Source of the DNA: OCS116 cluster bacterium AG-430-B22
GTDB lineage: Bacteria > Pseudomonadota > Alphaproteobacteria > MED-G09
Length of the DNA: 64,000 bases
Assembly (NCBI GenBank): GCA_003209955.1
Contig: QCOD01000008.1
Location: forward strand, 508 to 64,507
Reading direction: 5' to 3'
Part shown: positions 1-64,000 of the stretch, in pieces
How the letters are laid out: every line of letters begins with the position of its first letter
How positions within the stretch are numbered: position 1 is the stretch's first letter
The notes under the pieces: model-generated
The model's input: only the letters and a program-made list of their open reading frames with translations
The model's database searches: none
What the model was told of the DNA's origin: nothing
Program-made: the position numbers and the translations under genes

Positions 1-1284
1 GATAATAAAATGCTTCAAAGAGTATATGGGACTGCGTGGACATCTGAGAAAGAGTTAAAAAAACATCTTATTCTAATTGAGGAAGCAGAGAAAAGAGATC
101 ACAGAAAACTTGGAAAAGAATTAGACCTTTTCCATTTTCAAGACATAGCTCCTGGTATGGTTTTTTGGCACGCAAACGGTTGGTCTATTTATAAAGAATT
201 AGAAGATTATATTCGAAGAAAAATCTCAAAAGAAGGTTATAAAGAAATTAAAACACCACAAATCTTAGATAAAGATCTATGGGTTGAGTCAGGCCATTGG
301 GATAAATACAAAGATAATATGTATAAAACAATTATTGATGATAGAGAATTGATGATTAAACCTATGAACTGTCCAGGACATGTTCAAATATATAATCAAG
401 GTATAAAAAGTTATAAAGATCTTCCATTAAGAATGGCAGAATTTGGTTCATGTCATCGTAATGAACCATCTGGCGCGCTTCATGGTTTAATGAGGGTTAG
501 AAACTTTGTTCAAGATGATGCGCATATTTTTTGCACTGAAGATCAAATAGAGAGTGAAACTATAAATTTTTGTAAACTACTTAAAGATGTATACAGTGAC
601 TTGGGTTTTGATGAGGTTTCAATAATGTATGCTGATAGGCCAGACCAAAGGGTAGGTACAGATGAGATTTGGGATAAAGCCGAAAATGCACTTTTGAACG
701 CATCTAAAGCAACAGGCTTACCCTTTAATATAAATAATGGAGATGGTGCTTTTTATGGTCCAAAGTTAGATTTTTATCTTCATGATACTATTGGTAGAAA
801 ATGGCAATGCGGAACACTACAGGTTGATTTTAATATGCCAGGGAGGTTGGGCGCAAGTTATGTTGGAGAAGATAATGAAAAGCATACACCAGTTATGCTT
901 CACCGTGCTATTTTAGGAAGTTTAGAGAGATTTACAGGTATTTTAATTGAGCATTATGAAGGAAAATTTCCTTTTTGGTTAGCTCCAATCCAATTAGTGA
1001 TCGCTACTATAACATCCAAAGCAGATGAATATGCTTATAAGGTAGAAGAAAAATTTATAGAAAAAGGAATAAGAGTTATTTTGGATTCTCGAAACGAAAA
1101 AATTAATTATAAAATTCGTGAACATTCTGTAAATAAAATACCATTTATTTTTGTTGTTGGAGTTAATGAGATGGATAATGAAAGTGTTGCCATCAGAAAA
1201 CTTGGTTCAGATAAACAAGAAATACTTAGCATCCAAGATAGTATAGATATGATTATTAAAGAAACTGCTGCACCAGATAGTTAG
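1..1284 (+). CDS. thrS: Threonyl-tRNA synthetase, C-terminal ~427 aa (5' end upstream of window)
   Basis: The frame is open from base 1 (GAT AAT AAA ATG), so the Met at 10 is internal. The translation ([22 protein letters not shown], class II core, C-terminal anticodon-binding domain) matches bacterial ThrRS along its length. Confidence 0.95.
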
Positions 1285-1294
1285 TTAATTTATT

Positions 1295-1323
1295 TTATCC
1301 ACAGAAAAATGAAGTTATCCACA
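1295..1323 (+). promoter_or_regulatory. Two direct perfect DnaA-box 9-mers TTATCCACA (1295-1303 and 1315-1323)
   Basis: Exact matches to the consensus DnaA box were read directly. They are 20 bp apart in the same orientation, in the thrS-downstream intergenic region. The sequence match is certain but the function is not. Confidence 0.5.
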
Positions 1324-1379
1324 ATTAAATGAATGTTGATGATTGCTTGTCAATTAAAGTTATGGTTATATGAACTTGT

Positions 1380-1611
1380 CGGTCGCAATGACCAATGACC
1401 GATGGGCGGGTGAGAAGCCGCAGTGAGGATCGAATGGTATAAGATCCATGGTGGAAAGAAAGATAGCAATATCTGGAAAGAAACCAGCCAGAAACAGAAA
1501 GCTGGTCTTGAAAAAGAAGGAGCACTGAAGAAAGGTAGCGGAAGATCATGGTTTAATCGGGGGCGATTAAGTCAAACTTAAAGGGAGCTTGATGAAAGTT
1601 CCCTTTTTTTT
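1380..1611 (+). ncRNA. Candidate stand-alone structured small RNA of unassigned family
   Basis: This intergenic stretch is GC-rich (34/60 G+C at 1381-1440 by hand count, against ~30% background). Hairpins lie at 1427-1447 (GGATC/GATCC), 1483-1506 (ACCAGC/GCTGGT) and 1553-1570 (TTAATCG-GGGG-CGATTAA). It ends in an intrinsic terminator, and no + strand gene follows. The 5' end is a guess. Confidence 0.5.
1582..1611 (+). terminator. Rho-independent terminator (stem AGGGAGCTT / AAGTTCCCT, one mismatch, then an 8-T run)
   Basis: The stem-loop plus TTTTTTTT was read directly on the + strand. The T-run overlaps the stop codon of the convergent nifU-like gene. Confidence 0.6.
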
Positions 1612-2032
1612 ATTTAAGTTCATTTATACAATTCTCAACAGCATCGAAAACCAATAGTACAGAAGCATGCCTTCCCTTAAAATCTCTAACTGGTTCAAAA
1701 TATTTTAAATCGTCCCATTTTCCAGATGGAGGAGTTCCATCTTCCTTAAGCATATTGTACATTTCTTTTTTTACTTCTAAGAGCTCTTCTGAACCTGATC
1801 CTATTATATTTCTTGCCATAACTGAGGATGCTGCCTTACCAAGTGAACAAGCTTTAATTTCATGAGTAAAATTATTTACAATATTATCTTCCATATTTAA
1901 ATAAACGGTAATTTTAGAACCACATAATTTACTAACTACCGTAGAAGAAGAATCTGGTTTATCAAGTTTTCCTAATCTAGGAATATCTGAAGATAACCTT
2001 AAAATATTTGTATTATATAAATCCTTAATCAT
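1610..2032 (-). CDS. NifU/IscU-like iron-sulfur cluster assembly scaffold protein
   Basis: MIKDLYNTNILRLSSDIPRLG...KLCGS...KACSLG...ASSVMARN...HASVLLVFDAV matches the ~140-aa alphaproteobacterial NifU_N-type scaffold. I chose the ATG at 2032 (8-nt ATGATTAA overlap with the cysS stop) over the track start at 2080. Confidence 0.8.
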   Translation of the reverse strand: MIKDLYNTNILRLSSDIPRLGKLDKPDSSSTVVSKLCGSKITVYLNMEDNIVNNFTHEIKACSLGKAASSVMARNIIGSGSEELLEVKKEMYNMLKEDGTPPSGKWDDLKYFEPVRDFKGRHASVLLVFDAVENCINELK

Positions 2033-3392
2033 TTTTTTTCTTCCAAGTAGTAATATCATTCTTATCTTCAAGCACCACACCCATATCTAAAAGTTTATCT
2101 CTTATATTATCTGCAACTGAAAAATCTCTAGATTGCCTTGCTTGATTTCTTTCTTCAATTAGATCGTTAATTACTTTTATATCAATATTATTGTCTTCTT
2201 TTAATAGCCAATTACTTGGTTTTGAAAATAAGAGTCCCATAAAGTTAGCAGATTTAATAAATGAACTTCTTAACTCATTATTATCAGGATCTTTTTTTAG
2301 ATCTTTAAACATTGAGTGGAGAACTGATATTGCTTTTGGTGTATTAATATCATCAGATAAAGAACTAAGAATTTCTTCATTAACATTAATATCCATAGTA
2401 TCAACACCTTCATATTGTTCTAGGAAAGAATAAAAAGTATTTAATGTTTTTTTTGATTGATCAACTAAATCATCTGACCACTTTAAAGGCTGCCTATAAT
2501 GAGAGCTCATTAAAGATAGCCTTATTACTTCGCCGGGCATTTCATTAATTAAATCTTTAATTAAAAGAATATTTCCAAGAGATTTAGACATTTTGGAATC
2601 TGCCATTTGAACCATTCCATTATGTAACCAAAAATTTGCTAATTGCTTACCATCATTTCTACAAAATGACTGCGCACACTCATTTTCATGATGAGGAAAC
2701 CTTAAATCTTCACCTCCACCATGAATATCTATAGTTTCTCCAAATATCTCTAGAATCATAGTCGAGCATTCTAGGTGCCATCCTGGCCGCCCTCTTCCCC
2801 AAGGACTGTCCCAGCCAATCTCATTTTCATTAGAAGGTTTCCACAAAACAAAATCTAAAGGGTTTTTTTTGTAATCTTGAACTTCAACTCTTGAGCCTGC
2901 AATCATATCTTTAGGATCTCTGCTAGATAAATCCCCATATGATTTATAAGAATCAATATTAAATAACACATGTCCCTCAGAAAAGTATGCATTATCTTTT
3001 TTTATTAAATCCTCAATAAATAAAATCATCTCAGAAATAAATTGTGTTGCATAAGGCTCCTTATTAGGTTTTTCAACATTCAAAATTTTCATATCTGAGT
3101 GATATTGATTTGTAGATTTCTTGGTAATTTCAGATATTTCAACATTTTGCTCAAAAGCAGCATTTATTATTTTATCATCAACATCAGTTATATTTCTCGC
3201 ATATGTAACATTTTTATATTTATTTCTTAGTAATTTTGCCAATACATCAAAAACTACTGCTGGTCTTGCATTACCAATATGATGTGCCCCATAAACTGTC
3301 GGGCCACATACATACATAGTCACATTTTCATCATTAACAGGATGAAATATCTCTTTTTTCTTACTTTTTGAGTTATATAATCGAATTTCCAT
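2025..3392 (-). CDS. cysS: Cysteinyl-tRNA synthetase
   Basis: Class I motifs HIGN (HIGH) and KMSKS are present, and the protein is full-length compared with CysRS. Confidence 0.95.
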   Translation of the reverse strand: MEIRLYNSKSKKKEIFHPVNDENVTMYVCGPTVYGAHHIGNARPAVVFDVLAKLLRNKYKNVTYARNITDVDDKIINAAFEQNVEISEITKKSTNQYHSDMKILNVEKPNKEPYATQFISEMILFIEDLIKKDNAYFSEGHVLFNIDSYKSYGDLSSRDPKDMIAGSRVEVQDYKKNPLDFVLWKPSNENEIGWDSPWGRGRPGWHLECSTMILEIFGETIDIHGGGEDLRFPHHENECAQSFCRNDGKQLANFWLHNGMVQMADSKMSKSLGNILLIKDLINEMPGEVIRLSLMSSHYRQPLKWSDDLVDQSKKTLNTFYSFLEQYEGVDTMDINVNEEILSSLSDDINTPKAISVLHSMFKDLKKDPDNNELRSSFIKSANFMGLLFSKPSNWLLKEDNNIDIKVINDLIEERNQARQSRDFSVADNIRDKLLDMGVVLEDKNDITTWKKKND

Positions 3393-3507
3393 AGCAAAAA
3401 TCTATAAAATACTTGTATTTTCTTATATTAATATCATATACATTGCTATATTAGAAAATTAATCAAAGTAAAAGTCACAATTTTGTCTTTTATGTCAGGA
3501 GATTATC

Positions 3508-4122
3508 ATGGATATGAAAGTTGATAAAAATCAAATCGATTTAGATCAAGAGAAGCCTACGAGGGAAGAAGCTATGGATGCAGTTAAAACCCTTATATCA
3601 TGGGCTGGTGATAATCCATCTCGTGAAGGGTTGATAGACACACCTAAAAGAGTTGTGAAAGCTTATGAAGAATTTTTTGCAGGCTATAATCAAGATCCTC
3701 TATCTACTCTAAGTAAAACATTTGAGGATGTTCAGGGTTATGACGATATTGTCTTTCTAAGAGATATTAATATAGAAACTCATTGTGAACACCATATGGT
3801 ACCAATTCTAGGTGTTGCACATGTGGCCTATTTACCTAGAGATAAAGTGGTTGGTATCTCAAAACTAGCAAGAGTAATTGATATTTTTGCAAAGAGGCTT
3901 CAAACTCAAGAAACCATGACGATGCAAATTCTTGAAACCATTGATCAAGCACTAGATCCTCTCGGTACAGCTATAATGATTGATGCTAAGCATCAATGTA
4001 TGACGACAAGAGGCATTAGCAAGCCTAATGTATCAACAGTTACTACCAAATTTTCAGGATTATTTGCTGAAGATAGTGAGCTAAGACAGAGATTTATGGG
4101 CCTAACACAAGCAAAAGGTTAA
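3508..4122 (+). CDS. folE: GTP cyclohydrolase I
   Basis: REGLIDTPKRVVKAYEEFF, ETHCEHHMVP and RLQTQE are FolE signatures. AGGAG lies 6 nt upstream of the ATG. Confidence 0.93.
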   Translation: MDMKVDKNQIDLDQEKPTREEAMDAVKTLISWAGDNPSREGLIDTPKRVVKAYEEFFAGYNQDPLSTLSKTFEDVQGYDDIVFLRDINIETHCEHHMVPILGVAHVAYLPRDKVVGISKLARVIDIFAKRLQTQETMTMQILETIDQALDPLGTAIMIDAKHQCMTTRGISKPNVSTVTTKFSGLFAEDSELRQRFMGLTQAKG

Positions 4123-4124
4123 TT

Positions 4125-4613
4125 TTGTCACAAAATTACGAAAATAATTTCAAACAAAGATTATCAGTCGAAGAGGTTGAAGAAGGTCTTTCTCTAAGCC
4201 CTAAATTTGATGAAAACGGTTTAATACCATGTATAACCACAGATAATAATACTGGTGAATTATTGATGGTTGGCTATATGAACGCTGAGGCATTAACTAA
4301 AACAATAGAAAATGGTGAGGCTTATTATTTTAGCCGTTCACAGAAAAAAATTTGGCATAAAGGTTCTGTTTCGGGTTTAACCCAAAAAATTGTTGAAATG
4401 AGAATTGATGATGATCAAGATTCTATTTGGATATCAGTTGATGTATCAGGAACAGGCGCTAGTTGTCATGTTGGATATAAATCATGTTTTTACCGATCAA
4501 TTCCTTTGAAGTCTAAGGTTAATGAAAACATTGAACTTATAATGAGCGATGAAGAAAAGCTTTTTGATCCTGATGAAGTATATAAAGGCCTTCCAAACCC
4601 AACAAAGTTATAG
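4125..4613 (+). CDS. hisI: Phosphoribosyl-AMP cyclohydrolase (monofunctional HisI)
   Basis: GLIPCITTD...LMVGYMNAEAL...YYFSRSQKKIWHKG..SG..Q and CHVGYKSCFY are HisI signatures. It uses a TTG start 2 nt after the folE stop. Confidence 0.9.
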   Translation: MSQNYENNFKQRLSVEEVEEGLSLSPKFDENGLIPCITTDNNTGELLMVGYMNAEALTKTIENGEAYYFSRSQKKIWHKGSVSGLTQKIVEMRIDDDQDSIWISVDVSGTGASCHVGYKSCFYRSIPLKSKVNENIELIMSDEEKLFDPDEVYKGLPNPTKL

Positions 4614-4988
4614 TTAATCTGGAAATTTTTCAAAAGGAAATGGTTTTTGATCATTATTACCTGTTGAAAACAAAAGACATTCCTTCAAATATAAAGATAA
4701 TCTTCGAGAAAACTCATTTAATTCAGAAAGCTGACCAGAATCAACTACCCTCACTATAAAAGATAAAATAGATAAAACTACAATTACCCAAAAAGACATC
4801 CAAGCTAAAATAAGAAAAGCAACACAGAATATAAATTCTTTAAAATACTTAAAAACTTTTATAGCAATTTGATCATCTGCAGATTTTGCCTCAGAAGGCT
4901 GACTAGTTATTTCGTCATCAGATTGATTATTCAGTGAGTTATCTGAATTCTCAAATTCTTCATTAATATCTTTATTATCTTCATTCAT
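4614..4988 (-). CDS. Hypothetical membrane protein with an acidic N-terminus and hydrophobic core
   Basis: The ORF fills the gap exactly, abutting the hisI stop. One or two predicted TM helices (FIFCVAFLILAWMSFWVIVVLSILSFIV). I do not recognise the family with confidence. Confidence 0.55.
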   Translation of the reverse strand: MNEDNKDINEEFENSDNSLNNQSDDEITSQPSEAKSADDQIAIKVFKYFKEFIFCVAFLILAWMSFWVIVVLSILSFIVRVVDSGQLSELNEFSRRLSLYLKECLLFSTGNNDQKPFPFEKFPD

Positions 4989-5032
4989 GAATACATATCT
5001 TTCATAATAAATTTTCTATATCAACAAAAAAA

Positions 5033-5647
5033 TTAAGAATTCTTTGTTAATTTATTCAATTTATAGTCAATAAGCTCAATCCTATCATTACCAAAATACA
5101 TATCATTATCATTAATAAAAATCGTAGGCGATCCAAAACCGCCCCTTTCAATAAGACTTTCAGTATTATTTCTAAGTTTATTTTTAACTGTTTCTTTTTG
5201 TATTGAGTGAAAAGTTTTTGAAGGATCCATACCACAATTTTTTAATATTCTTTCTAAAATATCGTTGTCTCCAACATTAAGATCATCTTCCCAATAGGAT
5301 TTAAAGCAGAGACTTGCAAATTCTACCAATTTATTTTCTTCTTCCGCAATAATGGCTATTCGCATCATTTTAACAGCATTTACAGGAAATATTGATGGCC
5401 ACTTTATCTTAACTTCCGATAATTCAGCCCAATCCTGCATATCTTTTCTTGAGTATTTAAATTTTCTTGGATTTGGGTTTTCTCTCTGAATATATATATC
5501 TTTATTAACCTCATTGAAAACACCTCCAACTAATATTGGTTTCCAGATTGGCCTAATACTGTATTTTTCTAAAACTGAATGAATTCTTGAAAAAGCTAAA
5601 TAAGTCCATGGAGAGGAACAATCAAAAAAAAACTCAAATTTAACCAT
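5033..5647 (-). CDS. DsbA-family 2-hydroxychromene-2-carboxylate isomerase-like protein
   Basis: The N-terminus FFFDCSSPWTYLAF and C-terminus GGFGSPTIFIN...FGNDR are typical of HCCA isomerase/DsbA-like thioredoxin-fold proteins. The start was moved to the ATG at 5647 (MVKFEFFFD). Confidence 0.75.
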   Translation of the reverse strand: MVKFEFFFDCSSPWTYLAFSRIHSVLEKYSIRPIWKPILVGGVFNEVNKDIYIQRENPNPRKFKYSRKDMQDWAELSEVKIKWPSIFPVNAVKMMRIAIIAEEENKLVEFASLCFKSYWEDDLNVGDNDILERILKNCGMDPSKTFHSIQKETVKNKLRNNTESLIERGGFGSPTIFINDNDMYFGNDRIELIDYKLNKLTKNS

Positions 5648-5652
5648 TAAAG

Positions 5653-6429
5653 TTATTTTCCTTTCCAATCAGGTTTTCTTTTTTGAGAAAAAGCAAGAGG
5701 ACCTTCTACAAAATCTTCACTCTTAAATAATGAAATAACTGAATCATATTTTTGATTCATTGCTTCTTCAATTGATGAAAAGTTTAAGCCATTTAAAGCA
5801 ACATTTTTAGTTGTTCTGATAGAAACTGGTGAGCATTCCATAATCATCTCAGCCCATTCCTCAGCCCTTATTAATAATTCTTCTTGGGACACAACCTCAT
5901 TAACAAAACCAAGGTCTTTGCCTTCCGAAGCTTTTACTGTTCTACCTGTTAACATCATTCCCATTGCTCTTTTTAAACCTATCTGTCTCGGAAGTCGGTG
6001 CATACCTCCTGCAAGAGCAGCCAAACCAACTTTAGGTTCAGGAAGAGCAAATGTTGCATTATCAGAGGCAATAATCAGATCACATGCTAATGCAATTTCA
6101 AACCCTCCTCCCATAGCCACTCCATTAACTGCGGCAATTATTGGCTTGTTGAGATCATATCTTGATGTAAGACCAGCAAATCCAGATGGGACACTCTCCA
6201 TTTTACCCCCTTCAGCTTGATATTTTAAATCATTACCTGCTGAAAAGGCCCGATCACCTGATCCAGTTACAATTGCAACCCAAGCCTCATTATCTTTTTG
6301 AAAATTATTAAAGATCTCATCTAATTCTTTATGAGCAGGTGAATGTAAAGCATTCATTCTTTCTGGTCTATTAAGGGTTATAATCCATAAATGTTCTTTT
6401 TTTTCTATAATAGCAAATTCGTAAGCCAT
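5653..6429 (-). CDS. Enoyl-CoA hydratase/isomerase (crotonase) family protein
   Basis: LNRPERMNAL, FSAGNDLK and AAVNGVAMGGGFEIALACDL are crotonase signatures. AGGAG lies 6 nt upstream of the ATG at 6429, so the GTG at 6444 was discarded. Confidence 0.85.
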   Translation of the reverse strand: MAYEFAIIEKKEHLWIITLNRPERMNALHSPAHKELDEIFNNFQKDNEAWVAIVTGSGDRAFSAGNDLKYQAEGGKMESVPSGFAGLTSRYDLNKPIIAAVNGVAMGGGFEIALACDLIIASDNATFALPEPKVGLAALAGGMHRLPRQIGLKRAMGMMLTGRTVKASEGKDLGFVNEVVSQEELLIRAEEWAEMIMECSPVSIRTTKNVALNGLNFSSIEEAMNQKYDSVISLFKSEDFVEGPLAFSQKRKPDWKGK

Positions 6430-6440
6430 AATTTCTCCTG

Positions 6441-6968
6441 TCACAATAATTTTAAATTTTCTTTATAATTTTTCCAATTCTCACAATAATGATCTGCTGA
6501 AGCAATTAAAAAACTTTCCATATCTTTATCAATCGTCCTTATAACTTTGCCTGGCACCCCAACAACCATTGAATTATCTGGAATTTCTTTTTTTTCAGGA
6601 ATAAGTGTTTTAGATCCAATAAGACAATTTTTTCCAATTTTTGCCCCATTTAAAATTACTGTTCCAATACCAATAAGTGAATTATCTCCAATACTACAAC
6701 CATGAAGCATAACTTGATGGCCAATTGTTACATTCTTTCCTATTTTTAGAGGAAAACCATAGTCAGTATGTAAAACACTTCCATCTTGAACATTACTATT
6801 TTCTCCAATAAGAATTTCTTCACAGTCACCCCTTAGAGTAGCTGAGAACCAAACGCTTGAATTTACTTTCATTTTTACATCGCCAATAATATTAGCATCA
6901 GGAGCAACCCAATATCTCTCATCATCAGGCAATATAGGTTCTTTATCGTTAAGTTTAAAAATCGGCAT
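6441..6968 (-). CDS. Gamma-class carbonic anhydrase-like hexapeptide-repeat protein (YrdA/PaaY-like)
   Basis: It has a left-handed beta-helix repeat pattern (IGDV.., [48 protein letters not shown]). The start was set at the ATG at 6968 (MPIFKL). Confidence 0.8.
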
Positions 6969-6975
6969 TAGTGCA

Positions 6976-7386
6976 TTATAAATCAAAATCTAAAATTGAC
7001 ATCGAAAATGTACATGAAGCATCATTATCTCTAAAAACAACTCCTATAAATTCTTCCTCATCATTTTCATTTAGTATTAATACTTCCTTAGAATCTTCAA
7101 TTGACCCCCTATCAGAAATAATGATTTTCTTTTTTTTAGATAAAGATTGAATATTTGTTTCAAGATTTTCTTTATCAGTAATTGAATGATCTATTGGAAT
7201 AGTTAATGAATAAGAAATATCCTCCTCATCGGGATCATCATCTTTTTGCAAACTTCCAATAGCTTCGGAATAAATAAAAAAAGACGCAGTTGGGGGAACA
7301 TCTTGATCTTTTCTTATAGATATATCTTCGTTATCAAATATATCTCTTAAATAGTTTTGAATTATTAAAATTTCATCATTATTCAT
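6976..7386 (-). CDS. DUF3126-like protein, apparently a tandem duplication of the domain
   Basis: Both halves resemble the ~70-aa alphaproteobacterial DUF3126 that usually neighbours cysE. The N half has IQNYLRDIF...ISIRK...[26 protein letters not shown]. The C half has IIISDR...SKEVLIL...[26 protein letters not shown]. Confidence 0.6.
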
Positions 7387-7396
7387 AATTAAGCCT

Positions 7397-8128
7397 TTAG
7401 TTATTTATGACTTTCGCGGGCACACCAACAGCTGTACAATCTTTTGGAATATCATCTATTACCACTGATCCTGCACCAATTTTTGCATTATCGCCAATTT
7501 TTATATTTCCGACTATAGTTGAATTAGCTGACAACAAAACATTCTTTCCTACTTGAGGGTGTCTTTGTCCTTTTTCTGATCCAACTCCACCTAAAGTTAC
7601 GCCATGAAATATAGAAGAATAATCTCCTACTATAGCTGTTTCACCTATAACAACTCCAGATGCATGATCTACCATAATACCTTTACCCATCTTGGCATTA
7701 GGATGTATATCAACATTAAATTTTTCTGAGACAACTGATTGAATATACAATGAAAAACTCAGTTTTTCTTCAACCCAATAATTAGCAACTCTATATGCCT
7801 GTAATGCGTGAAACCCTTTATAAAAAAGCATTGGTTGAAAAAAATAATTACATGCAGGGTCTTTATGATAAATTTCATTTATATCCTCTTCTATCGCATG
7901 AATAATATCTTTACTTTTAAAAGCAACGCCAACATCATGAATAATATTGTCTTCATGAACTTCCTGCGATTTTAAATTTTTACTTATTAATAATGACAAT
8001 GCATCAGATAAATTATTAAAATTTAAAATATTATTCTTAAAATAATATTTCATAGTTTTATCATTAGAAAATAATTCGACTTCTTCTAAAATTTTATTCC
8101 AGAGATCTTCTTTATAAAGTTTTTTCAT
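7397..8128 (-). CDS. cysE: Serine O-acetyltransferase
   Basis: The N-terminal SATase helical domain is followed by DIHPNAKMGKGIMVDHASGVVIGETAIVGD...GVTLGG hexapeptide repeats. Confidence 0.9.
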   Translation of the reverse strand: MKKLYKEDLWNKILEEVELFSNDKTMKYYFKNNILNFNNLSDALSLLISKNLKSQEVHEDNIIHDVGVAFKSKDIIHAIEEDINEIYHKDPACNYFFQPMLFYKGFHALQAYRVANYWVEEKLSFSLYIQSVVSEKFNVDIHPNAKMGKGIMVDHASGVVIGETAIVGDYSSIFHGVTLGGVGSEKGQRHPQVGKNVLLSANSTIVGNIKIGDNAKIGAGSVVIDDIPKDCTAVGVPAKVINN

Positions 8129-8207
8129 AACATTCCTCTAAAAATAACTTTATTTACTTTATTTATAACTTATAACTACATTGCTATGATAAATGGAAGA
8201 GTAAAAT

Positions 8208-8987
8208 ATGTCTGAAGTTAGAAAAGTAGCTATAATTACTGGTTCATCTCAAGGATTGGGCGCTTCAATTGCAGTTAAATTGTCTCAAAGAAATATTAAT
8301 TTAGTAATTAATTACTCAAGCAATAAGGACATGGCATTAAAAATAAAAGATGAATGTGTCAATAATGGTGTTGAAGCTATAACTGTTCAAGCAGATGTTT
8401 CAAGCGATGATGATTGCAAAAAAATTGTTCAAGAAACTATAAATGCTTTTGGAAGGGTAGATATTCTTGTTAACAATGCTGGAACAACAAAATTTGCTGA
8501 TCATTCTAAATTAGATAAACTTAATGATGAAGATTTTATAAATATCTATAAGGTTAATGTTATTGGACCTTATCAAATGATTAGGGCTGTTGAACCTATA
8601 ATGAAAAAAAATGGTTTTGGGGCAGTAGTAAATATTTCATCTATCGCTGGAAAAACAGGTATAGGATCTTCTATTGCTTATGCTGCTTCTAAAGGTGCTC
8701 TTAACACAATGACATTATCTTTAGCAAAAGCTCTTGGGCCTGAAATAAGGGTAAATACTGTATGTCCAGGATTTATTGGAACAGGCTGGTTTGAAAATAG
8801 ATTTGGTAAAGAAACTTTTGACCGAATAAAAAAAGATCAAGAAAACATAACCCCATTGAATAAAGCTGGTACACCAGATGATATTGCTGATAGCGCTGTA
8901 TTCTTTTGTCTTGAAGGTGCAGAACATATAACTGGAGAAACCTTAATCTCTGATGCAGGAATGCATTTAAATCTGCCTAAAGGTTAA
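8208..8987 (+). CDS. SDR-family oxidoreductase (FabG-like)
   Basis: TGSSQGLG (TGxxxGxG), NNAG and the YAASK (YxxxK) catalytic motif are present. Confidence 0.85.
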   Translation: MSEVRKVAIITGSSQGLGASIAVKLSQRNINLVINYSSNKDMALKIKDECVNNGVEAITVQADVSSDDDCKKIVQETINAFGRVDILVNNAGTTKFADHSKLDKLNDEDFINIYKVNVIGPYQMIRAVEPIMKKNGFGAVVNISSIAGKTGIGSSIAYAASKGALNTMTLSLAKALGPEIRVNTVCPGFIGTGWFENRFGKETFDRIKKDQENITPLNKAGTPDDIADSAVFFCLEGAEHITGETLISDAGMHLNLPKG

Positions 8988-8991
8988 CAAA

Positions 8992-9204
8992 ATGAGAGAT
9001 TTACCTAAAATTGCTAATGATGATGGAAAAAAGGAAATTCAAATCACATTCACCAAATTCATATGCATAGGGGCATCTCCACCACACGACCACCCTCATG
9101 TTTCTCTAGAAATAGGAAAGAACAAACAAATAATTTGTCCGTATTGTGGCACTATCTATAAGTTAGTTGATGCAGTGGATTATTTGGATGATTTAAAAGA
9201 ATAG
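8992..9204 (+). CDS. Zinc-finger (zf-CHCC, NDUFS6-like) domain protein
   Basis: This 70-aa protein has HPHVSLEIG...IICPYCGTIYKL, matching the small alphaproteobacterial zinc-finger proteins related to the C-terminus of NDUFS6. Confidence 0.7.
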   Translation: MRDLPKIANDDGKKEIQITFTKFICIGASPPHDHPHVSLEIGKNKQIICPYCGTIYKLVDAVDYLDDLKE

Positions 9205-9214
9205 TAATTTTTAA

Positions 9215-9302
9215 TGGTGCGGACACCCGGACTCGAACCGGGACGGAGATAATCTCCTTCAGATTTTAAGTCTGATGTGTCTACCAATTCCACCATGTCC
9301 GC
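9215..9302 (-). tRNA. tRNA-Leu (anticodon UAA), class II with long variable arm and encoded CCA
   Basis: The reverse complement reads GCGGACA..TCAGA-CTTAAAA-TCTGA..GGAGATTATCTCC..CCGGTTCGAGTCCGG..TGTCCGCACCA. It folds as a cloverleaf with a TTCGAGT T-loop and anticodon TAA. The 5' end is 2 nt after the purB stop. Confidence 0.95.
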
Positions 9303-9304
9303 AT

Positions 9305-10615
9305 TTACTTCTCCAATACTCTTTTAAAGATATTATCAATATTTTTAATGTGGTATTCTAAATCAAAAATATCTTCTATCTCTTTCTTGGTTAAAGTGGA
9401 AGTAATGAATTCATCTTTTTTTACTAATTCTTCAAAAATTAACGGATCTTCACTCCCATAGCTTTCCCATGCCAGCATTGCATTTTTTTGTACAACATTA
9501 TATGAATCCTCTCTGCTAACTTCTTTTTGAGTTAAAACTAATAATAATCGTTGAGAAAAAACCAACCCACCAAATTGATTTAAATTTCTAAGCATTTGCT
9601 CGGGATATACAACAAGTTCATCAATAACATTGGTTAGTCTGTTAAGAGCAAAATCAAGAGTAACAGTAGCATCTGGCCCTATCATTCTTTCAACACTTGA
9701 ATGCGATATGTCTCTTTCATGCCATAAAGAAACATTTTCTAAAGATGGAATTACTGAACCCCTAACTATTCTAGCTAGACCAGTTAAATTTTCTGTGAGT
9801 ATAGGATTTCTTTTATGTGGCATGGAAGAAGATCCTTTCTGGTTTTCTGAAAAATATTCAGCTACCTCCATTACTTCTGAGCGCTGGAGATGCCTTATTT
9901 CAGTTGCCAATCTCTCAATTGAGCTAGCTATAATTGCTAATGCAGAAAAGTAAGCAGCATGCCTATCTCTTGGAATCACCTGAGTAGAAATAGGTTCAAT
10001 ATTTAAATCCAACTTTTTAGCAACATACTCTTCAACAAATGGATCAATGTTAGCAAAGGTTCCAACAGAACCTGAGATTGCGCATATATTGATTTCTTCA
10101 ATTGCATTTTCAAGCCTAACTTTATTTCGACAAAACTCCTCATAAGCTTGAAGCATCTTTAATCCAAAAGTTGTTGGTTCAGCATGAATACCATGGCTTC
10201 TACCTATGCAAATAGTATTTTTATTTTCTATTGCCTTTTTCTTTAAAGAAGCAATCAAATCATCTAAGCCAGTTAAAAGGATATTTCCTGCCTGTTTTAA
10301 TTGAATATTTAAACAAGTATCTATGACATCTGAAGATGTCATCCCTTGGTGAATAAATCTTGAATCTGGACCAACATTTTCAGATAAATTTGTTAAAAAT
10401 GCTAATACATCATGTTTAATCTCTTTTTCTATTTCATTTATCCTATCGATATCAAAGCTAGCTTTTTTTTCTACTTTTGCGGATGTTCCTTTAGGGACTA
10501 TATTTATTTGTTCCATTGCTTCCAAAGCAGCAATTTCAATCTTTACCCATATTTCAAATCTATTTTGTTCTTCCCAAATGTCAGTCATTTGTTTTCTAGA
10601 ATATCTAGGTATCAT
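9305..10615 (-). CDS. purB: Adenylosuccinate lyase
   Basis: It has the fumarate-lyase superfamily signature GSSSMPHKRNP and a full-length PurB-like sequence. Confidence 0.95.
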   Translation of the reverse strand: MIPRYSRKQMTDIWEEQNRFEIWVKIEIAALEAMEQINIVPKGTSAKVEKKASFDIDRINEIEKEIKHDVLAFLTNLSENVGPDSRFIHQGMTSSDVIDTCLNIQLKQAGNILLTGLDDLIASLKKKAIENKNTICIGRSHGIHAEPTTFGLKMLQAYEEFCRNKVRLENAIEEINICAISGSVGTFANIDPFVEEYVAKKLDLNIEPISTQVIPRDRHAAYFSALAIIASSIERLATEIRHLQRSEVMEVAEYFSENQKGSSSMPHKRNPILTENLTGLARIVRGSVIPSLENVSLWHERDISHSSVERMIGPDATVTLDFALNRLTNVIDELVVYPEQMLRNLNQFGGLVFSQRLLLVLTQKEVSREDSYNVVQKNAMLAWESYGSEDPLIFEELVKKDEFITSTLTKKEIEDIFDLEYHIKNIDNIFKRVLEK

Positions 10616-10638
10616 TTTTTATTACTTTCTATTAAGTT

Positions 10639-11460
10639 TCATGTCGCTATTGGATTACCTGTATTATTAAGCGATTTAGTAAAAATTTCTATTCCATCTT
10701 TAGTAACGCCAATAGAATGTTCAAATTGTGCTGATAGAGAACGATCTCTAGTGACAGCAGTCCATCCATCGGGCAGCATCTTTGTGCCTGGCTTACCTGC
10801 ATTAACCATTGGCTCGACGGTAAAAAACATACCTTCTCTTATTTCTACACCTGAACCCTTTACCCCATAATGAAGAATATTTGGTTCATCGTGAAAAATT
10901 CTTCCAATGCCGTGACCACAAAACTCTCTAACAACTGAGAAGTTTCTATCCTCTGCATAATTTTGTATAAAATTTCCTAGATCTCCTAATAATAATCCTG
11001 GCTTAATCATATCAAGAGATAACATTAGACTTTCATAAGTAGTATTTATTAGATTTTTGGATTTTACTGACGGTTCCCCTGCACTATACATCCTTGATGT
11101 ATCGCCATGCCACCCATCAAGAATAAGCGTAACATCAATATTCACAACATCTCCATCATTAAGGAATTTTTCTCCGGGTATGCCGTGGCAAACCACATGG
11201 TTAACGGATGTACAAATTGATTTCTTAAATCCCCTATAATTTAAGGGAGCAGGTATTGCATTATTATCAAGAATAAATTCTAAGGCAAATTTATCGAGAC
11301 TTTCAGTTGTTACACCGGGTTCTACTTTTTTTACAAATAAATCTAATAATTCAGCAGCAAGTTTTCCGACTTTTCTCATTCCTTGAAAATCTTCTTTATG
11401 ATGAATTTTTATTTGTCCAGTAGTTCTCCCAGAAGCATATTTTTCTTCAATATAATCCAT
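10639..11460 (-). CDS. map: Methionine aminopeptidase, type I
   Basis: VCHGIP, DVVNIDVT...GWHGD, FCGHGIG and FTVEP metal-ligand motifs are present. Confidence 0.95.
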   Translation of the reverse strand: MDYIEEKYASGRTTGQIKIHHKEDFQGMRKVGKLAAELLDLFVKKVEPGVTTESLDKFALEFILDNNAIPAPLNYRGFKKSICTSVNHVVCHGIPGEKFLNDGDVVNIDVTLILDGWHGDTSRMYSAGEPSVKSKNLINTTYESLMLSLDMIKPGLLLGDLGNFIQNYAEDRNFSVVREFCGHGIGRIFHDEPNILHYGVKGSGVEIREGMFFTVEPMVNAGKPGTKMLPDGWTAVTRDRSLSAQFEHSIGVTKDGIEIFTKSLNNTGNPIAT

Positions 11461-11540
11461 AAGAAAGTTATATATTAAAATTTAGCATACATCTAGTATC
11501 TGTATGTTGTCCGCTTTAAACGAAACTGTTAAAAGATGTT

Positions 11541-12293
11541 ATGAACAATTTAATTTATGAAAATGCTTCCGTTTTAATTATAGGGAATGAAATACTATCA
11601 GGTCGGACTATAGATAAAAATTTCAACTATATTGCAACAAAATTGGGTGAGCATGGAATCTCAATATCTGAAAGCAGAACTGTGTCAGATAATGAAGAAG
11701 AAATTATAAATGCTGTAAACAAACTAAGAAAAAGATTCAAATATGTGTTTACTACTGGTGGAATTGGGCCAACTCATGATGATTTAACGGCCGAAAGTAT
11801 TGCAAAAGCTTTTAATGTTAAATTAGAAGTAAATAATGAAGCTTATAAAATTTTAGAGGATTATTATGATAATCTAGGAACAGAATTTAATGATGTACGT
11901 CAAAGAATGGCTAGAATCCCAAAAGGAGCTAAATTAATAAAAAATCCAATTTCTGCTGCTCCTGGGTTTAATATTGAAAATGTTTATGTATTTGCAGGAA
12001 TACCAAAAGTTATGCAATCGATGCTGGATGAAACCCTTAAAGGAATAGAAAAAAAAGATAAAATTAATAAGTCATCATTAGAGGTTGATGCACCAGAAGG
12101 AGAAATAGCAAAAATCTTAGAAAAAACTATCAAGGATAACATAAATGTTAGTATAGGTAGTTATCCATTTTATAATACTAAAGATGATTATGGAGTAAAA
12201 ATAGAAATTTCATCATTAGATAATAATTCACTATTTAAAGCTATTGATGATTTGAAGGTACAATTATCTAAAGAATCTATTAAATATAAATGA
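11541..12293 (+). CDS. CinA-like molybdopterin-binding (MoCF_biosynth) domain protein
   Basis: IIGNEILSGRTIDKN...TTGGIGPTHDDLT is the CinA N-terminal/MoaB-like domain. There is no C-terminal deamidase domain. Confidence 0.75.
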   Translation: MNNLIYENASVLIIGNEILSGRTIDKNFNYIATKLGEHGISISESRTVSDNEEEIINAVNKLRKRFKYVFTTGGIGPTHDDLTAESIAKAFNVKLEVNNEAYKILEDYYDNLGTEFNDVRQRMARIPKGAKLIKNPISAAPGFNIENVYVFAGIPKVMQSMLDETLKGIEKKDKINKSSLEVDAPEGEIAKILEKTIKDNINVSIGSYPFYNTKDDYGVKIEISSLDNNSLFKAIDDLKVQLSKESIKYK

Positions 12294-12308
12294 ATAAATT
12301 TAAACACT

Positions 12309-13025
12309 ATGACAAAAAAAGAACTCATTTATGAAGGCAAGGCTAAGAGGTTATTCTTTTATGATGATGATAAAATAATTCAATACTTTAAGGATGACGC
12401 TACTGCATTTAATAAAAAGAAACATGAAATTATCAATGAAAAAGGAATTCTTAATAATCTTATAAGTGAGTTTATTTTCAAATATTTAAGTGAAAATGGA
12501 GTAGAAAATCATTTTATAGAGCGATTGAATGATAGAGAGCAGCTTGTAAAAAAAGTAGATATAATTCCTGTTGAAGTTATTATTCGAAATATCGCAACAG
12601 GAACACTCACTAAAAGACTAGGTATTCAAGAAGGATTAAAGTTAAAAAAACCTCTAATTGAGTTTACACTTAAGAGTGATGAGCTAGATGACCCTATTAT
12701 ATCTGAGGAACATGTTGATGTTTTGGAATACGCTGAAAAGGACGAAATCAAAGATATTAAAGAACAAGCCCTATTAATCAATAAGCTTCTTTTACAACTT
12801 TTTTCTTCTATAAATATTCAATTAGTTGATTTTAAGATTGAATTTGGTCGTCTTACTATTGATAAAAAAGTAATTTTGGCTGATGAGATCAGTCCTGATT
12901 CTTGTAGATTATGGGACAAATCCTCATCTGAAAAACTAGATAAAGATAGATTCAGAAAAAACCTTGGAGGATTAATTGATGCTTACAAAGAAGTAGCGAC
13001 TCGGTTAGGAATAAAAATTCAATAG
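12309..13025 (+). CDS. purC: Phosphoribosylaminoimidazole-succinocarboxamide (SAICAR) synthase
   Basis: YEGKAKRLF, IPVEVIIRN.ATG and DEISPDSCRLWD motifs are present. It heads a purC-S-Q-L run. Confidence 0.95.
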   Translation: MTKKELIYEGKAKRLFFYDDDKIIQYFKDDATAFNKKKHEIINEKGILNNLISEFIFKYLSENGVENHFIERLNDREQLVKKVDIIPVEVIIRNIATGTLTKRLGIQEGLKLKKPLIEFTLKSDELDDPIISEEHVDVLEYAEKDEIKDIKEQALLINKLLLQLFSSINIQLVDFKIEFGRLTIDKKVILADEISPDSCRLWDKSSSEKLDKDRFRKNLGGLIDAYKEVATRLGIKIQ

Positions 13026-13037
13026 TAAATTAACAAT

Positions 13038-13283
13038 ATGAAATTAAATGTAAAAATAATGCCTAAAAATGGAGTTCTTGATCCTCAAGGTAAAGCAATA
13101 GAAAATTCTTTGAGTCAACTTGGTTTCAAAAATGTCTCAGAAATTCGACAAGGAAAAATTATCGAGATTGATATTGATGCAGATAAAGATCAAGCAATTA
13201 ATATTGCTGATGAAATGTGTAAAAAATTATTAGTTAATCTAATAATTGAAGATTACGAAATTATTTTTGATAGAGAAAAATAA
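13038..13283 (+). CDS. purS: FGAM synthase subunit PurS
   Basis: This 81-aa protein has VLDPQGKAIE..L..LGF, in the conserved position between purC and purQ. Confidence 0.9.
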   Translation: MKLNVKIMPKNGVLDPQGKAIENSLSQLGFKNVSEIRQGKIIEIDIDADKDQAINIADEMCKKLLVNLIIEDYEIIFDREK

Positions 13284-13973
13284 ATGAAGGCATCTATAAT
13301 TGTCTTTCCTGGATCAAATTGCGATAGAGATATTGCTGTATCTATTAAAAAACTTACAGATCTAGAACCTATAATGGTCTGGCATAAAGAAACCTCCATA
13401 CCTAATTCAGATTTAATAGTTATTCCAGGTGGTTTTACATTTGGAGATTATTTAAGATGTGGTTCTATCGCAGCAAATAGTCCAATCATGAATGATGTCA
13501 TTAAAAAAGCAACAAACGGATTACCCACTTTAGGAATATGTAATGGTTTTCAAATCCTTACAGAATCAGGACTGCTACCTGGAACACTCATTAAAAATGA
13601 TTGTCTTTCCTTTTTATGTAAGACTGTTTCAATAAGGGTTGAGAATAATGAAACAAATTTTTCTAAAAAATATAAGAAAAATGAAATAATCAATATACCT
13701 ATTGCTCATAATGAAGGTAATTTTTTTGCTAATGAAGATACATTAAAAAAAATTAAAGACTCAAATCAAATAATTTTTAAATATTGCAATCAAAATGGAG
13801 AGGTAAATAATGAAACAAATCCAAATGGTTCAATCGAAAATATTGCTGGTATAACAAATGAGCAAGGTAATGTATTAGGTATGATGCCTCATCCTGAAAG
13901 AGCAACATGTGAGATTACAAAACTTTCAGATGGGGAAAACCTTTTTAAATCTATATCGGAGTTTTTATTGTGA
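13284..13973 (+). CDS. purQ: FGAM synthase glutamine amidotransferase subunit PurQ
   Basis: It has the class I amidotransferase motif GICNGFQIL (nucleophilic Cys), and MMPHPER near the C-terminus. Confidence 0.93.
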
Positions 13974-16159
13974 TTAAAATTACGAATGAAATTGTCGAAG
14001 AACACGGCATTAATTCAGAAGAGTATGATTTTATTTTAAAATCATTGAGAAGAGAACCTACAATTACAGAACTCGGTATTTTTTCTGCAATGTGGTCTGA
14101 GCATTGCTCCTATAAATCATCAAAATACTGGTTAAGCCAACTACCTACAAAAAACGAATTTGTTATCCAAGGTCCAGGTGAGAACGCTGGAGTAATTGAT
14201 ATTGGCGATGGTTATGCGGCCGTTTTTAAAATGGAAAGCCATAATCACCCTTCTTTTATTGAACCTTACCAAGGTGCAGCAACTGGTGTAGGCGGAATAC
14301 TTAGAGATGTGTTTACGATGGGAGCTAGGCCAGTTGCGCTTTTAAACGCAATTAGATTTGGTGAAACCTCTCATAAAAAAACTAAACATTTACTAACAGG
14401 TGTTGTTTCGGGCATTGGTGGATATGGGAATTGTATGGGAATTCCAACAGTTGGTGGGGAAGTTGAATTTAATTCATCGTATAATGACAATATACTTGTT
14501 AACGCTATGTGCGTTGGAATAGCTAAAAAAAATAAAATCTTCTATTCAAAGGCATCAGGAGTTGGTAATTCAGTTGTTTATGTTGGATCAAAAACAGGTA
14601 GAGACGGAATTCATGGAGCAACAATGGCTTCAGCAGAATTTGATGAAAACTCTGAAGAAAAGAGACCAACAGTTCAGGTGGGCGATCCTTTTTCAGAAAA
14701 ACTTCTTTTAGAAGCATGTATGGAGCTTATGAAAATGGATGTAATTGTTGCTATTCAAGATATGGGTGCAGCGGGATTAACATCATCTGCTGTTGAAATG
14801 GCTGGCAAAGGTAATTTAGGCATAGAGCTTGATTTAGATAAGGTTCCTTGTAGAGAAGAAAAAATGTCAGCTTATGAAATAATGCTATCAGAAAGTCAGG
14901 AAAGAATGCTTATGATTTTAGAGCCTGACAAAGAAAATATTGCCAAAGAAATTTTTGAAAAATGGGAGTTAGACTTTTCTGTAATTGGAAAATTAACAGA
15001 TACGAATAGACTGATTATCAATCATCAAAAAGAAAAAAAAGCTGATATAATATTGGATATTTTAGAAAAAGGTGCACCTTCTTACAAAAGGCCATACGAG
15101 ATAAATATCTTTGATGATGAAGATATAAAAGAAGATATACTTATAAATGAGAGCCCCATTTCAATATTAAAAAAAATGATTTCTTCACCAAATTTATGTA
15201 GTCGAAAATGGGTTTGGGAACAATATGATCATATGGTTATGACAGATACTGTACTTTTACCGGGAGGTGATTCAGCTATCATCAGAGTTCATGGAACCAA
15301 TAAAGGCTTATCTGTAACATCAGACTCAACTCCAAGATATTGCGCATCGGATCCATATGAGGGAGGTAAACAAGCTGTAGCTGAAGCTTGGAGGAATTTA
15401 ATTTCTGTAGGCTCACTTCCAATTGCAATAACTGATTGTATGAATTTTGGTAATCCTGAAAAAAAAGAGATTATGGGTCAATTTGCAGGAGTTATCAAAG
15501 GCATGATTGAGGCCTGTAACACTTTAAATTTCCCAGTAGTATCGGGTAATGTGTCTCTTTATAATGAAACTAATGGAAAAGGAATTAATCCCACTCCAGT
15601 GATTGGCGGAGTTGGAGTTGTTGAAAATTTAGATATTTTCTCTGATCAAAATCTTAAAAGAAAAGATGATTTCATTATAATTATAGGAAAAACAACTGGT
15701 CATTTAACTCAATCGATATATGCAAATGAGCTACTTAATTATAAAAAAGGTTTGCCACCAAAGGTAAATCTTGAAGAAGAGCTAAAAAATGGTTTAGCTT
15801 TAAGGGAATTAATAAACAAAAGACTTATTGACACATCTCATGATATTTCTGATGGAGGTTTATTAATTGCGCTTACTGAAATGAGTATGAAGAATCTCAT
15901 AGGTTTTAATATTAACATTGAAAAAGACAATCTTAATTCTTACTTGTTTGGGGAAGATCAAGCAAGATATGTAGTTGCCGTTGAAAAAAATAAAGTTGAA
16001 GATGTTCGATTACTTTTAAGCGAAAAAAATGTTTTTTTTGAAGAAATTGGTCAAACGTGCAAGGATAAAATTATAATAAACAATAAACAAATTAGCATTC
16101 TTGAATTAAAGGAAATATATGAAAATTGGTTTAATAATTACTTATCAAAAGCATCATAA
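13970..16159 (+). CDS. purL: FGAM synthase subunit PurL
   Basis: [21 protein letters not shown] and [10 protein letters not shown] are present. The GTG start overlaps the purQ stop (TTGTGA). Confidence 0.95.
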
Positions 16160-16389
16160 TGGCAATTAAAAAAGAAAAATTAGAAGAAATTATAAAAAAA
16201 TCCTTTCCTGAAGCTTCAATTAATATTGTTGATTTAGCAGGAGATGATGATCATTTTTCATTAGAGATTAAATCAAGTAAATTTAGAGGTTTATCTAGGA
16301 TTAAACAACATAAAATGGTATATGATGCTCTAGATGGAAAAATGGGTGGCGAACTCCATGCTCTATCAATTAAAACAATGAATGAATAA
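16159..16389 (+). CDS. BolA-family protein
   Basis: This 76-aa protein has DDDHFSLEIKS..F.G.S.I.QH..VY and is adjacent to monothiol glutaredoxin, the classic BolA-Grx pairing. The start forms a TAATG overlap with the purL stop. Confidence 0.85.
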   Translation: MAIKKEKLEEIIKKSFPEASINIVDLAGDDDHFSLEIKSSKFRGLSRIKQHKMVYDALDGKMGGELHALSIKTMNE

Positions 16390-16394
16390 TAGAT

Positions 16395-16718
16395 ATGGAT
16401 AATAAAGTAAAAGAAACAATAGAAGATAAAATTAATAATGATGATCTTCATCTATTTATGAAAGGCACTCCTCTATTTCCTCAATGTGGATTCTCAAGTA
16501 CTGTTGTTCAAATCTTGACATATCTTGAAGCACCATTTTCTTCTACTAATGTTCTCGAGGATGAAGACATTAGAGAAGGTATAAAAGAATTCTCAGATTG
16601 GCCTACTATACCTCAATTATATTATAAAGGTGAGCTTATTGGTGGCTGTGATATTATAAAAGAAATGTTCGAAGCTGGTGAGCTTCAAGAAGAGCTTAAA
16701 GATATAATTAATAATTAG
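16395..16718 (+). CDS. grxD: Monothiol glutaredoxin (Grx4 family)
   Basis: It has the CGFS active site (PQCGFS), WPTIPQLY and GGCDI. Confidence 0.92.
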
Positions 16719-17335
16719 TTTCTTGAATAAAACTCAACGACTAAATTTGGTTCCATTTGCACAGGGTATGGTACTTCTTCAAACTTAGGAACTCTGGTTA
16801 ACTTTGCAGTTAATTTTTTTTGATCACACTCAATATAATCTGGTACATCTCTCTCTGAAGATTCTTGACCATTTAAAACCAAATCAAGACTTTTTGATTT
16901 ATCCTTAATTTCAACCAAATCACCAGTTTTTAATCTATAGGATGGAATATTTACTCTTTTACCATTAACTCTAATGTGACCATGGTTAATAAATTGTCTT
17001 GCAGAAAAAACAGTAGGAACAAATTTAGCCCTATATATAAATGCATCTAATCTGCTCTCTAAAAGACCAATAATATTTTCAGATGTATCACCTTTTATTC
17101 TAACAGCTTCTTTAAAGATATTCTTAAATTGCCTCTCATTAATATTGGCGTAATATCCTTTTAATTTTTGTTTAGCTCTAATTTGTAGACCAAAATCAGA
17201 CAATTTAGATTTTCTTAGTTGACCATGTTGACCAGGGCCATAAGAACGAATATTTACGGGACTTTTTGGTCTTCCCCAAATATTTTCGCCCATTCTACGA
17301 TCAATTTTATATTTTGCCCTTAATCTTTTTGTCAT
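16715..17335 (-). CDS. rpsD: 30S ribosomal protein S4
   Basis: [26 protein letters not shown]... plus an S4 RNA-binding domain (RLD.FIYRAKF..T...ARQ.I.HGHI.VNG). Confidence 0.97.
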
Positions 17336-17391
17336 TAATATTTACCTTGTTTACAAGCTTCAGAGCTTAGTACATTTCTTAATCAAATAAG

Positions 17392-18207
17392 TCAATTTCT
17401 TTGTTGTTTGTTTTTATTGTTTCCATCAGCTATTTTATTAGTTTCTTTTATAATATTTCTATCTTTATGACCTGTTGGCCATCTTAAAAGAGATGTTATA
17501 ATTCCTCTTAATGTTTTAACATCTTGTTTATTAAGCTTAGATCTTGTAAAAATATTTCTTATATTTACCATCATAGTTTCTTTTTTTTCTTTGGGCCTTA
17601 AGAATCCGGACACATCAAGTGCGCGCTCTAAATGATTTAAAAATCCTATAATTTCAATCTTTTCTGCTACAACTGAGTTACTTTTAAAATAATTCCTTTC
17701 ATCATATTTATTATCAATTCTATTTATTTCTGAAGCTATAATTGCTACGGCTTGCGCTAAATTTAATGATGAAAATTTAGGATTCGTTGGTATTTGTAAG
17801 ATCATATCAGCAAAAGAGACCTGTTCATTTGTTAAGCCTGATTTTTCTCTTCCAAACATAATACCAATATTAGATTTTCTATTTAAACTATTGAATATAT
17901 TATTTAATTCTTCTGGACCACAATATGGTTTAACCATATCTCTTTTTCTAACAGTACAAGCTAATACATAAGAAGTAGTTGAGATAGCATCTTCAATATT
18001 AGTATATATTTTTGCATTTTCTAATACGCCGTTTGCTCCAGCGGATGCTCTAATAGCTTTTAATGATAAGTGATTTTGCTTTGGAGCAACAATATATAAA
18101 GATTCTAATCCAAAATTAAGCATTGCGCGTGCTGCTGTTCCTATATTTTCTGAAAGTTGAGGCTCTACTAAAATAATTTTTATATTATTTTTATCAATTT
18201 TTTGCAT
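17392..18207 (-). CDS. SpoU/TrmH-family RNA 2'-O-methyltransferase (TrmJ-like)
   Basis: IILVEPQLSENIGTAARAM.NFG, FGREKSGL and LNLAQAV are SPOUT-class motifs. There is a basic C-terminal tail. Confidence 0.75.
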   Translation of the reverse strand: MQKIDKNNIKIILVEPQLSENIGTAARAMLNFGLESLYIVAPKQNHLSLKAIRASAGANGVLENAKIYTNIEDAISTTSYVLACTVRKRDMVKPYCGPEELNNIFNSLNRKSNIGIMFGREKSGLTNEQVSFADMILQIPTNPKFSSLNLAQAVAIIASEINRIDNKYDERNYFKSNSVVAEKIEIIGFLNHLERALDVSGFLRPKEKKETMMVNIRNIFTRSKLNKQDVKTLRGIITSLLRWPTGHKDRNIIKETNKIADGNNKNKQQRN

Positions 18208-18299
18208 TTATTCATTTATCCTTATATATACCTAACATATTGTTGAAATATATGCGCTATATGATATTCAATACATGAGGGAATAAAATTGGTATTTTA

Positions 18300-19514
18300 A
18301 TGACTAAAATCAAAGTAAAAAATCCGGTTGTTGAATTAGACGGCGATGAGATGACAAGAATTATTTGGGATCTTATTAAAAAGAAACTTATTCTTCCGTA
18401 TTTAGATATTGATCTACATTATTATGACTTAGGTGTTGAATACAGAGATCAAACAAATGATCAAGTTACTATAGATGCTGCAGAAGCTATACAAAAACAT
18501 GGTGTAGGAGTAAAATGCGCCACTATAACTCCTGATGAAGACAGAGTAGAAGAATTCAATCTTAAAGAAATGTGGAAATCTCCTAACGGAACTATAAGAA
18601 ATATTCTTGGTGGTACAGTTTTTAGAGAGCCAATTATATGCTCTAATATTCCAAGACTTGTTCCAGGTTGGACGCAACCAATTGTAATTGGAAGGCATGC
18701 TTTTGGTGATCAATATAGAGCTACAGATTTTGTAGTCCCTGGCAGAGGAAAACTATCAATGAAATGGGTCTCAGAAGATGGTTCCCAAGAAATTGAAGAG
18801 GATATATATGACTTTGAAGATAGTGGTATTGCTATGGGAATGTATAATCATGATAAATCTATTAAGGATTTTGCAAGAGCCTGTTTTAATTACGGAATAA
18901 ATCGAAAATGGCCAGTTTATCTATCTACAAAGAATACAATTTTAAAGAAATATGATGGTAGATTTAAAGATCTCTTTCAGGAAGTATATGAAAAAGAATA
19001 TAAACAAAAAATGGACGAATTAAATATTGAATATGAACATAGACTTATTGATGACATGGTTGCATGTGCTCTAAAATGGTCTGGAGCATTTATTTGGGCT
19101 TGTAAGAATTATGATGGTGATGTTCAATCTGATACTGTTGCGCAAGGTTTTGGTTCGCTAGGTCTTATGTCAAGCGCTCTTATGACCCCAGATGGTAAAA
19201 CTGTAGAAGCCGAAGCTGCTCATGGAACAGTTACTCGACATTATCGTTTACATCAAAAAGGTGAAGAAACCTCTACAAATTCAATTGCATCAATTTTTGC
19301 TTGGACAAGGGGTTTAGCTCATAGAGCGAAATTAGATGACAACGAAGAATTACAATCATTTTCTAATCTTCTTGAAAAAGTCTGTATTAAAACAGTAGAA
19401 AAAGGATTTATGACCAAAGATCTGGCTTTGCTTGTTGGCTCTAATCAGTCATGGTTAAATACTCATGATTTTATTGATAAAATTGACTCCAACCTTCAAT
19501 CTGAAATGTCTTAA
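18300..19514 (+). CDS. icd: NADP-dependent isocitrate dehydrogenase (homodimeric ~404-aa type)
   Basis: [23 protein letters not shown] and NYDGDVQSD match the IDH1/2-like subfamily common in alphaproteobacteria. Confidence 0.95.
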
Positions 19515-22078
19515 ATATTTTCTTTAAGTTTTTTTATTAATTGTTCAAATACATAATCCGACTTTGAGATATCTTTAGCCCCAGCTAATGCCATGTCTTT
19601 TCGACCACCACCACCTTTTCCACCCATAATCTCAGAACTAATTTTAACCAATTCGACCGCATCATAATGATCTAAAAGATCATTAGTAACACCAATGGCA
19701 ACTGATGATTTATCTTCATTAGTTGAAATTAAACAAACAATGCCTGTTCCTATATCTTTTTTGCATTCATCAACTAGATGTCTAAGGTTTTTAGCATCTA
19801 CTCCACTTACTTGATCAAAGAAAAATTTTGATTTATTAAATTCCTCAATCTTTCCATTAAGGATATCTTTTGAAATCATTTTTTCTTTGGCCTTTGTTTG
19901 TTTTTTTTCTTCTAGTTTTCTCTCTTTTTCATTTATTTTGTCAATTAAAGATAAAGAATTTAAAGCAATCGATCCAGTAACAGCCTCAATTCTTCTAATG
20001 CCAGAAGCAACAGAGCTTTGAGATATTATTTTAAAATTCTCAATCTCACCTAAACTTTTTACATGTGTTCCACCACATAATTCTTTTGAAAATGAGTCAT
20101 GGCCCATTGTCAGAACTCTAACCTCACTAGAGTATTTTTCTCCAAATAATGCTAGAGCCCCAGACTCAACAGCCTTTTCATAAGTTAAAACCTCTACCAT
20201 TACTTCTGAATCATCCCTTATAAGATTGTTTATAGTTTCTTCAATACTAGTAATTTCATTAGAATCTAAAGATTTTTGATGGCTAAAATCAAATCGAAGT
20301 TTTTCAGCCGATACCTGCGAGCCCTTCTGCGTTACATGATCGCCCAAAACTCTTCTAAGGGATTCATGTAATAGATGGGTAGCAGAGTGATTACACATAA
20401 TCATTCTCCTATGATCGTTTTCTATTTGTAAATTAACTGTATCTCCTACAGATACAGATCCTTTTTCAACTACCCCATAATGTGCATGAATATTATTTAT
20501 CTTTTTTTGTGTGTCAGAGATTCTAAAAATAAAACTATCATTCTTCGCAACTCCAACATCACCCATTTGTCCTCCACTTTCTGCATAAAACGGGGATTGA
20601 TTAAAGACTAAAATAGCCTTATCACCATTCTTAATTTTATTAGATATTTTATTTTTGTATATTATTTTAGAAATTTCAGCAGCTGATTTATTATTTTGAT
20701 AACCTAAAAATTCTGTAGCTTCACATTCGTTTGCAACTTCAAACCATATTTCATCTGTTTTACTATCTCCAGATCCAAGCCATGATTTTTTGGCTTCTTC
20801 TTTTTGTTTTCTCATCTCTGAATCAAAAGAGTTTTTATCAAGTTTAAGATTTTTATCCCTGATTAAATCTTCAGTTAAATCTAGGGGAAAACCATAAGTA
20901 TCATAAAGTTTAAATGCTGTTGATCCACTAAAAACATCTCCAGAGCTTAATGATTTAGATTCATCATTAAATATTTTTATCCCTTTAGATAAAGTAGATA
21001 TAAATCTTTCTTCCTCTTCAAATACCGTAACCTCAATTAATTTTTCAGCTCGTGATAACTCTGGATAAGCATCACTCATTATTGTGACTATTTTCTTAAT
21101 AAGATTATAGAGAACAGGTTCTTTTATGTTTAACAAATATGCATGCCGCATAGCTCTTCGCATAATCCTTCTTAAAACATACCCCCTCCCTTCATTTGAA
21201 GGTAATACTCCATCAGAAATTAAAAAAGCTATGGATCTTAAATGATCAGCTATTACTCTAAAACTAGCAATATTTTCATCAGTCTTATTAATTTTAATTA
21301 TTTCTTCAATGTGATTTATAATTGTAATGAATAAATCTGTATCAAAATTACTTGTTTTACCTTGTAAAACTGTAGATATTCTCTCTAGGCCCATTCCCGT
21401 ATCAATTGACGGCTTTGGAAGAGATTCTCTATTTTTATTTGAAACTTGTAAATATTGCATAAAAACAAGATTCCATATTTCAACAAATCGATCTCCATCT
21501 TCATTTTTTGAGCCTGGGGGACCACCATCAACGGAGTCTCCATGGTCAAAAAAGATTTCTGAGCATGGCCCACAAGGACCTTCATCACCCATTGACCAAA
21601 AATTATCATCAGTTGAGATCTTAATAATTTTATTATCAGAAAATCCTGAAACTTTTTTCCATATTTCTTCAGCTTCAGTATCTTCTTTAAATACGGTTAT
21701 AAGTAATCTATTAGATGGAATTTCAAATTCATTCACCAATAAATCCCAGGCTAGTTTTATTGCATCTTCTTTAAAATAATCTCCAAAAGAAAAGTTTCCT
21801 AACATTTCAAAAAAAGTCAAATGTCGAGTGGTATGACCTACATTATCAAGATCATTATGCTTACCACCTGCTCTTACACATTTTTGAGAACTTGTAGCTT
21901 TTAAAAAATCAGGCTCTTCTTTACCTTCAAAATAATTCTTAAATGGTACCATACCAGCATTAACAAACATCAATGTTGGATCATTCATTGGAACTAGTGG
22001 GCTAGAATGAACAACTTTGTGATCATTTTTTTCAAAATAATTAAGAAATTTTTTTCTTATGTTAGCAGTGCTTTTCAT
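19511..22078 (-). CDS. alaS: Alanyl-tRNA synthetase
   Basis: It is a full-length AlaRS ([14 protein letters not shown], editing-domain HxxxH/CGGTH, C-terminal DHHA1). The start was set to the ATG at 22078 ([11 protein letters not shown], matching E. coli MSKSTAEIRQAF) instead of the upstream TTG. Confidence 0.96.
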
Positions 22079-22128
22079 TGCTGCCAAAATAACAGAAATT
22101 CAGGAATTGGCACAATGATTATGTAAAT

Positions 22129-23229
22129 TTACTTTGAAGCTACAGATTCTGTTTCATTTTCCTCTACTTCAGAGACAGTAGAAACATCAGAAGTTTTTTC
22201 TGTATCTTTTACAAGTCCGGCACTTTCACGTATTGCTAATTCAATTTGATTCGATATGTCTGGATTTTCCTCAAGAAATACTTTTGCATTTTCACGACCC
22301 TGTCCCATACGCTCACCTTCATATGAATACCAAGTTCCAGATTTTTCAACAATTCCTGCTTCAACACCTAAATCAATAATCTCACCTTTTTTGGAAATTC
22401 CTTTTCCATACATGATATCAAATTCAATTGTTTTAAAAGGTGGTGCGACTTTATTCTTAACAATTTTAACTCTTGTTTGATTACCTATTATCTGCTCTCT
22501 TTCTTTGATTGCACCTATCCTTCTAATATCCACTCTAACTGATGAGTAAAATTTCAATGCATTACCGCCTGTTGTCGTTTCAGGGCTTCCGAACATAACA
22601 CCAATCTTCATCCTAATTTGATTAATAAAGATTATCATGCAATTAGATTTTGATATTGATCCTGTAAGCTTTCTTAGAGCTTGGCTCATTAATCTTGCTT
22701 GAAGACCGGGTAAGCTATCACCCATATCACCATCTAATTCTGCTTTTGGTGTCAAGGCCGCAACTGAATCGATAACAATGACATCAACAGCTGCCGACCT
22801 CACTAGTGTATCAGCTATCTCCAATGCCTGCTCTCCATGATCTGGTTGAGAGATTAATAGTTCTTCAATATTAACACCTAAATTTCTTGCATACACAGGA
22901 TCTAGCGCATGTTCTGCATCAATAAATCCGCAAACTCCACCTTGCTTTTGTGCTTCGGCCAAAGCATGGAGTGCTAAGGTTGTTTTTCCGGAGCTTTCTG
23001 GTCCATAAATTTCAATTACCCTACCTTTAGGAAATCCTCCTATCCCTAAACCAATATCTAAACCGAGCGAACCACTTGGTATTGAAGAAATTTCAGCAAT
23101 AGCACCATCAGAACCTAATTTCATAATAGAGCCCTTTCCAAATTGTTTTTCAATTTGACTTAATGCTGCATCTAATGACTTTGATTTATCCATATTTTTA
23201 TCTTCAACAACTTTTAATGATTTTTTCAT
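22129..23229 (-). CDS. recA: Recombinase A
   Basis: Walker [10 protein letters not shown] and FIDAEHALD are present and the protein is full-length RecA. GGAG lies 7 nt upstream of the ATG at 23229. Confidence 0.97.
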
Positions 23230-23397
23230 TCTTCTACTCCATTCCTTAACTGGTCAACTGATTATTTGTACTACTTTTGTTCCCTTTTTGCAATAAAAAT
23301 AAACTACTGAAAAAATTAGTTATTTTTATTATTGTTCTTTTTATGATCTAAGTTGGATAAAAATAATGAAGGAAAAAAACGAATCGATAATTAATTA

Positions 23398-23814
23398 TTA
23401 GTCATCTCTATATATTTTTTCTTTACGCTCATGAGATTCTTGGGCATCTATAGATAAAGTAGCAATAGGTCTAGCAATTAGTCTTTTTAAGCTTATTTCT
23501 TCTCCGGTTTCTTCACAGTAACCATATGATCCGTCATCAATGCGTGATAAAGCTTCATCAATTTTTGCAATAAGTTTTCTTTGTCTATCTCTAGACCTTA
23601 ATTCAAGAGATCTATCAGTTTCAGAGGATGCTCTATCAGCAAGATCAGCAAAATTTGAGGATTCATATTGGAGATTATTCAAAGTTTCTTTTGTTTCACT
23701 TATAATCTCATCGCGCCAATCATTGAGTTTCCTTCTAAAAAACTCCTTTTGTTTAGCATTCATAAAAGGCTCTTTATCTGAAGGTGAATAATTTTTTGGT
23801 AAACGAGTAGCCAT
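23398..23814 (-). CDS. dksA: RNA polymerase-binding transcription factor DksA (one-Cys, non-zinc-finger variant)
   Basis: It has a coiled-coil with DxxDxA (DLADRAS) and a C-terminal YGYCEETGE...ATLSIDA, where only the first of the four E. coli zinc-finger Cys is kept. The start was set at the ATG at 23814 (MATRLPKNY). Confidence 0.88.
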   Translation of the reverse strand: MATRLPKNYSPSDKEPFMNAKQKEFFRRKLNDWRDEIISETKETLNNLQYESSNFADLADRASSETDRSLELRSRDRQRKLIAKIDEALSRIDDGSYGYCEETGEEISLKRLIARPIATLSIDAQESHERKEKIYRDD

Positions 23815-23955
23815 TTTTTTCTCAATCTGAACGCGGTATTTAAATGATAAATAATAAAATCGCAATAGTTTTATAAATAAAAATAAACTTTGTTGAAATT
23901 AGTAACTTTGGTAAGTAAGTTGTGTGATATTTTAAAAATTATAAATAGGTGAATA

Positions 23956-24807
23956 ATGAAATTTGAGGGAACTAAAGATTACATTGCTACTGAGGATTTA
24001 AGAATTGCAGTAAATGCTTCAATAAGTCTTGAGAGACCTTTGCTTGTAAAAGGTGAGCCCGGAACAGGTAAAACTGTTCTTGCTGAAGAAATAGCAAGAG
24101 CTCTAGATATGCCAATTTTAACATGGCATATAAAATCAACAACAAAAGCTCAACAAGGACTGTATGAGTATGATGCCATTACAAGGTTAAGGGATTCACA
24201 GCTAGGAGATGAAAAGGTTAAGGATGTTAAGAATTACATAAAAAAAGGAAAACTATGGGAAGCCTTTGAGTCTGAAAAACGACCTATTCTTTTAATCGAT
24301 GAAATTGATAAAGCTGATATCGAGTTTCCTAATGATTTACTTCAAGAACTAGATAGAATGGAATTCTATGTTTACGAAACAGGAGAAACAATAGCAGCTG
24401 AAAAAAGACCTGTTGTTATAATTACTTCTAATAATGAAAAAGAATTACCAGATGCTTTCCTAAGAAGGTGCTTCTTTCACTACATAAGTTTTCCTGATAA
24501 CGACACAATGCAAAAGATTGTTGATGTTCATTATCCAGATATTAAATCAAAATTAGTATCTGAATCTTTGAAAGTTTTTTATGAGTTAAGGGAAATACCT
24601 GGGCTTAAGAAAAAGCCATCTACATCTGAGTTATTAGATTGGCTAAAGTTACTTATGAATGAAGATATAACCCCAGAAATGTTAAGAGAAAAGAACTCTA
24701 ACAATATAATTCCACCTTTACATGGTGCACTTCTAAAAAATGAACAGGATGTTCACTTATTCGAAAGATTGGCTTTCTTAGCTAGAAGAGAAGATAATCA
24801 AAGTTAA
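23956..24807 (+). CDS. MoxR/CbbQ-like AAA+ ATPase
   Basis: Walker A GEPGTGKT and Walker B LLIDEIDKA are present. Its short (283 aa) AAA_5-type architecture is followed by a VWA partner. Confidence 0.88.
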   Translation: MKFEGTKDYIATEDLRIAVNASISLERPLLVKGEPGTGKTVLAEEIARALDMPILTWHIKSTTKAQQGLYEYDAITRLRDSQLGDEKVKDVKNYIKKGKLWEAFESEKRPILLIDEIDKADIEFPNDLLQELDRMEFYVYETGETIAAEKRPVVIITSNNEKELPDAFLRRCFFHYISFPDNDTMQKIVDVHYPDIKSKLVSESLKVFYELREIPGLKKKPSTSELLDWLKLLMNEDITPEMLREKNSNNIIPPLHGALLKNEQDVHLFERLAFLARREDNQS

Positions 24808-24809
24808 AT

Positions 24810-25991
24810 ATGTTTATTAATTTTTTTCAAGAACTCAAACAAGCCAATATTCCAGTTACATTAAGAGAATACCTTACTCTTATTGAAGCCTTAAATGCTG
24901 ATATTCCTCAAAGAAAGGTTGAAGATTTTTATTATTTATCAAGATCTACTTTGGTTAAAGATGAAAAGAACTTAGATAAATTTGATAGAGTATTTGGTAA
25001 TGTATTTAAGGGATTAGAAAACATTGAAGAATTAGAGACTGCAGAAATTCCCGAAGAATGGTTACAACTTCTTAATGAAAAATATCTTACCGAAGAAGAA
25101 AAAAAACAAATCGAATCTATGGGTGGATGGGAAAAACTTATGGAAGAATTAAAGAAACGTTTAGAAGAGCAAGAAAAAAGACATGAAGGTGGATCAAAAT
25201 GGATTGGTACAGCTGGGACTTCTCCATATGGTGCTGAAGGGTACAATCCTGAGGGCGTTAGAATAGGACAAAAAAATAATAGAAATTTTAAGGCAGTCAA
25301 AGTTTGGGATAAAAGAGAATTTAAAAATCTTGATGATGATATAGAAATAGGAATTAGAAACATTAAACTTGCACTAAGACGTTTACGGAAATTTGCAAGA
25401 GAAGGTGCTGCAGATACTTTAGATCTACCTGGAACAATAAAAAATACAGCAGATAAAGGATATCTAGATATATCTCTAGTTCCAGAAAGAAGAAATAAAG
25501 TTAAAGTTCTTTTATTCTTTGATATTGGCGGATCTATGGACCCTCATGTTAAATTATGCGAGGAACTATTTTCTGCTGCAAGAACTGAATTTAAAAATAT
25601 GGAAAACTTCTACTTCCACAATTGCTTATATGAATATGTTTGGAAGGATAACAGAAGAAGGCATGCAGAAAGATTAAATACATGGGACATTCTTCATAAA
25701 TATTCATCAGATTATAAAATCATTTTTGTTGGTGATGCGTCAATGAGTCCGTATGAAATAACTTACTCAGGTGGTAGTGTTGAGCATTGGAATGAGGAGC
25801 CAGGTGGTTTGTGGTTAGAAAGGATAAGTGATATATACTCTAATGTGATTTGGTTAAATCCTGTTGAAGAAAAACATTGGGAATTTACTCCGTCTACACA
25901 AATTATCAAACAAATTTTATCTGAGAGAATGTTTCCTCTTACACTTGATGGAATTGACAACGCTATGAGAGAACTTAGTATGAAGAAGTAA
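24810..25991 (+). CDS. VWA-domain protein (CoxE-like partner of the MoxR ATPase)
   Basis: The C-terminal half has a MIDAS-like DIGGSM motif and VWA fold signatures. It starts 2 nt after the ATPase stop. Confidence 0.8.
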   Translation: MFINFFQELKQANIPVTLREYLTLIEALNADIPQRKVEDFYYLSRSTLVKDEKNLDKFDRVFGNVFKGLENIEELETAEIPEEWLQLLNEKYLTEEEKKQIESMGGWEKLMEELKKRLEEQEKRHEGGSKWIGTAGTSPYGAEGYNPEGVRIGQKNNRNFKAVKVWDKREFKNLDDDIEIGIRNIKLALRRLRKFAREGAADTLDLPGTIKNTADKGYLDISLVPERRNKVKVLLFFDIGGSMDPHVKLCEELFSAARTEFKNMENFYFHNCLYEYVWKDNRRRHAERLNTWDILHKYSSDYKIIFVGDASMSPYEITYSGGSVEHWNEEPGGLWLERISDIYSNVIWLNPVEEKHWEFTPSTQIIKQILSERMFPLTLDGIDNAMRELSMKK

Positions 25992-25994
25992 GTT

Positions 25995-27596
<1,602 letters not shown>

Positions 27597-27724
27597 TAAT
27601 AAATTTACCTCTTATAAATCATTCTCTATTATGCCTTTTAACGAAAAAACCTATGTCTTTACAAGGATTATTTTACTTATTACAACCCTGAAATACACAA
27701 TTTTAAGAATAAAAGAAATAAAAT

Positions 27725-28990
27725 ATGAGTGAAAAGATAAACAGTCTTCAAGATAGACCTTTAAGTATACTTATGCCCAGCTATAGAAGCCATCCATATA
27801 CTGGGGGACAAGGTATCTATATGAGACTGGTTACAAAAGCAATGAGAGATCTTGGCCATAAAGTAGAAGTTGTATCTGGCCAGCCTTACCCAATACTAGA
27901 TGAAGGAGTAAGGCTCACTAAACTTCCTTCACTTGATCTTTACTCATATAATAATCCATTAAAAGCATTTAATTTAAGTTTGTTTAAAAATAAAATTGAT
28001 TTATTCGAATGGATTAGTCACTTAACCGGTGGCTTTTCTGAGCCATATACATTTGGAGAAAGAATGGCAAAATGGGCTAAGTTAAATTACTCCAATTATG
28101 ATGTTGTTCATGACAATCAAACTTTAGCATATGGTCTTTTAAAACTAAAAAATATGGGTATCCCAGTTGTTGGGACAATTCATCACCCTATTACAATGGA
28201 TAAAAAAATAGATATAAAACATGCTGAGACAATATCCTTAAAAATTCTGAAATGGAGATGGTATAGCTTTTTAAATATGCAAATGAAGGTCGCAAGGCAA
28301 TTAGACCCTATTATAGTAGTATCAGAAAATACAAGAAAAGATTTAGCAAAGGATTTTAAAATTGATATTAAAAAAACAAGAAAAGTTCTTCATGGTATCG
28401 ACCATCTCACCTTTAGGCCTATTGAAAAAATTAATAGAAAATCTAATCAATTAATTACTACTGCTAGTGCTGATGTCCCTTTAAAAGGATTGATTTATTT
28501 AATTCGTGCGTATGATTTGTTGCTAAAAGACTTTCCTGAACTTCAACTTGTTGTTATAGGAAAATTAAGAGAAGGCCCAACTTCAAAAGAATTAGATAAA
28601 AAAGGAATTAGAGAAAAAGTTAGGTTTGTAAGCGATTTAACAAGTGATGAAATTGCTCAACTTTATGCAGAATCCACAATTGCAGTTTCACCATCTGTTT
28701 ATGAAGGTTTTGGCTTTCCAGCAGGAGAGGCTATGTCTTGCGGAATACCATTAGTTTCAACTAATGGAGGATCTTTACCTGAGGTTGTTGGCGATGCAGG
28801 GGTAATTGTAAATCATTCTGATCCTCTTTCTCTATATCAGGGTATTAAAGAATTGCTTGATGATGAAGAAAAGAGATTAGTATATGGAAAAATGGGCAGA
28901 GAAAGAGTTTTAGATAAATTCACATGGGAAAGAGCTGCAAGAGAGCTTGTTGATGTTTATAAAGAGGCTATAATTAATGCTAACAATTGA
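27725..28990 (+). CDS. Glycosyltransferase, GT4 (GT-B, retaining) family
   Basis: The C-terminal domain has the E-x7-E signature (EGFGFPAGEAMSCG) and PLVSTNGGSLPEVV. Confidence 0.85.
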   Translation: MSEKINSLQDRPLSILMPSYRSHPYTGGQGIYMRLVTKAMRDLGHKVEVVSGQPYPILDEGVRLTKLPSLDLYSYNNPLKAFNLSLFKNKIDLFEWISHLTGGFSEPYTFGERMAKWAKLNYSNYDVVHDNQTLAYGLLKLKNMGIPVVGTIHHPITMDKKIDIKHAETISLKILKWRWYSFLNMQMKVARQLDPIIVVSENTRKDLAKDFKIDIKKTRKVLHGIDHLTFRPIEKINRKSNQLITTASADVPLKGLIYLIRAYDLLLKDFPELQLVVIGKLREGPTSKELDKKGIREKVRFVSDLTSDEIAQLYAESTIAVSPSVYEGFGFPAGEAMSCGIPLVSTNGGSLPEVVGDAGVIVNHSDPLSLYQGIKELLDDEEKRLVYGKMGRERVLDKFTWERAARELVDVYKEAIINANN

Positions 28991-29690
28991 TCTTGATAAA
29001 TTAAATATTGTTGATGGCTCAAAAATATTAGACCTTGGTTGCGGAAAAGGCCGTCACATTCATAAACTTTATTATTATAGCAAATGTCATGTAATAGGTT
29101 TAGATCTCTCATTGGAGGAATTGAAATATACTTATCAAGGATTTCAACAATATCCCGACATAAATGAATCAAGCGATAGAAAATTTAGTTTAATGGCTGG
29201 AACTGCCCTTCAATTGCCGTTTAAAGACAATACTTTTGATCACATAATATGTTCGGAAGTATTAGAACATATATATGATTATAAGAATGTTATTAATGAA
29301 ATATTTAGAATTTCAAAACCAGGGGCTAGTATAGGCGTGTCTGTTCCAAGATGGTTACCAGAGAAAATTTGTTGGCTTTTATCAGATGATTATCACAATG
29401 AACCTGGAGGGCATATAAGAATTTTTAAATACTCCGAATTAAAGAAGGCATTTTTAGAAAATGGTTTTAATTATAGAGGTAAGGAACATAAACACGGATT
29501 ACATTCTCCTTATTGGTGGCTTAAATGCTTTGTCGGAGTAAAGAGAGAAGACAATAAATTTGTTAATTTTTATAAAAGATTTCTTGAATGGGATATCATG
29601 AAAAAACCTTTATTAACTCGTATCTTAGAAAAGCTTTTTGATCCATTAATGGGAAAATCTGTAGTTCTTTACTTCAAAAAAAATAATTAA
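28977..29690 (+). CDS. Class I SAM-dependent methyltransferase (Methyltransf_11-like)
   Basis: It has motif I ILDLGCGKGRH and post-I/II motifs (FDHIICSEVLEH). The ATG overlaps the GT stop by 14 nt. Confidence 0.85.
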   Translation: MLTIDLDKLNIVDGSKILDLGCGKGRHIHKLYYYSKCHVIGLDLSLEELKYTYQGFQQYPDINESSDRKFSLMAGTALQLPFKDNTFDHIICSEVLEHIYDYKNVINEIFRISKPGASIGVSVPRWLPEKICWLLSDDYHNEPGGHIRIFKYSELKKAFLENGFNYRGKEHKHGLHSPYWWLKCFVGVKREDNKFVNFYKRFLEWDIMKKPLLTRILEKLFDPLMGKSVVLYFKKNN

Positions 29691-29699
29691 TTAAAATAA

Positions 29700-30752
29700 A
29701 TGAATTCATTTACTAAAAACTTAAAAGGCCCAATAAAAAGAATTGTCTTTTTGCAAAGAAAGGATGGTTGTATACCTTGGACTGAAGATGGTGTGTTTGA
29801 TGCATGGAATCATCTTGAATGCGTAATGGCTTTAAATACTCTTGGGTATTCTAAAGAAGTTGATTTAGGGTTTTCTTATTTAAAAAAAAATCAATTAGAT
29901 GATGGCTCTTGGTTAGGAGAACTAGGAAGTACATTGGATATAGACGAAAAAAAAGGCACTTTCGTCAATAGAGATATTGAATCAAAAGTATATTTCAGAG
30001 ACACAAACTTTGCGGCATATATTGCAACAGCCTGCTGGCATGATTTCCTAATAAACAATTCAGTTGATAGGTTGACTGATAATTGGGAGATGATTGAAAA
30101 AGCAATAAATTTTGTAATAGAAAATCAAATGGAGGATGGGTCAATTAGATGGGCTGCTAAGAGCATTGAAGCTCCAAAAGATGATTCACTTTTAACTGGT
30201 TGTTGCTCAATATACAAAAGTCTCATTTGTGCCATTAATTGTGCCTCACAATTAAATAAAGAAAAAACTAATTGGAATAAGTCATTAGAAAGATTAAAAA
30301 ATACTATCATAAATAAACCTGAAAGCTTTGATAAGACTTGGGAATCAAAGAAAAGATTCTCAATGGATTGGTATTATCCTGTTCTTTGTGGAGCCATTAA
30401 TGGAAAAAAAGCAGAAGAAAGGATTAATTCCCAATGGAATACTTTTGTAATAAATGAAAAAGGATGCTTATGCGTCTCAGATCAACCATGGGTTACTATT
30501 GCTGAAACAGCGGAGCTTGCTATTGCTCTAATTAAAATCGAAAAAAAAGATAAAGCCAGGGAGCTACTTTCTTGGATTAAAAATTACACAGATAATGATG
30601 GGGCTTACTGGATGGGTAGGCAAATTAATGAAAAAGTATTTTGGCCGATGGAGAATCCTGGATGGACTTCAGCTGCAGTTATTTTAGCATATGATGCGCT
30701 AAATAACTTTTCAAGAGGATCGAAGATCTTTCTAGACGATCATCTAATTTAA
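29700..30752 (+). CDS. Alpha/alpha-toroid protein with prenyltransferase/terpene-cyclase-like Q..DG.W repeats
   Basis: Repeats QRKDGCIPW, QLDDGSWLG, QMEDGSIRW and DNDGAYWMG were read in the translation, spaced as in (alpha/alpha)6 barrels. The activity (prenyl-binding versus glycoside hydrolase-like) is unknown. Confidence 0.6.
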   Translation: MNSFTKNLKGPIKRIVFLQRKDGCIPWTEDGVFDAWNHLECVMALNTLGYSKEVDLGFSYLKKNQLDDGSWLGELGSTLDIDEKKGTFVNRDIESKVYFRDTNFAAYIATACWHDFLINNSVDRLTDNWEMIEKAINFVIENQMEDGSIRWAAKSIEAPKDDSLLTGCCSIYKSLICAINCASQLNKEKTNWNKSLERLKNTIINKPESFDKTWESKKRFSMDWYYPVLCGAINGKKAEERINSQWNTFVINEKGCLCVSDQPWVTIAETAELAIALIKIEKKDKARELLSWIKNYTDNDGAYWMGRQINEKVFWPMENPGWTSAAVILAYDALNNFSRGSKIFLDDHLI

Positions 30753-31379
30753 TTTCTCTAATACTCTTAGTGACTTAACAGACTCGATCTCCTTAAAGTT
30801 TTTCTCTGATAAAGCTTTTCTGTAAATTTCAAATGGAGGTCTTCCTCCATCATCAGGGTTTGGAAAAACATCATGGATTGCTAATATTCCTCCTTTAACA
30901 ATTTTATCTTTCCAGTTATTAAAATCATTAAAGGCTGCTTTCATTGTATGGCCGCCATCAATAAAAACCATTGAAAGAGGTATTTTCCAGTTTCTTGACA
31001 CTAATGAAGACTCTGAAACTATTGGTATCACAGTATCTAATAAATCAGCTTTACGTAAATTCCTCATAAATTCAGGAAAAGAATTTATTCTTCCAGTCTC
31101 TTCATCAAAAAGATCGGCATCATGGTATTCCCACCCAACTTGATTTTCTTCGGAACCCATATGGTGATCGATAGAGTAAATGCAAGAATTAGTACTTTTA
31201 ACTCCAAGTCCCATATAAATTGTTGATTTTCCGCAGTAAGAGCCTATTTCGAGAATAGGTCCGCGATCAGATGATTTAGCTGCATATTTGTTAAGACATT
31301 TACCTTCCTCATGATCCATAAAACCTTTTAAAGAATTAATATATGAAGGAAACTCTTGAATATTATTTTGCTTTGACAT
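30744..31379 (-). CDS. Class I SAM-dependent methyltransferase (Methyltransf_24 / cation-dependent O-MT-like)
   Basis: ILEIGSYCGKST (motif I), VFIDGGH and ILAIHDV are present. The ATG overlaps the stop of the upstream symporter (TAATG). Confidence 0.75.
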   Translation of the reverse strand: MSKQNNIQEFPSYINSLKGFMDHEEGKCLNKYAAKSSDRGPILEIGSYCGKSTIYMGLGVKSTNSCIYSIDHHMGSEENQVGWEYHDADLFDEETGRINSFPEFMRNLRKADLLDTVIPIVSESSLVSRNWKIPLSMVFIDGGHTMKAAFNDFNNWKDKIVKGGILAIHDVFPNPDDGGRPPFEIYRKALSEKNFKEIESVKSLRVLEKLN

Positions 31380-32869
31380 TAATTCATATATTTTTGTCTA
31401 TAATCTGAAAATTCTTTTTTAACTATACTGGCTAAAATATAGACACCAATAAGATTAGGTATAGCCATTAAAAATAAAGATGAGTCAGATAAATCAATTA
31501 CTTTAGTAAGGTCTAAAGATGCTCCAACAATTGCAAATGAACAAAAGATTAATTTATAAATTAGTTCAATTGATTTTTTTTCACCAAAAATAAATGTTAC
31601 TGCTTTTACACCGTAATATGACCATGAAATAGCTGTTGAGAATGCGAAAAGAATTGCAACAATAGCTAATACATATGGGAACCAGGGCAGAACTGATCCA
31701 AACGCTTGGGATGTCATTCTTGCTCCTTCTATACCTGTGCCTGAACTAAAAACGCCAGTTGTTATAATTACTAGAGCCGTGATGGTACAAATGACAACGG
31801 TATCTATAAATGGCTCAAGTAAGGAAACAATACCTTCAGTTGCTGGTTCGCTAGTTTTAACTGCTGAATGTGCGATCGGTGCAGACCCAATACCTGCTTC
31901 ATTAGAAAATACAGCCCTTCTAAAACCCAATATCAAAACACCTAAAAAACCACCTGTAACACCTTCAGGGGAAAATGCTCCAACAAATATAGATTTAACA
32001 GCAGTTGGAATTTGGTCAATATTTACAATTAATATAACTAAGGCGCTAATAATATAAATTATTGCCATGCTCGGAACTAATTTTGAGGTCACTGCAGCAA
32101 TCCTTTTTATACCTCCAATTATCACTACCCCTAAAAGTAATGCAAATATTGCTCCATAAACCCACGAATTAATATCTAAAAAACCGCCTTGACCACCAGA
32201 AACATAGATAATTAAATCCAAAGATTGATTTACCTGAAACATATTTCCTCCACCCAGTGAGGCAAATACACAAAAAATAGCAAACATATAAGCCAAAAAC
32301 TTCCCTAAAATAGGCATCCCTTTTTCTGATAAGCCCTTGGTTAGATAATACATTGCACCGCCAGATACACTCCCATCAGGGTTTATATTTCTGTATTTTA
32401 CTCCAAGTGTACATTCACAAAATTTAAGAGACATTCCAAGTAAACCGGATAATATCATCCAAAAAGTTGCACCAGGACCTCCAAGAGATATCGCAACTGC
32501 AACGCCCCCAATATTTCCCAAGCCTACAGTGCCAGATAAAGCTGTTGAAAGGGCCTTAAAATGTGAAACCTCACCAGAAGAATCATTGCTTGTGTGTTTG
32601 CCGCTAACAAGAGCAATAGAATGCCTAAAAGCACTAAAATTTACAAATCGAAAGTAAAATGTACAAAAAAGTCCTCCTAAAATTAACCAAATTACAATCA
32701 GCTCAACATTTGTTGAGCCCATGGGCAAACTGTAAAAAACTATATTGGAAACAACTTTCGACACAGGCTCAAGAAAATTATTTATATTTTCATCAATTCC
32801 TGCAAAAAGATTTATAGGAATAAAAGATATCAAATTTAATAAAATTATTTTATATAAATTTCTTTTCAT
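31379..32869 (-). CDS. Alanine/glycine:cation symporter (AGCS family)
   Basis: It has ~11 TM segments, with SxFxALSTALSGTVGLGNIGGVA and FSNEAGIGSAPIAH signatures of sodium:alanine symporters. Confidence 0.9.
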   Translation of the reverse strand: MKRNLYKIILLNLISFIPINLFAGIDENINNFLEPVSKVVSNIVFYSLPMGSTNVELIVIWLILGGLFCTFYFRFVNFSAFRHSIALVSGKHTSNDSSGEVSHFKALSTALSGTVGLGNIGGVAVAISLGGPGATFWMILSGLLGMSLKFCECTLGVKYRNINPDGSVSGGAMYYLTKGLSEKGMPILGKFLAYMFAIFCVFASLGGGNMFQVNQSLDLIIYVSGGQGGFLDINSWVYGAIFALLLGVVIIGGIKRIAAVTSKLVPSMAIIYIISALVILIVNIDQIPTAVKSIFVGAFSPEGVTGGFLGVLILGFRRAVFSNEAGIGSAPIAHSAVKTSEPATEGIVSLLEPFIDTVVICTITALVIITTGVFSSGTGIEGARMTSQAFGSVLPWFPYVLAIVAILFAFSTAISWSYYGVKAVTFIFGEKKSIELIYKLIFCSFAIVGASLDLTKVIDLSDSSLFLMAIPNLIGVYILASIVKKEFSDYRQKYMN

Positions 32870-32880
32870 AAAATTGAGTA

Positions 32881-32901
32881 ATCCTATAGATTAAATAGGA
32901 T
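32881..32901. repeat. Perfect 7-bp inverted repeat ATCCTAT-N7-ATAGGAT in the symporter/phnC divergent intergenic region
   Basis: Read directly. It is the only palindrome of this quality in the 86-bp divergent region. Function unknown. Confidence 0.7.
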
Positions 32902-32955
32902 ATTATTTGGTAAATATTTAAATACAAACAATTTAATGATTTTTTTAGGATAATA

Positions 32956-33702
32956 ATGGCTTCTCTTGAGATTAATTCACTAGTTAAAAGATTTTCAGAA
33001 ACTACTGCTATAAATGATATCTCAATAACAATATCGGATGGAGAAATGGTAGGGATAATAGGTAAATCAGGCGCTGGTAAATCTACACTCATGAGATTAA
33101 TTAATCGACTAATCGAACCATCAAGTGGCTCAATTACATATAATGGAATTCAAATCACCTCATTAAAAAGAAAAAGCTTAAAACAATGGCGGTCGAAATG
33201 CGCAATGATCTTTCAGCAATTCAATCTAATAGATCGCTTAGATGTATTAACGAATGTCTTAAGTGGAACATTAGGTATTAACTTTAAATTACTGAAATTA
33301 TTTAAGATTTATAGTAATAAAGAAAAAATTGAAGCACTTACATATTTAAATAATTTAGATCTGTCAGATAAAGCGTTACAAAGAGTTGGAACACTCTCTG
33401 GGGGTCAACAACAAAGGGTGGCTATCGCAAGGGCAATGATGCAGAATCCATCAATTTTACTTGCAGACGAGCCTATCTCTTCATTAGATCCAAAAAACTC
33501 AAAAGTTGTCATGGATGATATAAAAAAGATTAATAAACAAGATGGTATTATGGTTATATGTAACTTGCACTCCCTTGAAATAGCTAAAGAATATTGTGAT
33601 CGTTTAATTGGTTTATCTGATGGAAAAATAGTCTTTGACGGCCATCCATCCTCTCTCACTAAAGAATTAGCAGAACAATTATACGATTTAGAAAATGAAT
33701 GA
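32956..33702 (+). CDS. phnC: Phosphonate-type ABC transporter ATP-binding protein
   Basis: Walker A GKSGAGKST, IFQQFNLIDRLDVLTNVL.G and LSGGQQQRVAIARA closely parallel E. coli PhnC. Confidence 0.88.
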   Translation: MASLEINSLVKRFSETTAINDISITISDGEMVGIIGKSGAGKSTLMRLINRLIEPSSGSITYNGIQITSLKRKSLKQWRSKCAMIFQQFNLIDRLDVLTNVLSGTLGINFKLLKLFKIYSNKEKIEALTYLNNLDLSDKALQRVGTLSGGQQQRVAIARAMMQNPSILLADEPISSLDPKNSKVVMDDIKKINKQDGIMVICNLHSLEIAKEYCDRLIGLSDGKIVFDGHPSSLTKELAEQLYDLENE

Positions 33703-34573
33703 TTCTCTTCTTAAAAGGCATATATCTATATATTCTGAGCAATTAAGAAGTAGAAGATTATGGAATATATTTATCATTATTATTTTTGTTGTATCTTTTT
33801 TTACAAGCTCTTCAATCATTGACTTTAATTTATCTAAAATAATTGATGGTTTTCCAAGGCTTGGTGATTATATTTTCAAAATATTACCTAATCTTGATTC
33901 TAAATTAATTTTCGAAAACTCAAAAACTGAAGGCTCTATACAATATTGGTATTTTAATTTTAAAAAATATGCCGCCCTTCTTTATGAAACATTTAATATG
34001 GCTGTTTTATCGACTTTAATGGGCTTTGTGTTTGCTTTGTTATTAAGCTTTTTGTCAGCTAAAAACATAACTCCAAATATTTATAGCTATTATCTCGTAA
34101 AAAGATTTTTAGAATTCCTTAGAGGGGTTCCTGAAATTATATTTGCCATACTTTTTGTTTGGGCTTTAGGTGTAGGTCCTCTAGCAGGTATTATAGCAAT
34201 AACTATTCATACTACTGGTGCGTTAGGAAAGTTATTTTCTGAAGTTCATGAAAATGCAGACTTGAAAACATGCGAAGCTATTCGGTCTCATGGAGGTAAT
34301 TGGGTTTCTGAAATACGTTATGGAATAATCCCAAAAGTTCTTCCGAATATAATATCCTATGCTCTTTTGAGATTTGAGATCAACATAAGAGCGTCAACTG
34401 TTATAGGGTTTGTTGGTGCTGGAGGAATCGGCCAAGAACTCTATCTTGTAATTAATTTCAATTATTACGAAGAAGTAAGCGCAATAATTCTTCTCATTAT
34501 ATTAACCGTTATAACTATAGATGTTTCATCAGGAAGAATTAGGCAAAAAATTATTGGAGAGATGGGTGTCTGA
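33695..34573 (+). CDS. phnE: Phosphonate-type ABC transporter permease
   Basis: This PhnE-family permease has EVPE.IFA and RASTVIGFVGAGGIGQEL. The start overlaps the phnC stop (ATGAATGA). Confidence 0.85.
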   Translation: MNDSLLKRHISIYSEQLRSRRLWNIFIIIIFVVSFFTSSSIIDFNLSKIIDGFPRLGDYIFKILPNLDSKLIFENSKTEGSIQYWYFNFKKYAALLYETFNMAVLSTLMGFVFALLLSFLSAKNITPNIYSYYLVKRFLEFLRGVPEIIFAILFVWALGVGPLAGIIAITIHTTGALGKLFSEVHENADLKTCEAIRSHGGNWVSEIRYGIIPKVLPNIISYALLRFEINIRASTVIGFVGAGGIGQELYLVINFNYYEEVSAIILLIILTVITIDVSSGRIRQKIIGEMGV

Positions 34574-35390
34574 AAAAGATATAATATCACTCTGTCCTAA
34601 AGCATTTTACCCTTTATGGAAACGCTCACCAATAGTTTTTACAGGCTATATACTAGTAATTTTCTATTTTCTATTTTGCTTATATTATTTTGATTTCTCC
34701 TTAGGAAAAATACTTTCTGGTCTTTCAAATATGGAACCTATTTTAGTTGCAATGTTTACCTGGAATGATTTTTTTAATTGGAATTTTAATTCTATCTTCA
34801 CTGGTCTAGCTCAAACACTTGGTATGGCATTCTTAGGTACATTCTTAGCCACTTTGGTGTGTATACCAATAAGTTTTGTTGCCTCTCGTCAAATTTTCAA
34901 ATTTGGTTTAATACGTTTTCTTATAAAACGCTTTTTAGATTTTATTAGAGGAGTTGATATTTTAATCTGGGCAATTATTTATGTAAGAGCATTCGGTTTA
35001 GGGCCATTTGCTGGATTACTATCTATATTCACAGTTGATGTGGGAACACTTGGAAAGTTATTTTCAGAAGCAACAGATAATGCTGACACTCGTCAAATTG
35101 AAGGTATACAATCAACCGGCGCTAGCAAGGTTTCAGTAATTCGTTACGGATTAATTCCGCAAATTTTTCCAATATTTATTTCGCAAAGCTTATATTTCTT
35201 TGAGTCTAATACAAGATCAGCAGTAATTCTTGGTGTTGTTGGTGCTGGAGGAATTGGTTTACAGCTAACTGAGAGAATGAAGGCACAATACTGGGATCAA
35301 ACTCTATTTATCATAATATTAATTCTTATAATGGTTGCGATTATCGATACAGCATCAAGAATTATTAGGAAAAGTATCATAGATGAATAA
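34566..35390 (+). CDS. phnE: Phosphonate-type ABC transporter permease, second copy
   Basis: RSAVILGVVGAGGIGLQL is a PhnE signature. The track start (ATG 34521) gives a 53-nt overlap. I prefer GTG 34566 with GGAGAG 4 nt upstream and an 8-nt overlap, but the start is uncertain. Confidence 0.8.
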   Translation: MSEKDIISLCPKAFYPLWKRSPIVFTGYILVIFYFLFCLYYFDFSLGKILSGLSNMEPILVAMFTWNDFFNWNFNSIFTGLAQTLGMAFLGTFLATLVCIPISFVASRQIFKFGLIRFLIKRFLDFIRGVDILIWAIIYVRAFGLGPFAGLLSIFTVDVGTLGKLFSEATDNADTRQIEGIQSTGASKVSVIRYGLIPQIFPIFISQSLYFFESNTRSAVILGVVGAGGIGLQLTERMKAQYWDQTLFIIILILIMVAIIDTASRIIRKSIIDE

Positions 35391-36753
35391 ATTCTTTAAT
35401 GAATCCAAATATTTCTTTCGTATTGGCTTTCCAATGCTTGGTTCTCAATTATCATTTATGATTATGTCAGCTACGGATACAATAGTTGCTGGAAGAGCCG
35501 GAGCTGACCAACTCGCAGGTCTTGTAATAGCCAATTCCTTTACTTATCCAATTTTCATGTTTATGGCGGGGATAATTTTTTCTGTCATTCCAATTGTAGC
35601 GCAACTTAATGGTGCAAATAAAGATCTAGAAATAGGTCAAAAAATAAGAGAAGTCTTTTGGTTGGCTGCTTTACTTGGGCTTCTTTTAGTTATTATTTTC
35701 TATTTTGGCAGCCAATTACTGACCTTTTTACCTATTGATAAAACAATTACTTCAATATCTATTTCTTATCTCAAAGCAATTTCCATAGGTATGTTTTTCT
35801 ATATATTGTATAGATTGTTAAGTTCATATAGCGAGGGTTTAACTCTTACAATTCCAGTTTTCATAGTTGTCTTCATGGGTGCATTAATAAATATCCCGCT
35901 AGATATAATATTTGTATATGGATATTTCGGATTACCAGAGATGGGAGGTGTTGGTTGTGGATATGCTACAACAATAGTTTCAACACTAATGTTTGCTGCA
36001 ATGCTTGGCATTGTTTTGTTTTCCAAATCCTATAAGAAAAATAAATTATTCAGCAGATTTGATGGACCATCTTTGAAAACTTCCATGGAGGTATTCAAGC
36101 TTGGAACCCCCATTGGTTTTGGAATATTTGTTGAATTAAGCATGTATTCAGGGGCTGCCATAATTCTAGCACCGCTTGGGGAAAATGTTGTCTCGGGTCA
36201 TGCTGTTGCACTCAATATTGCAAGTATTGTTTTCATGTTACCGCTGGCTATAGGTCTTGCCGCATCAACCAGAGTCGGTAATCTGCTTGGAGAAAAGAGG
36301 TATATTGATGCACGATACTCATCCAAGGTTTCTGTATACCTATGTTTAATAGGTGCCCTATTTAATATGACACTCCTAGTCACACTGGGTGACAAACTTA
36401 TATCACTTTATACAACCGATCTTCTGGTTTTTTCCGTTGCAAGTCATTTAATTGTTTTTGCCGCCATTTTCCAAATTCCCGATGGCATTGGTATGGGAAG
36501 TCTTGGGGCATTGAGAGGATATAAAGATACTTTCATGACAATGGTTTTCATCATTATTGCCTATTGGGTATTTGCTATCCCTTTTGGGTACTATCTTACC
36601 TATTACGGCATAAACCAACCCATGGGAGAAAGCGGAATGTGGATCAGCATGATTGTCGGTTTGACAATATTTGCAACTCTTATTTCAAGAAGATTAAATA
36701 AAATCTCAGGACTTCATGCTATGATCAGAAAAGAGAAGGTTCCTCAATTTTGA
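35383..36753 (+). CDS. MATE-family efflux transporter
   Basis: It has 12 TM segments and the N-terminus RIGFPMLGSQLSFMIMSATDTIVAGR, typical of NorM-like MATE pumps. The start overlaps the phnE stop (ATGAATAA). Confidence 0.88.
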   Translation: MNKFFNESKYFFRIGFPMLGSQLSFMIMSATDTIVAGRAGADQLAGLVIANSFTYPIFMFMAGIIFSVIPIVAQLNGANKDLEIGQKIREVFWLAALLGLLLVIIFYFGSQLLTFLPIDKTITSISISYLKAISIGMFFYILYRLLSSYSEGLTLTIPVFIVVFMGALINIPLDIIFVYGYFGLPEMGGVGCGYATTIVSTLMFAAMLGIVLFSKSYKKNKLFSRFDGPSLKTSMEVFKLGTPIGFGIFVELSMYSGAAIILAPLGENVVSGHAVALNIASIVFMLPLAIGLAASTRVGNLLGEKRYIDARYSSKVSVYLCLIGALFNMTLLVTLGDKLISLYTTDLLVFSVASHLIVFAAIFQIPDGIGMGSLGALRGYKDTFMTMVFIIIAYWVFAIPFGYYLTYYGINQPMGESGMWISMIVGLTIFATLISRRLNKISGLHAMIRKEKVPQF

Positions 36754-36775
36754 AATTATTCATTATTTCATAAAC

Positions 36776-37699
36776 CTATACGGGGAAAAGCCATTTATTG
36801 AATTTATTGTCTTTTCCTTCAGTGACTCTCAGAAATCGGTTTTTCAGAATCATCGTTGTTTTTCCTGCTTCACCATTTCCAACAGGCTTTCCATCTAGAC
36901 TGTTGACTGGATAGACAAGATGACTAGATGATGTGATGAAAACCTCCCTTGCTTCTTCGAGCTCTCTTCGAGGAATGCGTCCAATGTTCATTTCAATACC
37001 TTCATCTTCAGCTATCTCGATAATACTCATTCGGGTAATGCCGTGCAAAACTTCGTCCTCGTGAGCCGTCCTGAGGACTCCACCGCGATTAACTATAAAT
37101 ACATTCGATGTTGGTGCCTCAGTTATATAGTCCTCACTATCAGTAAGAATGATTTCATCGTATCCATTTTTTCTTGCTTTCCATTTGGCCATCATTGGAG
37201 AGGTATAATTAGCAGCTATCTTTATCTGCGGTTCAATGATGTCCTGTCTTCTCTGATGCCGCTCTTTCTCAATCCACACACTTAACTGCTTGGAGCTATG
37301 AAATGGCTGAGAATTCTTTTCGATAATATCCTTCTGAGGATCATAAGCAGCAATAGCAACTTTGGTAAAAGGGTCCTGGGGCACTACGTCAATTTCTATG
37401 GACGCAATATAAACACTGATTTTAATGAATTTACTTCCAGGATTTTCTTTAACCGTATCAAAAACTGCATCAATTAATTCATTCTCCATATAGTCAATGG
37501 GAATTCCGGCCATAAGGCATGATCTGAGAAGTCTCTTGATATGTTTATCAACCCTAAAAATAAATGTTCCATTTTCATTTTCGAAAATAGGAATAAAACC
37601 GAAAATCAAGGAACCCCTTTGATGGGAGTGCGACAGAATATGAACTGAAGCGTCATTCCAATCAACAAACTCTCCATCTATCCAAATTTTTCTTTTCAT
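36776..37699 (-). CDS. Class IV (branched-chain / D-amino-acid) aminotransferase family protein
   Basis: It has the fold-type IV pattern: WIDGEFV.W.DA.VH, the catalytic-Lys context IKIAANY, NVFIV and HGITR. Confidence 0.8.
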   Translation of the reverse strand: MKRKIWIDGEFVDWNDASVHILSHSHQRGSLIFGFIPIFENENGTFIFRVDKHIKRLLRSCLMAGIPIDYMENELIDAVFDTVKENPGSKFIKISVYIASIEIDVVPQDPFTKVAIAAYDPQKDIIEKNSQPFHSSKQLSVWIEKERHQRRQDIIEPQIKIAANYTSPMMAKWKARKNGYDEIILTDSEDYITEAPTSNVFIVNRGGVLRTAHEDEVLHGITRMSIIEIAEDEGIEMNIGRIPRRELEEAREVFITSSSHLVYPVNSLDGKPVGNGEAGKTTMILKNRFLRVTEGKDNKFNKWLFPV

Positions 37700-37747
37700 A
37701 TTATTTAACGAATCACCTTTAAATTTTTATGATAACCTAAAATTGCT

Positions 37748-38491
37748 ATGTACCCTATTCTGATAAACATATGGATGACTATTGGTATTATTACCTTCAT
37801 CATTTTACTTATAATAAGTGCCCCCTATGGCAGACACTCAAGATCAGGCTGGGGATTAACTATACCCAAAAGACTTGGATGGATAGTAATGGAAAGCCCA
37901 GCATTATATCTTCTCTGGATATATTATTTTCTTTATGACGGATTTAGTAATCCTGTTCTTATTTTCTTTTTGATGATTTGGTCAATACATTATTTCAATA
38001 GAAGCTTTATATGGCCAATGAGAATAAAAAAAGATGGAACAATGCCCGTTTTAGTTGCCTTAATGGCCTTTTTGTTTAATGCCGTTAATACATTTTTACA
38101 TGGTTATTGGTTTTTTCTTTTGGATATTAATTACGATATATCATGGTTTTCTGAGCCAGTTTTCATAATTGGTTTTTTGATATTTCTTATAGGTGCTTTC
38201 ATTAATATTCATTCAGACAATATTTTAATGCGGTTAGCAAAAAATTCAGAGCATGGATACAAAATTCCACAAGAAGGATTGTATAAATATGTATCTAGTC
38301 CAAATTATTTGGGGGAAATTATAGAATGGCTCGGATGGGCCATTCTCACTTGGAGCGTATCTGGATTAGTATTCTTTTTCTGGACAATATTTAATTTACT
38401 TCCAAGAGCTATAAGCCATCATAAATGGTATAAAGAAAAATTTGAGGATTACCCAAAAGAGAGAAAAATAATAATTCCAAAAATCCTTTAA
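37748..38491 (+). CDS. 3-oxo-5-alpha-steroid 4-dehydrogenase (steroid/polyprenol 5-alpha-reductase) family membrane protein
   Basis: APYGRH near the N-terminus, YKIPQEGLYKYVSSPNYLGEIIEWLGWA and HHKWYKEKFEDYPKERKIIIP are close to the eukaryotic SRD5A family signature. Confidence 0.8.
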   Translation: MYPILINIWMTIGIITFIILLIISAPYGRHSRSGWGLTIPKRLGWIVMESPALYLLWIYYFLYDGFSNPVLIFFLMIWSIHYFNRSFIWPMRIKKDGTMPVLVALMAFLFNAVNTFLHGYWFFLLDINYDISWFSEPVFIIGFLIFLIGAFINIHSDNILMRLAKNSEHGYKIPQEGLYKYVSSPNYLGEIIEWLGWAILTWSVSGLVFFFWTIFNLLPRAISHHKWYKEKFEDYPKERKIIIPKIL

Positions 38492-39285
38492 GGCCTCTTT
38501 CTCATAATTAGTTTGTAATATAAATTTGTTAACCATTTCGGAGTTAACCACATAAGAAAAGCCAGGAATTTATTTATTCCCCCATTAATATATAAATCTT
38601 TACCCTTCATTGTCTCGTCAAAAGCTTGTTTGGCTACGGTTTTTGAGTTCATCCACATAAAACTTGGTATAGAACTTTTGAATTCGCCCATTTGATCGTG
38701 AAATTCTGTATGAGTAAAACCTGGGCAAACAGCACAACAATAAATATTATTATCTTTATATTCTTTATGAATACCCTCTGAAAATTTAATTACCATTGAT
38801 TTAACGGCAGTATACATGCCCCCAGAGTTTGATGCTGGAGCAAATCCTGCAAGTGAGGCAATATTAATAATTCTTCCAAAACCATTACTTATCATATTTT
38901 GTATAAATAACTGGGTTAAAGATACAACTGATGTTGATAAAACATTAATAAACTTTATGTGGTCTTCATATGAAATCTTGTGAAAGCTATCTAAAGTTCC
39001 ATAACCTGCATTATTAACTAAAAAATCAGGCATAAGATCATTTCTTTTACATTCATCATAAATTCTCTCATATTCAGGTATCTGACTTAAATCTGCTGCA
39101 ATAACCATTATTTTTATTGAAAACTTATCCTGTATATCTTCCTTTATCTTAATAAGGTTATCTTCACGCCTTGCTAAAAGGATCAGATTAATGCCCTTTT
39201 CAGCCATAATATATGCAATATCTTTACCTATCCCAGATGAAGCTCCTGTAATAAGAGCATTTTTTCCAATAAAATTATCTGCCAT
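38488..39285 (-). CDS. SDR-family oxidoreductase with hydrophobic C-terminal tail
   Basis: TGASSGIGK, NNAG and YTAVK (YxxxK) are present. It starts 2 nt after the P450 stop. Confidence 0.85.
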   Translation of the reverse strand: MADNFIGKNALITGASSGIGKDIAYIMAEKGINLILLARREDNLIKIKEDIQDKFSIKIMVIAADLSQIPEYERIYDECKRNDLMPDFLVNNAGYGTLDSFHKISYEDHIKFINVLSTSVVSLTQLFIQNMISNGFGRIINIASLAGFAPASNSGGMYTAVKSMVIKFSEGIHKEYKDNNIYCCAVCPGFTHTEFHDQMGEFKSSIPSFMWMNSKTVAKQAFDETMKGKDLYINGGINKFLAFLMWLTPKWLTNLYYKLIMRKRP

Positions 39286-39287
39286 AT

Positions 39288-40559
39288 CTAAGCTTTCTCA
39301 AAAGTTAAATATAATTTATTCAGACCCCGTAAAGCAAAATGTGATCGATGAAGAAAATCATTTTTATTTTCAGCAAGATTAATATTAGTTAATCTTTCTA
39401 GAAGTATTTGAAATGCTAATCTCATTTCTTGCCTTGCCAAAGGGGCGCCAATACAATGATGATGAGAGGTTCCATAAGCAAGATGTTTGCCTGGGTTTTT
39501 TCTATCCAAAATCATGTCCATAGGGCATTCAAATTGCTCTTCATCTCTATTGGCTGATCCAAAACGCATATCAATTATTGAGCCCTCTGGTATTTCAACC
39601 CCTGATAACAAAACATCTTTTCTAACTCTTCTAAAAAGACTCTGCACAGGTGTTTCTAGTCTAATTATTTCCTCTACGAAATTTTTATATTTTGCTTTTC
39701 CAGAGATAAGGTCGTCCATCTTGTCTCTTTTTTGCATCAACATCAACATTCCACTACCTAAGGAATCAGTAGTTGTCTCATTACCACCAATGTTTAAGTC
39801 ACTTACAATTGAGAGAAGTTCTTCAGTTTCTAATTTCTTTCCATCTTCATCAATATAATTAACAAGATCAGAAATTATATCATCTTTTGGATTTAATCTT
39901 TTTTCTTCAAATGTTTTAACCATATAATGTTGAAATTCTACTAACCTCTCAGCTACAGAGATTTCTTCTTCTTCGCTAAGCATTTGACTTAAACCTGCAG
40001 AAGTATCTTGCGACCAGGATTTAAGTTTCGGAAGATCTTTTTTAGGAAAACCTAACCTATCTTGAATAACATTCATTGGTAAAGGTATGCAAAATTGGGA
40101 AACAAACTCGACCTCCCCATCATCTATAAAGGAATCAATTAAATCATTAATTAAATTCACAATATAGGGTTCCATATTTTTTACTCTTTTTGCAGTAAAA
40201 GATGGGTTTGCTGCCTTTCTAAATTTAGTATGATATGGAGGCTCTGCACCAAAACAAGGTATCTGCTGCCATCCCTTTTCTCGAAAAACCCTTCCTACAC
40301 TATCTCCGTGTTTCCAATAACCCTTTTTTTTATGTTTTGAATCTTTTTCCCAATAGGCTGCTATATCGCGTGAAAAGTAATCGTAGTCCGTTAATACTCT
40401 TTTTAAATCATCATATTTAGTGACAACATAAAAACCCGTATCTTTACTATGATATACTGGGGCCTCTTCTCTATAAACTTTATAGGCTTCATAGGGGCTT
40501 TCAATAACATCGGGGTCTAAAAGATTATAATTTTCAGGTGATTTTATTTTTTTATTCAT
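39288..40559 (-). CDS. Cytochrome P450
   Basis: It has the heme-thiolate loop YGTSHHHCIGAPLA (FxxGxxxCxG type), an ExxR (ETPVQSLFRR) and I-helix GGNETT. The start was set to the ATG at 40559 (MNKKIK) rather than the upstream TTG. Confidence 0.92.
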   Translation of the reverse strand: MNKKIKSPENYNLLDPDVIESPYEAYKVYREEAPVYHSKDTGFYVVTKYDDLKRVLTDYDYFSRDIAAYWEKDSKHKKKGYWKHGDSVGRVFREKGWQQIPCFGAEPPYHTKFRKAANPSFTAKRVKNMEPYIVNLINDLIDSFIDDGEVEFVSQFCIPLPMNVIQDRLGFPKKDLPKLKSWSQDTSAGLSQMLSEEEEISVAERLVEFQHYMVKTFEEKRLNPKDDIISDLVNYIDEDGKKLETEELLSIVSDLNIGGNETTTDSLGSGMLMLMQKRDKMDDLISGKAKYKNFVEEIIRLETPVQSLFRRVRKDVLLSGVEIPEGSIIDMRFGSANRDEEQFECPMDMILDRKNPGKHLAYGTSHHHCIGAPLARQEMRLAFQILLERLTNINLAENKNDFLHRSHFALRGLNKLYLTFEKA

Positions 40560-40582
40560 TTTAAAACTTTCCAAATACAAAA

Positions 40583-41410
40583 CTATAGGATTAGAGGTGG
40601 ATTACCAAGTGTAAATTCAACATGATTTTGGATTCTTAAGGTTTCTTTATCAATATCGCCATTAATATCCAATGGATCAATTTGGCGACCGAAAGTAATT
40701 GTATACTTAAATTCCTCTTTATTTACCAGTTCGCTAAATAGACTAATGTTCTTTAATTCTTCATTAAAAATATCTAAAAAATAATAAAAAAGTGAATTAT
40801 GCCCATCCATATGAAAAGGTATAATTGGCGCATTATATTTCTTTGACAACTTAACAATAGTGTTTAACCAAGGTCTTTCAAACAACTTGAAGCCTTTTCT
40901 TTTAGAAAGGCGAGATGATGGAAAAACTAATAAACACTTACCTTCATTAAGAGTCTCCTTTGTTCTTTTCAGAATTTCTTTGCTTTTACCGATATTTTTA
41001 TTGTCATCATTCCAATCGACAGGAATAATAATATCTTCAAAACCTTTAGATAACTTAATCATGTCAATATTTGCATAAAGCGTATAATCAGGGCGTCTAT
41101 CTTTCATGACTTCAAACATTACTATTCCATCAGTAAGACCAGTTGGATGATTTCCCGCTAATATGATTGGGCCATGTTCTGGTACCAATTCAATATTTCT
41201 TATATCTAGATTAAATTTCAGCAGATTTGTTAAATAAGTAAAACATTCAAAACCAGATATATTAGAAATATCGTCGGTAATGTTTTTTGCTGTTTGATAT
41301 TTAAATATTTTAAAAATTGTAGGCTTTATAACCGACCACAAAAACTTATTAGACATCAATTTAGGACATCTTTCTTCTATAATTTCATCAATTGGATGAA
41401 TTCTATGCAT
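40583..41410 (-). CDS. PlsC-like (lysophospholipid) acyltransferase family protein
   Basis: AGNHPTGLTDG is an acyltransferase His-Asp box variant, followed by a VFPSSRLS block. The ATG overlaps the rodA stop (ATGCATAG). The substrate is unknown. Confidence 0.65.
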   Translation of the reverse strand: MHRIHPIDEIIEERCPKLMSNKFLWSVIKPTIFKIFKYQTAKNITDDISNISGFECFTYLTNLLKFNLDIRNIELVPEHGPIILAGNHPTGLTDGIVMFEVMKDRRPDYTLYANIDMIKLSKGFEDIIIPVDWNDDNKNIGKSKEILKRTKETLNEGKCLLVFPSSRLSKRKGFKLFERPWLNTIVKLSKKYNAPIIPFHMDGHNSLFYYFLDIFNEELKNISLFSELVNKEEFKYTITFGRQIDPLDINGDIDKETLRIQNHVEFTLGNPPLIL

Positions 41411-42545
41411 CTAATATACTCTCAATCTTTATATCCCTTTGCCTTCTTGCATTAAGAACAAACCCCATCGCTGCACAAAGAGAGATTATTGCTGAACCAC
41501 CGTATGAAAGCATAGGTATTGGAACACCAACTATTGGAATTAATCCAGTTATCATCGCGCAATTAATAAAGAAATATAAAAAAATCAATACAGATATTGA
41601 TCCACATGCAACAGAACTAAATCGACTTCTAGCTACGATTGAAGTATGCATAGATATTATAATAAGGTAGGAAAAAATTGAGAAAATAAATATTCCCCCT
41701 ACTAATCCTGTTTCTTCAAGAAGCACTGCTAACATAAAATCATTATGTTTTTCGGGAAGAAAATTAAGCTGGCTCTGTGTGCCTGACATAAAACCTTTTC
41801 CAATTAAACCTCCAGAACCAATAGCTATTTTTGATTGAATTATATGATAACCTGATCCGAAAGGATCCTTATCAGGATCAAGAAAGACTTCTAATCTTTT
41901 CATTTGGTAAGGCTTTAAGTTAGTAATAATAAGCGGGATAGTCACAAAAACAAATGATGAGCCCAATACAACCCATTTCAAATAAAGCCCAGAAAAGAAA
42001 ACAGTTGAAAACCCTGCTAGAATTAGTAAAACAGCTGTCCCCAAATCAGGTTGATTTAAAATTAAAAAAGAGGGAACCAAAATTAGTATTATTGGTAATA
42101 CATTGTATCTCAATTGCCTAGATTTGCTTTCTCCAAAAAAACTATAATAGGAAGCTAATGTTAAAATTAGTATAAATTTTAAAAACTCTGATGGCTGAAA
42201 ACTTGTTCCACCTAAATTTATCCATCTAGACACTGTTGAAGACTCAAATACATATAGCCAAGCCAGCATAGCCAGTATCACAAAGTACATTGGAAAAGAA
42301 ATAACTCTCAGAATTCGAAAACTAATAAAGGAAAAAAATATAAAAAATATGAATCCAACTATTAAACGAAGAAAATGATTCATTACTGTCTGATTAAATT
42401 CTCCACCAGAAATGGAAAATAGCATCAATGATCCGGTAGAACCTAGCATAAGTAAACAAAGTGGTATGCCATAATTAATACCTCTAAATTTATCAAAGTA
42501 GAGAGTTCTTTTATGTAAAATGTTCTTTCTTTGTTTTCTATACAT
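41403..42545 (-). CDS. rodA: Peptidoglycan glycosyltransferase RodA (SEDS family)
   Basis: This FtsW/RodA/SpoVE-family protein has 10 TM segments, QPSEF.K and LPE.HNDF motifs. Confidence 0.92.
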   Translation of the reverse strand: MYRKQRKNILHKRTLYFDKFRGINYGIPLCLLMLGSTGSLMLFSISGGEFNQTVMNHFLRLIVGFIFFIFFSFISFRILRVISFPMYFVILAMLAWLYVFESSTVSRWINLGGTSFQPSEFLKFILILTLASYYSFFGESKSRQLRYNVLPIILILVPSFLILNQPDLGTAVLLILAGFSTVFFSGLYLKWVVLGSSFVFVTIPLIITNLKPYQMKRLEVFLDPDKDPFGSGYHIIQSKIAIGSGGLIGKGFMSGTQSQLNFLPEKHNDFMLAVLLEETGLVGGIFIFSIFSYLIIISMHTSIVARSRFSSVACGSISVLIFLYFFINCAMITGLIPIVGVPIPMLSYGGSAIISLCAAMGFVLNARRQRDIKIESILDA

Positions 42546-42547
42546 TT

Positions 42548-44332
42548 TTATGCTTTTGATCCCTGGGTTTTAATTTTTTGACATGCTAATAAAATATCCC
42601 TTCCTAGAGGCGCAGCTTTTTGGCTGCCTGAACCTCCATGCTCTATAACAATTGAAACAGAATATTTTGGTTGTATTGTTGGAGCATAACCAACAAAAAG
42701 AGCATGGTCTCTTTCATTCCAAACTTTTGAAATAATTATTTCTTCTTTTCTTTCTTCTTCAGTTATTTCTTTTACTTGTGAAGTTCCAGTCTTACCTGCC
42801 ATTCTCCAGTTATCCGCTTCAATTCTGCTAGAATAAGCATTACTGCCTTTTTCATTAACAGCTATATCCAATAAATCTCTAAGCAAATCTAAATTAGAAA
42901 AATTAAATCCAGCAGGCCTTATCTTATTTTTTTTATTTAAATTTGGTGACTTTATTATTTTAGGCTCAATGTAGAACCCTTTGTTTGCAATCATTGATAT
43001 CATTACATTTAATTGCAAAGGAGTTGCAGAAATATAACCCTGACCGATACCAGCAACTAGTGTATCCCCTAAATTCCAATTATTATTAATATTATTTTCT
43101 ATCCAATTTTTAGTTGGCACTAGCCCATTTCTCTCTTTGTCACTAATTAAATCGAAATTTCTACCAAATCCTAATCGAAGAGCCATATTGGCAATCTTTT
43201 CAATACCAAGTCTTCTAGCAAGGTCATAAAAATAGACATCGCAAGATTCTTTTATTGCCTTTCTAAGATCGACCTCTTCATGGCCCTTATCCTTCCAACA
43301 ATGAAAATTTCTTTTTCCATATTTTGTTTTTCCGCTACAAAAAACCTTATCATCTGGGTTAAGCAACCCATCCTCTAGGCCAGCTAAAGCAGTAACGATT
43401 TTAAATGTTGAGCCTGGAGGATATTCACCATTAATAGCTTTGTTCAAAAATGGTTTTCTTTCATCTTCTGATATTTTATTCCACTCATCGTAACTAAAGC
43501 CATCAATAAATTTATTGCTATCAAAACTTGGTGTTGAACACATAGCCAAAATTTCACCATTTTGGATATTCATTACTGTTGCCGCACCTACATTATTGCC
43601 CATTATTTTATGAACGGCGTTTTGAAGATCTTGATCAATTGTTAAAACTACATCTTGACCATTTATTGCTTTATTTTCCTCCAAAATACGTATGCTTTTT
43701 TCTTCAGAATTTACTTCTGTTTTCACATAACCTAAATGACCTGATAGAATATGATCGAATTTTAACTCTAAACCAGAAAGTCCAATAGTTTTTAAACTCT
43801 CTGAATTTGAATCATTTATGAAGCCAGTGTATCCAATAAGATGAGAAAAGCTTTTCGAATTGATATAAGATCTTTTGGAGTTATCTTCGATTAAAAAACT
43901 CTCTAAATCATCGCTTAAAAAATTTAAAGCAGATATTTCATCGATAGTTAAATTTTCTTTTATTTCTATTTTTTTTAATTTTCTATCAAATACCCTCTTA
44001 TTAATCTTCTGAATTTGATCATTATCTAAACTTAATTTATTAATAATTTTTTTTATAAGCGCTTGATCTGGTAAAGCAGACCCTGAGGAATAAGTTAGTT
44101 TAAAATTGGAAGAATTTAATGCTAATTCATTACCATTTCGATCATAAAAGATACCTCTTTTAGGAAATAATGGAGTTATTCTTATGCGATTCTTATCAGA
44201 TAATAGTAAATATTTATCTTGCTCACTGACTTGAAGTTTCCAAAGCCTTGATAAAAGAAATGATGAAAGAATAATCATTCCTCCACCAACAAAAAATACA
44301 CGACGATTTATGTCGTTGTTTTTTTCATACAT
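42548..44332 (-). CDS. mrdA: Penicillin-binding protein 2 (elongasome transpeptidase)
   Basis: It has an N-terminal TM plus PBP dimer domain, and transpeptidase motifs STFK (PGSTFK), SCD-type SxN and KTGT. Confidence 0.93.
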   Translation of the reverse strand: MYEKNNDINRRVFFVGGGMIILSSFLLSRLWKLQVSEQDKYLLLSDKNRIRITPLFPKRGIFYDRNGNELALNSSNFKLTYSSGSALPDQALIKKIINKLSLDNDQIQKINKRVFDRKLKKIEIKENLTIDEISALNFLSDDLESFLIEDNSKRSYINSKSFSHLIGYTGFINDSNSESLKTIGLSGLELKFDHILSGHLGYVKTEVNSEEKSIRILEENKAINGQDVVLTIDQDLQNAVHKIMGNNVGAATVMNIQNGEILAMCSTPSFDSNKFIDGFSYDEWNKISEDERKPFLNKAINGEYPPGSTFKIVTALAGLEDGLLNPDDKVFCSGKTKYGKRNFHCWKDKGHEEVDLRKAIKESCDVYFYDLARRLGIEKIANMALRLGFGRNFDLISDKERNGLVPTKNWIENNINNNWNLGDTLVAGIGQGYISATPLQLNVMISMIANKGFYIEPKIIKSPNLNKKNKIRPAGFNFSNLDLLRDLLDIAVNEKGSNAYSSRIEADNWRMAGKTGTSQVKEITEEERKEEIIISKVWNERDHALFVGYAPTIQPKYSVSIVIEHGGSGSQKAAPLGRDILLACQKIKTQGSKA

Positions 44333-44355
44333 TTTTAATTTTTATACTGATTCCT

Positions 44356-45402
44356 CTAATGCCTACCATAAGGCGTGCTTAATGTATCTCTCATTGTCTT
44401 TATATTTTTCATCACTTTACCTGACCCTAAAGCTACACTTGATAAAGGTTCTTCAGCATATTTTACTTTCAGGCCTGTTGCGCGCTCAATAACTACATCC
44501 ATGTTGTCTAATAATGAGCCTCCTCCAGTTAAAAGGATGCCATTCTCATAAATATCACCAGTTAATTCGGGTGGAGCTGATTCAAATGCTTCCTTAATAG
44601 TCTCTGTAATTTCAAATAATGCCTCGGCTAAACTTTCGGAAATATGTCTCTCAGTAATTTCTTTCTCTACTGGGACGCCTTCTGTTATCTCTTTACCTTT
44701 TATTGTCATCTTTCTTCCATCACCATGTTTGGGAATAATCCCTGAACCAATTTGTATTTTAAGTTGTTCTGCTGTAATCTCGCCAATGTGGATATTTTCA
44801 TTTCTTCTTAAATTAGAGATGATTGATTTATCAAATTCATTTCCACCAACTCTAATAGACTTAGAAAAAACTATTCCCCCAAGAGATATTATTGCGATTT
44901 CAGTAGTTCCCCCACCTATATCAATTATCATTGAGCCTTTTGCTTCATTAATTGGAAGATCGGATCCTATAGCTGCAGCCATAGGTTCCTCGATTAAAAA
45001 AACTTTTCTAGCTCCAGTAGCTAAACCAGAGTCCAAAATAGCTTTTCTTTCAGCGGGAGTAGAGCTTGCGGGAACACATATCATTAATCTAGGGCTAAAA
45101 AGGTTTTTATTTAATAAGGATTTACTTATAAAATATTTTAACATTTCTTCAGCAGCTAAATAATCGGCAATTATTCCCTCACGCATTGGTTTTATGGTTT
45201 CAATGTTTTCTGGGGTTCTGCCATGCATTTCTTTTGCTTTTGACCCAATGGCAATTATACCCATATTTAAATCTGCTTTATCCACAGCCAAAATTGACGG
45301 TTCATTTAAAACGATTCCATTATCATGGTGATGGATAAGTGTATTGACTGTACCTAAATCTATAGCCAAATCAGAACTAAGAAAATTCAAATATTTTTTC
45401 AA
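44356..45402 (-). CDS. mreB: Rod shape-determining actin homologue MreB
   Basis: DLAIDLGTVNT, IDIGGGTTE and LTGGGSLL are actin-fold phosphate/adenosine motifs. Confidence 0.96.
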   Translation of the reverse strand: MKKYLNFLSSDLAIDLGTVNTLIHHHDNGIVLNEPSILAVDKADLNMGIIAIGSKAKEMHGRTPENIETIKPMREGIIADYLAAEEMLKYFISKSLLNKNLFSPRLMICVPASSTPAERKAILDSGLATGARKVFLIEEPMAAAIGSDLPINEAKGSMIIDIGGGTTEIAIISLGGIVFSKSIRVGGNEFDKSIISNLRRNENIHIGEITAEQLKIQIGSGIIPKHGDGRKMTIKGKEITEGVPVEKEITERHISESLAEALFEITETIKEAFESAPPELTGDIYENGILLTGGGSLLDNMDVVIERATGLKVKYAEEPLSSVALGSGKVMKNIKTMRDTLSTPYGRH

Positions 45403-45415
45403 AAAATTCTCCTAA

Positions 45416-46963
45416 TTAATTAGCTATCTCCTCAGGAATACTTTTCTCTCTTTTAACCATAAGACGATTTAAAGCACTTATATACGCCCGAGCAGAAGCT
45501 ACTAAAGTATCAGTATCTGCACCTCTTCCTATAACTGTCTTACCTGATTCGTGTAATCTTACACTAACTTCTGCTTGAGCATCAGTTCCTTCTGTAACAG
45601 CATGAACCTGATATAACTGTAAACTAGCAGTATGTGGAATAAGAGTTCTTATTGAATTAAATAAGGCATCTACCGGTCCATCGCCCTCAGATTTATTTTG
45701 CTTTACTTCTCCATCTATCTCTAATGAAAGATCTGCAAATTGTGGGCCTTCAGTACCAGCATAAATAGATAAAGATACTAGCTTTATAACATCTAAGCCT
45801 TTAGAAAATTCATCATCAATTAGAGCAACAATATCATCGTCAAAGACTTCTTTTTTCTTATCAGCTAAATCCTTAAACCTATAAAATGCATCATTTAATT
45901 GATTGTCAGCTAGCACATAACCAAGTTCTTTGGCCTTTTCTTTAAAAGCATGTCTTCCAGAATGCTTACCCATCACTAAAGTGGATTCATTTAAACCAAT
46001 ACTTTCTGGGGTCATGATTTCATATGTTTCATTGTTCTTGAGCATTCCATCTTGATGAATACCAGATTCATGTGCAAAAGCATTTTTTCCAACAATGGCT
46101 TTATTAAATTGAACTGGAAAAGATGTAACTGAAGATACAAGTTTTGAAGCACGAGTGAAAAGCTTTGTTTCAACTCCTGAGTCATAATCTAATATATCAT
46201 TTCTTACTTTCATAGACATGACAATTTCTTCAAGAGCAGCATTACCAGCTCTCTCACCAATTCCATTCATAGTACACTCAATTTGTCTTGCGCCCGCTCT
46301 GACACCAGACAAAGAATTAGCAACTGCTAAACCTAAATCATTATGGCAATGTGTTGAGAAAATAACTTTATCTGAATCTGGTATATTTTTTATTAAAGAG
46401 TCAATTATTTCATAATATTCATCTGGGGTTGTATAACCTACTGTATCAGGAATATTAATTGTGGTAGCTCCAGATGATATAGCCATATCAACACATTTAA
46501 ATAAAAAATCTCTATCTGTTCTTGTGGCATCTTCTGCAGACCATTGAACATCTTCTACTAAATTTCTTGCTCTTGATACAGAGAAATTAATAGCATCAAG
46601 AACTTCTTGCTCATTCATTTGTAATTTGTACTGCATGTGAACAGGGCTGGTTGAAATAAAAGTATGGATTCTAGGGTTTTTTGCATACTTTAATGCTTCA
46701 GCAGCTCTATCAATATCCTTTTGTCCTGCCCTAGATAACCCACAAACTTGAACATTTTTTACTATTCTAGAGACTTCTTTAACTGACTCAAAATCACCAT
46801 TTGATGCAATCGGAAATCCGGCTTCAATAATGTCTACGCCCATTTCATCAAAAATTTCAGCAATTTGTATTTTTTCCTCAAGAGACATTGAAGCTCCTGG
46901 AGATTGCTCACCATCTCTTAAGGTTGTATCAAAAATTTTAATATAATTATCTTTACTATTCAT
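45416..46963 (-). CDS. leuA: 2-isopropylmalate synthase
   Basis: IFDTTLRDGEQSPG and HCHNDLGLAVANS are present, with a C-terminal LeuA allosteric domain. Confidence 0.95.
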   Translation of the reverse strand: MNSKDNYIKIFDTTLRDGEQSPGASMSLEEKIQIAEIFDEMGVDIIEAGFPIASNGDFESVKEVSRIVKNVQVCGLSRAGQKDIDRAAEALKYAKNPRIHTFISTSPVHMQYKLQMNEQEVLDAINFSVSRARNLVEDVQWSAEDATRTDRDFLFKCVDMAISSGATTINIPDTVGYTTPDEYYEIIDSLIKNIPDSDKVIFSTHCHNDLGLAVANSLSGVRAGARQIECTMNGIGERAGNAALEEIVMSMKVRNDILDYDSGVETKLFTRASKLVSSVTSFPVQFNKAIVGKNAFAHESGIHQDGMLKNNETYEIMTPESIGLNESTLVMGKHSGRHAFKEKAKELGYVLADNQLNDAFYRFKDLADKKKEVFDDDIVALIDDEFSKGLDVIKLVSLSIYAGTEGPQFADLSLEIDGEVKQNKSEGDGPVDALFNSIRTLIPHTASLQLYQVHAVTEGTDAQAEVSVRLHESGKTVIGRGADTDTLVASARAYISALNRLMVKREKSIPEEIAN

Positions 46964-46997
46964 TTTTTACTCCATTTGTATTGAAAGTGTTTTTTAA

Positions 46998-47031
46998 CCT
47001 CTGAGAACAAAAATATATTGAACCTCAGAGG
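46998..47031 (-). repeat. Perfect 8-bp inverted repeat (CCTCTGAG-N18-CTCAGAGG), a potential RNA hairpin in the leuA 5' region
   Basis: Read directly. On the minus-strand transcript, the arm transcribed first (47031-47024) contains the stop codon of the small Leu-rich ORF. No U-run follows. Confidence 0.75.
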
Positions 47032-47129
47032 CAAATCAGGAGTAATGCTAGTAAACCTAGAACAACCAAAAAGATATTGTTGAAAGAATTGATGCTTTCA
47101 AAAAAATTATTATTTTCTAATTGTTCCAT
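47025..47129 (-). CDS. Candidate 34-aa Leu-rich small ORF (leader peptide or small membrane protein) upstream of leuA
   Basis: It translates to MEQLENNNFFESINSFNNIFLVVLGLLALLLICL. AAGGT lies ~8 nt upstream of the ATG. It sits in the largest intergenic gap (220 nt) of a long co-directional block. It is below the ORF-track size cutoff and unverified. Confidence 0.3.
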   Translation of the reverse strand: MEQLENNNFFESINSFNNIFLVVLGLLALLLICL

Positions 47130-47183
47130 TTCATTACCTTTAAAAAGATAAATGCATGAAATTTTTGATTTATTCAAGAGAAA

Positions 47184-48741
<1,558 letters not shown>

Positions 48742-48742
48742 A

Positions 48743-50500
48743 TTAAATTAATACCTTCCCTTCATCAGAAACCTCTGGGTTATCGTCGCTTTCTCCTAAT
48801 AACATTTCATTATGCGCTGCTCCTGAAGGAATCATCGGATAGCAATTCTCATCTTGGTCAACCACACAATCAAAAATAACTGGACCTTGATAATCGACCA
48901 TTTCTTGTATTTTTTGATCCAGTTCGTCAGGTTTTATTGCTCTAAGACCAAGACAGCCATATGCCTCAGCAAGTTTTACAAAATCAGGTAAAGAATCTGT
49001 ATATGAATGAGAATATCTTCCTCCATGCAATAATTCTTGCCATTGCCTTACCATTCCCATGTACTGATTATTTAGTATAAATACCTTAATAGGAAGTTTG
49101 TGCTGAACAGCTGTCGATAGCTCTTGAATATTCATCAATATTGATGCTTCGCCAGCAATATCAATAACTAAACTGCTTGGGTGGGCCACTTGAACACCAA
49201 TTGCAGCAGGTAACCCATAACCCATTGTTCCAAGTCCCCCCGAGGTCATCCATCTATTAGGTTCATCAAATTTATAATATTGAGCAGCCCACATTTGATG
49301 CTGCCCTACTTCAGTAGTTATATATGAATCATTATCTTTAGTTAGCTCATATAATCTTTCTACCGCATATTGAGGCTTTATCACATCAGTGGAATTTTTA
49401 TAATCTAGAGATTTTTTATTTCTCCATTTTTCAATTTGTTCCATCCATGAGTCAATATTTACCCTTAGGCCTTTCGATTTCCATTTTAATAAAATACCTT
49501 CAATTGCGTGGGCGCAATCACCAACTACAGAAACATCAACTGGTACAGTCTTATTCATTGATGAAGGATCAATGTCAATGTGTATTTTTTTTGAATTAGG
49601 TGAAAAAGCATCTAATCTTCCAGTAACCCTATCATCAAACCTTGCGCCAATATTTATTAAAAGATCACATTCATTCATCGCTAAATTAGCTTCATAGGTT
49701 CCATGCATTCCAAGCATTCCAAGCCAATTAGTCTCATTTGATGGAAATGCACCTAAACCCATTAAAGTGCTGGTAATGGGAAAACCAGTTAATAACACAA
49801 GCTCTTTTAATAAATGACTTGCTTCTGAACCAGAGTTTATGACTCCTCCACCAGTATAAAAAATAGGTTTTTTAGCATTTGCCATCAATTCTATAGCTTC
49901 ATCGATAAAACGCATATCGGGCTTAATCTGAGGATTATAGTTTTCTGATTTTATTTCACTTGGTGGAAAATATTTTGCATCAGCAAATTGAATATCTTTT
50001 GGAATATCTACAACAACTGGACCAGGTCTTCCTGAAGTAGCCACATGAAAAGCTTCATGTAAAATACGACATAAGTCATCAGGATCTTTTACAAGCCAAT
50101 TATGTTTTGTGCATGGTCTCGTTATTCCAACAGTATCTGCTTCTTGAAAAGCATCAGTTCCAATTAAATGAGTTGGTACTTGGCCTGAAATGCAAACTAG
50201 AGGAATTGAATCCATCATTGCATCAGTTAATCCAGTAACAGCATTGGTAGCTCCAGGTCCAGATGTTACAACTAAAACTCCAGGTTTTCCTGTTGATCTA
50301 GCATATCCTTCAGCTGCATGTGCAGCGCCTTGTTCATGCCTTACTAAAATATGTCTAGGTGAGTCATTGCTTTTGAATATCTCATCATATAATGGCAAAA
50401 CAGCACCACCAGGATATCCAAAAATATGATCAACTGAATGATCTTTTAAAACCTTCAGTATCACCTCTGCGCCAGTTAATTTAGTCATACTTTTTTCCAT
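48743..50500 (-). CDS. ilvI: Acetolactate synthase large (catalytic) subunit
   Basis: This ThDP enzyme has GYPGGAVLP, the [14 protein letters not shown] ThDP-binding motif and [12 protein letters not shown]. Confidence 0.95.
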
Positions 50501-50548
50501 TTAATGATATGCGAAAATTAAATTCTAAATACATAAAGGTCAAGAGTT

Positions 50549-51460
50549 TTATAATTTTTTAATAAAATAATCTACTATTTTATCTGATTCTTGCGTAGAA
50601 AAGCTTTTCCATGAAATCATCTGATGTTTTAACCATGTTATTTGTCTTTTTGCATATTGATGAGTTCTAAATTTAATCAAATCTTTAACTTCATCAATAT
50701 TAATTTTTTTTTGTAAATATTCTTTAATTTCACTAACGCCAATTGCATTTAAAATAGGCGCTTTATCATCATAATTCTTATCTATTAAAGACTGAACTTC
50801 TTCTATTACCCCTAATTGAAACATATGATCGCATCTATCATCACAGTTTTGGTAAAGCTTCTCTCTGTCGGTGTTAAGTTTAATTTTTATAAAATTATCT
50901 TCAAAAACTTTTATTCTCTCCAATTTCCAATAATCAGATATCTTTTTACCAGTACCTCTAAATACTTCTAAAGCTCTTAAAATTCTTTGTTGATCATTTC
51001 TATCTATTGATTCATATGCTTGAATATCTATAACTTTAAGCTCTCCATATAGTTTTTCTAAACCTCTTATATTTAATTCTTTTTTTAACCTTCCTCTTAT
51101 TTCGTAATTAATATCAGGAATTGGCGATAATCCATCAGTCATAGCTTTAAAATACAAACCTGTTCCGCCAACGAGAATAGGTTTTGAATTTTTTTTTAAA
51201 ATCTTTTGAGTTATTTTCTTTGCTTCATTAATCCATTTTCCTACTGACCATAATTCATCACCATTTACAAAACCATAAAGGTGGTGATTAGGGTCATTTT
51301 CTTTCGGCTTAGGTCGAGCAGTAAGTATTTCTAAATCTTTATAAATTTGTATTGAATCAGCATTAATTATTTCACCATCTATTTTTTTAGCCAATGTATT
51401 TGCAAGTGATGATTTTCCCGATGCTGTAGGTCCAGCTATAAGAATAATTTTGTTTTCCAT
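50549..51460 (-). CDS. miaA: tRNA dimethylallyltransferase
   Basis: P-loop GPTASGKS, DSIQIYK.L.I.TA.P and LVGGTGLY are present. The start was set to the ATG at 51460 (MENKIILIAG) rather than the upstream TTG. Confidence 0.92.
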   Translation of the reverse strand: MENKIILIAGPTASGKSSLANTLAKKIDGEIINADSIQIYKDLEILTARPKPKENDPNHHLYGFVNGDELWSVGKWINEAKKITQKILKKNSKPILVGGTGLYFKAMTDGLSPIPDINYEIRGRLKKELNIRGLEKLYGELKVIDIQAYESIDRNDQQRILRALEVFRGTGKKISDYWKLERIKVFEDNFIKIKLNTDREKLYQNCDDRCDHMFQLGVIEEVQSLIDKNYDDKAPILNAIGVSEIKEYLQKKINIDEVKDLIKFRTHQYAKRQITWLKHQMISWKSFSTQESDKIVDYFIKKL

Positions 51461-51567
51461 GCTATTAAATAATAAAATAAGTTTAGAAAAAATAAATACC
51501 AAAATTTAACAAACTATTTTATCTAAATATGTTATCTAGGTATCTATTAATATACAAAAGAGAAATA

Positions 51568-52806
51568 ATGTCATTAATCCTACCCTTTAAAGCTCTAAGA
51601 CCATCAATAGATAAGGCTAGTGATGTAATTGCGCCACCTTACGATGTTTTAGATTCTGGTGAAGCAAGAGAAATGGCAAAAGACAAACCATATAGTTTTT
51701 TGCATATCTCAAAACCAGAAATTGATCTTGAGGAAGAAATAAATTTTAATGATGAAAGCGTTTATAAAAAAGGGGCAGAAAATTTAAAAAATTTTATCGA
51801 GGAGGGTATTCTTTATCAAGATAAGAAGGAATGTTTATATCTTTATGAAATAACCCTTGATAACAAGACTCAGACAGGATTTGGTTGTATTGCTTCAATT
51901 GAAGCTTATAACAAAAATATAATAAAAAAACATGAATTTACAACTCCAATAAAAGAAGATGATCGTGTTTTAAATATCAAAGAGCTTGAAGCTCAAACAG
52001 GTCCTGTTTTACTGGCTTACAAACAGAACTCTTTTATGAAAAAAGTATTAAAGGAAAATAAAAAAGGTGATCCAATTTATAGTGTAATAGGTCCAGACTC
52101 TTCAGAACATAAAATATGGCCAATAGAAGATGAACTAGAGATAAATAAAATTGTTTCTGAAGTGAATTCCATGGGTACATTATATATAGCTGATGGACAT
52201 CATAGATCTGCTGCTGCATCAAGAGTTAGTCAAGAAATAAATGAATCTGGAACTAATAATTCAAAAAGTCACAATTTTTTTCTATCAGTTGCTTTCCCTC
52301 ACTCTGAAATGAATATCTTAGATTACAATAGAATTATTTCAGGATTAAATAATTATACTTCAGATGAACTTTTAAATGAGATTAATAAAAATTTTATAAT
52401 TAATAATATTTCTAGTTCATGCAAGCCTGTTCAAAATAAAGAATTTGGAATGTTTTTGGATAACGCTTGGTACAAACTTAATTTAAGAGAAAGTATCGCT
52501 ATAAAGGATGATCCAGTCAATTCATTAGATGTGTCTATTTTACACAATTTAATTATTTCTCCATTACTTGGAATTGAAGATGAGAGAAGAGATAAAAGGA
52601 TAAATTTTGTAGGCGGTGCGAGAGGGGTAGAAGAATTAGAAAAAAGAGTAAAACATGGTAAATACGATATAGCTTTTTCTTTATTCCCAACCCCTATTGA
52701 AGCACTTTTTAAGGTTGCAGATGCAGATAAGGTAATGCCTCCTAAATCTACATGGTTTGAACCAAAGTTACTTGATGGATTACTATCTCATAAGATAAAT
52801 GATTAA
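51568..52806 (+). CDS. DUF1015 family protein
   Basis: MSLILPFKALRP....VIAPPYDVL and YIADGHHR are DUF1015 hallmarks. The internal ATG at 51568 matches homologous N-termini better than 51529. Confidence 0.8.
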   Translation: MSLILPFKALRPSIDKASDVIAPPYDVLDSGEAREMAKDKPYSFLHISKPEIDLEEEINFNDESVYKKGAENLKNFIEEGILYQDKKECLYLYEITLDNKTQTGFGCIASIEAYNKNIIKKHEFTTPIKEDDRVLNIKELEAQTGPVLLAYKQNSFMKKVLKENKKGDPIYSVIGPDSSEHKIWPIEDELEINKIVSEVNSMGTLYIADGHHRSAAASRVSQEINESGTNNSKSHNFFLSVAFPHSEMNILDYNRIISGLNNYTSDELLNEINKNFIINNISSSCKPVQNKEFGMFLDNAWYKLNLRESIAIKDDPVNSLDVSILHNLIISPLLGIEDERRDKRINFVGGARGVEELEKRVKHGKYDIAFSLFPTPIEALFKVADADKVMPPKSTWFEPKLLDGLLSHKIND

Positions 52807-54272
52807 TCAGTCTGCTCTTTATTAAATGAAAGCGCAACCAAAGATGAAACTCTGTATTCTGGTCTCCAAACCCTAAGAAGAATTCTTTCATCTCCAGCAT
52901 CTTTTCTTTCCTGAAGAATTTTATAAACTTGATCGGGGTTTACGACTTTGACTGTGGATTGATAAGTCATATTGCCTGTGACTTTTTGATAAGTAACACT
53001 CATTAAAACACTTCCTGAGGTAATCTTTTTTGAGATAGCCTCTGAGTCTTCATCAACATCTATAACTGCAACACCAATTATATTTGAAGGAATATTTTCT
53101 TTTCTGCGTATTTCAGCTGTAAGTTCTCCAAAACTAATACCTAAAATCTTTTTTGACTCTCCCTCAACTTCACCTTTAAGAAAAGACTCCTCATTACCCT
53201 CTAATCTTCCTAATTTAACAGTGACAGTTTTATTTTTTCCAAGTCGGATTAATTCGACTTTAACCCTTTTACCTATATCAGTATTTGCAACATTAGTTGT
53301 TAATTCTCTCATTTTATTAATGTCTTTACCGCCAAATTTAATAATAACATCACCGGTTTCTATACCAGCTTTATCTGCGGGACCTCCTTTAACAACATCC
53401 TGCACAAGTGCTCCTCTTTCTTCCTTTAAATCCATATCTTTGGCTACATCTTCAGTAACATCCTGAATGACAACACCTAACCAACCTCTTCTTGTTTCGC
53501 CATATTCCTTTAATTGACTAATAACAGGTTGAACTAATTCAGAGGGTATTGAAAAGCCTATACCAATAGATCCACCAGTTTGCGAAAAAATCATTGTATT
53601 AACTCCAATAACTTCTCCATCAAGATTTATAAGCGGTCCACCAGAGTTCCCTTTATTAATCGGTGCATCAGTTTGAATAAAGCTGTCATAAGGGCCTGAG
53701 CGAATATCTCTGCCTACTGCAGAAATAATACCTGCTGTTACGCTTCCTCCAAGCCCAAGAGGATTACCAATAGCAATTACCCATTCTCCAACTTTTGACT
53801 TTTTGCTATCTCCAAAAGTAATAAAAGGTAGGTCTTTATCCGCTTCAATCTTAAGAAGTGCTAAATCCATTCTGGAATCTAGGCCTACAACATCAGCTAC
53901 AAATGTTTCATCATTATTAAGTGTTACTTTTACTGTGGTTGCACCCTCAACGACATGATTATTGGTTACAATATAACCATCGCTTGAAATTATAAAACCT
54001 GAACCACCTGACCTTTGAGGCCGTCTATTTTTTCTATTAGGTCTCCTTTCAAAAAAATCTCTAAACGGATCATCAAAAAAGAAAGGTGGGACTTCTCTAG
54101 ATTCATCCTCATCATCTTCCTCTTTAAATTCCTTTTCTGAAAGAATATTAACAACAGAAGGAGAGTATTCTTCTGCTAACTCAGTAAAATCAGGTAATTC
54201 AATAGAATAAACAGGGCCTGAAACAAAAAATAGAAATAGAACAAAGAAATAGTATCGACTGAAGCTTATCAT
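52803..54272 (-). CDS. degP: Periplasmic serine endoprotease DegP/HtrA (Do family, two PDZ domains)
   Basis: It has a signal peptide, the catalytic triad context (TNNHVV, D..LLKI, GNSGGPL) and two PDZ-like segments. Confidence 0.92.
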   Translation of the reverse strand: MISFSRYYFFVLFLFFVSGPVYSIELPDFTELAEEYSPSVVNILSEKEFKEEDDEDESREVPPFFFDDPFRDFFERRPNRKNRRPQRSGGSGFIISSDGYIVTNNHVVEGATTVKVTLNNDETFVADVVGLDSRMDLALLKIEADKDLPFITFGDSKKSKVGEWVIAIGNPLGLGGSVTAGIISAVGRDIRSGPYDSFIQTDAPINKGNSGGPLINLDGEVIGVNTMIFSQTGGSIGIGFSIPSELVQPVISQLKEYGETRRGWLGVVIQDVTEDVAKDMDLKEERGALVQDVVKGGPADKAGIETGDVIIKFGGKDINKMRELTTNVANTDIGKRVKVELIRLGKNKTVTVKLGRLEGNEESFLKGEVEGESKKILGISFGELTAEIRRKENIPSNIIGVAVIDVDEDSEAISKKITSGSVLMSVTYQKVTGNMTYQSTVKVVNPDQVYKILQERKDAGDERILLRVWRPEYRVSSLVALSFNKEQTD

Positions 54273-54276
54273 TATT

Positions 54277-55260
54277 TTAATCTAGCTTAACTAATTCGGG
54301 GCATAACTTATCACTCAATCTATCATTGCTTTGAATTACGCTTATTAATTCAATATTCTCTTTGCTAAGTTTGGTGATATTAGAGTTATCATTAGATATC
54401 GCATTTGGGTCATTGAGAAATTTAAAAAACTCACTGTCTGGTGATAAAACTATAGTTGTATCTGACCCAAGAGACTCTTCATATGATTTCATCGAGCGAT
54501 AAAAAGCGAAGAAATCCGGATCAAGACCATAAGCAGAAGCAAAAATTCTATTCCTACATGCATCACCAGTGCCTCTTATAATCTCAGCATCTCTGGTAGC
54601 TTCTGCCACGAGAACTGTAACTTTTTTTTCAGCTTCAGCTCTTATTCCTCTTGAAATTTCTTGGCCTTTAGCCCTAAATTCTGCAGCCTCTTGCTGTCTT
54701 TCAGTTTGCATTCTTCTATATATAGCCTGACTATTTGCATCGGGTAGATCTGCTCTTTTAATTCTAACATCTATAATATTTATCCCTAAATCATTTGCCT
54801 GCACATTAACTATTTCGCTAATACGAGCCATTAATTCATCTCTTTCATCTCTAACAACAGTTACAAACTTTTCACCACCTAAAACAGACCTTAAACTAGA
54901 AGAAACAATAGCTTGAAGTCTTGAGCGAGCAATTCTTTCATCGCGAACACTTATATAAAACTGAAGAGGATCACTTATTTGCCATCTGGTAAATGAATCA
55001 ACAACCAAACGCTTTTGATCTGATGCAATAACTTCCTCTGCAGGTGAATCTAAATCAAGAATTCTACGGTCTAAAAATTGAACTTGCTGAATGAATGGCA
55101 CTTTAATTTTAAGGCCAGCATCAGTTATGGGAGCACCAACTGGTCTCCCAAATTGCAGAACAATAGCTTGTTTTGTTTCATGTACAGAATAAAATGTATT
55201 AACTGAAACTAAAAATAGTAGACCCAAAAAAATCAGTAATGCTATTTGCTTTCCTTTCAT
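54277..55260 (-). CDS. hflC: Protease modulator HflC
   Basis: This SPFH/band-7 domain protein has a single N-terminal TM. It directly follows hflK with a TAATG overlap. Confidence 0.92.
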   Translation of the reverse strand: MKGKQIALLIFLGLLFLVSVNTFYSVHETKQAIVLQFGRPVGAPITDAGLKIKVPFIQQVQFLDRRILDLDSPAEEVIASDQKRLVVDSFTRWQISDPLQFYISVRDERIARSRLQAIVSSSLRSVLGGEKFVTVVRDERDELMARISEIVNVQANDLGINIIDVRIKRADLPDANSQAIYRRMQTERQQEAAEFRAKGQEISRGIRAEAEKKVTVLVAEATRDAEIIRGTGDACRNRIFASAYGLDPDFFAFYRSMKSYEESLGSDTTIVLSPDSEFFKFLNDPNAISNDNSNITKLSKENIELISVIQSNDRLSDKLCPELVKLD

Positions 55261-56360
55261 TATTGATCTCCTTTTTTTCTTACTTCATTGAGAGGCAGGT
55301 ATGGTAATACCCCCTGTCCACCTACTGCATCACTATCAATAATTACTTTATTCATATCATTAAAAACTTTTTCCATGGTTTCTAAAAACAACCTCTGTCG
55401 AGTAACATCTTTTGCTTCGATATATTCGGAATATATGGATACAAACCTTTTAGCTTGTCCTTCAGCTTCAGCAACAGTTTGGGATTGATATGCTTCTGAT
55501 TCTCTTCTAATCTTTTCTGATTCACCTTGAGCTTCTGGTACAACCTTATTTGCATAAGCATTAGCCTCGTTTCTTGCTCTTTCTTGGTCAGCTCTTGCAG
55601 CCTGAACATCTCTAAAAGAATCAATAACGGCTGAAGGTGGATCAACTTTCTGCATCTTTACTTCTCTGATCTGTATTCCAGCACCATAAGAATCTAATGT
55701 TTCTTGCATTAATCCTCGTACATCTTCTTCAGTTTTTTGTCTTGCGCCAGTTAATATTGGTTGAATTTCTGAATTACCTACAACTTCTCTCATAGCGCTC
55801 TCTGCAACGGCTTTGATGGTTCTTTCAGGAAATTGAATTCTAAACAAGAAGGCTGCCGCATCGCTAATAACCCAAAAAACAGAAAAATCTATGTCTACAA
55901 TATTTTCATCACCAGTTAGCATTAAGCTCTCTTCTGGAACATCTCTCATTGATCGAGAGGTATTCCCAAATGATGATGATGATGATCCTCTCATTCCAAT
56001 GTCAATTCTATTTACAATAGTAACTTTTGGTGTCTTAACGCTTTCGATTGGCCAAGGAAGATGGTAATGAAGACCAGGAGAAGTTTGGCTAACGAACTTT
56101 CCAAATCTTAAAACGACACCTTGCTCGTCAGCATTAACTCTATATAAACCACTAAGAGCCCATAATAAAACAACGATAATAAAAAGGAGAAAAAAACCTC
56201 TTTTTCCTTTACCACCACCTGGTATTAACCTGTTTAAGTTTTTTTGAAATCCATCAAATGGGTTTTCAAAATTAGGTTGCCTTTGATTATTTGATGAACC
56301 TCCCCATGGATCTCTATTATCACCATTCCAACCACTTGTATTTTTATTTACTGTTGTCAT
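55260..56360 (-). CDS. hflK: Protease modulator HflK
   Basis: A Gly/Asn-rich N-terminus and TM are followed by an SPFH domain and a coiled-coil (QAARADQERARNEA). Confidence 0.92.
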   Translation of the reverse strand: MTTVNKNTSGWNGDNRDPWGGSSNNQRQPNFENPFDGFQKNLNRLIPGGGKGKRGFFLLFIIVVLLWALSGLYRVNADEQGVVLRFGKFVSQTSPGLHYHLPWPIESVKTPKVTIVNRIDIGMRGSSSSSFGNTSRSMRDVPEESLMLTGDENIVDIDFSVFWVISDAAAFLFRIQFPERTIKAVAESAMREVVGNSEIQPILTGARQKTEEDVRGLMQETLDSYGAGIQIREVKMQKVDPPSAVIDSFRDVQAARADQERARNEANAYANKVVPEAQGESEKIRRESEAYQSQTVAEAEGQAKRFVSIYSEYIEAKDVTRQRLFLETMEKVFNDMNKVIIDSDAVGGQGVLPYLPLNEVRKKGDQ

Positions 56361-56466
56361 AAAACCTACTACTTTTATTTAAAACTAATTACCTTATGTG
56401 GCTCTTATAGGACAAAATTCAATACCAGGTAAATAGATTTTATAAATATTAACAAAATTTAATCAA

Positions 56467-57528
56467 ATGGATAGGAAAATGTCTAATATATCTAAAGAAG
56501 AAATATTAAAATTAGTAAAAGAAATTTCTTTAGATAAAGATGAAAGTATTTTCTCAAGCGATTTAATTGAAGATATAGTGATCAAAGAAGGTCATGTTCA
56601 AATATCAATATTTGCCACTAAAGATAATTTTCAAATTTTAGAAAAAGTAGGCAAAAAGATTGAAAAAACCCTAAAAAAATCAATCAACGCATTAAGTATT
56701 ACATCTGTTCTAACAAACCATATTGAAAGCAATCAAGTAGATCAAAAAGATGATCAAGTAGATCAAAAAGATGATAATGAAAGCCTTAAAAAGGTTAAAA
56801 ATATTATTGCCATTGCCAGTGGCAAGGGAGGAGTTGGAAAATCTACTCTTGCTGTAAATATAGCATATTCATTTCTCAAACAAAATTTCAAAGTTGGTCT
56901 CCTGGACGCTGATATACACGGCCCATCTATACCTCATATGCTAAATTTAGAAGGTAAACCTGAATTAAATGAAAACAGAAAAATAATTCCTTTTGATTAT
57001 AAGGGAATTAAAGTGATATCGATTGGCTTCTTACTTAATGAAGATCAACCAGTAATATGGAGAGGGCCTATGGTGCATTCAGCCATTAAACAAATGGCAC
57101 AAGATACTGATTGGGGTAACCTTGATATCTTAATTGTAGATATGCCTCCAGGTACTGGTGATGCTCAAATTACCGTTTCTCAAAACCTACCTTTGAATGG
57201 AGCAATTGTAATATCAACCCCTCAATCTGTTGCCCTTAATGATGCAAAAAAAGCAATAGGTATGTTTGAAAAAGTTGATGTCAAAATTCTTGGTATTGTA
57301 GAAAATATGTCCTACTTTATTCTTCCAGACGGATCTAAGGAGGATATTTTTGGTAAAGATGGAGGAAAAAACTTAGCTAAAGAATTAAAAGTTAATTTTA
57401 TTGGGTCTATTCCTCTAGATAAAGAAATCAGATTAAATTCTGATCTAGGTGACCCCTCAAAGCTTGAAGAAAAATATTTTGATGAAATAGTTAATTCTTT
57501 TTTAAAAAATTCAAAATTAAAAATTTAG
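56467..57528 (+). CDS. apbC: Fe-S cluster carrier ATPase Mrp/ApbC
   Basis: An N-terminal DUF59-like domain is followed by a deviant Walker A SGKGGVGKST, and DMPPGTGD. Confidence 0.9.
   Translation: MDRKMSNISKEEILKLVKEISLDKDESIFSSDLIEDIVIKEGHVQISIFATKDNFQILEKVGKKIEKTLKKSINALSITSVLTNHIESNQVDQKDDQVDQKDDNESLKKVKNIIAIASGKGGVGKSTLAVNIAYSFLKQNFKVGLLDADIHGPSIPHMLNLEGKPELNENRKIIPFDYKGIKVISIGFLLNEDQPVIWRGPMVHSAIKQMAQDTDWGNLDILIVDMPPGTGDAQITVSQNLPLNGAIVISTPQSVALNDAKKAIGMFEKVDVKILGIVENMSYFILPDGSKEDIFGKDGGKNLAKELKVNFIGSIPLDKEIRLNSDLGDPSKLEEKYFDEIVNSFLKNSKLKI
56734..56775 (+). repeat. Perfect 21-bp tandem duplication (CAAGTAGATCAAAAAGATGAT x2) inside apbC
   Basis: Read directly. It encodes QVDQKDD twice in the linker between the DUF59-like and ATPase domains. 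Confidence 0.9.
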
Positions 57529-58437
57529 TTTATGACCAGATATATTCCAATCTGTTTTTACTAATCTACCAGTTGAGGAAAGAGTTATATAAGCTGTCTT
57601 TAAATCATCTCCACCAAAACAGATATTCGTAGTAAGTAAATCATCTGTTTCAAAAAATTCATAGCCAGATTTATCTGGAGCAATTCTTGTAATGCCACCT
57701 TTAAATATTGTTGCTACATTTATCCAGCCTTCTGAATCCACTGCTAAAGAGTCAAATAAAGCTAGTTCAGCTGAACCGTGGATAAAATGCATACCACTAT
57801 GTACTCCAAAAGATTTTGGTCCACTTATTACTCCAGGTTCAGTTATTGGATAACCCCATAGCCTCCCAGGAGTAGTATCGGCAACATACACGACATCTTC
57901 ATTTGGAGATAATCCCACACCATTGGCGCTTTCAATGGGAAAAACCACTTCTTTTATAAACTTACCATCTGGTGTTGCATAAAATAATGCTCCCTGATCT
58001 TTCTGCCTGCCATAAGATTTACCAAGATCTGTAAACCAAAAACCACCCTCTTTATCGAAAACTATATCATTAGGTCCTTTTAGTGGGTTTCCATCACATT
58101 CAGTGTAAATTGTTTCTATTGAACCAGTTTTAAGATCAACCTTTTCTATCCTTCCTCCAGAATAATTATCGCCCTGTCCTCCAGGTATTAAAAGGCCGTC
58201 TATATTATGCCATTCAAATCCACCATTATTACAAACATAAACACATCCATCAGGGCCTATAGCTGCTCCATTTGGACCGCCACCAAGCTCTGCGATAATA
58301 TCTTTTGATCCATTTTTATGAACTTGCGTTAATGTACCTCTTGCAATTTCTACTAATATTATTGATCCATCTGGCATAGCGATCGGGCCTTCTGGAAACA
58401 TTAAATCGTTTGTGATCTCTATGTATTCTTTTTTCAT
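57517..58437 (-). CDS. SMP-30/gluconolactonase/LRE-family beta-propeller protein
   Basis: FPEGPI..PDGS, GGPNGAA.GPDG and NDIVFD..GGFWFTD repeats are typical of the family. Confidence 0.8.
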   Translation of the reverse strand: MKKEYIEITNDLMFPEGPIAMPDGSIILVEIARGTLTQVHKNGSKDIIAELGGGPNGAAIGPDGCVYVCNNGGFEWHNIDGLLIPGGQGDNYSGGRIEKVDLKTGSIETIYTECDGNPLKGPNDIVFDKEGGFWFTDLGKSYGRQKDQGALFYATPDGKFIKEVVFPIESANGVGLSPNEDVVYVADTTPGRLWGYPITEPGVISGPKSFGVHSGMHFIHGSAELALFDSLAVDSEGWINVATIFKGGITRIAPDKSGYEFFETDDLLTTNICFGGDDLKTAYITLSSTGRLVKTDWNISGHKLNF

Positions 58438-58449
58438 AAGAATATCTTA

Positions 58450-58953
58450 TTAAATTTTTTCGTAAATTACCATCGAATGATAAGCATCGTCTTCCGGTTC
58501 TTTTGATTTTTCTTCGCGTTTTACTTCTTTAAATTTTGAGCTATCTATTTTAGGAAAAAAAGCATCACCTTCGACTTCTATATCAACTTCGGTTATATAT
58601 AATCGGTCAGATACAGTTATGAATTCATTATAAATATAACCGCCGCCAATAATCATTATTTCATCTGCACCATTTTCTTTAGCTCTTTGTTTTGCAATCG
58701 TAATAGCTTCGTCAGGTGATGAGGTTAGTATTGCACCCTCCAAATTAAGATTTTTATTTCTAGAGATAACAATATTGTCTCTGTTAGGAAGAGGTCTTCC
58801 AATTGAATCCCATGTCTTTCTCCCCATTATTACAGGCTTGTAAGAAGTAATTTTTTTAAATTTTTTTAAATCAGAAGGTATATTCCATGGAAGATCGCCA
58901 TCGGCTCCAATAACGCCATTCTTATCAATTGCTGCAATTAAACTAATAATCAT
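58450..58953 (-). CDS. folA: Dihydrofolate reductase
   Basis: MIISLIAAIDKNGVIGADGDLPWNIPSDLKKFK...GRKTWDSIG is canonical DHFR. The track's 27-aa N-terminal extension overlaps thyA and was discarded. Confidence 0.92.
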   Translation of the reverse strand: MIISLIAAIDKNGVIGADGDLPWNIPSDLKKFKKITSYKPVIMGRKTWDSIGRPLPNRDNIVISRNKNLNLEGAILTSSPDEAITIAKQRAKENGADEIMIIGGGYIYNEFITVSDRLYITEVDIEVEGDAFFPKIDSSKFKEVKREEKSKEPEDDAYHSMVIYEKI

Positions 58954-58957
58954 TTTA

Positions 58958-59752
58958 CTAAACAGCAACTGGAGCAGAAATGTGAGGATGCGGATCATAA
59001 TCCTCAAGAATAAAATCCTCATACTCGAAATCAAAAATTGTTTTTGGATTAGAGGTTATTTTCATTTTTGGTAATGATTTAGGGGATCTTGCTAGCTGCT
59101 CTTCAGCTTGAGAAAAGTGATTTGAATATAAATGCGCATCACCAAAAGTATGAACAAATTCACCAAGATTTAATTTAGTAACTTTTGCTATCATCATAGT
59201 TAAAAGCGCATAAGAAGCGATATTAAATGGTACACCAAGAAAAATATCAGCAGATCTTTGATAGAGCTGGCAGGATAGTTTTCCATTACTAACATAGAAT
59301 TGAAAAAGACAATGGCATGGCGGTAAAGCCATTTTTTCAACATCCGTTGGATTCCAAGCTGAGACAATTAATCTTCTGGAGTCAGGGTTATTCTCTATTT
59401 GCTCAATAAGTTGAGTAATTTGATCGATTTTTCCTCCATCATCTGAAGGCCAAGATCTCCATTGATGACCGTAAACAGGGCCCAACTCTCCATTACTGTC
59501 AGCCCATTCATCCCATATACTTACCCCATTATCTTTTAGATACTTGATATTTGTTTCGCCTTTCAAAAACCATAAAAGCTCATATATTATTGATTTCAAA
59601 TGTACTTTTTTTGTTGTTAATAATGGAAAACTTTCGGCTAGATCAAATCTCATTTGATGACCGAATACTGATCTTGTTCCTGTTCCAGTTCTATCAGATT
59701 TTTCTTCACCATTATCCATAACATGACGAAGAAGGTTTAAGTACTGTTGCAT
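58958..59752 (-). CDS. thyA: Thymidylate synthase (ThyA)
   Basis: [16 protein letters not shown]...DRTGTGT, LPPCH.LFQFYV and DAHLYSNH are present. Confidence 0.96.
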
Positions 59753-59830
59753 AAATTACTCCACGACTCACATTCTATTTTAAACAAGTTATTTGACACT
59801 TCAAATTTTAATTGATCCCGTATATAACTA

Positions 59831-60130
59831 ATTTGCTGTTTACAGCTATGGCAATAAACGGATTATGTAATAAACTTATCGGACCCGGGGGCGGTACCCG
59901 GCACCTCCACCATAAATATGGGGGTGAAATAGGATCGACGAAAGTGTAAAGATTCTCTTTTTGCTCGGCATTGTACCGCCGTTATCGGGCTATTTTATAG
60001 TTGCAAATGACGACTATGCAGAGCTACCTCTCGCTGCTTAAGCGCGAGCGCTCAAATTAACTCCTAATTAGTTGCATAATTAGGCGGGGCTTGAGAAGCG
60101 CCTGGCAACAGAAGCTTCTCGCTAATTTAA
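59831..60130 (+). ncRNA. ssrA: Two-piece (circularly permuted) alphaproteobacterial tmRNA gene: acceptor piece, then coding piece
   Basis: The acceptor piece ends at ...GGAC-CCGGG-GGCGGTA-CCCGG-CACCTCC-ACCA (59881-59912). The coding piece starts GGGGGTGAAATAGGATCGACG at 59920. The seven acceptor pairs include G3:U. The tag ORF GCA AAT GAC GAC TAT GCA GAG CTA CCT CTC GCT GCT TAA (60003-60041) encodes ANDDYAELPLAA. The outer boundaries are estimated. Confidence 0.85.
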
Positions 60131-60192
60131 TAAAAATTAAATTTTCCTCTAAAAAAGAGTCAGCTATAATGAATTTTTTTTTAGGAGTTGTT

Positions 60193-61584
60193 TTGGTAAA
60201 AAACAGAAAAGAATCTGACTCTTTTGGTTATATAAATGTCCCAGCCAATGCATATTGGGGAGCGCAAACTCAAAGATCATTAAAAAACTTTGATATAGGT
60301 AATGAAGTTATACCAACCTCTATAATAAAAAGTTTAGGTATTATCAAACTTGCAGCTGCAAAAGTTAATTACGCACAAGGTAAACTTGATAAAAAAATTA
60401 GTAATGCGATTGTAAAAGCTTCAAAAGAAGTTATTTCTGGAAAATTAAATGATCACTTCCCTTTGTCTGTATGGCAAACTGGATCAGGCACTCAATCAAA
60501 TATGAATGCTAACGAAGTTATTTCAAATCGAGCGATTGAATTACTCGGTGGGAAAAAAGGGTCAAAAACACCAGTGCATCCTAATGATCACTGCAATATG
60601 TCTCAGTCATCAAATGATACTTTTCCAACAGCAATGCATATTGCATGCGCATTAGATACTAAAGAAAAATTACTTCCATCTCTTAAAAAACTTTCCAATA
60701 TACTTAAAACCAAGTCAGAAGAATTTAAAGATACAGTAAAAATAGGAAGAACTCATTTACAAGATGCTACACCTGTTACTCTTGGGCAAGAATTCTCTGG
60801 TTATTACACTCAAGTGGAAAAAGGGATCGAGCGCGTTAATAAATCTTTAGAAGATATAATGTATCTTGCTCAAGGCGGAACAGCTGTTGGCACCGGTATA
60901 AATTCAAAAAAAGGTTTTGATAAAAAATTTGCAAAAGAATGTAGTATATTTCTTAACATGAAATTTGAAACTGCTGATAATAAGTTTGAAGCTTTAGCAA
61001 CTCATGATGCAATAGTTGAATTTTCTGGATCTTTAAACACATTATCGTCATCATTATTTAAAATTGCTAACGATATTCGACTTTTAGGCTCAGGTCCTAG
61101 AGCAGGTCTTGGTGAAATACAACTACCTGAAAATGAACCCGGATCTTCAATAATGCCTGGTAAAGTAAATCCTACTCAATGTGAAGCTATGACAATGTTA
61201 TGCGTTCAAGTGATGGGAAATCATTCAGCAATAACAATAGGCGGAAGTCAGGGTCATTTAGAATTAAATGTTTATAAGCCTATGATTGCCTATAATATTT
61301 TGCAGTCAATTAAATTATTATCGGATGGTTGTAATAGTTTTGTTAAAAATTGTATTTCAGGCATTAAGTTAAATAAAAAAATGATTGATCTACATCTTAA
61401 TAATTCTTTAATGTTAGTCACATCATTAGCACCAGTAATTGGTTATGATAGAGCAGCTGAAATAGCAAAAAAAGCTCATAAGAATGGAACAACCCTTAAG
61501 GAAGAGGCAATAAAATTAAAATATATCTCTGAAAAGGAATATGACAAGATAGTTCGTCCTGAAAAAATGATTAAGCCATCTTAA
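60193..61584 (+). CDS. fumC: Class II fumarate hydratase
   Basis: It has the [13 protein letters not shown] lyase signature. With the TTG at 60193 the N-terminus [29 protein letters not shown] parallels E. coli MNTVRSEKDSMGAIDVP. AGGAG lies 5 nt upstream. The track start 60091 would run into the tmRNA. Confidence 0.93.
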
Positions 61585-61585
61585 G

Positions 61586-61804
61586 ATGGTAAATCAGATA
61601 AAAAAGACTGTAAGACTTAATGGTCATACAACTAGCCTTGCTCTAGAAAAAGAATTCTGGAAAGAACTTAATATTATTGCAAATGATCAATCTTTATCGC
61701 TAAATAAATTAATAGAAAAAATAGATACAATTGAAAGAAAGGGAAGCCTAGCTTCATCGATAAGGGTTCATATATTAAAAACACTAAAAGATCGAAACAA
61801 TTAA
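61586..61804 (+). CDS. Ribbon-helix-helix domain protein (RHH_4-like)
   Basis: This 72-aa protein has KKTVRLNGHTTSLALEKEFW..L..IA....LSLN.LI..ID......LASSIRV.IL, matching a small family conserved in alphaproteobacteria. Confidence 0.7.
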   Translation: MVNQIKKTVRLNGHTTSLALEKEFWKELNIIANDQSLSLNKLIEKIDTIERKGSLASSIRVHILKTLKDRNN

Positions 61805-61805
61805 A

Positions 61806-64000
61806 ATGACTAATAAAAACTTTGAAAAAGCAGAAATTTTTAAAAGATTAAATGAACCTCAAAGAGAAGCTGTTTATCACACTGAAGGGCCTATTTTAGT
61901 TTTAGCTGGCGCAGGTACTGGAAAAACAGGCGTTCTTACAACAAGATTAATCAGATTATTAATTGAAAAAATAGCGTTACCAGGTGAGATTTTGTCAGTT
62001 ACTTTTACAAACAAGGCTGCTAATGAGATGAAAGAAAGAATAAGCAATCAAATTGGTGATTTATCCTCTGGGTTAAAATGGCTAGGTACATTTCATTCAG
62101 TTGGAGCTCAAATATTAAGATTTAATCCTAATAAAGTAAGTTTAGAGAATGATTTTATAATTCTAGACACAGATGATCAGGTCCGACTTTTAAAGCAAAT
62201 AATAAAAGATGAAAATATTGATGACAAAAGATGGCCAGCTAAACAATTGCTTAATGTAATAGATAAATGGAAAAACAAAGGTTTGTATCCAGAAGATGTT
62301 TCAACTAAAGATGATGATTACTTTGCAAATGGTAAAGGTCATTTACTTTATAAAATTTATCAAGAGAGATTGAAGTATTTCAATGCAGTAGATTTTGGAG
62401 ATTTAATTCTTGAATCAATCAGGTTATTTGAAAATAACCCAGATATTTTAGAAAGTTACCAAAAAAGGTTTAAATATATTTTAGTTGATGAGTATCAAGA
62501 TACAAATGTTTCTCAATACAAGTTATTGAAGCTTTTGACTGGTCAGTATCAAAATATCTGTTGCGTAGGAGATGATGATCAATCAATTTATTCTTGGAGA
62601 GGAGCAGAAATATCAAATATTTTAAGGTTCGAAAAAGATTTTCCTAATGCAAAAACGATAAGGTTAGAAGAAAACTATAGATCTACAGGTCACATACTTA
62701 CTGCGGCATCAAAATTAATTGAAAATAATGACTCAAGACTAGGAAAAACATTATGGACTAATTCTGGTGAAGGAGAAAAAATTACTGTTAAATCAAATTG
62801 GGATGGGGAAGAAGAAGCAAGACAAATTACTTCAGAGCTAGAAAAACTATCTCTTAACAATTTTAACCTAGATGAAACAGCAATCTTAGTAAGAGCAAGC
62901 TTCCAAATGCGTGAATTTGAAGATAGATTCATAGCTGTTGGGCTACCTTATAAAGTAATTGGAGGTCCAAGATTCTATGAAAGAAAAGAAATTAGAGATG
63001 TAAATGCATATTTAAGGCTTGCAACGCAGCCAAATGATAGTTTAGCTTTAGAAAGAATTATTAATACTCCTAAAAGAGGAATCGGTGAAACTTCAGTAAA
63101 AAAAATTAGAGATCGCTCTAAAGAAAATAATTTACCTTTAATAGAGTCTATAAAAGAATTAATTGAAGAAAAGTCTTTCAAAGGTAAGACGGCTGAATCC
63201 CTCAATAAATTGGTTAACCTTGTGTTTCATTGGAACCAGTTAATAAAAGAAGAAGATAAAGTTGAAATAGCAGAAGTGATAATTGAAGACTCAGGATATC
63301 TAGAAATGTTAAGAAATGATAAATCACTTACCGCTGAAGGTCGTGTAGAAAATGTTTATGAATTATTTCGATCACTTGAACCATTCGAGAGCATAAAAGC
63401 GTATTTAGAGCATATTTCTCTTGTCATGGAAATAGACAGCAATCAACATGGGAAAAAGGTTAGTCTAATGACTCTCCATGCAGCTAAAGGCTTAGAATTT
63501 GATTATGTATTTCTACCTGGATGGGAAGAAGGGGTATTCCCAAATCAAAGAGCAATAGATGAAGGCGGACTAGAGGCTCTTGAGGAAGAAAGAAGGTTAG
63601 CTTATGTGGGTGTTACAAGAGCTAAGAAAAAAGCATCAATTTATTATTCCGCTAATCGTAGGATGCATAATCAATGGATATCATCAATTCCATCTAGATT
63701 TGTAACAGAACTACCCGAAGAAAATATTGAAACAGATTTATCTAATTATGCAGGTGAAAAAGAGTTATTTAAAGAACAAGAATATATTGATTTTGATCAA
63801 TCAGATTACGAAACACCTGGTTGGGAAAGAGCAAGGTTTGAGTCAAAGTCTAAGATTATCGATAATAAAACTGCTGAGAATTATATTGTAAAAGATTCAC
63901 CATTCGAATTAAATGAAAAAGTAACACATAAAAAATTTGGTAAAGGTAAAATTTTAAGTATCGATGGTAAAAAACTGACAATTAGTTTTGGATCAAACGG
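61806..64000 (+). CDS. uvrD: UvrD/PcrA/Rep-family ATP-dependent DNA helicase (3' end just beyond window)
   Basis: It is not in the ORF track because no stop is reached. My translation from the ATG at 61806 is open to 64000. It reads MTNKNFEKAEIFKRLNEPQREAV...LAGAGTGKTG (motif I), VDEYQDTN (II), ENYRST, TLHAAKGLEFDYVF and YVGVTRAK (VI). Confidence 0.93.
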   Translation, partial: MTNKNFEKAEIFKRLNEPQREAVYHTEGPILVLAGAGTGKTGVLTTRLIRLLIEKIALPGEILSVTFTNKAANEMKERISNQIGDLSSGLKWLGTFHSVGAQILRFNPNKVSLENDFIILDTDDQVRLLKQIIKDENIDDKRWPAKQLLNVIDKWKNKGLYPEDVSTKDDDYFANGKGHLLYKIYQERLKYFNAVDFGDLILESIRLFENNPDILESYQKRFKYILVDEYQDTNVSQYKLLKLLTGQYQNICCVGDDDQSIYSWRGAEISNILRFEKDFPNAKTIRLEENYRSTGHILTAASKLIENNDSRLGKTLWTNSGEGEKITVKSNWDGEEEARQITSELEKLSLNNFNLDETAILVRASFQMREFEDRFIAVGLPYKVIGGPRFYERKEIRDVNAYLRLATQPNDSLALERIINTPKRGIGETSVKKIRDRSKENNLPLIESIKELIEEKSFKGKTAESLNKLVNLVFHWNQLIKEEDKVEIAEVIIEDSGYLEMLRNDKSLTAEGRVENVYELFRSLEPFESIKAYLEHISLVMEIDSNQHGKKVSLMTLHAAKGLEFDYVFLPGWEEGVFPNQRAIDEGGLEALEEERRLAYVGVTRAKKKASIYYSANRRMHNQWISSIPSRFVTELPEENIETDLSNYAGEKELFKEQEYIDFDQSDYETPGWERARFESKSKIIDNKTAENYIVKDSPFELNEKVTHKKFGKGKILSIDGKKLTISFGSN

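Follow-up and report, generated by a model that had tools for sequence, protein, structure and literature searches.

A processed, highly abundant structured RNA of the marine PS1/OCS116 order with a putative DnaA-box promoter

RNAs such as 6S, OLE, raiA and ROOL have each opened new biology. 6S RNA (RF00013) and Ms1 are stable molecules of approximately 180 nt which arise from a longer primary transcript by trimming at the 5' and 3' ends, have their own housekeeping-type promoter and are very abundant in slow-growing cells; canonical 6S RNA is not known from the mycobacteria that carry Ms1. IMES-1 to -4, Yfr103 and Tan1 are lineage-restricted, strongly structured RNAs that dominate the non-rRNA reads of their hosts. 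Yfr103 and Tan1 are orphan abundant structured RNAs in marine metatranscriptomes (PMC5069720). The RNA described here, predicted on the + strand of a 64,000-nt stretch of an OCS116 cluster bacterium genome (the window), resembles both groups in these respects. However, 6S RNA is a rod with a central bubble and has an Rfam model, and neither applies to the new RNA, which also coexists with a 6S-like RNA in genus g3. The IMES models showed no sequence or structure match to it in Rfam and belong to host groups other than PS1/OCS116, and neither a conserved DnaA-box-pair promoter nor loop-located ends have been reported for IMES, Yfr103 or Tan1.

Locus, promoter and distribution of the RNA

Direct re-counting of the locus gave a G+C of 34/60 at 1381-1440 compared to 32.4% for the window, and 80 purines in the 110 nt of 1441-1550, in agreement with the GC-rich and A/G-rich stretches of the original prediction. 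The purine content over 150 nt at the RNA locus was in the top 0.02% of the window. The repeat TGGAAAGAAA was found at 1452 and 1474 as claimed and at no other position, whereas the six GGA motifs claimed for 1441-1550 were reduced to four on re-counting (1453, 1475, 1519 and 1540). A convergent NifU_N-domain gene (1610-2080) was located directly 3' of the RNA terminator with no + strand gene downstream, as had been claimed, and this position upholds the exclusion of a leader or riboswitch. The RNA terminator was adjoined by a convergent gene in all contexts compared. The upstream neighbour depended on the lineage: in this genome it was a + strand thrS, in most of g1 and g3 a divergently oriented yidD-thrS, and in g2 tRNA-His. 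Despite these changes, the boxes travelled with the promoter and RNA as a single unit, and the RNA is therefore an independent gene. Overall, 1377-1611 (+) is predicted to be a stand-alone gene with its own promoter, primary transcript and intrinsic terminator. The upstream elements and transcripts are as follows:

1295-1303 (+): DnaA box 1, TTATCCACA, read directly, centre at about -79 from the putative start site
1315-1323 (+): DnaA box 2, TTATCCACA, centre at about -59 from the putative start site
1343-1371 (+): inferred sigma-70-type promoter, -35 TTGCTT at 1343-1348, spacer of 17 nt, -10 TTATAT at 1366-1371
1377-1611 (+): predicted primary transcript of about 235 nt, from the putative start site to the terminator T-run
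1386-1562 (+): dominant processed RNA of about 177 nt, with adapter-abutted ends in metatranscriptomes of four studies

The DnaA-box pair was perfect in 18 of the 25 genomes of the order, exclusively upstream of this RNA, with a single occurrence per genome and none elsewhere in the genomes of the order. Among 26 metagenome copies of the RNA, 23 likewise had perfect boxes. In this genome, 17 perfect DnaA boxes were present and the pair upstream of the RNA was the sole close pair among them. The spacer between the two boxes was 11 nt, or 12 nt in genus g3. In 33 of 39 copies the first helix lay 54-55 nt from the boxes; in the six g3-type copies the distance was 63 nt, approximately one helical turn extra, and this distance together with the 12-nt spacer means that the helical phase is preserved. 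Between the boxes and the RNA, the only conserved blocks were the -35 TTGAC and the -10 hexamer; the -35 in most relatives was TTGACC in place of TTGCTT, and the promoter at 1343-1371 was not listed by a simple consensus promoter scan. The RNA would be transcribed from the + strand by this promoter, and the two consensus boxes are probably phased activator sites through which RNA output follows DnaA availability. An origin of replication at the box pair was ruled out. In a 792-kb contig of the order, the box pair and RNA were located at 665 kb while the cumulative GC skew turned at approximately 71 kb and 534 kb; the pair is not oriC because it is off the turning points and is absent from six genomes.

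The RNA was found in 17 of 25 species genomes of the PS1/OCS116 order, for which BLAST and the covariance model agreed, and a further 26 copies were recovered from metagenomes. None of the 36 other alphaproteobacterial families searched had the RNA. It is restricted to a single streamlined order of marine alphaproteobacteria, named the PS1 clade or OCS116 cluster. A phage origin was rejected as the motif was on no viral contig, and one GC-rich apparent homologue (L050) was a chance pattern match within a coding region. Both the RNA and the box pair were missing from six g2 genomes, of which three were 93-97% complete, and the RNA is therefore dispensable.

Predicted fold and covariation

Comparison of 39 distinct homologues suggests that the primary transcript folds into six helices and a terminator. 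The predicted elements are as follows:

1378-1403 (+): P1 hairpin, 1378-1385 with 1396-1403, 8 pairs, 99.7% paired, 4 compensatory
1390-1394 (+): L1 segment GACCA, putative pairing partner of 1435-1439 in the P3 loop (kissing loop or pseudoknot)
1406-1421 (+): P2, GCGG/CCGC, within the invariant block UGGGCGGGUG, pairs invariant in 39 sequences
1427-1447 (+): P3 hairpin, conserved UGGU in the loop, 6 pairs, 5 compensatory
1449-1486 (+): P4, in which a 7x7 purine-rich internal loop, its G-A ends conserved, separates the closing helix from a distal helix capped by a GNRA tetraloop (1466-1469)
1487-1536 (+): P5 variable domain, an irregular hairpin with CG/UA exchanges among its RNAalifold pairs
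1552-1571 (+): P6 hairpin, UUUAAUCG-GGGG-CGAUUAAG, 100% paired and near-invariant, one-sided changes only in the 39 homologues
1580-1611 (+): intrinsic terminator, 11-bp stem, 5-nt loop and T8, directly next to the stop codon at which the convergent NifU-like gene ends, 4 compensatory pairs

Among the homologues, 97.3% of helix cells were paired compared to 29-48% when the partners were slid, and compensatory double changes were found at 21 pairs compared to 0-5 in the slid controls. The P4 distal helix had compensatory changes in all six pairs, and its tetraloop was conserved as the GNRA class (GCAA, GAAA, GUAA or GCGA). The repeated decamer forms both strands of the P4 internal loop and its sequence was not conserved. 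In genus g2, P5 had approximately 60 extra nt arranged as two UUCG-capped hairpins. Covariation was missing from P2, P6 and the L1-L3 pairing, and P2 is a plausible helix. The L1-P3 loop pairing had 5 pairs, 96.9% paired, with four pairs invariant, and genus g2 showed a sixth pair, G-U, arising via changes on both sides. This pairing is compatible with the alignment but unproven; pairing of the 5' tail with the P3 loop would give a compact fold with a protected end. An all-against-all covariation scan showed no convincing long-range tertiary pairs beyond the listed helices. The original prediction had placed hairpins at 1427-1447 and at 1553-1570 with a GGGG loop, and these correspond to P3, with covariation, and to P6. 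Its hairpin at 1483-1506 does fold in this single sequence, but the comparison favours the longer and irregular P5. Finally, the predicted terminator (stem 1580-1606 and T-run) was present and was the sole terminator-like site in 1200-2200.

Transcript ends, abundance and identity

Sequencing adapters adjoined 1386 and 1561-1564 in metatranscriptome runs X27, X29, X32 and X37 from four studies, and in X32 and X37 the depth was zero at 1370-1384 and past 1565. Rare contigs started at 1376-1379 and included the P1 5' strand, and rare longer 3' forms extended to 1577 and 1588; the terminator region had almost no depth in the abundant RNA. Coverage was limited to the element and was zero from thrS to position 1385. 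In the sea, the RNA is mainly a molecule of approximately 177 nt. Of the stand-alone transcript of roughly 230 nt that had been claimed, the separate transcript held while the size applied only to the precursor, as the abundant form is processed. The 5' end of the 177-nt form lies at the P1 stem-loop junction, the P1 5' strand having been removed, and the 3' end lies in the P6 loop, which frees two conserved segments, the P1 3' strand (1396-1403) and the P6 5' strand (1552-1562). As the run contigs are undirected, strand and start site were deduced from the sequence; the many G-U pairs are compatible with the + strand only.

Measured as contig word depth, a rough unit in which related strains are summed, the RNA reached 0.6-2.9 million compared to approximately 10^2-10^4 for the tmRNA and RNase P RNA of the same organism and 0-18 for the flanking mRNAs. 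In ocean RNA samples it therefore exceeded the cells' own tmRNA and RNase P RNA by 100 to 10,000 times. It ranks with the most abundant non-rRNA transcripts of this bacterial group, which is widespread in the ocean.

No Rfam family matched at the gathering score or at E ≤ 10 with either a 451-nt slice (1250-1700) or a 115-nt slice (1376-1490), RF00013 included. RNase P RNA and tmRNA were located elsewhere than 1377-1611, and the original view that the RNA is not SRP, RNase P or 6S RNA was borne out. The LSU and SSU rRNA models showed no match on the RNA, while the 23S and 16S rRNA matched their Rfam models end to end. The 23S rRNA measured 2735-2742 nt whether or not a genome carried the RNA (2742 nt compared to a model of 2925 positions), and a split 23S rRNA piece was rejected on this unchanged length. 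In addition, a search of the literature on PS1, OCS116 and marine small RNAs found nothing relevant to this RNA. It is a new structured non-coding RNA, previously undescribed, which fits no described family or function.

The order as a whole seems to be without Ffh, FtsY and SRP RNA. SRP RNA was missing from all 25 genomes of the order, neither PF02978 (four genomes searched) nor PF00448 (eight searched) was found in the order although both were found in controls, tblastn was negative, and ffh and ftsY were missing from their syntenic slots. SAR11 possesses SRP (PMC2704228). 6S RNA was not detected in g1 or g2, and in this genome the canonical zapA-ygfA spacer, the usual 6S site, was only 19 nt and had no 6S RNA. 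Genus g3 had a 6S-like RNA at zapA-ygfA alongside the new RNA.

These missing RNAs are what would favour a very divergent SRP or 6S RNA, and an open frame of 52 aa at 1423-1581 would favour a small protein gene, but such readings are very improbable and largely refuted already. Neither the RNA nor the genome as a whole contained SRP helix 8 with GGUCAGGUCCGGAAGGAAGCAGCC-type symmetric and asymmetric loops when searched by regular expression and with an nhmmer profile built from alphaproteobacterial SRP RNAs, the region aligned to the helix-8 motif varied between genera, and the partners Ffh and FtsY were absent; together with the Rfam result, these ruled out a divergent SRP RNA. 6S RNA was ruled out by the fold, in which the consensus is a run of local hairpins with covariation, and by the coexistence in g3. 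As for a small protein, the length and C-terminus of the 52-aa frame differed among close relatives, the frame was broken by 1-2-nt indels and an insertion of approximately 60 nt, Pfam gave no match, and sequence variation tracked base pairing and not codon-type change. This candidate was rejected.

Possible functions and comparison with known systems

Overall, the best explanation, to which we assign a probability of roughly 0.55, is a new order-restricted, processed and hyper-abundant structured RNA with a DnaA-box promoter and a protein-binding role. A stable protein-binding RNA is also the leading single option for function, although only tentatively so. Such an RNA may be the core of a ribonucleoprotein or may sequester an abundant global factor such as RNA polymerase, a role akin to that of 6S or Ms1 with a different fold, in which the conserved 5' domain would provide the surface for binding, with P5 as a variable peripheral arm. 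The niche for a 6S-type role is open in g1 and g2, where no 6S RNA was detected, but the string of hairpins is not the 6S rod and g3 keeps a 6S-like RNA in addition to the new RNA.

Other functions would draw on the same evidence. The genome encodes Hfq, and the two segments freed by processing could be exposed as seeds if the RNA were a trans-acting base-pairing sRNA on mRNAs. This is unlikely, however, as the terminator U-tail used by Hfq-dependent sRNAs is lost from the mature form, the abundance far exceeds any mRNA pool, the elaborate conserved tertiary-type motifs are atypical of seed-type sRNAs, and the P1 3' strand is variable and covaries with the discarded strand. A depth exceeding that of tmRNA or RNase P RNA by a factor of 10^2-10^4 is in the range expected for a ribosome-level copy number, which would suit a ribosome-associated RNA at about one copy per ribosome that might slow or park translation and ease life without SRP, like the elongation pause of the SRP Alu domain. 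The lack of SRP RNA, Ffh and FtsY in the order and the divergent neighbour in most genomes, the membrane-insertion factor yidD, point the same way, as does GGGCGGGUGA...NGUGAG followed by a hairpin, which we take to be a loose likeness to the Alu 5' domain. We consider this reading quite unlikely, as even the 115-nt slice gave no Rfam SRP match, there was no significant rRNA complementarity, the 23S length was unchanged with or without the RNA, and the six g2 genomes without the RNA are equally without SRP. No conserved complementarity with the 3' end of 16S rRNA or with any other rRNA rose above shuffled controls, and an apparent 5S match was an 8-bp duplex with a G-U pair in 5S helix I; rRNA pairing was rejected, and with it the anti-SD role suggested originally.

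The invariant and complementary L1 (UGACCA) and L3 (UGGUCA), the GNRA tetraloop and G-A-closed internal loops, and the location of both mature ends in hairpin loops could also suggest a self-assembling or catalytic RNA, either a homo-oligomer via the L1/L3 loops in RNA-cage style or a ribozyme that produces both ends. There is little to recommend this, since no known ribozyme family matched, 177 nt is small compared to known cage-forming RNAs, and the L1-L3 pairing is equally possible within one molecule. A protein sponge of the CsrA/RsmA type (GGA) or Hfq type (ARN), the former being the function suggested originally, is hardly credible. All homologues had 57-70% purines, and copies of the window type carried 4-5 GGA and several ARN runs, but among homologues GGA varied from 1 to 10, ANGGA from 0 to 5 and ARN-repeat runs from 0 to 21, with no ARN runs in many lineages. 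The GGA motifs were in internal loops or stems and not in hairpin loops, and the E. coli CsrA found no counterpart by tblastn in this 80%-complete genome (best E 4.0). Finally, the protein-binding reading could be extended to a ribonucleoprotein RNA of ribosome-level abundance under direct DnaA control, which took over part of a lost housekeeping function, such as pacing membrane-protein translation, in possibly the first SRP-less free-living bacterial lineage, with g1 also lacking 6S RNA. This extension is speculative and improbable.

The RNA represents a new class with strong comparative structure support in a widespread ocean group. The phased consensus DnaA-box pair, if functional, would be a clear case of a replication initiator driving a non-coding RNA, and DnaA coupling, if true, would link replication status to the global RNA pool. 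An unannotated RNA at such abundance distorts metatranscriptome normalisation for PS1/OCS116. In addition, ffh, ftsY and the SRP RNA gene were apparently cleanly deleted, which, if confirmed, bears on SRP dispensability; whether free-living bacteria can do without SRP is a long-standing question.

Among further known systems, SRP RNA (4.5S, RF00169; large type, RF01854) shares with the new RNA a GNRA-capped hairpin, a symmetric purine-rich internal loop and high abundance, and the new RNA is limited to a lineage in which no SRP RNA was found. However, SRP RNA has a universal helix-8 motif with a 4x4 loop whereas the new RNA has a 7x7 loop and no such motif, its genomes are without Ffh and FtsY, and some equally SRP-less genomes are without the new RNA. 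Some copies are purine-rich with repeated short motifs like CsrB/RsmZ and CrcZ, but these motifs are not conserved in number or place, and the conserved part is a folded 5' domain and not a repeat array. Compared to OLE, raiA, ROOL and GOLLD, the new RNA is smaller, unrelated in sequence, found in another phylum and habitat and without a conserved neighbouring protein gene, but it shares with them many conserved helices, tertiary-type motifs, variable peripheral arms and high expression.

The RNA gene, its fold and its distribution

The RNA gene was located at 1377-1611 on the + strand. The 3' limit of thrS was at 1284, and the next gene after the RNA, at 1610-2080, was convergent and encoded a NifU_N domain. 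A direct re-count agreed with the original prediction of a GC-rich, purine-rich stretch, with 34/60 G+C at 1381-1440 compared to 32.4% window-wide and 73% purines at 1441-1550; the 150-nt purine content at the locus ranked in the window's top 0.02%. The predicted decamer TGGAAAGAAA was also found as described, at 1452 and 1474 and at no other window position, while the six GGA motifs claimed for 1441-1550 were reduced to four. The predicted terminator was the only such site in 1200-2200, with an 11-bp stem at 1580-1606 and a T-run.

BLAST against 61 relatives gave homologues in the window's family only: 17 of its 25 genomes were positive, compared to 0 of 36 other alphaproteobacterial families. 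The same 17 genomes were recovered with a covariance model built on the 5' domain. The host order comprises 25 species genomes in three genera (g1, g2 and g3). Across 185,579 species genomes, a conserved 25-mer matched genomes of this order and a 678-bp stray contig; the remaining match lay inside a GC-rich coding region and was attributed to chance. The 25-mer motif was absent from viral contigs, and a metagenome scan produced 26 further copies. One single-cell genome (G005) carried two whole modules in inverted orientation 2.2 kb apart, C1:51771-52097 (-) and 54297-54618 (+), with 92% and 77% identity to the window copy; either the module was truly duplicated there or the assembly is a chimera that merges two strains.

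The structure was examined with 39 distinct full-length sequences.

Structural elements of the RNA (window positions)
1378-1385 / 1396-1403, + strand: P1, covarying
1406-1409 / 1418-1421, + strand: P2 (proposed), invariant
1427-1432 / 1442-1447, + strand: P3, covarying
1449-1486, + strand: P4, GNRA tetraloop and 7x7 purine loop with conserved G-A closing pairs
about 1487-1536, + strand: P5, variable, extended by ~60 nt in g2
1552-1571, + strand: P6, paired, one-sided changes only
1580-1611, + strand: terminator, covarying

Within the proposed helices, 97.3% of cells formed standard pairs, compared to 29-48% when partners were slid by 1-3 columns, and two-sided changes occurred at 21 pairs compared to 0-5 in the slid controls. 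G-U pairs, which would become C-A mismatches on the opposite strand, were abundant and, together with the orientation of promoter and terminator, placed the RNA on the + strand. All variants of the P4 tetraloop were GNRA (GCAA, GAAA, GUAA and GCGA), and the repeated decamer turned out to be both strands of the P4 internal loop. For the local hairpin proposed earlier at 1483-1506, comparative analysis favoured another fold. The invariant P1 loop UGACCA is complementary to the equally invariant P3 loop UGGUCA, and a kissing loop or pseudoknot between them is plausible. In genus g2 (L008, L010, L013 and L014), a GAAGUCCCUUCGGGGA unit of the P5 arm was tandemly duplicated, giving two UUCG-capped hairpins.

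The Rfam cmscan of the window returned tmRNA and one tRNA only, and slices of 451 nt and 115 nt at the locus gave no credible match at E≤10, in line with the earlier failure to assign a known family. RNase P RNA mapped elsewhere in every genome examined. A small protein gene was rejected, as the 52-aa frame varied in length and C-terminus among close relatives, was disrupted by small indels and the g2 insertion, and had no Pfam match. An rRNA fragment was also rejected: 23S and 16S rRNA matched their own models end to end, and 23S rRNA measured 2735-2742 nt in RNA-positive and RNA-negative genomes alike.

Abundance and ends of the transcript

The RNA sequence was present in many marine metatranscriptomes. 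Abundance was measured as summed contig word depth per run; these data were assembled contigs, which therefore do not fix the strand of the reads and make the depth figures approximate. RNA depth reached up to 2.9 million in each of runs X24 and X25, and was 0.84 million in X29, 0.72 million in X32 and 0.64 million in X37. The organism-specific parts of RNase P RNA showed depths of 64-416 (X24), 4,500-33,000 (X29), 16-200 (X32) and 2,400-7,900 (X37). Depth was about 200-1,300 for the organism's own tmRNA contigs and 0-18 for the flanking genes thrS, NifU-like and cysS.

Adapters adjoined 1386 at the 5' side and 1561-1564 at the 3' side in X27, X29, X32 and X37, which represent four studies, and depth in X32 and X37 was zero at 1370-1384 and past 1565; the dominant molecule is therefore ~177 nt long. 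This form is without the P1 5' strand, the P6 3' strand and the terminator. Scarce contigs that retained the P1 5' strand or ran on to 1577 or 1588 fit a longer precursor starting near 1377. The head-to-tail joints in contigs were heterogeneous and resembled template-switching products of a highly abundant RNA rather than traces of a circular form.

DnaA boxes, gene neighbourhood, SRP and 6S RNA

Two perfect DnaA boxes (TTATCCACA) were identified at 1295-1303 and 1315-1323. Such a pair, with a spacer of 9-14 nt, occurred exactly once in 18 of the 25 genomes, always ahead of the RNA, and was missing in all seven RNA-less genomes; in the one additional genome with a pair, the contig probably stops before reaching the RNA. 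Among the 26 metagenome copies, 23 had two perfect boxes and three had one. Three metagenome copies of the g2 duplicated-P5 type had lost box 1 and retained box 2. The window's own genome (1.24 Mb) contained 17 perfect boxes, with the pair upstream of the RNA as the only close one. Seven of the 17 were intergenic, and one, at G000:C1:126194 (L099:495-503), lay 34 nt past the RNase P RNA gene and ~115 nt ahead of the next gene.

Between box 2 and P1, only the -35 (TTGAC) and the -10 hexamer formed conserved blocks. The distance was 54-55 nt in 33 of the 39 copies and 63 nt in six g3-type copies, where the box spacer was 12 nt; the displacement, close to one turn of the helix, is a pattern that phased activator sites would show. 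Judging from the boxes, DnaA probably activates the RNA promoter from sites near -59 and -79. A chromosomal origin was ruled out because the locus was absent from near-complete genomes and lay away from GC-skew turning points on a 792-kb contig.

The upstream neighbour was thrS (+) in the window, divergent yidD-thrS in most genomes and tRNA-His in g2, and the box-promoter-RNA module is therefore self-contained. In most genomes, yidD (membrane protein insertion efficiency factor) was divergent from the RNA promoter and followed by thrS (L005:1224-1478, with equivalents in L003, L011, L012, L017 and L018); as thrS is on the + strand in the window's lineage instead, the segment appears inverted there.

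The host order (PS1/OCS116) seems to be without the signal recognition particle (SRP) altogether. SRP RNA was found in 0/25 genomes of the order compared to 34/36 other alphaproteobacterial families, and was present in other small alphaproteobacterial genomes. The Ffh M domain (0/4 genomes) and the SRP54-type GTPase domain of Ffh and FtsY (0/8 genomes, 80-97% complete) were missing in the order and present in two small-genome controls, and tblastn for SRP proteins was negative in the own genome and a 792-kb contig of another. In the own genome, dapF was followed after 140 nt by rpsP-trmD-rplS (G000:C5:30943-35104) and the mtaB-like gene by a convergent gene, so ffh and ftsY were absent from their usual slots. 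The rpsP gene (G000:C5:33524-33765) had a repetitive GC-rich C-terminal extension of EEAPAEEAK-type units, one of the genome's few GC islands. A link between SRP loss and the RNA is tempting given the usual neighbour yidD, but is weakened by SRP-less genomes that also have no RNA. At the canonical 6S site (G000:C14:112-961), zapA ended at 384 and the ygfA-like gene started at 404, with a 19-nt spacer and no 6S RNA. The same site in g3 carried a 149-nt 6S-like RNA (Rfam 44 bits, slightly below cut-off).

Proposed function and comparison with known RNAs

The data establish the RNA as an independent gene whose fold covaries, whose product is processed and accumulates to extreme levels, and which is restricted in distribution and strictly coupled to the DnaA-box pair. 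There is good support for how it is built and expressed; any function is inferred. The leading single option, at roughly one chance in three, is a stable protein-binding RNA similar in role to 6S or Ms1, which would serve as a ribonucleoprotein core or sequester an abundant factor. In its favour are the RNA's size and trimmed ends, its abundance in natural populations that grow slowly, a core fold that is conserved while the peripheral arm varies, and the fact that g1 and g2 lack canonical 6S RNA. This option is opposed by the differing fold, the 6S-like RNA co-present in g3 and the RNA-less part of g2.

Among the rivals, a motif sponge of the GGA type, as originally proposed, was not borne out: GGA counts ranged from 1 to 10 and ARN runs from 0 to 21 across homologues, and tblastn of the genome for the would-be partner CsrA was negative, while Hfq was found. 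The anti-SD version fared similarly, as conserved rRNA complementarity was not above shuffled controls. A ribosome-associated RNA, a seed-pairing sRNA and a self-assembling or catalytic RNA are the other rivals to the protein-binding role.

In behaviour, the RNA comes closest to 6S and Ms1 on the one hand and to the abundant marine orphans IMES, Yfr103 and Tan1 on the other (for the latter two, PMC5069720). It belongs to none of these; every testable defining feature failed. Overall, it is a real class of high interest and, as far as we can tell, an undescribed one, for which host identity, distribution, box-RNA coupling statistics, processing and abundance are new here.

Follow-up and report, generated by a model that had tools for sequence, protein, structure and literature searches.

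The window (the whole 64-kb stretch of DNA that was analysed) carries, in surroundings of housekeeping genes, a quartet of genes encoding a GT4 glycosyltransferase, two methyltransferases and a toroid protein. The four open reading frames (ORFs) were recovered at the positions given by a sequence-only reading of the same DNA, together with the 14-nt overlap between the glycosyltransferase gene and the first methyltransferase gene and the 9-nt gap between the latter and the toroid gene. The toroid gene and the converging second methyltransferase gene overlap by 9 nt. The features of the locus are as follows.

27597-27724, + strand: intergenic region of 128 nt upstream of the ManT gene, divergent from a ferredoxin gene; likely operon promoter site
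27725-28990, + strand: GT4 gene, ManT ortholog (421-aa ORF)
28977-29690, + strand: first methyltransferase gene, pMeT3 ortholog (237-aa ORF)
29700-30752, + strand: toroid gene, MmpH ortholog (350-aa ORF)
30744-31379, - strand: second methyltransferase gene, MeT1 ortholog (211-aa ORF)
31379-32869, - strand: Na+/alanine symporter gene, given as context (Pfam Na_Ala_symp, 8e-124)

A weak sigma-70-like match (9/12) lies at 27604-27632 and is a candidate only, as the scan of positions 27200-33100 gave fewer promoter-like sites than shuffled sequences; no convincing terminator was found in the same interval. The stop of the symporter gene overlaps the start of the MeT1 gene by 1 nt, so these two genes are probably co-transcribed. 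The symporter is also a neighbour of the quartet in loci L001 and L002, and the closely related strain L081 has an additional gene between the symporter gene and MeT1, which means that this linkage is not essential.

All four proteins lack both a signal-peptide-like N-terminus and any hydrophobic stretch of transmembrane grade, and they are predicted to be cytoplasmic. No manA, manB or manC gene (GDP-mannose synthesis) was found among all called genes of the 64-kb window. A SAR11-type origin is not borne out: among genomes OCS116 gives the best match, and AlaS shares 91-92 % identity with its counterpart in metagenome-assembled genomes labelled 'Rhodobiaceae/Alphaproteobacteria bacterium'. AlaS also led to a near-identical strain. 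By these sequence matches the host, a streamlined marine bacterium, is an OCS116/Parvibaculales-type alphaproteobacterium ('Rhodobiaceae bacterium').

Assignment of the four proteins

The GT4 protein matches the Pfam families Glycos_transf_1 (1.7e-30) and Glyco_transf_4 (4.5e-19). In a phmmer search against PDB sequences its best match is 7QSG, the ManT of Mycobacterium hassiacum (E 1.4e-89, 42 % identity), with the runner-up at 7e-16. Gly15, His142, Lys240, Glu313 and Glu321 of ManT are kept in the window protein and in all 71 aligned orthologs, and Gly314 and Phe315, which with Glu313 form the mannosyl-contacting loop, are also kept in the window. Leu317 is replaced by Phe, as it is in the Alpha and Gamma groups. 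Guanine contacts of Leu291 and Asp293 (the latter to N2) have been proposed by analogy with PimA; Leu291 is kept in the window, while Asp293 corresponds to Ser307 and is adjoined by Asp308. Asp293 is invariant in 24 Actinomycetota orthologs and variable in Proteobacteria. The window ManT is placed as a putative retaining alpha-(1->4)-mannosyltransferase of the GT4/GT-B type.

The first methyltransferase matches Methyltransf_11, Methyltransf_31, Methyltransf_23 and Methyltransf_25, and has the S-adenosylmethionine (SAM) motif LDLGCGKG. It is 41-47 % identical (coverage at least 0.99) to the product of the gene that follows manT and precedes mmpH in the actinobacterial loci of Mycobacterium and Streptomyces, and it keeps 40 of the 40 positions that are at least 97 % conserved across orthologs. 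Natural MeT3-MmpH fusions occur as well (P0278 and P0281). The protein is the positional pMeT3 ortholog, a class I SAM methyltransferase with a predicted 3-O-methyltransferase activity that is putative even in mycobacteria (PMC9883506).

The second methyltransferase belongs to a different subclass, as the sequence-only reading had recognized, with Methyltransf_24 as its Pfam match in place of Methyltransf_11/31. Its best PDB matches are 6G7D, 6G80 and 6H40 (E 3.1e-59, 46 % identity over 194 aa), followed by a runner-up at 7e-8. In Mycobacterium loci, 6G7D corresponds at 74-77 % identity to the gene in the meT1 position, which converges on mmpH. The active site was judged via family-wide conservation of positions, and all 37 universally conserved positions are kept. 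The protein is a MeT1 ortholog, a predicted 1-O-methyltransferase that caps the reducing end.

The toroid protein matches 7QSJ, the MmpH of M. hassiacum, over residues 15-345 (E 1.6e-67), and squalene-hopene cyclase structures only at E 0.45. Its sole Pfam match, SQHop_cyclase_C, is sub-threshold (19.3 bits, cutoff 26.1), matches to TIGR01787 and TIGR01507 are far below cutoff, and so is a weak NCBIfam match to 'oligosaccharide amylase' (6e-9). The four Q..DG.W repeats that had been read directly from the sequence stand only in a relaxed form: the strict motif occurs once (QLDDGSW) and the pattern [QT]..DG.{1,4}W four times. Q..DG itself is present three times against 0.03 expected, a count that 0 of 2000 shuffles reached. 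Eight of nine MmpH residues compared are identical (Asp47, Trp49, Phe102, Thr163, Met215, Tyr219, Glu262 and Glu265), and Asp47, Glu262 and Glu265 are invariant across aligned orthologs. The ninth, Asp50, is Asn37 in the window and Asn in 24 of the 24 alphaproteobacterial orthologs sampled; it is the one changed position among the -1/+1 subsite residues and the only mutagenesis-validated residue that differs. The Asp50-to-Ala variant of the M. hassiacum enzyme is nearly inactive (PMC9883506). Glu262 is the general base of MmpH, with Asp47 and Asp50 as candidates for the acid. A Pfam search of the extra regions of three long MmpH-containing proteins (P0289, P0290 and P0294) found nothing, and an exact look-up of the window MmpH sequence gave no record. 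The toroid protein is assigned by homology to the MmpH family proper, as a predicted (alpha/alpha)6 endo-alpha-(1->4)-mannosidase.

At the level of sequence comparison, fold and family are settled by matches at E <= 1e-58, and for ManT, MmpH and MeT1 all other solved structures are far behind. The PDB identities of 7QSG as ManT and 7QSJ as MmpH are confirmed in the published work (PMC9883506), and the three PDB sequences each match the expected gene in Mycobacterium loci and give one match each in the window.

Synteny, distribution and selection

The order ManT, MeT3, MmpH is contiguous in 69 of 71 assessable loci, and MeT1 is present in 63 of 76 loci, convergent in every one of the 63. Loci with the quartet belong to Parvibaculales/OCS116, SAR86, Syntrophales and Actinomycetota, and at least 598 species genomes carry the quartet, SAR86 and Syntrophales among these. 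One cultured carrier is Ponticaulis profundi CGMCC 1.15741 (L023). The gene order in the window is that of Mycobacterium loci L049, L054, L072 and L074. In a concatenated tree the loci fall into four clades (Actino, Delta, Alpha and Gamma), and the sister of the window is OCS116 locus L001. The only neighbours that travel with the quartet are lineage-specific additions, such as a hexapeptide acyltransferase and a B12-radical SAM enzyme in Syntrophales.

The dN/dS values are 0.08 for the ManT gene, 0.11 for MeT3, 0.11 for MmpH and 0.17 for MeT1; this range (0.08-0.17) is similar to that of housekeeping neighbours, and the quartet is under purifying selection. The window proteins retain 100 % of the positions that are at least 97 % conserved family-wide.

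The sequence-only reading had linked these genes to the mycobacterial methylmannose polysaccharide (MMP) cluster by domain composition, and the specific matches to 7QSG, 7QSJ and 6G7D carry that link further, to orthology. The outcomes that it named as grounds for abandoning the link proved to be the opposite of what was found: the toroid protein goes with MmpH rather than with prenyltransferases or cyclases, the methyltransferases are related to MeT1 and MeT3, and the quartet co-occurs elsewhere, in the same order and orientation in four major lineages.

Proposed pathway, alternatives and wider meaning

If the pathway runs as in M. hassiacum and M. smegmatis, ManT would use a nucleotide-mannose donor, which in mycobacteria is GDP-mannose, to lengthen alpha-(1->4)-linked manno-oligosaccharide primers, and MeT3 would 3-O-methylate the added residues with SAM. 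MeT1 would methylate the anomeric O-1 at the reducing end, and MmpH would cut the mature polymer to give primers. The expected product would be a small polymethylated mannan that stays inside the cell and forms a helix with a hydrophobic interior; its probable role is to sequester lipids or acyl chains, or to aid cold adaptation. Modulation of FAS-I, the accepted role of MMP, is inapplicable as such to a FAS-II proteobacterium. Our preferred reading, to which we give a probability of about 0.75, is that the quartet comprises intact orthologs of all four genes for building and recycling MMP and that its product is a polymethylated mannan. Counting against it are an identity of 40-46 % to the characterized enzymes, the changes at MmpH Asp50 and ManT Asp293, the lack of GDP-mannose synthesis genes in the 64-kb window, the putative status of the pMeT3 activity and a FAS-I role that does not carry over to this host. 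Orthology, synteny, conservation of validated catalytic residues and purifying selection are directly established; the product chemistry and the physiological role are suggested by analogy with the characterized system.

The same families and cluster logic could also yield a chemically different polymer, a distinct methylated glycan made with another donor or hexose, or with MmpH acting as an attenuated hydrolase or a transglycosylase. The uniform Asn at the Asp50 position in Alphaproteobacteria would fit such a change, as would the lack of conservation of ManT Asp293 beyond Actinomycetota, the Phe at position 317 in the Alpha and Gamma groups, and an identity of 40-46 % to the characterized enzymes; the Syntrophales additions show that some clades have elaborated the module chemically. 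Against this, the other -1/+1 subsite residues of MmpH and the Glu313-Gly314-Phe315 loop of ManT are kept, Asn is able to retain the hydrogen bonding proposed for Asp50, the invariant Asp47 can act as general acid, and the role of Asp293 rests on the PimA analogy, with Asp308 next to the substituted position in the window. We regard a different polymer as unlikely, though deserving of real weight.

Incorporation of methylated mannose into a surface glycan (LPS O-antigen, capsule or exopolysaccharide) comes to mind because surface-polysaccharide loci often contain GT4 enzymes and sugar O-methyltransferases, and NCBIfam returns weak sub-threshold matches to exopolysaccharide GT4 families. It is very improbable here, given four proteins lacking export or membrane signals, a housekeeping context, and no flippase, polymerase, ABC exporter or lipid-carrier-priming transferase conserved with the quartet; the quartet is present, moreover, in Gram-positive actinobacteria whose product is cytoplasmic (PMC9883506). 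The glycosylated, methylated isoprenoid offered in the sequence-only reading as another product would need the toroid protein to be prenyltransferase- or terpene-cyclase-like. The sub-threshold SQHop_cyclase_C match, the Q..DG repeats and the name 'prenyltransferase' borne by homologs in databases lean that way, but that name is owed to the Q..DG..W-like toroid repeats. The MmpH match and the invariant Glu262, Glu265 and Asp47 effectively refute a prenyltransferase or terpene-cyclase identity, which is rejected; the partner genes are specific ManT and MeT1 orthologs, isoprenoid genes are not conserved beside the quartet, and the isoprenoid product is left unsupported.

MMP and its cluster have been ascribed to nontuberculous mycobacteria and a handful of their actinomycete relatives, and discussion of what MMP does has centred almost wholly on FAS-I and the handling of acyl-CoA in mycobacteria. 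To our knowledge OCS116/Parvibaculales, SAR86 and Syntrophales all lack FAS-I. No report of a methylmannose or MMP cluster outside Actinobacteria was found in the open-access literature searched, and the published cluster survey covered actinobacterial genomes only (PMC9883506). Since the quartet is present in many non-actinobacterial genomes, the MMP pathway, supposedly mycobacterial, probably has a much wider distribution than has been reported. Under the polymethylated mannan reading, we lean towards seeing these polysaccharides as an ancient and widespread cytoplasmic device for lipid handling or cold adaptation in abundant marine bacterioplankton (OCS116/Parvibaculales, SAR86) and anaerobic Syntrophales. 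If so, the purpose of MMP would need rethinking, the pathway could be a biological origin for the O-methylated hexoses of marine organic matter, and the alphaproteobacterial Asn in place of Asp50, a natural variation bearing on the identity of the MmpH catalytic acid, would single out Asp47 as the actual general acid. These bacteria would offer simple non-pathogenic systems for studying MMP function apart from the mycobacterial envelope, and thousands of database entries ('prenyltransferase', 'GH15', 'hypothetical') could be corrected.

Comparison with known systems

The MMP cluster manT-pmeT3-mmpH-meT1 is known from M. hassiacum (MHAS_04402-04405) and M. smegmatis (MSMEG_6481-6484) (Maranha et al. 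2023, PMC9883506). The window has the four orthologs ordered and oriented alike, meT1 again converging on mmpH, and it keeps the validated catalytic residues of both ManT and MmpH bar Asp50. The two differ in host, an actinobacterium in the one case and a low-GC (about 32 %) marine alphaproteobacterium in the other, in overall sequence (40-46 % identity), and in the substitutions of MmpH Asp50 by Asn and ManT Asp293 by Ser.

The Streptomyces-type cluster of Streptomyces albospinus (L078) has the same four genes as the window, but its MeT1 lies about 4.5 kb from MmpH, whereas that of the window abuts and overlaps it. The ManT of L078 shares 54 % identity with the M. hassiacum enzyme; the published figure for S. 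griseus, which makes a related MMP, is a similar 53 % (PMC9883506).

Among other toroid enzymes, the GH15 glucoamylases and glucodextranases and the GH125 exo-alpha-1,6-mannosidases (clan GH-L) have the fold class and the inverting Glu-base mechanism in common with MmpH (PMC9883506), but the window protein has no significant match to any such structure. Squalene-hopene cyclase and prenyltransferase toroids have short Q..DG..W-like repeats, as the window protein does, and the similarity is local and sub-threshold; the catalytic apparatus of the window protein is, unlike theirs, that of MmpH.

Gene layout and identity of the four proteins

The four open reading frames of the cluster lie exactly where the sequence-only reading had placed them, and its 14-nt overlap between the GT4 and first methyltransferase genes and 9-nt gap between the latter and the toroid gene were both correct. 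The last two genes are convergent and overlap by 9 nt.

Genes of the cluster and the source of each assignment
27725-28990, + strand: ManT, GT4 gene (GT4 by Pfam; ManT by phmmer against PDB)
28977-29690, + strand: MeT3, Methyltransf_11/31-type methyltransferase (class by Pfam; MeT3 by identity to the gene at the pMeT3 position)
29700-30752, + strand: MmpH, 350-aa protein (phmmer against PDB; Pfam only sub-threshold)
30744-31379, - strand: MeT1, Methyltransf_24-type methyltransferase (class by Pfam; MeT1 by phmmer against PDB)

The only Pfam match of the 350-aa protein was a sub-threshold squalene-cyclase repeat, and NCBIfam contained no fitting model for this protein or the second methyltransferase. 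Four Q..DG.W repeats had been claimed for the toroid protein; the strict motif occurs once and only a relaxed version occurs four times, while Q..DG is present three times against 0.03 expected from shuffles. In the PDB search, the protein matched 7QSJ, the Mycobacterium hassiacum hydrolase of 3-O-methylmannose polysaccharide (MMP), over almost its full length (E 1.6e-67, versus 0.45 for squalene-hopene cyclases), the GT4 protein matched 7QSG (E 1.4e-89; next structure 7e-16), and the converging methyltransferase matched 6G7D/6G80/6H40 (E 3.1e-59; next match 7e-8). 7QSJ and 7QSG are MmpH and ManT, respectively (PMC9883506). The identity of the entries was confirmed by placing the three PDB sequences on authentic Mycobacterium loci: with 74-80 % identity, they correspond in turn to manT, to mmpH and to a downstream gene in convergent orientation, which occupies the published meT1 position. 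Each has one match in the window, at the corresponding gene. MeT3 has no solved ortholog in the PDB (best match MitM, 3e-10). Along its entire length it shares 41-47 % identity with the actinobacterial gene between manT and mmpH, the pMeT3 position. The database reading of MmpH as a “prenyltransferase” was ruled out by the Pfam, NCBIfam and PDB scores and by the MmpH catalytic residues.

Two database proteins, P0278 (590 aa) and P0281 (606 aa), are natural fusions of a MeT3-type methyltransferase (residues 1-237) with MmpH (about 275-587); the N-terminal extensions of three other long MmpH forms (P0289, P0290 and P0294) had no Pfam match.

Conservation, synteny and distribution

At positions at least 97 % conserved across all orthologs, the four window proteins keep 67/67, 40/40, 54/54 and 37/37 residues, and they share 74-83 % of the residues that never vary within Actinomycetota. 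ManT Lys240, Glu313 and Glu321, essential by mutagenesis (PMC9883506), are invariant in the ortholog alignment, as are His142 and Gly15. In MmpH, the general base Glu262, whose E262A variant is inactive (PMC9883506), is likewise invariant, together with Asp47, Trp49, Met215, Tyr219 and Glu265. Measured against L081, a closely related strain with the same synteny, dN/dS was 0.08-0.17 for the quartet versus 0.006-0.11 for housekeeping neighbours. The dS between window 27725-31379 and L081 720-4353 jumps along the cluster (ManT 0.075, MeT3 0.061, MmpH 0.41, MeT1 0.71), and in L081 an additional gene (40-723; 227 aa, weak GmrSD_C match) separates the symporter gene from MeT1. The pattern resembles the edge of a recombined segment or a site that varies between strains.

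With each species represented by a single genome, a pattern scan detected relatives of MmpH in at least 598 species. At E <= 1e-10, the MmpH family comprised 574 representative proteins from clusters built at 50 % identity. Among the best 80 loci, ManT, MeT3 and MmpH were contiguous and co-oriented in 69 of the 71 with enough upstream sequence, and MeT1 was present, always convergent, in 63 of the 76 with enough downstream sequence. Carriers among the matches listed included OCS116, Parvibaculum, “Rhodobiaceae”, Ponticaulis and Robiginitomaculum (Alphaproteobacteria), SAR86 (Gammaproteobacteria), Smithella and Syntrophales, and the actinobacterial Mycobacterium, Streptomyces, Embleya, Nonomuraea, Tomitella and Rhodococcus. 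No further gene family accompanied the quartet across all groups among the loci compared. A neighbour-joining tree of the four concatenated proteins separated actinobacterial, deltaproteobacterial, alphaproteobacterial and gammaproteobacterial clades and placed the window beside the OCS116 locus L001, a topology more in keeping with ancient and mostly vertical descent within each lineage than with recent transfer from actinobacteria.

Several lineages have local variants. In 17-19 of the 23 Syntrophales loci, including most other Syntrophales/Smithella loci besides L025 (8890-9699 and 9703-11274), a hexapeptide-repeat acyltransferase and a B12-binding radical SAM enzyme are encoded between MmpH and MeT1, which suggests that this lineage has an acylated or further-methylated variant of the polymer. 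Many Parvibaculales loci (L003, 3851-5874, and 7-12 others) carry enolase-superfamily (MR/MLE) and alpha/beta hydrolase genes directly upstream of ManT; both are absent from the window and L001. Four Embleya loci (L041, L044, L052 and L056) retain ManT-MeT3-MmpH with a larger ManT-MeT3 spacing and no MeT1 within 8 kb; the gene may lie elsewhere or have been lost in the genus.

Host and other genes of the window

The window has an alpha-type tmRNA, a GC content of about 32 %, and core genes (recA, alaS, purine and branched-chain amino acid genes, mreB/pbp2/rodA). The best genome match to the cluster and its flanks was an OCS116 single-cell genome (identities: ManT 78 %, symporter 76 %, ferredoxin 73 %, FNR-like 70 %). 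For AlaS, identity was 91-92 % to MAGs labelled “Rhodobiaceae bacterium” or “Alphaproteobacteria bacterium”, and there were many marine relatives from Tara/ENA. By these sequence affinities, the host belongs with marine bacteria of the Parvibaculales/OCS116 type and not with SAR11.

The tmRNA (59796-60123, 269 bits) is of the two-piece, permuted alphaproteobacterial form and, at its 3' end, overlaps the first listed fumarase start (60091); fumarase translation therefore probably begins at a later site. Four genes in a row at 37748-41410, encoding a 3-oxo-5-alpha-steroid 4-dehydrogenase-like protein (+) and a short-chain dehydrogenase, cytochrome P450 and acyltransferase (all -), could form a set for lipid- or sterol-like modification, within a streamlined genome. 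At 23956-25991, genes for a MoxR-type AAA ATPase and for a CoxE-like VWA protein are paired and adjoined by an 84-aa lipoprotein-like ORF without a family match (25995-26249), an arrangement kept in L081. A stop-free 737-codon frame at 61788-64000, with a UvrD/Rep-like N-terminal P-loop (GAGTGKT), was missing from the ORF list because it runs past the window end.

Proposed pathway and comparison with known MMP clusters

By analogy with the mycobacterial pathway (PMC9883506), MmpH would cleave mature polymer into oligomannosides, which ManT would elongate with alpha-(1->4) mannose, MeT3 would methylate at the 3-O position and MeT1 would cap at the reducing end. Each parent chain would thus seed daughter chains. 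Proteobacteria are not known to have FAS-I, and for such a marine host a lipid-chaperone or cold-adaptation role would be the most transferable, given the phenotype of M. smegmatis without mmpH. In that strain, MMP was abolished and growth was slower at 15 °C (PMC9883506).

Two substitutions relative to M. hassiacum bear on the product. MmpH Asp50, one of two candidate general acids, whose D50A variant is nearly inactive (PMC9883506), is Asn in the window and all 24 alphaproteobacterial orthologs, but SAR86, Syntrophales and most Actinomycetota have Asp there. Asp47 is invariant in 79/79 orthologs, and we infer that it acts as general acid with residue 50 as a sugar-binding partner; the window MmpH is possibly an attenuated or altered hydrolase. 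ManT Asp293, for which a guanine N2 contact was proposed by analogy with PimA (PMC9883506), does not vary across 24 actinobacterial orthologs but differs among Proteobacteria (Ser307-Asp308 in the window), and a GDP donor is therefore presumed rather than secured; the 64-kb window holds no GDP-mannose genes, which is uninformative for a slice of that size. Because of these changes (MmpH Asp50 to Asn, ManT Asp293 to Ser307), an MMP-like but chemically distinct polymer is conceivable, though improbable. Modification of a surface glycan is unlikely, since no export machinery is conserved with the quartet, its proteins have no signal sequence, and Gram-positive bacteria have the quartet too. With neither signal peptides nor membrane segments in any of its four proteins, the pathway is predicted to be cytoplasmic, as in mycobacteria.

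The MMP-cluster reading, first based on a shared parts list, was supported and now has orthology and conserved synteny behind it; the homology inference is straightforward. The published survey was confined to mycobacteria and a small number of their actinobacterial relatives, and MmpH homologs were described as actinobacterial (PMC9883506). Full-text searches of literature outside subscription journals brought up no description of the cluster from Proteobacteria or from marine bacteria, and source annotations of the proteobacterial proteins read “prenyltransferase”, “GH15” or “hypothetical”. The homology would extend a “mycobacterial” polysaccharide to Gram-negative lineages that are abundant in the sea or anaerobic, and MMP function becomes testable outside the FAS-I paradigm. 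The window cluster is part of a large unrecognized set within a known kind of system, rather than a new kind.

Follow-up and report, generated by a model that had tools for sequence, protein, structure and literature searches.

Genes for an acyltransferase, a cytochrome P450 and a short-chain dehydrogenase/reductase behind rodA in a streamlined PS1/OCS116-clade genome: probable crowding of separate units

Gene content of the locus

The window analyzed here is a stretch of 64,000 nucleotides from OCS116 cluster bacterium AG-430-B22 (contig QCOD01000008.1, positions 508 to 64,507). An earlier sequence-only reading had looked to the Pelagibacterales for its relatives, which is the wrong placement, as the organism is an alphaproteobacterium of the PS1/OCS116 clade. 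The minus strand carries a single co-directional run, in the order miaA-ilvIHC-leuA-mreB-mrdA-rodA, followed by genes for an acyltransferase (AT1), a P450 and a short-chain dehydrogenase/reductase (SDR). The features relevant to this analysis are as follows:

26246-27274, minus strand: thioredoxin-reductase-like flavoprotein (PF07992, PF13738)
27276-27596, minus strand: 2Fe-2S ferredoxin (PF00111)
37748-38491, plus strand: membrane reductase of the SRD5A/TECR family (3-oxo-5-alpha-steroid 4-dehydrogenase-like; PF02544, 175 bits)
38488-39285, minus strand: classical SDR, 265 aa, C-terminal tail hydrophobic (PF00106, 144.8 bits)
39288-40559, minus strand: class I cytochrome P450, 423 aa, accessory gene of a variable slot (PF00067, 80.5 bits)
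40583-41410, minus strand: AT1, HX5D-type lyso-lipid O-acyltransferase, 275 aa (PF01553, 43.8 bits; PF19576, 30.5 bits)
41129-41149, minus strand: catalytic HX5D motif of AT1, H88-P-T-G-L-T-D94 (H88, P89, T90, G91, and D94 invariant among 26 homologues)
41403-42545, minus strand: rodA, encoding a SEDS peptidoglycan polymerase and ending the mreB-mrdA-rodA block (TIGR02210, 339.7 bits against a cut-off of 336.7; PF01098)
42548-44332, minus strand: mrdA, encoding PBP2 (TIGR03423, 590 bits)
44356-45402, minus strand: mreB (NF010539, 440 bits)
45416-46963, minus strand: leuA, upstream neighbor (NF002087, 838 bits)

The calls and junctions of the three genes behind rodA were all found again as they had been described, their enzyme classes were borne out by profile matches and motifs, and the ferredoxin/reductase pair at 26246-27596 was likewise recovered. 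The start of AT1 overlaps the stop of rodA by 8 nt (ATGCATAG, read from 41410 to 41403), and the ATG at 41410 is the sole usable start upstream of the invariant residues H5, P6, and D8. The gap to the P450 gene is 23 nt when counted from the ATG at 40559; the open reading frame reaches back to a TTG at 40580, and the ATG is preferred on the basis of orthologues and of a fusion remnant in genome G002. The P450 stop codon (39288-39290) lies 2 nt from the SDR start at 39285, while the SDR gene and the convergent SRD5A/TECR-like gene overlap by 4 nt at their 3′ ends. The physical chaining of the trio to rodA is genuine.

The acyltransferase belongs to the HX5D clade

AT1 scores above the cut-offs of both PF01553 (23 bits) and PF19576 (Acyltransf_2, 27 bits). 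Its NHPTGLTDG segment carries the HX5D motif, in which H88, P89, T90, G91, D94, and G95 are invariant in homologues down to 32% identity, as is an FPS block. HX5D characterizes SqdA, SalA, and OlsF-N (bioRxiv 10.1101/2022.08.18.504050); the cut-off used there for SqdA is a BLASTP E-value below 1e-40 to SMc02490 of S. meliloti. The AlphaFold model of AT1 (pLDDT 92.8, pTM 0.89) had PlsC (5KYM) as its top Foldseek match (E 3.8e-6, TM 0.48/0.54), followed by GPATs and PatA, and as modeled the protein has the GPAT/LPAAT (PlsC-like) fold. Motif, PF19576 match, and fold together place AT1 in the HX5D/PF19576 clade of lyso-lipid O-acyltransferases. It is distinct from the housekeeping PlsC, as a better PF01553 match (83 bits) is encoded on C2 of the same genome.

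AT1 resembles SqdA, SalA, OlsF-N, and GlsA in size (about 275-307 aa), in the strict HX5D that replaces the HX4D of PlsC and precedes an FP-x block, and in matching both Pfam families, with OlsF (N-terminal half) and GlsA as its best NCBIfam models. It falls far below the equivalog cut-offs of these two, however (122.3 against 620 bits for OlsF and 89.2 against 260 for GlsA), and also differs from them in that the genome has an additional HX5D paralogue, on C7, and that a partner N-acyltransferase is lacking in PS1 genomes. PF13444, the family of OlsB/GlsB/OlsF-C-type N-acyltransferases, was found in 0 of 25 PS1 genomes versus 11 of 16 other genomes of the same class, in a search that registered the E. 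coli and B. thetaiotaomicron controls. Lyso-ornithine or lyso-glycine lipid is therefore an unlikely acceptor for AT1. An SqdA assignment has sqdBDC in the same genome as a criterion, although “orphan” SqdA cases lack these genes. No open reading frame of the 80%-complete genome carried an N-terminal SqdB motif of the GGDG[YF]CGW type.

Among about 300 further genomes of alphaproteobacteria, 14 encode an orthologue of AT1 (E 1e-53 to 1e-79). Among the loci inspected outside the PS1 family, none had the orthologue beside rodA, and its neighbors varied. In two distant genomes (G171 and G300), it lies three genes from an SDR gene and a WS/DGAT gene.

The P450, the SDR, and possible redox partners

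The P450 scores well above the PF00067 cut-off of 22.8 bits and has intact motifs, namely GGNETT (aa 258-263), EEIIR (aa 296-300), and the heme-ligand loop YGTSHHHCIG (aa 362-371), while every NCBIfam match was far below cut-off. Like class I P450s of the CYP107/109/125/142 type, it is a soluble protein of about 420 aa in which the I-helix, EXXR, and Cys-ligand elements are intact. Its nearest solved structures are the unnamed 8W6Z, TamI, PksS, CYP109-type enzymes (5L90, YjiB), CYP125, and CYP142 (E 1e-52 to 1e-40). Class I systems are supplied by a ferredoxin and a reductase, and here a 2Fe-2S ferredoxin and a flavoprotein are encoded 11 kb from the P450 gene; these are plausible redox partners for the P450s of this genome, possibly including the P450 in the slot. 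In contrast to those systems, this P450 is one of 6-10 lineage-specific paralogues. Orthologues in the slot are 73-100% identical to it, paralogues at most 44%, and the best matches outside the PS1 family in the sampled genomes at most 33%, which is too distant to place it in a CYP family. The window's genome encodes 6 P450s, 19 SDRs, 5 SnoaL-like proteins, and 4 PQQ-dehydrogenase-like proteins, and another of its P450 genes adjoins genes for NmrA-like, SnoaL-like, and SDR proteins.

The SDR contains the motifs TGASSGIG (aa 13-20) and NNAG (aa 91-94), S144, and Y158-x3-K162 (YTAVK). The NCBIfam model that fits it best, mycolate reductase, scores 148 bits, which falls far short of the cut-off of 380. 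Hydroxylation of an acyloxyacyl lipid, the kind of chemistry that the sequence-only reading had proposed, is carried out by OlsC, OlsD, and OlsE. To our knowledge, these ornithine-lipid hydroxylases are neither P450s nor SDRs.

The slot behind the acyltransferase varies across related genomes

The locus was compared across about 25 related genomes from three genera (g1, the genus of the window, g2, and g3), and gene architectures were read in 23 or more of them. A constant backbone was found, consisting of miaA-ilvIHC-leuA, the acyltransferase gene, and, facing it, the SRD5A-like gene and ilvE. AT1 was present at this position in about 24 of 25 genomes, that is, in every inspected genome in which the locus was recovered, making it the sole constant member of the trio. 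The SRD5A-like gene marks the far boundary of the slot in all loci that extend that far, and the leuA, ilvE, and MATE flanks are as constant as these two genes.

Between these boundaries, gene content shifts even within g1. The complete AT-P450-SDR arrangement occurs in the window's genome and in G004, G005, and G008, whereas the P450 gene is missing in G002, G006, and G010 and the SDR gene in G001, G003, and G009; in G011, an acyl-CoA-dehydrogenase-like open reading frame takes the place of the SDR gene (AT-P450-ACAD-like). Genomes of g2 have the layout leuA-AT-PQQ(-PQQ-P450)-SDR-NmrA and those of g3 rodA-AT-PQQ(-PQQ)-P450-SDR-NmrA, so that PQQ alcohol dehydrogenase (PQQ-ADH) genes stand between the acyltransferase and P450 genes, with gaps of 36-104 nt after the former. 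The P450 gene is also absent from G012, G014, G020, and G021, and its presence varies between strains whose neighboring proteins are 90-98% identical. In G006 and G010, exactly the P450 open reading frame is gone, between short GAAAG repeats, while in G002, the first 12 P450 codons are joined in frame to codon 6 of the SDR gene. These differing scars indicate at least two independent losses of the P450 gene within g1. Slot genes also move between loci: in the window's genome, the orthologue of the g2-slot PQQ-ADH (87% identity) is encoded at a different place (C4:84872-86833).

The elongasome block is separable from the acyltransferase

MreB, PBP2, and RodA are clear equivalogs encoded in canonical order, which is the order found in proteobacterial elongasome operons such as those of Caulobacter and E. 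coli (mreBCD with mrdA/pbp2-rodA). In contrast to these operons, the PS1 block lacks an mreC between mreB and mrdA, is wedged between leuA and the acyltransferase gene, and is missing at the g2 locus. Neither mreC nor mreD occurs within the block, and a search for MreC alone (PF04085) gave no match above cut-off in 8 PS1 genomes, versus 4 of 4 controls of the same class. In g2, mreB was detected in none of 13 genomes and mrdA in none of the 6 tested, and at the locus itself the interval from leuA to the acyltransferase gene contains no rodA. Rather, leuA directly precedes the latter, with gaps of 14-25 nt (L017-L019, L021, and L025-L028), and AT1 is kept in all g2 genomes at 65-68% identity. 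The elongasome block is thus separable from AT1. The loss of the Rod system in g2 and the expansion of P450s strike us as more notable than the trio itself.

Gene spacing and transcription

Across the 1.24-Mb assembly, the median gap between same-strand genes is 9 nt, with 69% of gaps at 25 nt or less and 26% of pairs overlapping; these statistics were built on longest-ORF calls, which inflates the overlaps. Coding density is about 94% in this streamlined genome of about 1.3 Mb. The spacing of the trio is no tighter than chance gives in its own genome, and since tight spacing is the genome-wide norm, the chaining to rodA looks like ordinary gene crowding.

Promoter-like sites were no more frequent than in shuffled sequence (61 observed, 72 ± 10 expected), the promoter/terminator scan placed no terminator-like site at the junctions of the trio, and no Rfam family matched between 36000 and 52000. 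Metatranscriptome contigs, which are unstranded and may include DNA, cross every junction: X2 (41290-41444) bridges rodA and AT1, X9 (40530-40710) and X5 (40555-40715) bridge AT1 and the P450 gene, and X1 (39136-39966) and X4 (39067-40052) bridge the P450 and SDR genes. There is probably read-through transcription out of rodA. In most of 8 runs, contig depth was about 0-4 for AT1 and about 5-19 for the P450 gene. Depth of Logan contigs is a poor measure of expression, but the difference suggests an additional transcription start for P450-SDR, possibly from an internal promoter. A transcription unit running on from the mreB operon through all three genes, as had been proposed, may exist, as no terminator-like site was placed between them and RNA contigs bridge them, while the lower depth over AT1 would fit an extra start.

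Interpretation of the locus

The sequence-only reading took the trio for a lipid-oxygenation module, in which an oxygenated acyl lipid is made or remodeled by AT1, the P450, and the SDR one after another, the three being deliberately co-expressed as distal genes of the elongasome operon. We consider this very improbable. The genes are indeed co-directional, overlapping or nearly so, without an intervening terminator and with RNA contigs over each junction; a ferredoxin/reductase pair is at hand, and in principle the three reactions could be combined. Against this, the trio genes and the cell-shape genes vary independently: close relatives carry each gene without the others, with the P450 gene lost at least twice and the SDR gene lost or replaced, and g2 holds AT and SDR genes without mreB, mrdA, or a rodA at the locus. 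The synteny survey did not find the proposed linkage conserved, as P450, SDR, and PQQ-ADH content shifts, PQQ-ADH genes separate AT from P450 in g2 and g3, and acyltransferase orthologues outside the family do not adjoin rodA in any of the loci inspected. The lower RNA depth over AT1 and a spacing that matches the genome norm also argue against it.

Narrower forms of coupling fare little better. A start-stop overlap of 8-11 nt or a 1-nt gap is conserved at the rodA/AT junction in g1 and g3, and one contig bridges it, as would be expected if AT1 alone were a membrane-lipid accessory of a reduced, MreC/D-less Rod system, with the P450 and SDR as unrelated passengers. This is unlikely, however, given that g2 retains AT1 equally tightly behind leuA without a Rod system, that overlaps are common throughout this genome, and that orthologues in other alphaproteobacteria lie away from rodA in all loci inspected. 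It is similarly doubtful, and we would not expect, that there is a core lipid pathway in which AT1 transfers the acyl group and the SDR and the SRD5A/TECR-like reductase carry out the keto and enoyl reductions, respectively, with the P450 and PQQ-ADH as optional enzymes that decorate the product or feed the pathway. Over three genera, the genes for these three core enzymes vary least within the locus, mycolate reductase, the best (if far sub-threshold) family of the SDR, is a beta-keto-acyl reductase, and PF02544 includes enoyl-CoA and polyprenol reductases. Together with the neighborhoods in G171 and G300, the near-constancy of these genes makes some AT-SDR relation possible. Yet G001, G003, and G009 keep the acyltransferase and SRD5A-like genes without the SDR gene, the SRD5A-like gene is on the opposite strand, and at just 29-31% identity, the SDRs of G171 and G300 are no closer than SDR paralogues usually are. 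Moreover, the unrelated leuA, ilvE, and MATE genes are equally constant, so that the constancy reflects general synteny.

We therefore favor, as the probable explanation, that deletion in a streamlined PS1/OCS116 genome has pushed unrelated genes together, leaving three separate units end to end; the locus would then be an instance of genes crowded together in a very small marine genome rather than a new pathway joining lipids and the cell wall. One unit would be the reduced, MreC-less elongasome block mreB-mrdA-rodA. Another would be AT1, a stand-alone HX5D-type enzyme with a predicted H88/D94 catalytic dyad in a PlsC-like fold, which, judging from its homology with SqdA, SalA, OlsF-N, and GlsA, may use acyl-ACP to add an acyl chain to a polar lipid that already bears one, probably a lipid free of phosphorus. 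The last would be what remains of an oxidative cassette that is dispensable; in the sister genera, this cassette reads PQQ-ADH(-PQQ-ADH)-P450-SDR-NmrA-like, and in g1 it appears to have shrunk to P450-SDR or to just one of these two genes. In this cassette, the P450, served by a ferredoxin/reductase pair such as that at 26246-27596, would hydroxylate a hydrophobic substrate, and the dehydrogenases would then oxidize the resulting alcohol. Judged by its gene content alone, the cassette likely serves substrate oxidation, in a catabolic role, rather than lipid biosynthesis.

Gene layout behind rodA

The sequence-only reading had placed a trio of genes, for a PlsC-like acyltransferase (AT1), a P450, and a short-chain dehydrogenase/reductase (SDR), behind rodA as the distal genes of a cell-elongation operon. 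The ORF listing and direct reading of the minus strand bore out the layout:

41403-42545, minus strand: rodA (TIGR02210, 339.7 bits; cut-off 336.7)
40583-41410, minus strand: AT1 (PF01553 and PF19576)
39288-40559, minus strand: P450, ATG start; GGNETT, EEIIR, and the Cys-ligand motif YGTSHHHCIG all intact
38488-39285, minus strand: SDR, with TGASSGIG, NNAG, S144, and Y158xxxK
37748-38491, convergent to the SDR gene: steroid-5-alpha-reductase/TECR family gene (PF02544)

The AT1 start and the rodA stop share an 8-nt overlap (ATGCATAG, 41410 to 41403), and spacings of 23 nt and 2 nt separate AT1 from the P450 gene and the P450 gene from the SDR gene. Upstream, Pfam and NCBIfam identified PBP2 (mrdA; TIGR03423, 590 bits), MreB, LeuA, IlvC, IlvH, IlvI, and MiaA. 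The ferredoxin and flavoprotein reductase at 26246-27596 were likewise present. The PF02544 gene encodes a eukaryote-like SRD5A/TECR-family reductase (175 bits); its 3′ end overlaps that of the SDR gene by 4 nt, and it marks the far boundary in every locus reaching that far. All parts of the locus belong to known kinds of gene.

The host belongs to PS1/OCS116, a streamlined group of marine Alphaproteobacteria, and not to the Pelagibacterales, as had been assumed. An origin in HIMB59/AEGEAN-169 was ruled out as well, and the AEGEAN-169 paper is silent on the trio genes. The genome is maximally packed: by longest-ORF calls, 94% of the 1.24-Mb assembly is coding, same-strand gaps have a median of 9 nt (69% are at most 25 nt, and 26% are overlaps), and one fifth of all genes in the assembly lie in co-directional runs of at least 10. 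The packing of the trio is not special in this genome. A consensus promoter scan gave fewer promoter-like sites than shuffled sequence, a terminator scan found none at the trio junctions, and an Rfam search of 36000-52000 returned no match. By far the biggest gap in the co-directional run is the 220-nt ilvC-leuA spacer (46964-47183), which is kept at ~210-240 nt in all relatives and has no Rfam match.

Variation of the locus among relatives

Our annotation of the locus covered over 23 PS1-family genomes from three genera, named here g1 (that of the window's genome), g2, and g3. The backbone is constant: miaA-ilvI-ilvH-ilvC-leuA, then AT1, then the convergent PF02544 gene followed by ilvE. The intervening genes all vary, including those in the stretch between AT1 and the PF02544 gene, which we call the slot. 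A MATE transporter gene follows ilvE in g1 and g3, and an opposite-strand SnoaL-like gene is also found in some g2 genomes.

Gene order around AT1 in the three genera
g1; window's genome, G004, G005, G008: rodA-AT1-P450-SDR
g1; G002, G006, G010: AT1-SDR, without P450
g1; G001, G003, G009: AT1-P450, without SDR
g1; G011: AT1-P450, then a 418-aa acyl-CoA-dehydrogenase-like ORF (locus L044, 2046-3302; identity judged by eye), directly 3′ of the P450 gene in the SDR position
g3; G013, G017: rodA-AT1-PQQ-ADH(-PQQ-ADH)-P450-SDR-NmrA-like
g2; G012, G014, G016, G018-G023: leuA-AT1-PQQ-ADH(-PQQ-ADH-P450)-SDR-NmrA-like

The slot P450s are true orthologues with 73-100% identity, the remaining P450s of these genomes reaching at most 44%. 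Where the P450 gene is lost (G002, G006, and G010), the flanking proteins are 90-98% identical to those of the window's genome, and the deletions have left scars. Behind the AT1 stop, G006 and G010 carry a hybrid spacer, in which the AT1-P450 spacer is joined to the final P450 bases at a short GAAAG repeat, so that exactly the P450 ORF is removed. In G002, P450 codons 1-12 (MNKKINSPENYN) run in frame into SDR codon 6. These are different events; the slot therefore had a P450 gene ancestrally, which is dispensable and has disappeared more than once. The trio is a passing arrangement in a slot that varies and decays next to a conserved lyso-lipid acyltransferase gene.

Separability of AT1 from the Rod system

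The mreB-mrdA-rodA block is retained in g1 and g3 (mrdA and mreB lie at 42548-45402 in the window). All 13 g2 genomes lack mreB, several of them being 93-97% complete, and mrdA is likewise absent from the 6 g2 genomes tested; outside g2, almost every g1 and g3 genome has mreB, as do 16 of 16 outgroups from the class. At the g2 locus itself (L017-L019, L021, and L025-L028), leuA and AT1 are joined cleanly, with neither rodA nor anything else between them. AT1 is kept in g2, at 65-68% identity. Its retention without mreB and mrdA indicates that AT1 is independent of the Rod system.

The block itself seems to be a reduced module, excised in a single genus. MreC (PF04085) was above cut-off in none of 8 PS1 genomes and in all 4 alphaproteobacterial controls, and the mreB-mrdA interval of the window (44333-44355) contains no mreC. 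These data suggest that g2 has lost the Rod system and that cell shape has changed within the clade; the locus would record a stepwise loss, with MreC missing from the family and mreB-mrdA-rodA then cleanly excised in one genus.

Identity of the acyltransferase

Among the NCBIfam models, AT1 scored best against OlsF (N-terminal half) and GlsA, in both cases far short of the cut-off. Its motif NHPTGLTDG is of the HX5D type, in contrast to the HX4D of PlsC; homologues as distant as 32% identity all keep it unchanged, together with an FPS block. The SqdA preprint (10.1101/2022.08.18.504050) groups SqdA, SalA, and OlsF-N as the HX5D clade among lyso-lipid acyltransferases, and PF19576 has been tied to OlsF-N and GlsA in a review of aminolipids (PMC11631085). 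A sequence search of the PDB gave no match at E <= 0.01; the fold of the AlphaFold model (pLDDT 92.8) matches Thermotoga maritima PlsC, GPATs, and PatA.

A housekeeping PlsC function was rejected, since a canonical PlsC candidate on contig C2 matches PF01553 better than AT1 does. An aminolipid enzyme of the OlsA/OlsF/GlsA type was rejected on the sub-cut-off scores and on the missing partner: PF13444 (OlsB/GlsB/OlsF-C) occurs in 0 of 25 PS1 genomes, as opposed to 11 of 16 other genomes of the class, which makes ornithine or glycine lipid synthesis unlikely. A search of the ORFs of the window's genome, which is 80% complete, for an SqdB-like motif (GGDG[YF]CGW type) found none. A second HX5D paralogue (C7:26164-27030, 288 aa, VANHPFGVLDG; OlsF-N 149 bits, PF19576 41 bits) is conserved in nearly the whole PS1 family, also without an OlsB-type partner. 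From these sequence features, we infer that AT1 may be a stand-alone acyl-ACP-dependent O-acyltransferase of a mono-acylated, probably phosphorus-free polar lipid, with an orphan-SqdA-like or SalA-like role as the leading candidate. An abundant ocean clade carries two uncharacterized HX5D acyltransferases that are candidates for phosphorus-free lipid synthesis; one such role would be to scavenge sulfoquinovosyl glycerol, which has been proposed for orphan SqdA.

Outside the family, AT1 orthologues (E 1e-53 to 1e-79) were found in 14 of ~300 other alphaproteobacterial genomes. Thousands more occur in metagenomes, named in the source only as "1-acyl-sn-glycerol-3-phosphate acyltransferase", "acyltransferase", or "putative hemolysin", the latter two names being seen, for example, in Hyphococcus and Parvularculaceae. 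Among the loci inspected, none had rodA beside AT1, and no conserved partner was found in distant genomes, where neighbors include BKACE with WS/DGAT and SDR, LamB/YcsF, an aldolase, a TonB receptor, and an Rce1-like gene. Two distant alphaproteobacterial genomes of 5.3 Mb (L078, 4193-8628; L079, 4678-9051) have the orthologue at the head of a co-directional set with a beta-keto-acid cleavage enzyme (BKACE), a wax-ester synthase/DGAT, and an SDR, which hints at neutral-lipid metabolism around AT1 in these genomes.

Transcription of the locus

Eight marine metatranscriptomes (Logan contigs, unstranded) were used. Contigs crossed the rodA/AT1 junction in X2 (41290-41444 and 41325-41444), the AT1/P450 junction in X9 (40530-40710) and X5 (40555-40715), and the P450/SDR junction in X1 (39136-39966), X4 (39067-40052), X5, X9, and X12, making read-through over all three plausible. 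In most runs, contig depth, a poor measure in mixed-strain samples with possible DNA carry-over, was ~0-4 over AT1 as opposed to 5-19 over the P450 gene, although P450-less strains should raise the depth of AT1 only. This hints at an additional transcription start for P450-SDR.

Function of the slot genes

While the chaining of the trio to rodA stands as an observation, its interpretation as lipid chemistry coupled to the elongasome found only partial support, and a lipid-oxygenation module of the elongasome does not hold: slot content varies, the P450 is repeatedly lost, and AT1 is kept without mreB and mrdA. In a bolder scenario, limited to PS1 strains with the whole trio, the P450 and SDR would target acyl chains of the phosphorus-free lipid that AT1 completes, and the unit would be co-transcribed with a MreC/D-less elongasome, so that membrane-lipid remodelling tracks cell elongation. 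We consider this joint scenario, a P450-based counterpart of ornithine-lipid hydroxylation, very improbable, and the residual chance of the AT1 product being a substrate of the P450 and SDR is just as slim. Had the original reading held, membrane-lipid oxygenation would have been linked to peptidoglycan elongation. Since the comparative data argue against this link, the main value of the finding is one of caution: in genomes with a median gap of 9 nt, neither a start/stop overlap nor a long co-directional run is evidence that genes share a function. Our literature searches found nothing relevant on rodA-acyltransferase operons or on PS1/OCS116 P450s, and no paper describing P450 density in such genomes.

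The P450, SDR, PQQ-ADH, and NmrA-like genes form a recurrent oxidative toolkit, more in keeping with the oxidation of hydrophobic substrates than with AT1 as a partner. PS1 genomes of 1.0-1.4 Mb hold 6-10 P450 paralogues, most of them 26-44% identical to the slot P450 and often beside NmrA-like, SnoaL-like, SDR, or PQQ-dehydrogenase genes. Such density and partners suggest a role in oxidizing dissolved organic matter of a hydrophobic or alicyclic nature. The window's genome encodes 6 P450s, 19 SDR-like, 5 SnoaL-like, 4 PQQ-dehydrogenase-like, and 2 NmrA-like proteins; its further P450s (C3:14086-15372, C3:40902-42146, C5:85032-86276, C6:2372-3745, and C6:45305-46585) are 27-41% identical to the slot P450, and the one on C5 has NmrA-like, SnoaL-like, and SDR genes as neighbors. 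Slot genes also change place: an 87%-identical orthologue of the g2 slot PQQ-ADH lies among unrelated genes elsewhere in the window's genome, at C4:84872-86833. For genomes so small, this oxidative toolkit is unusually dense.
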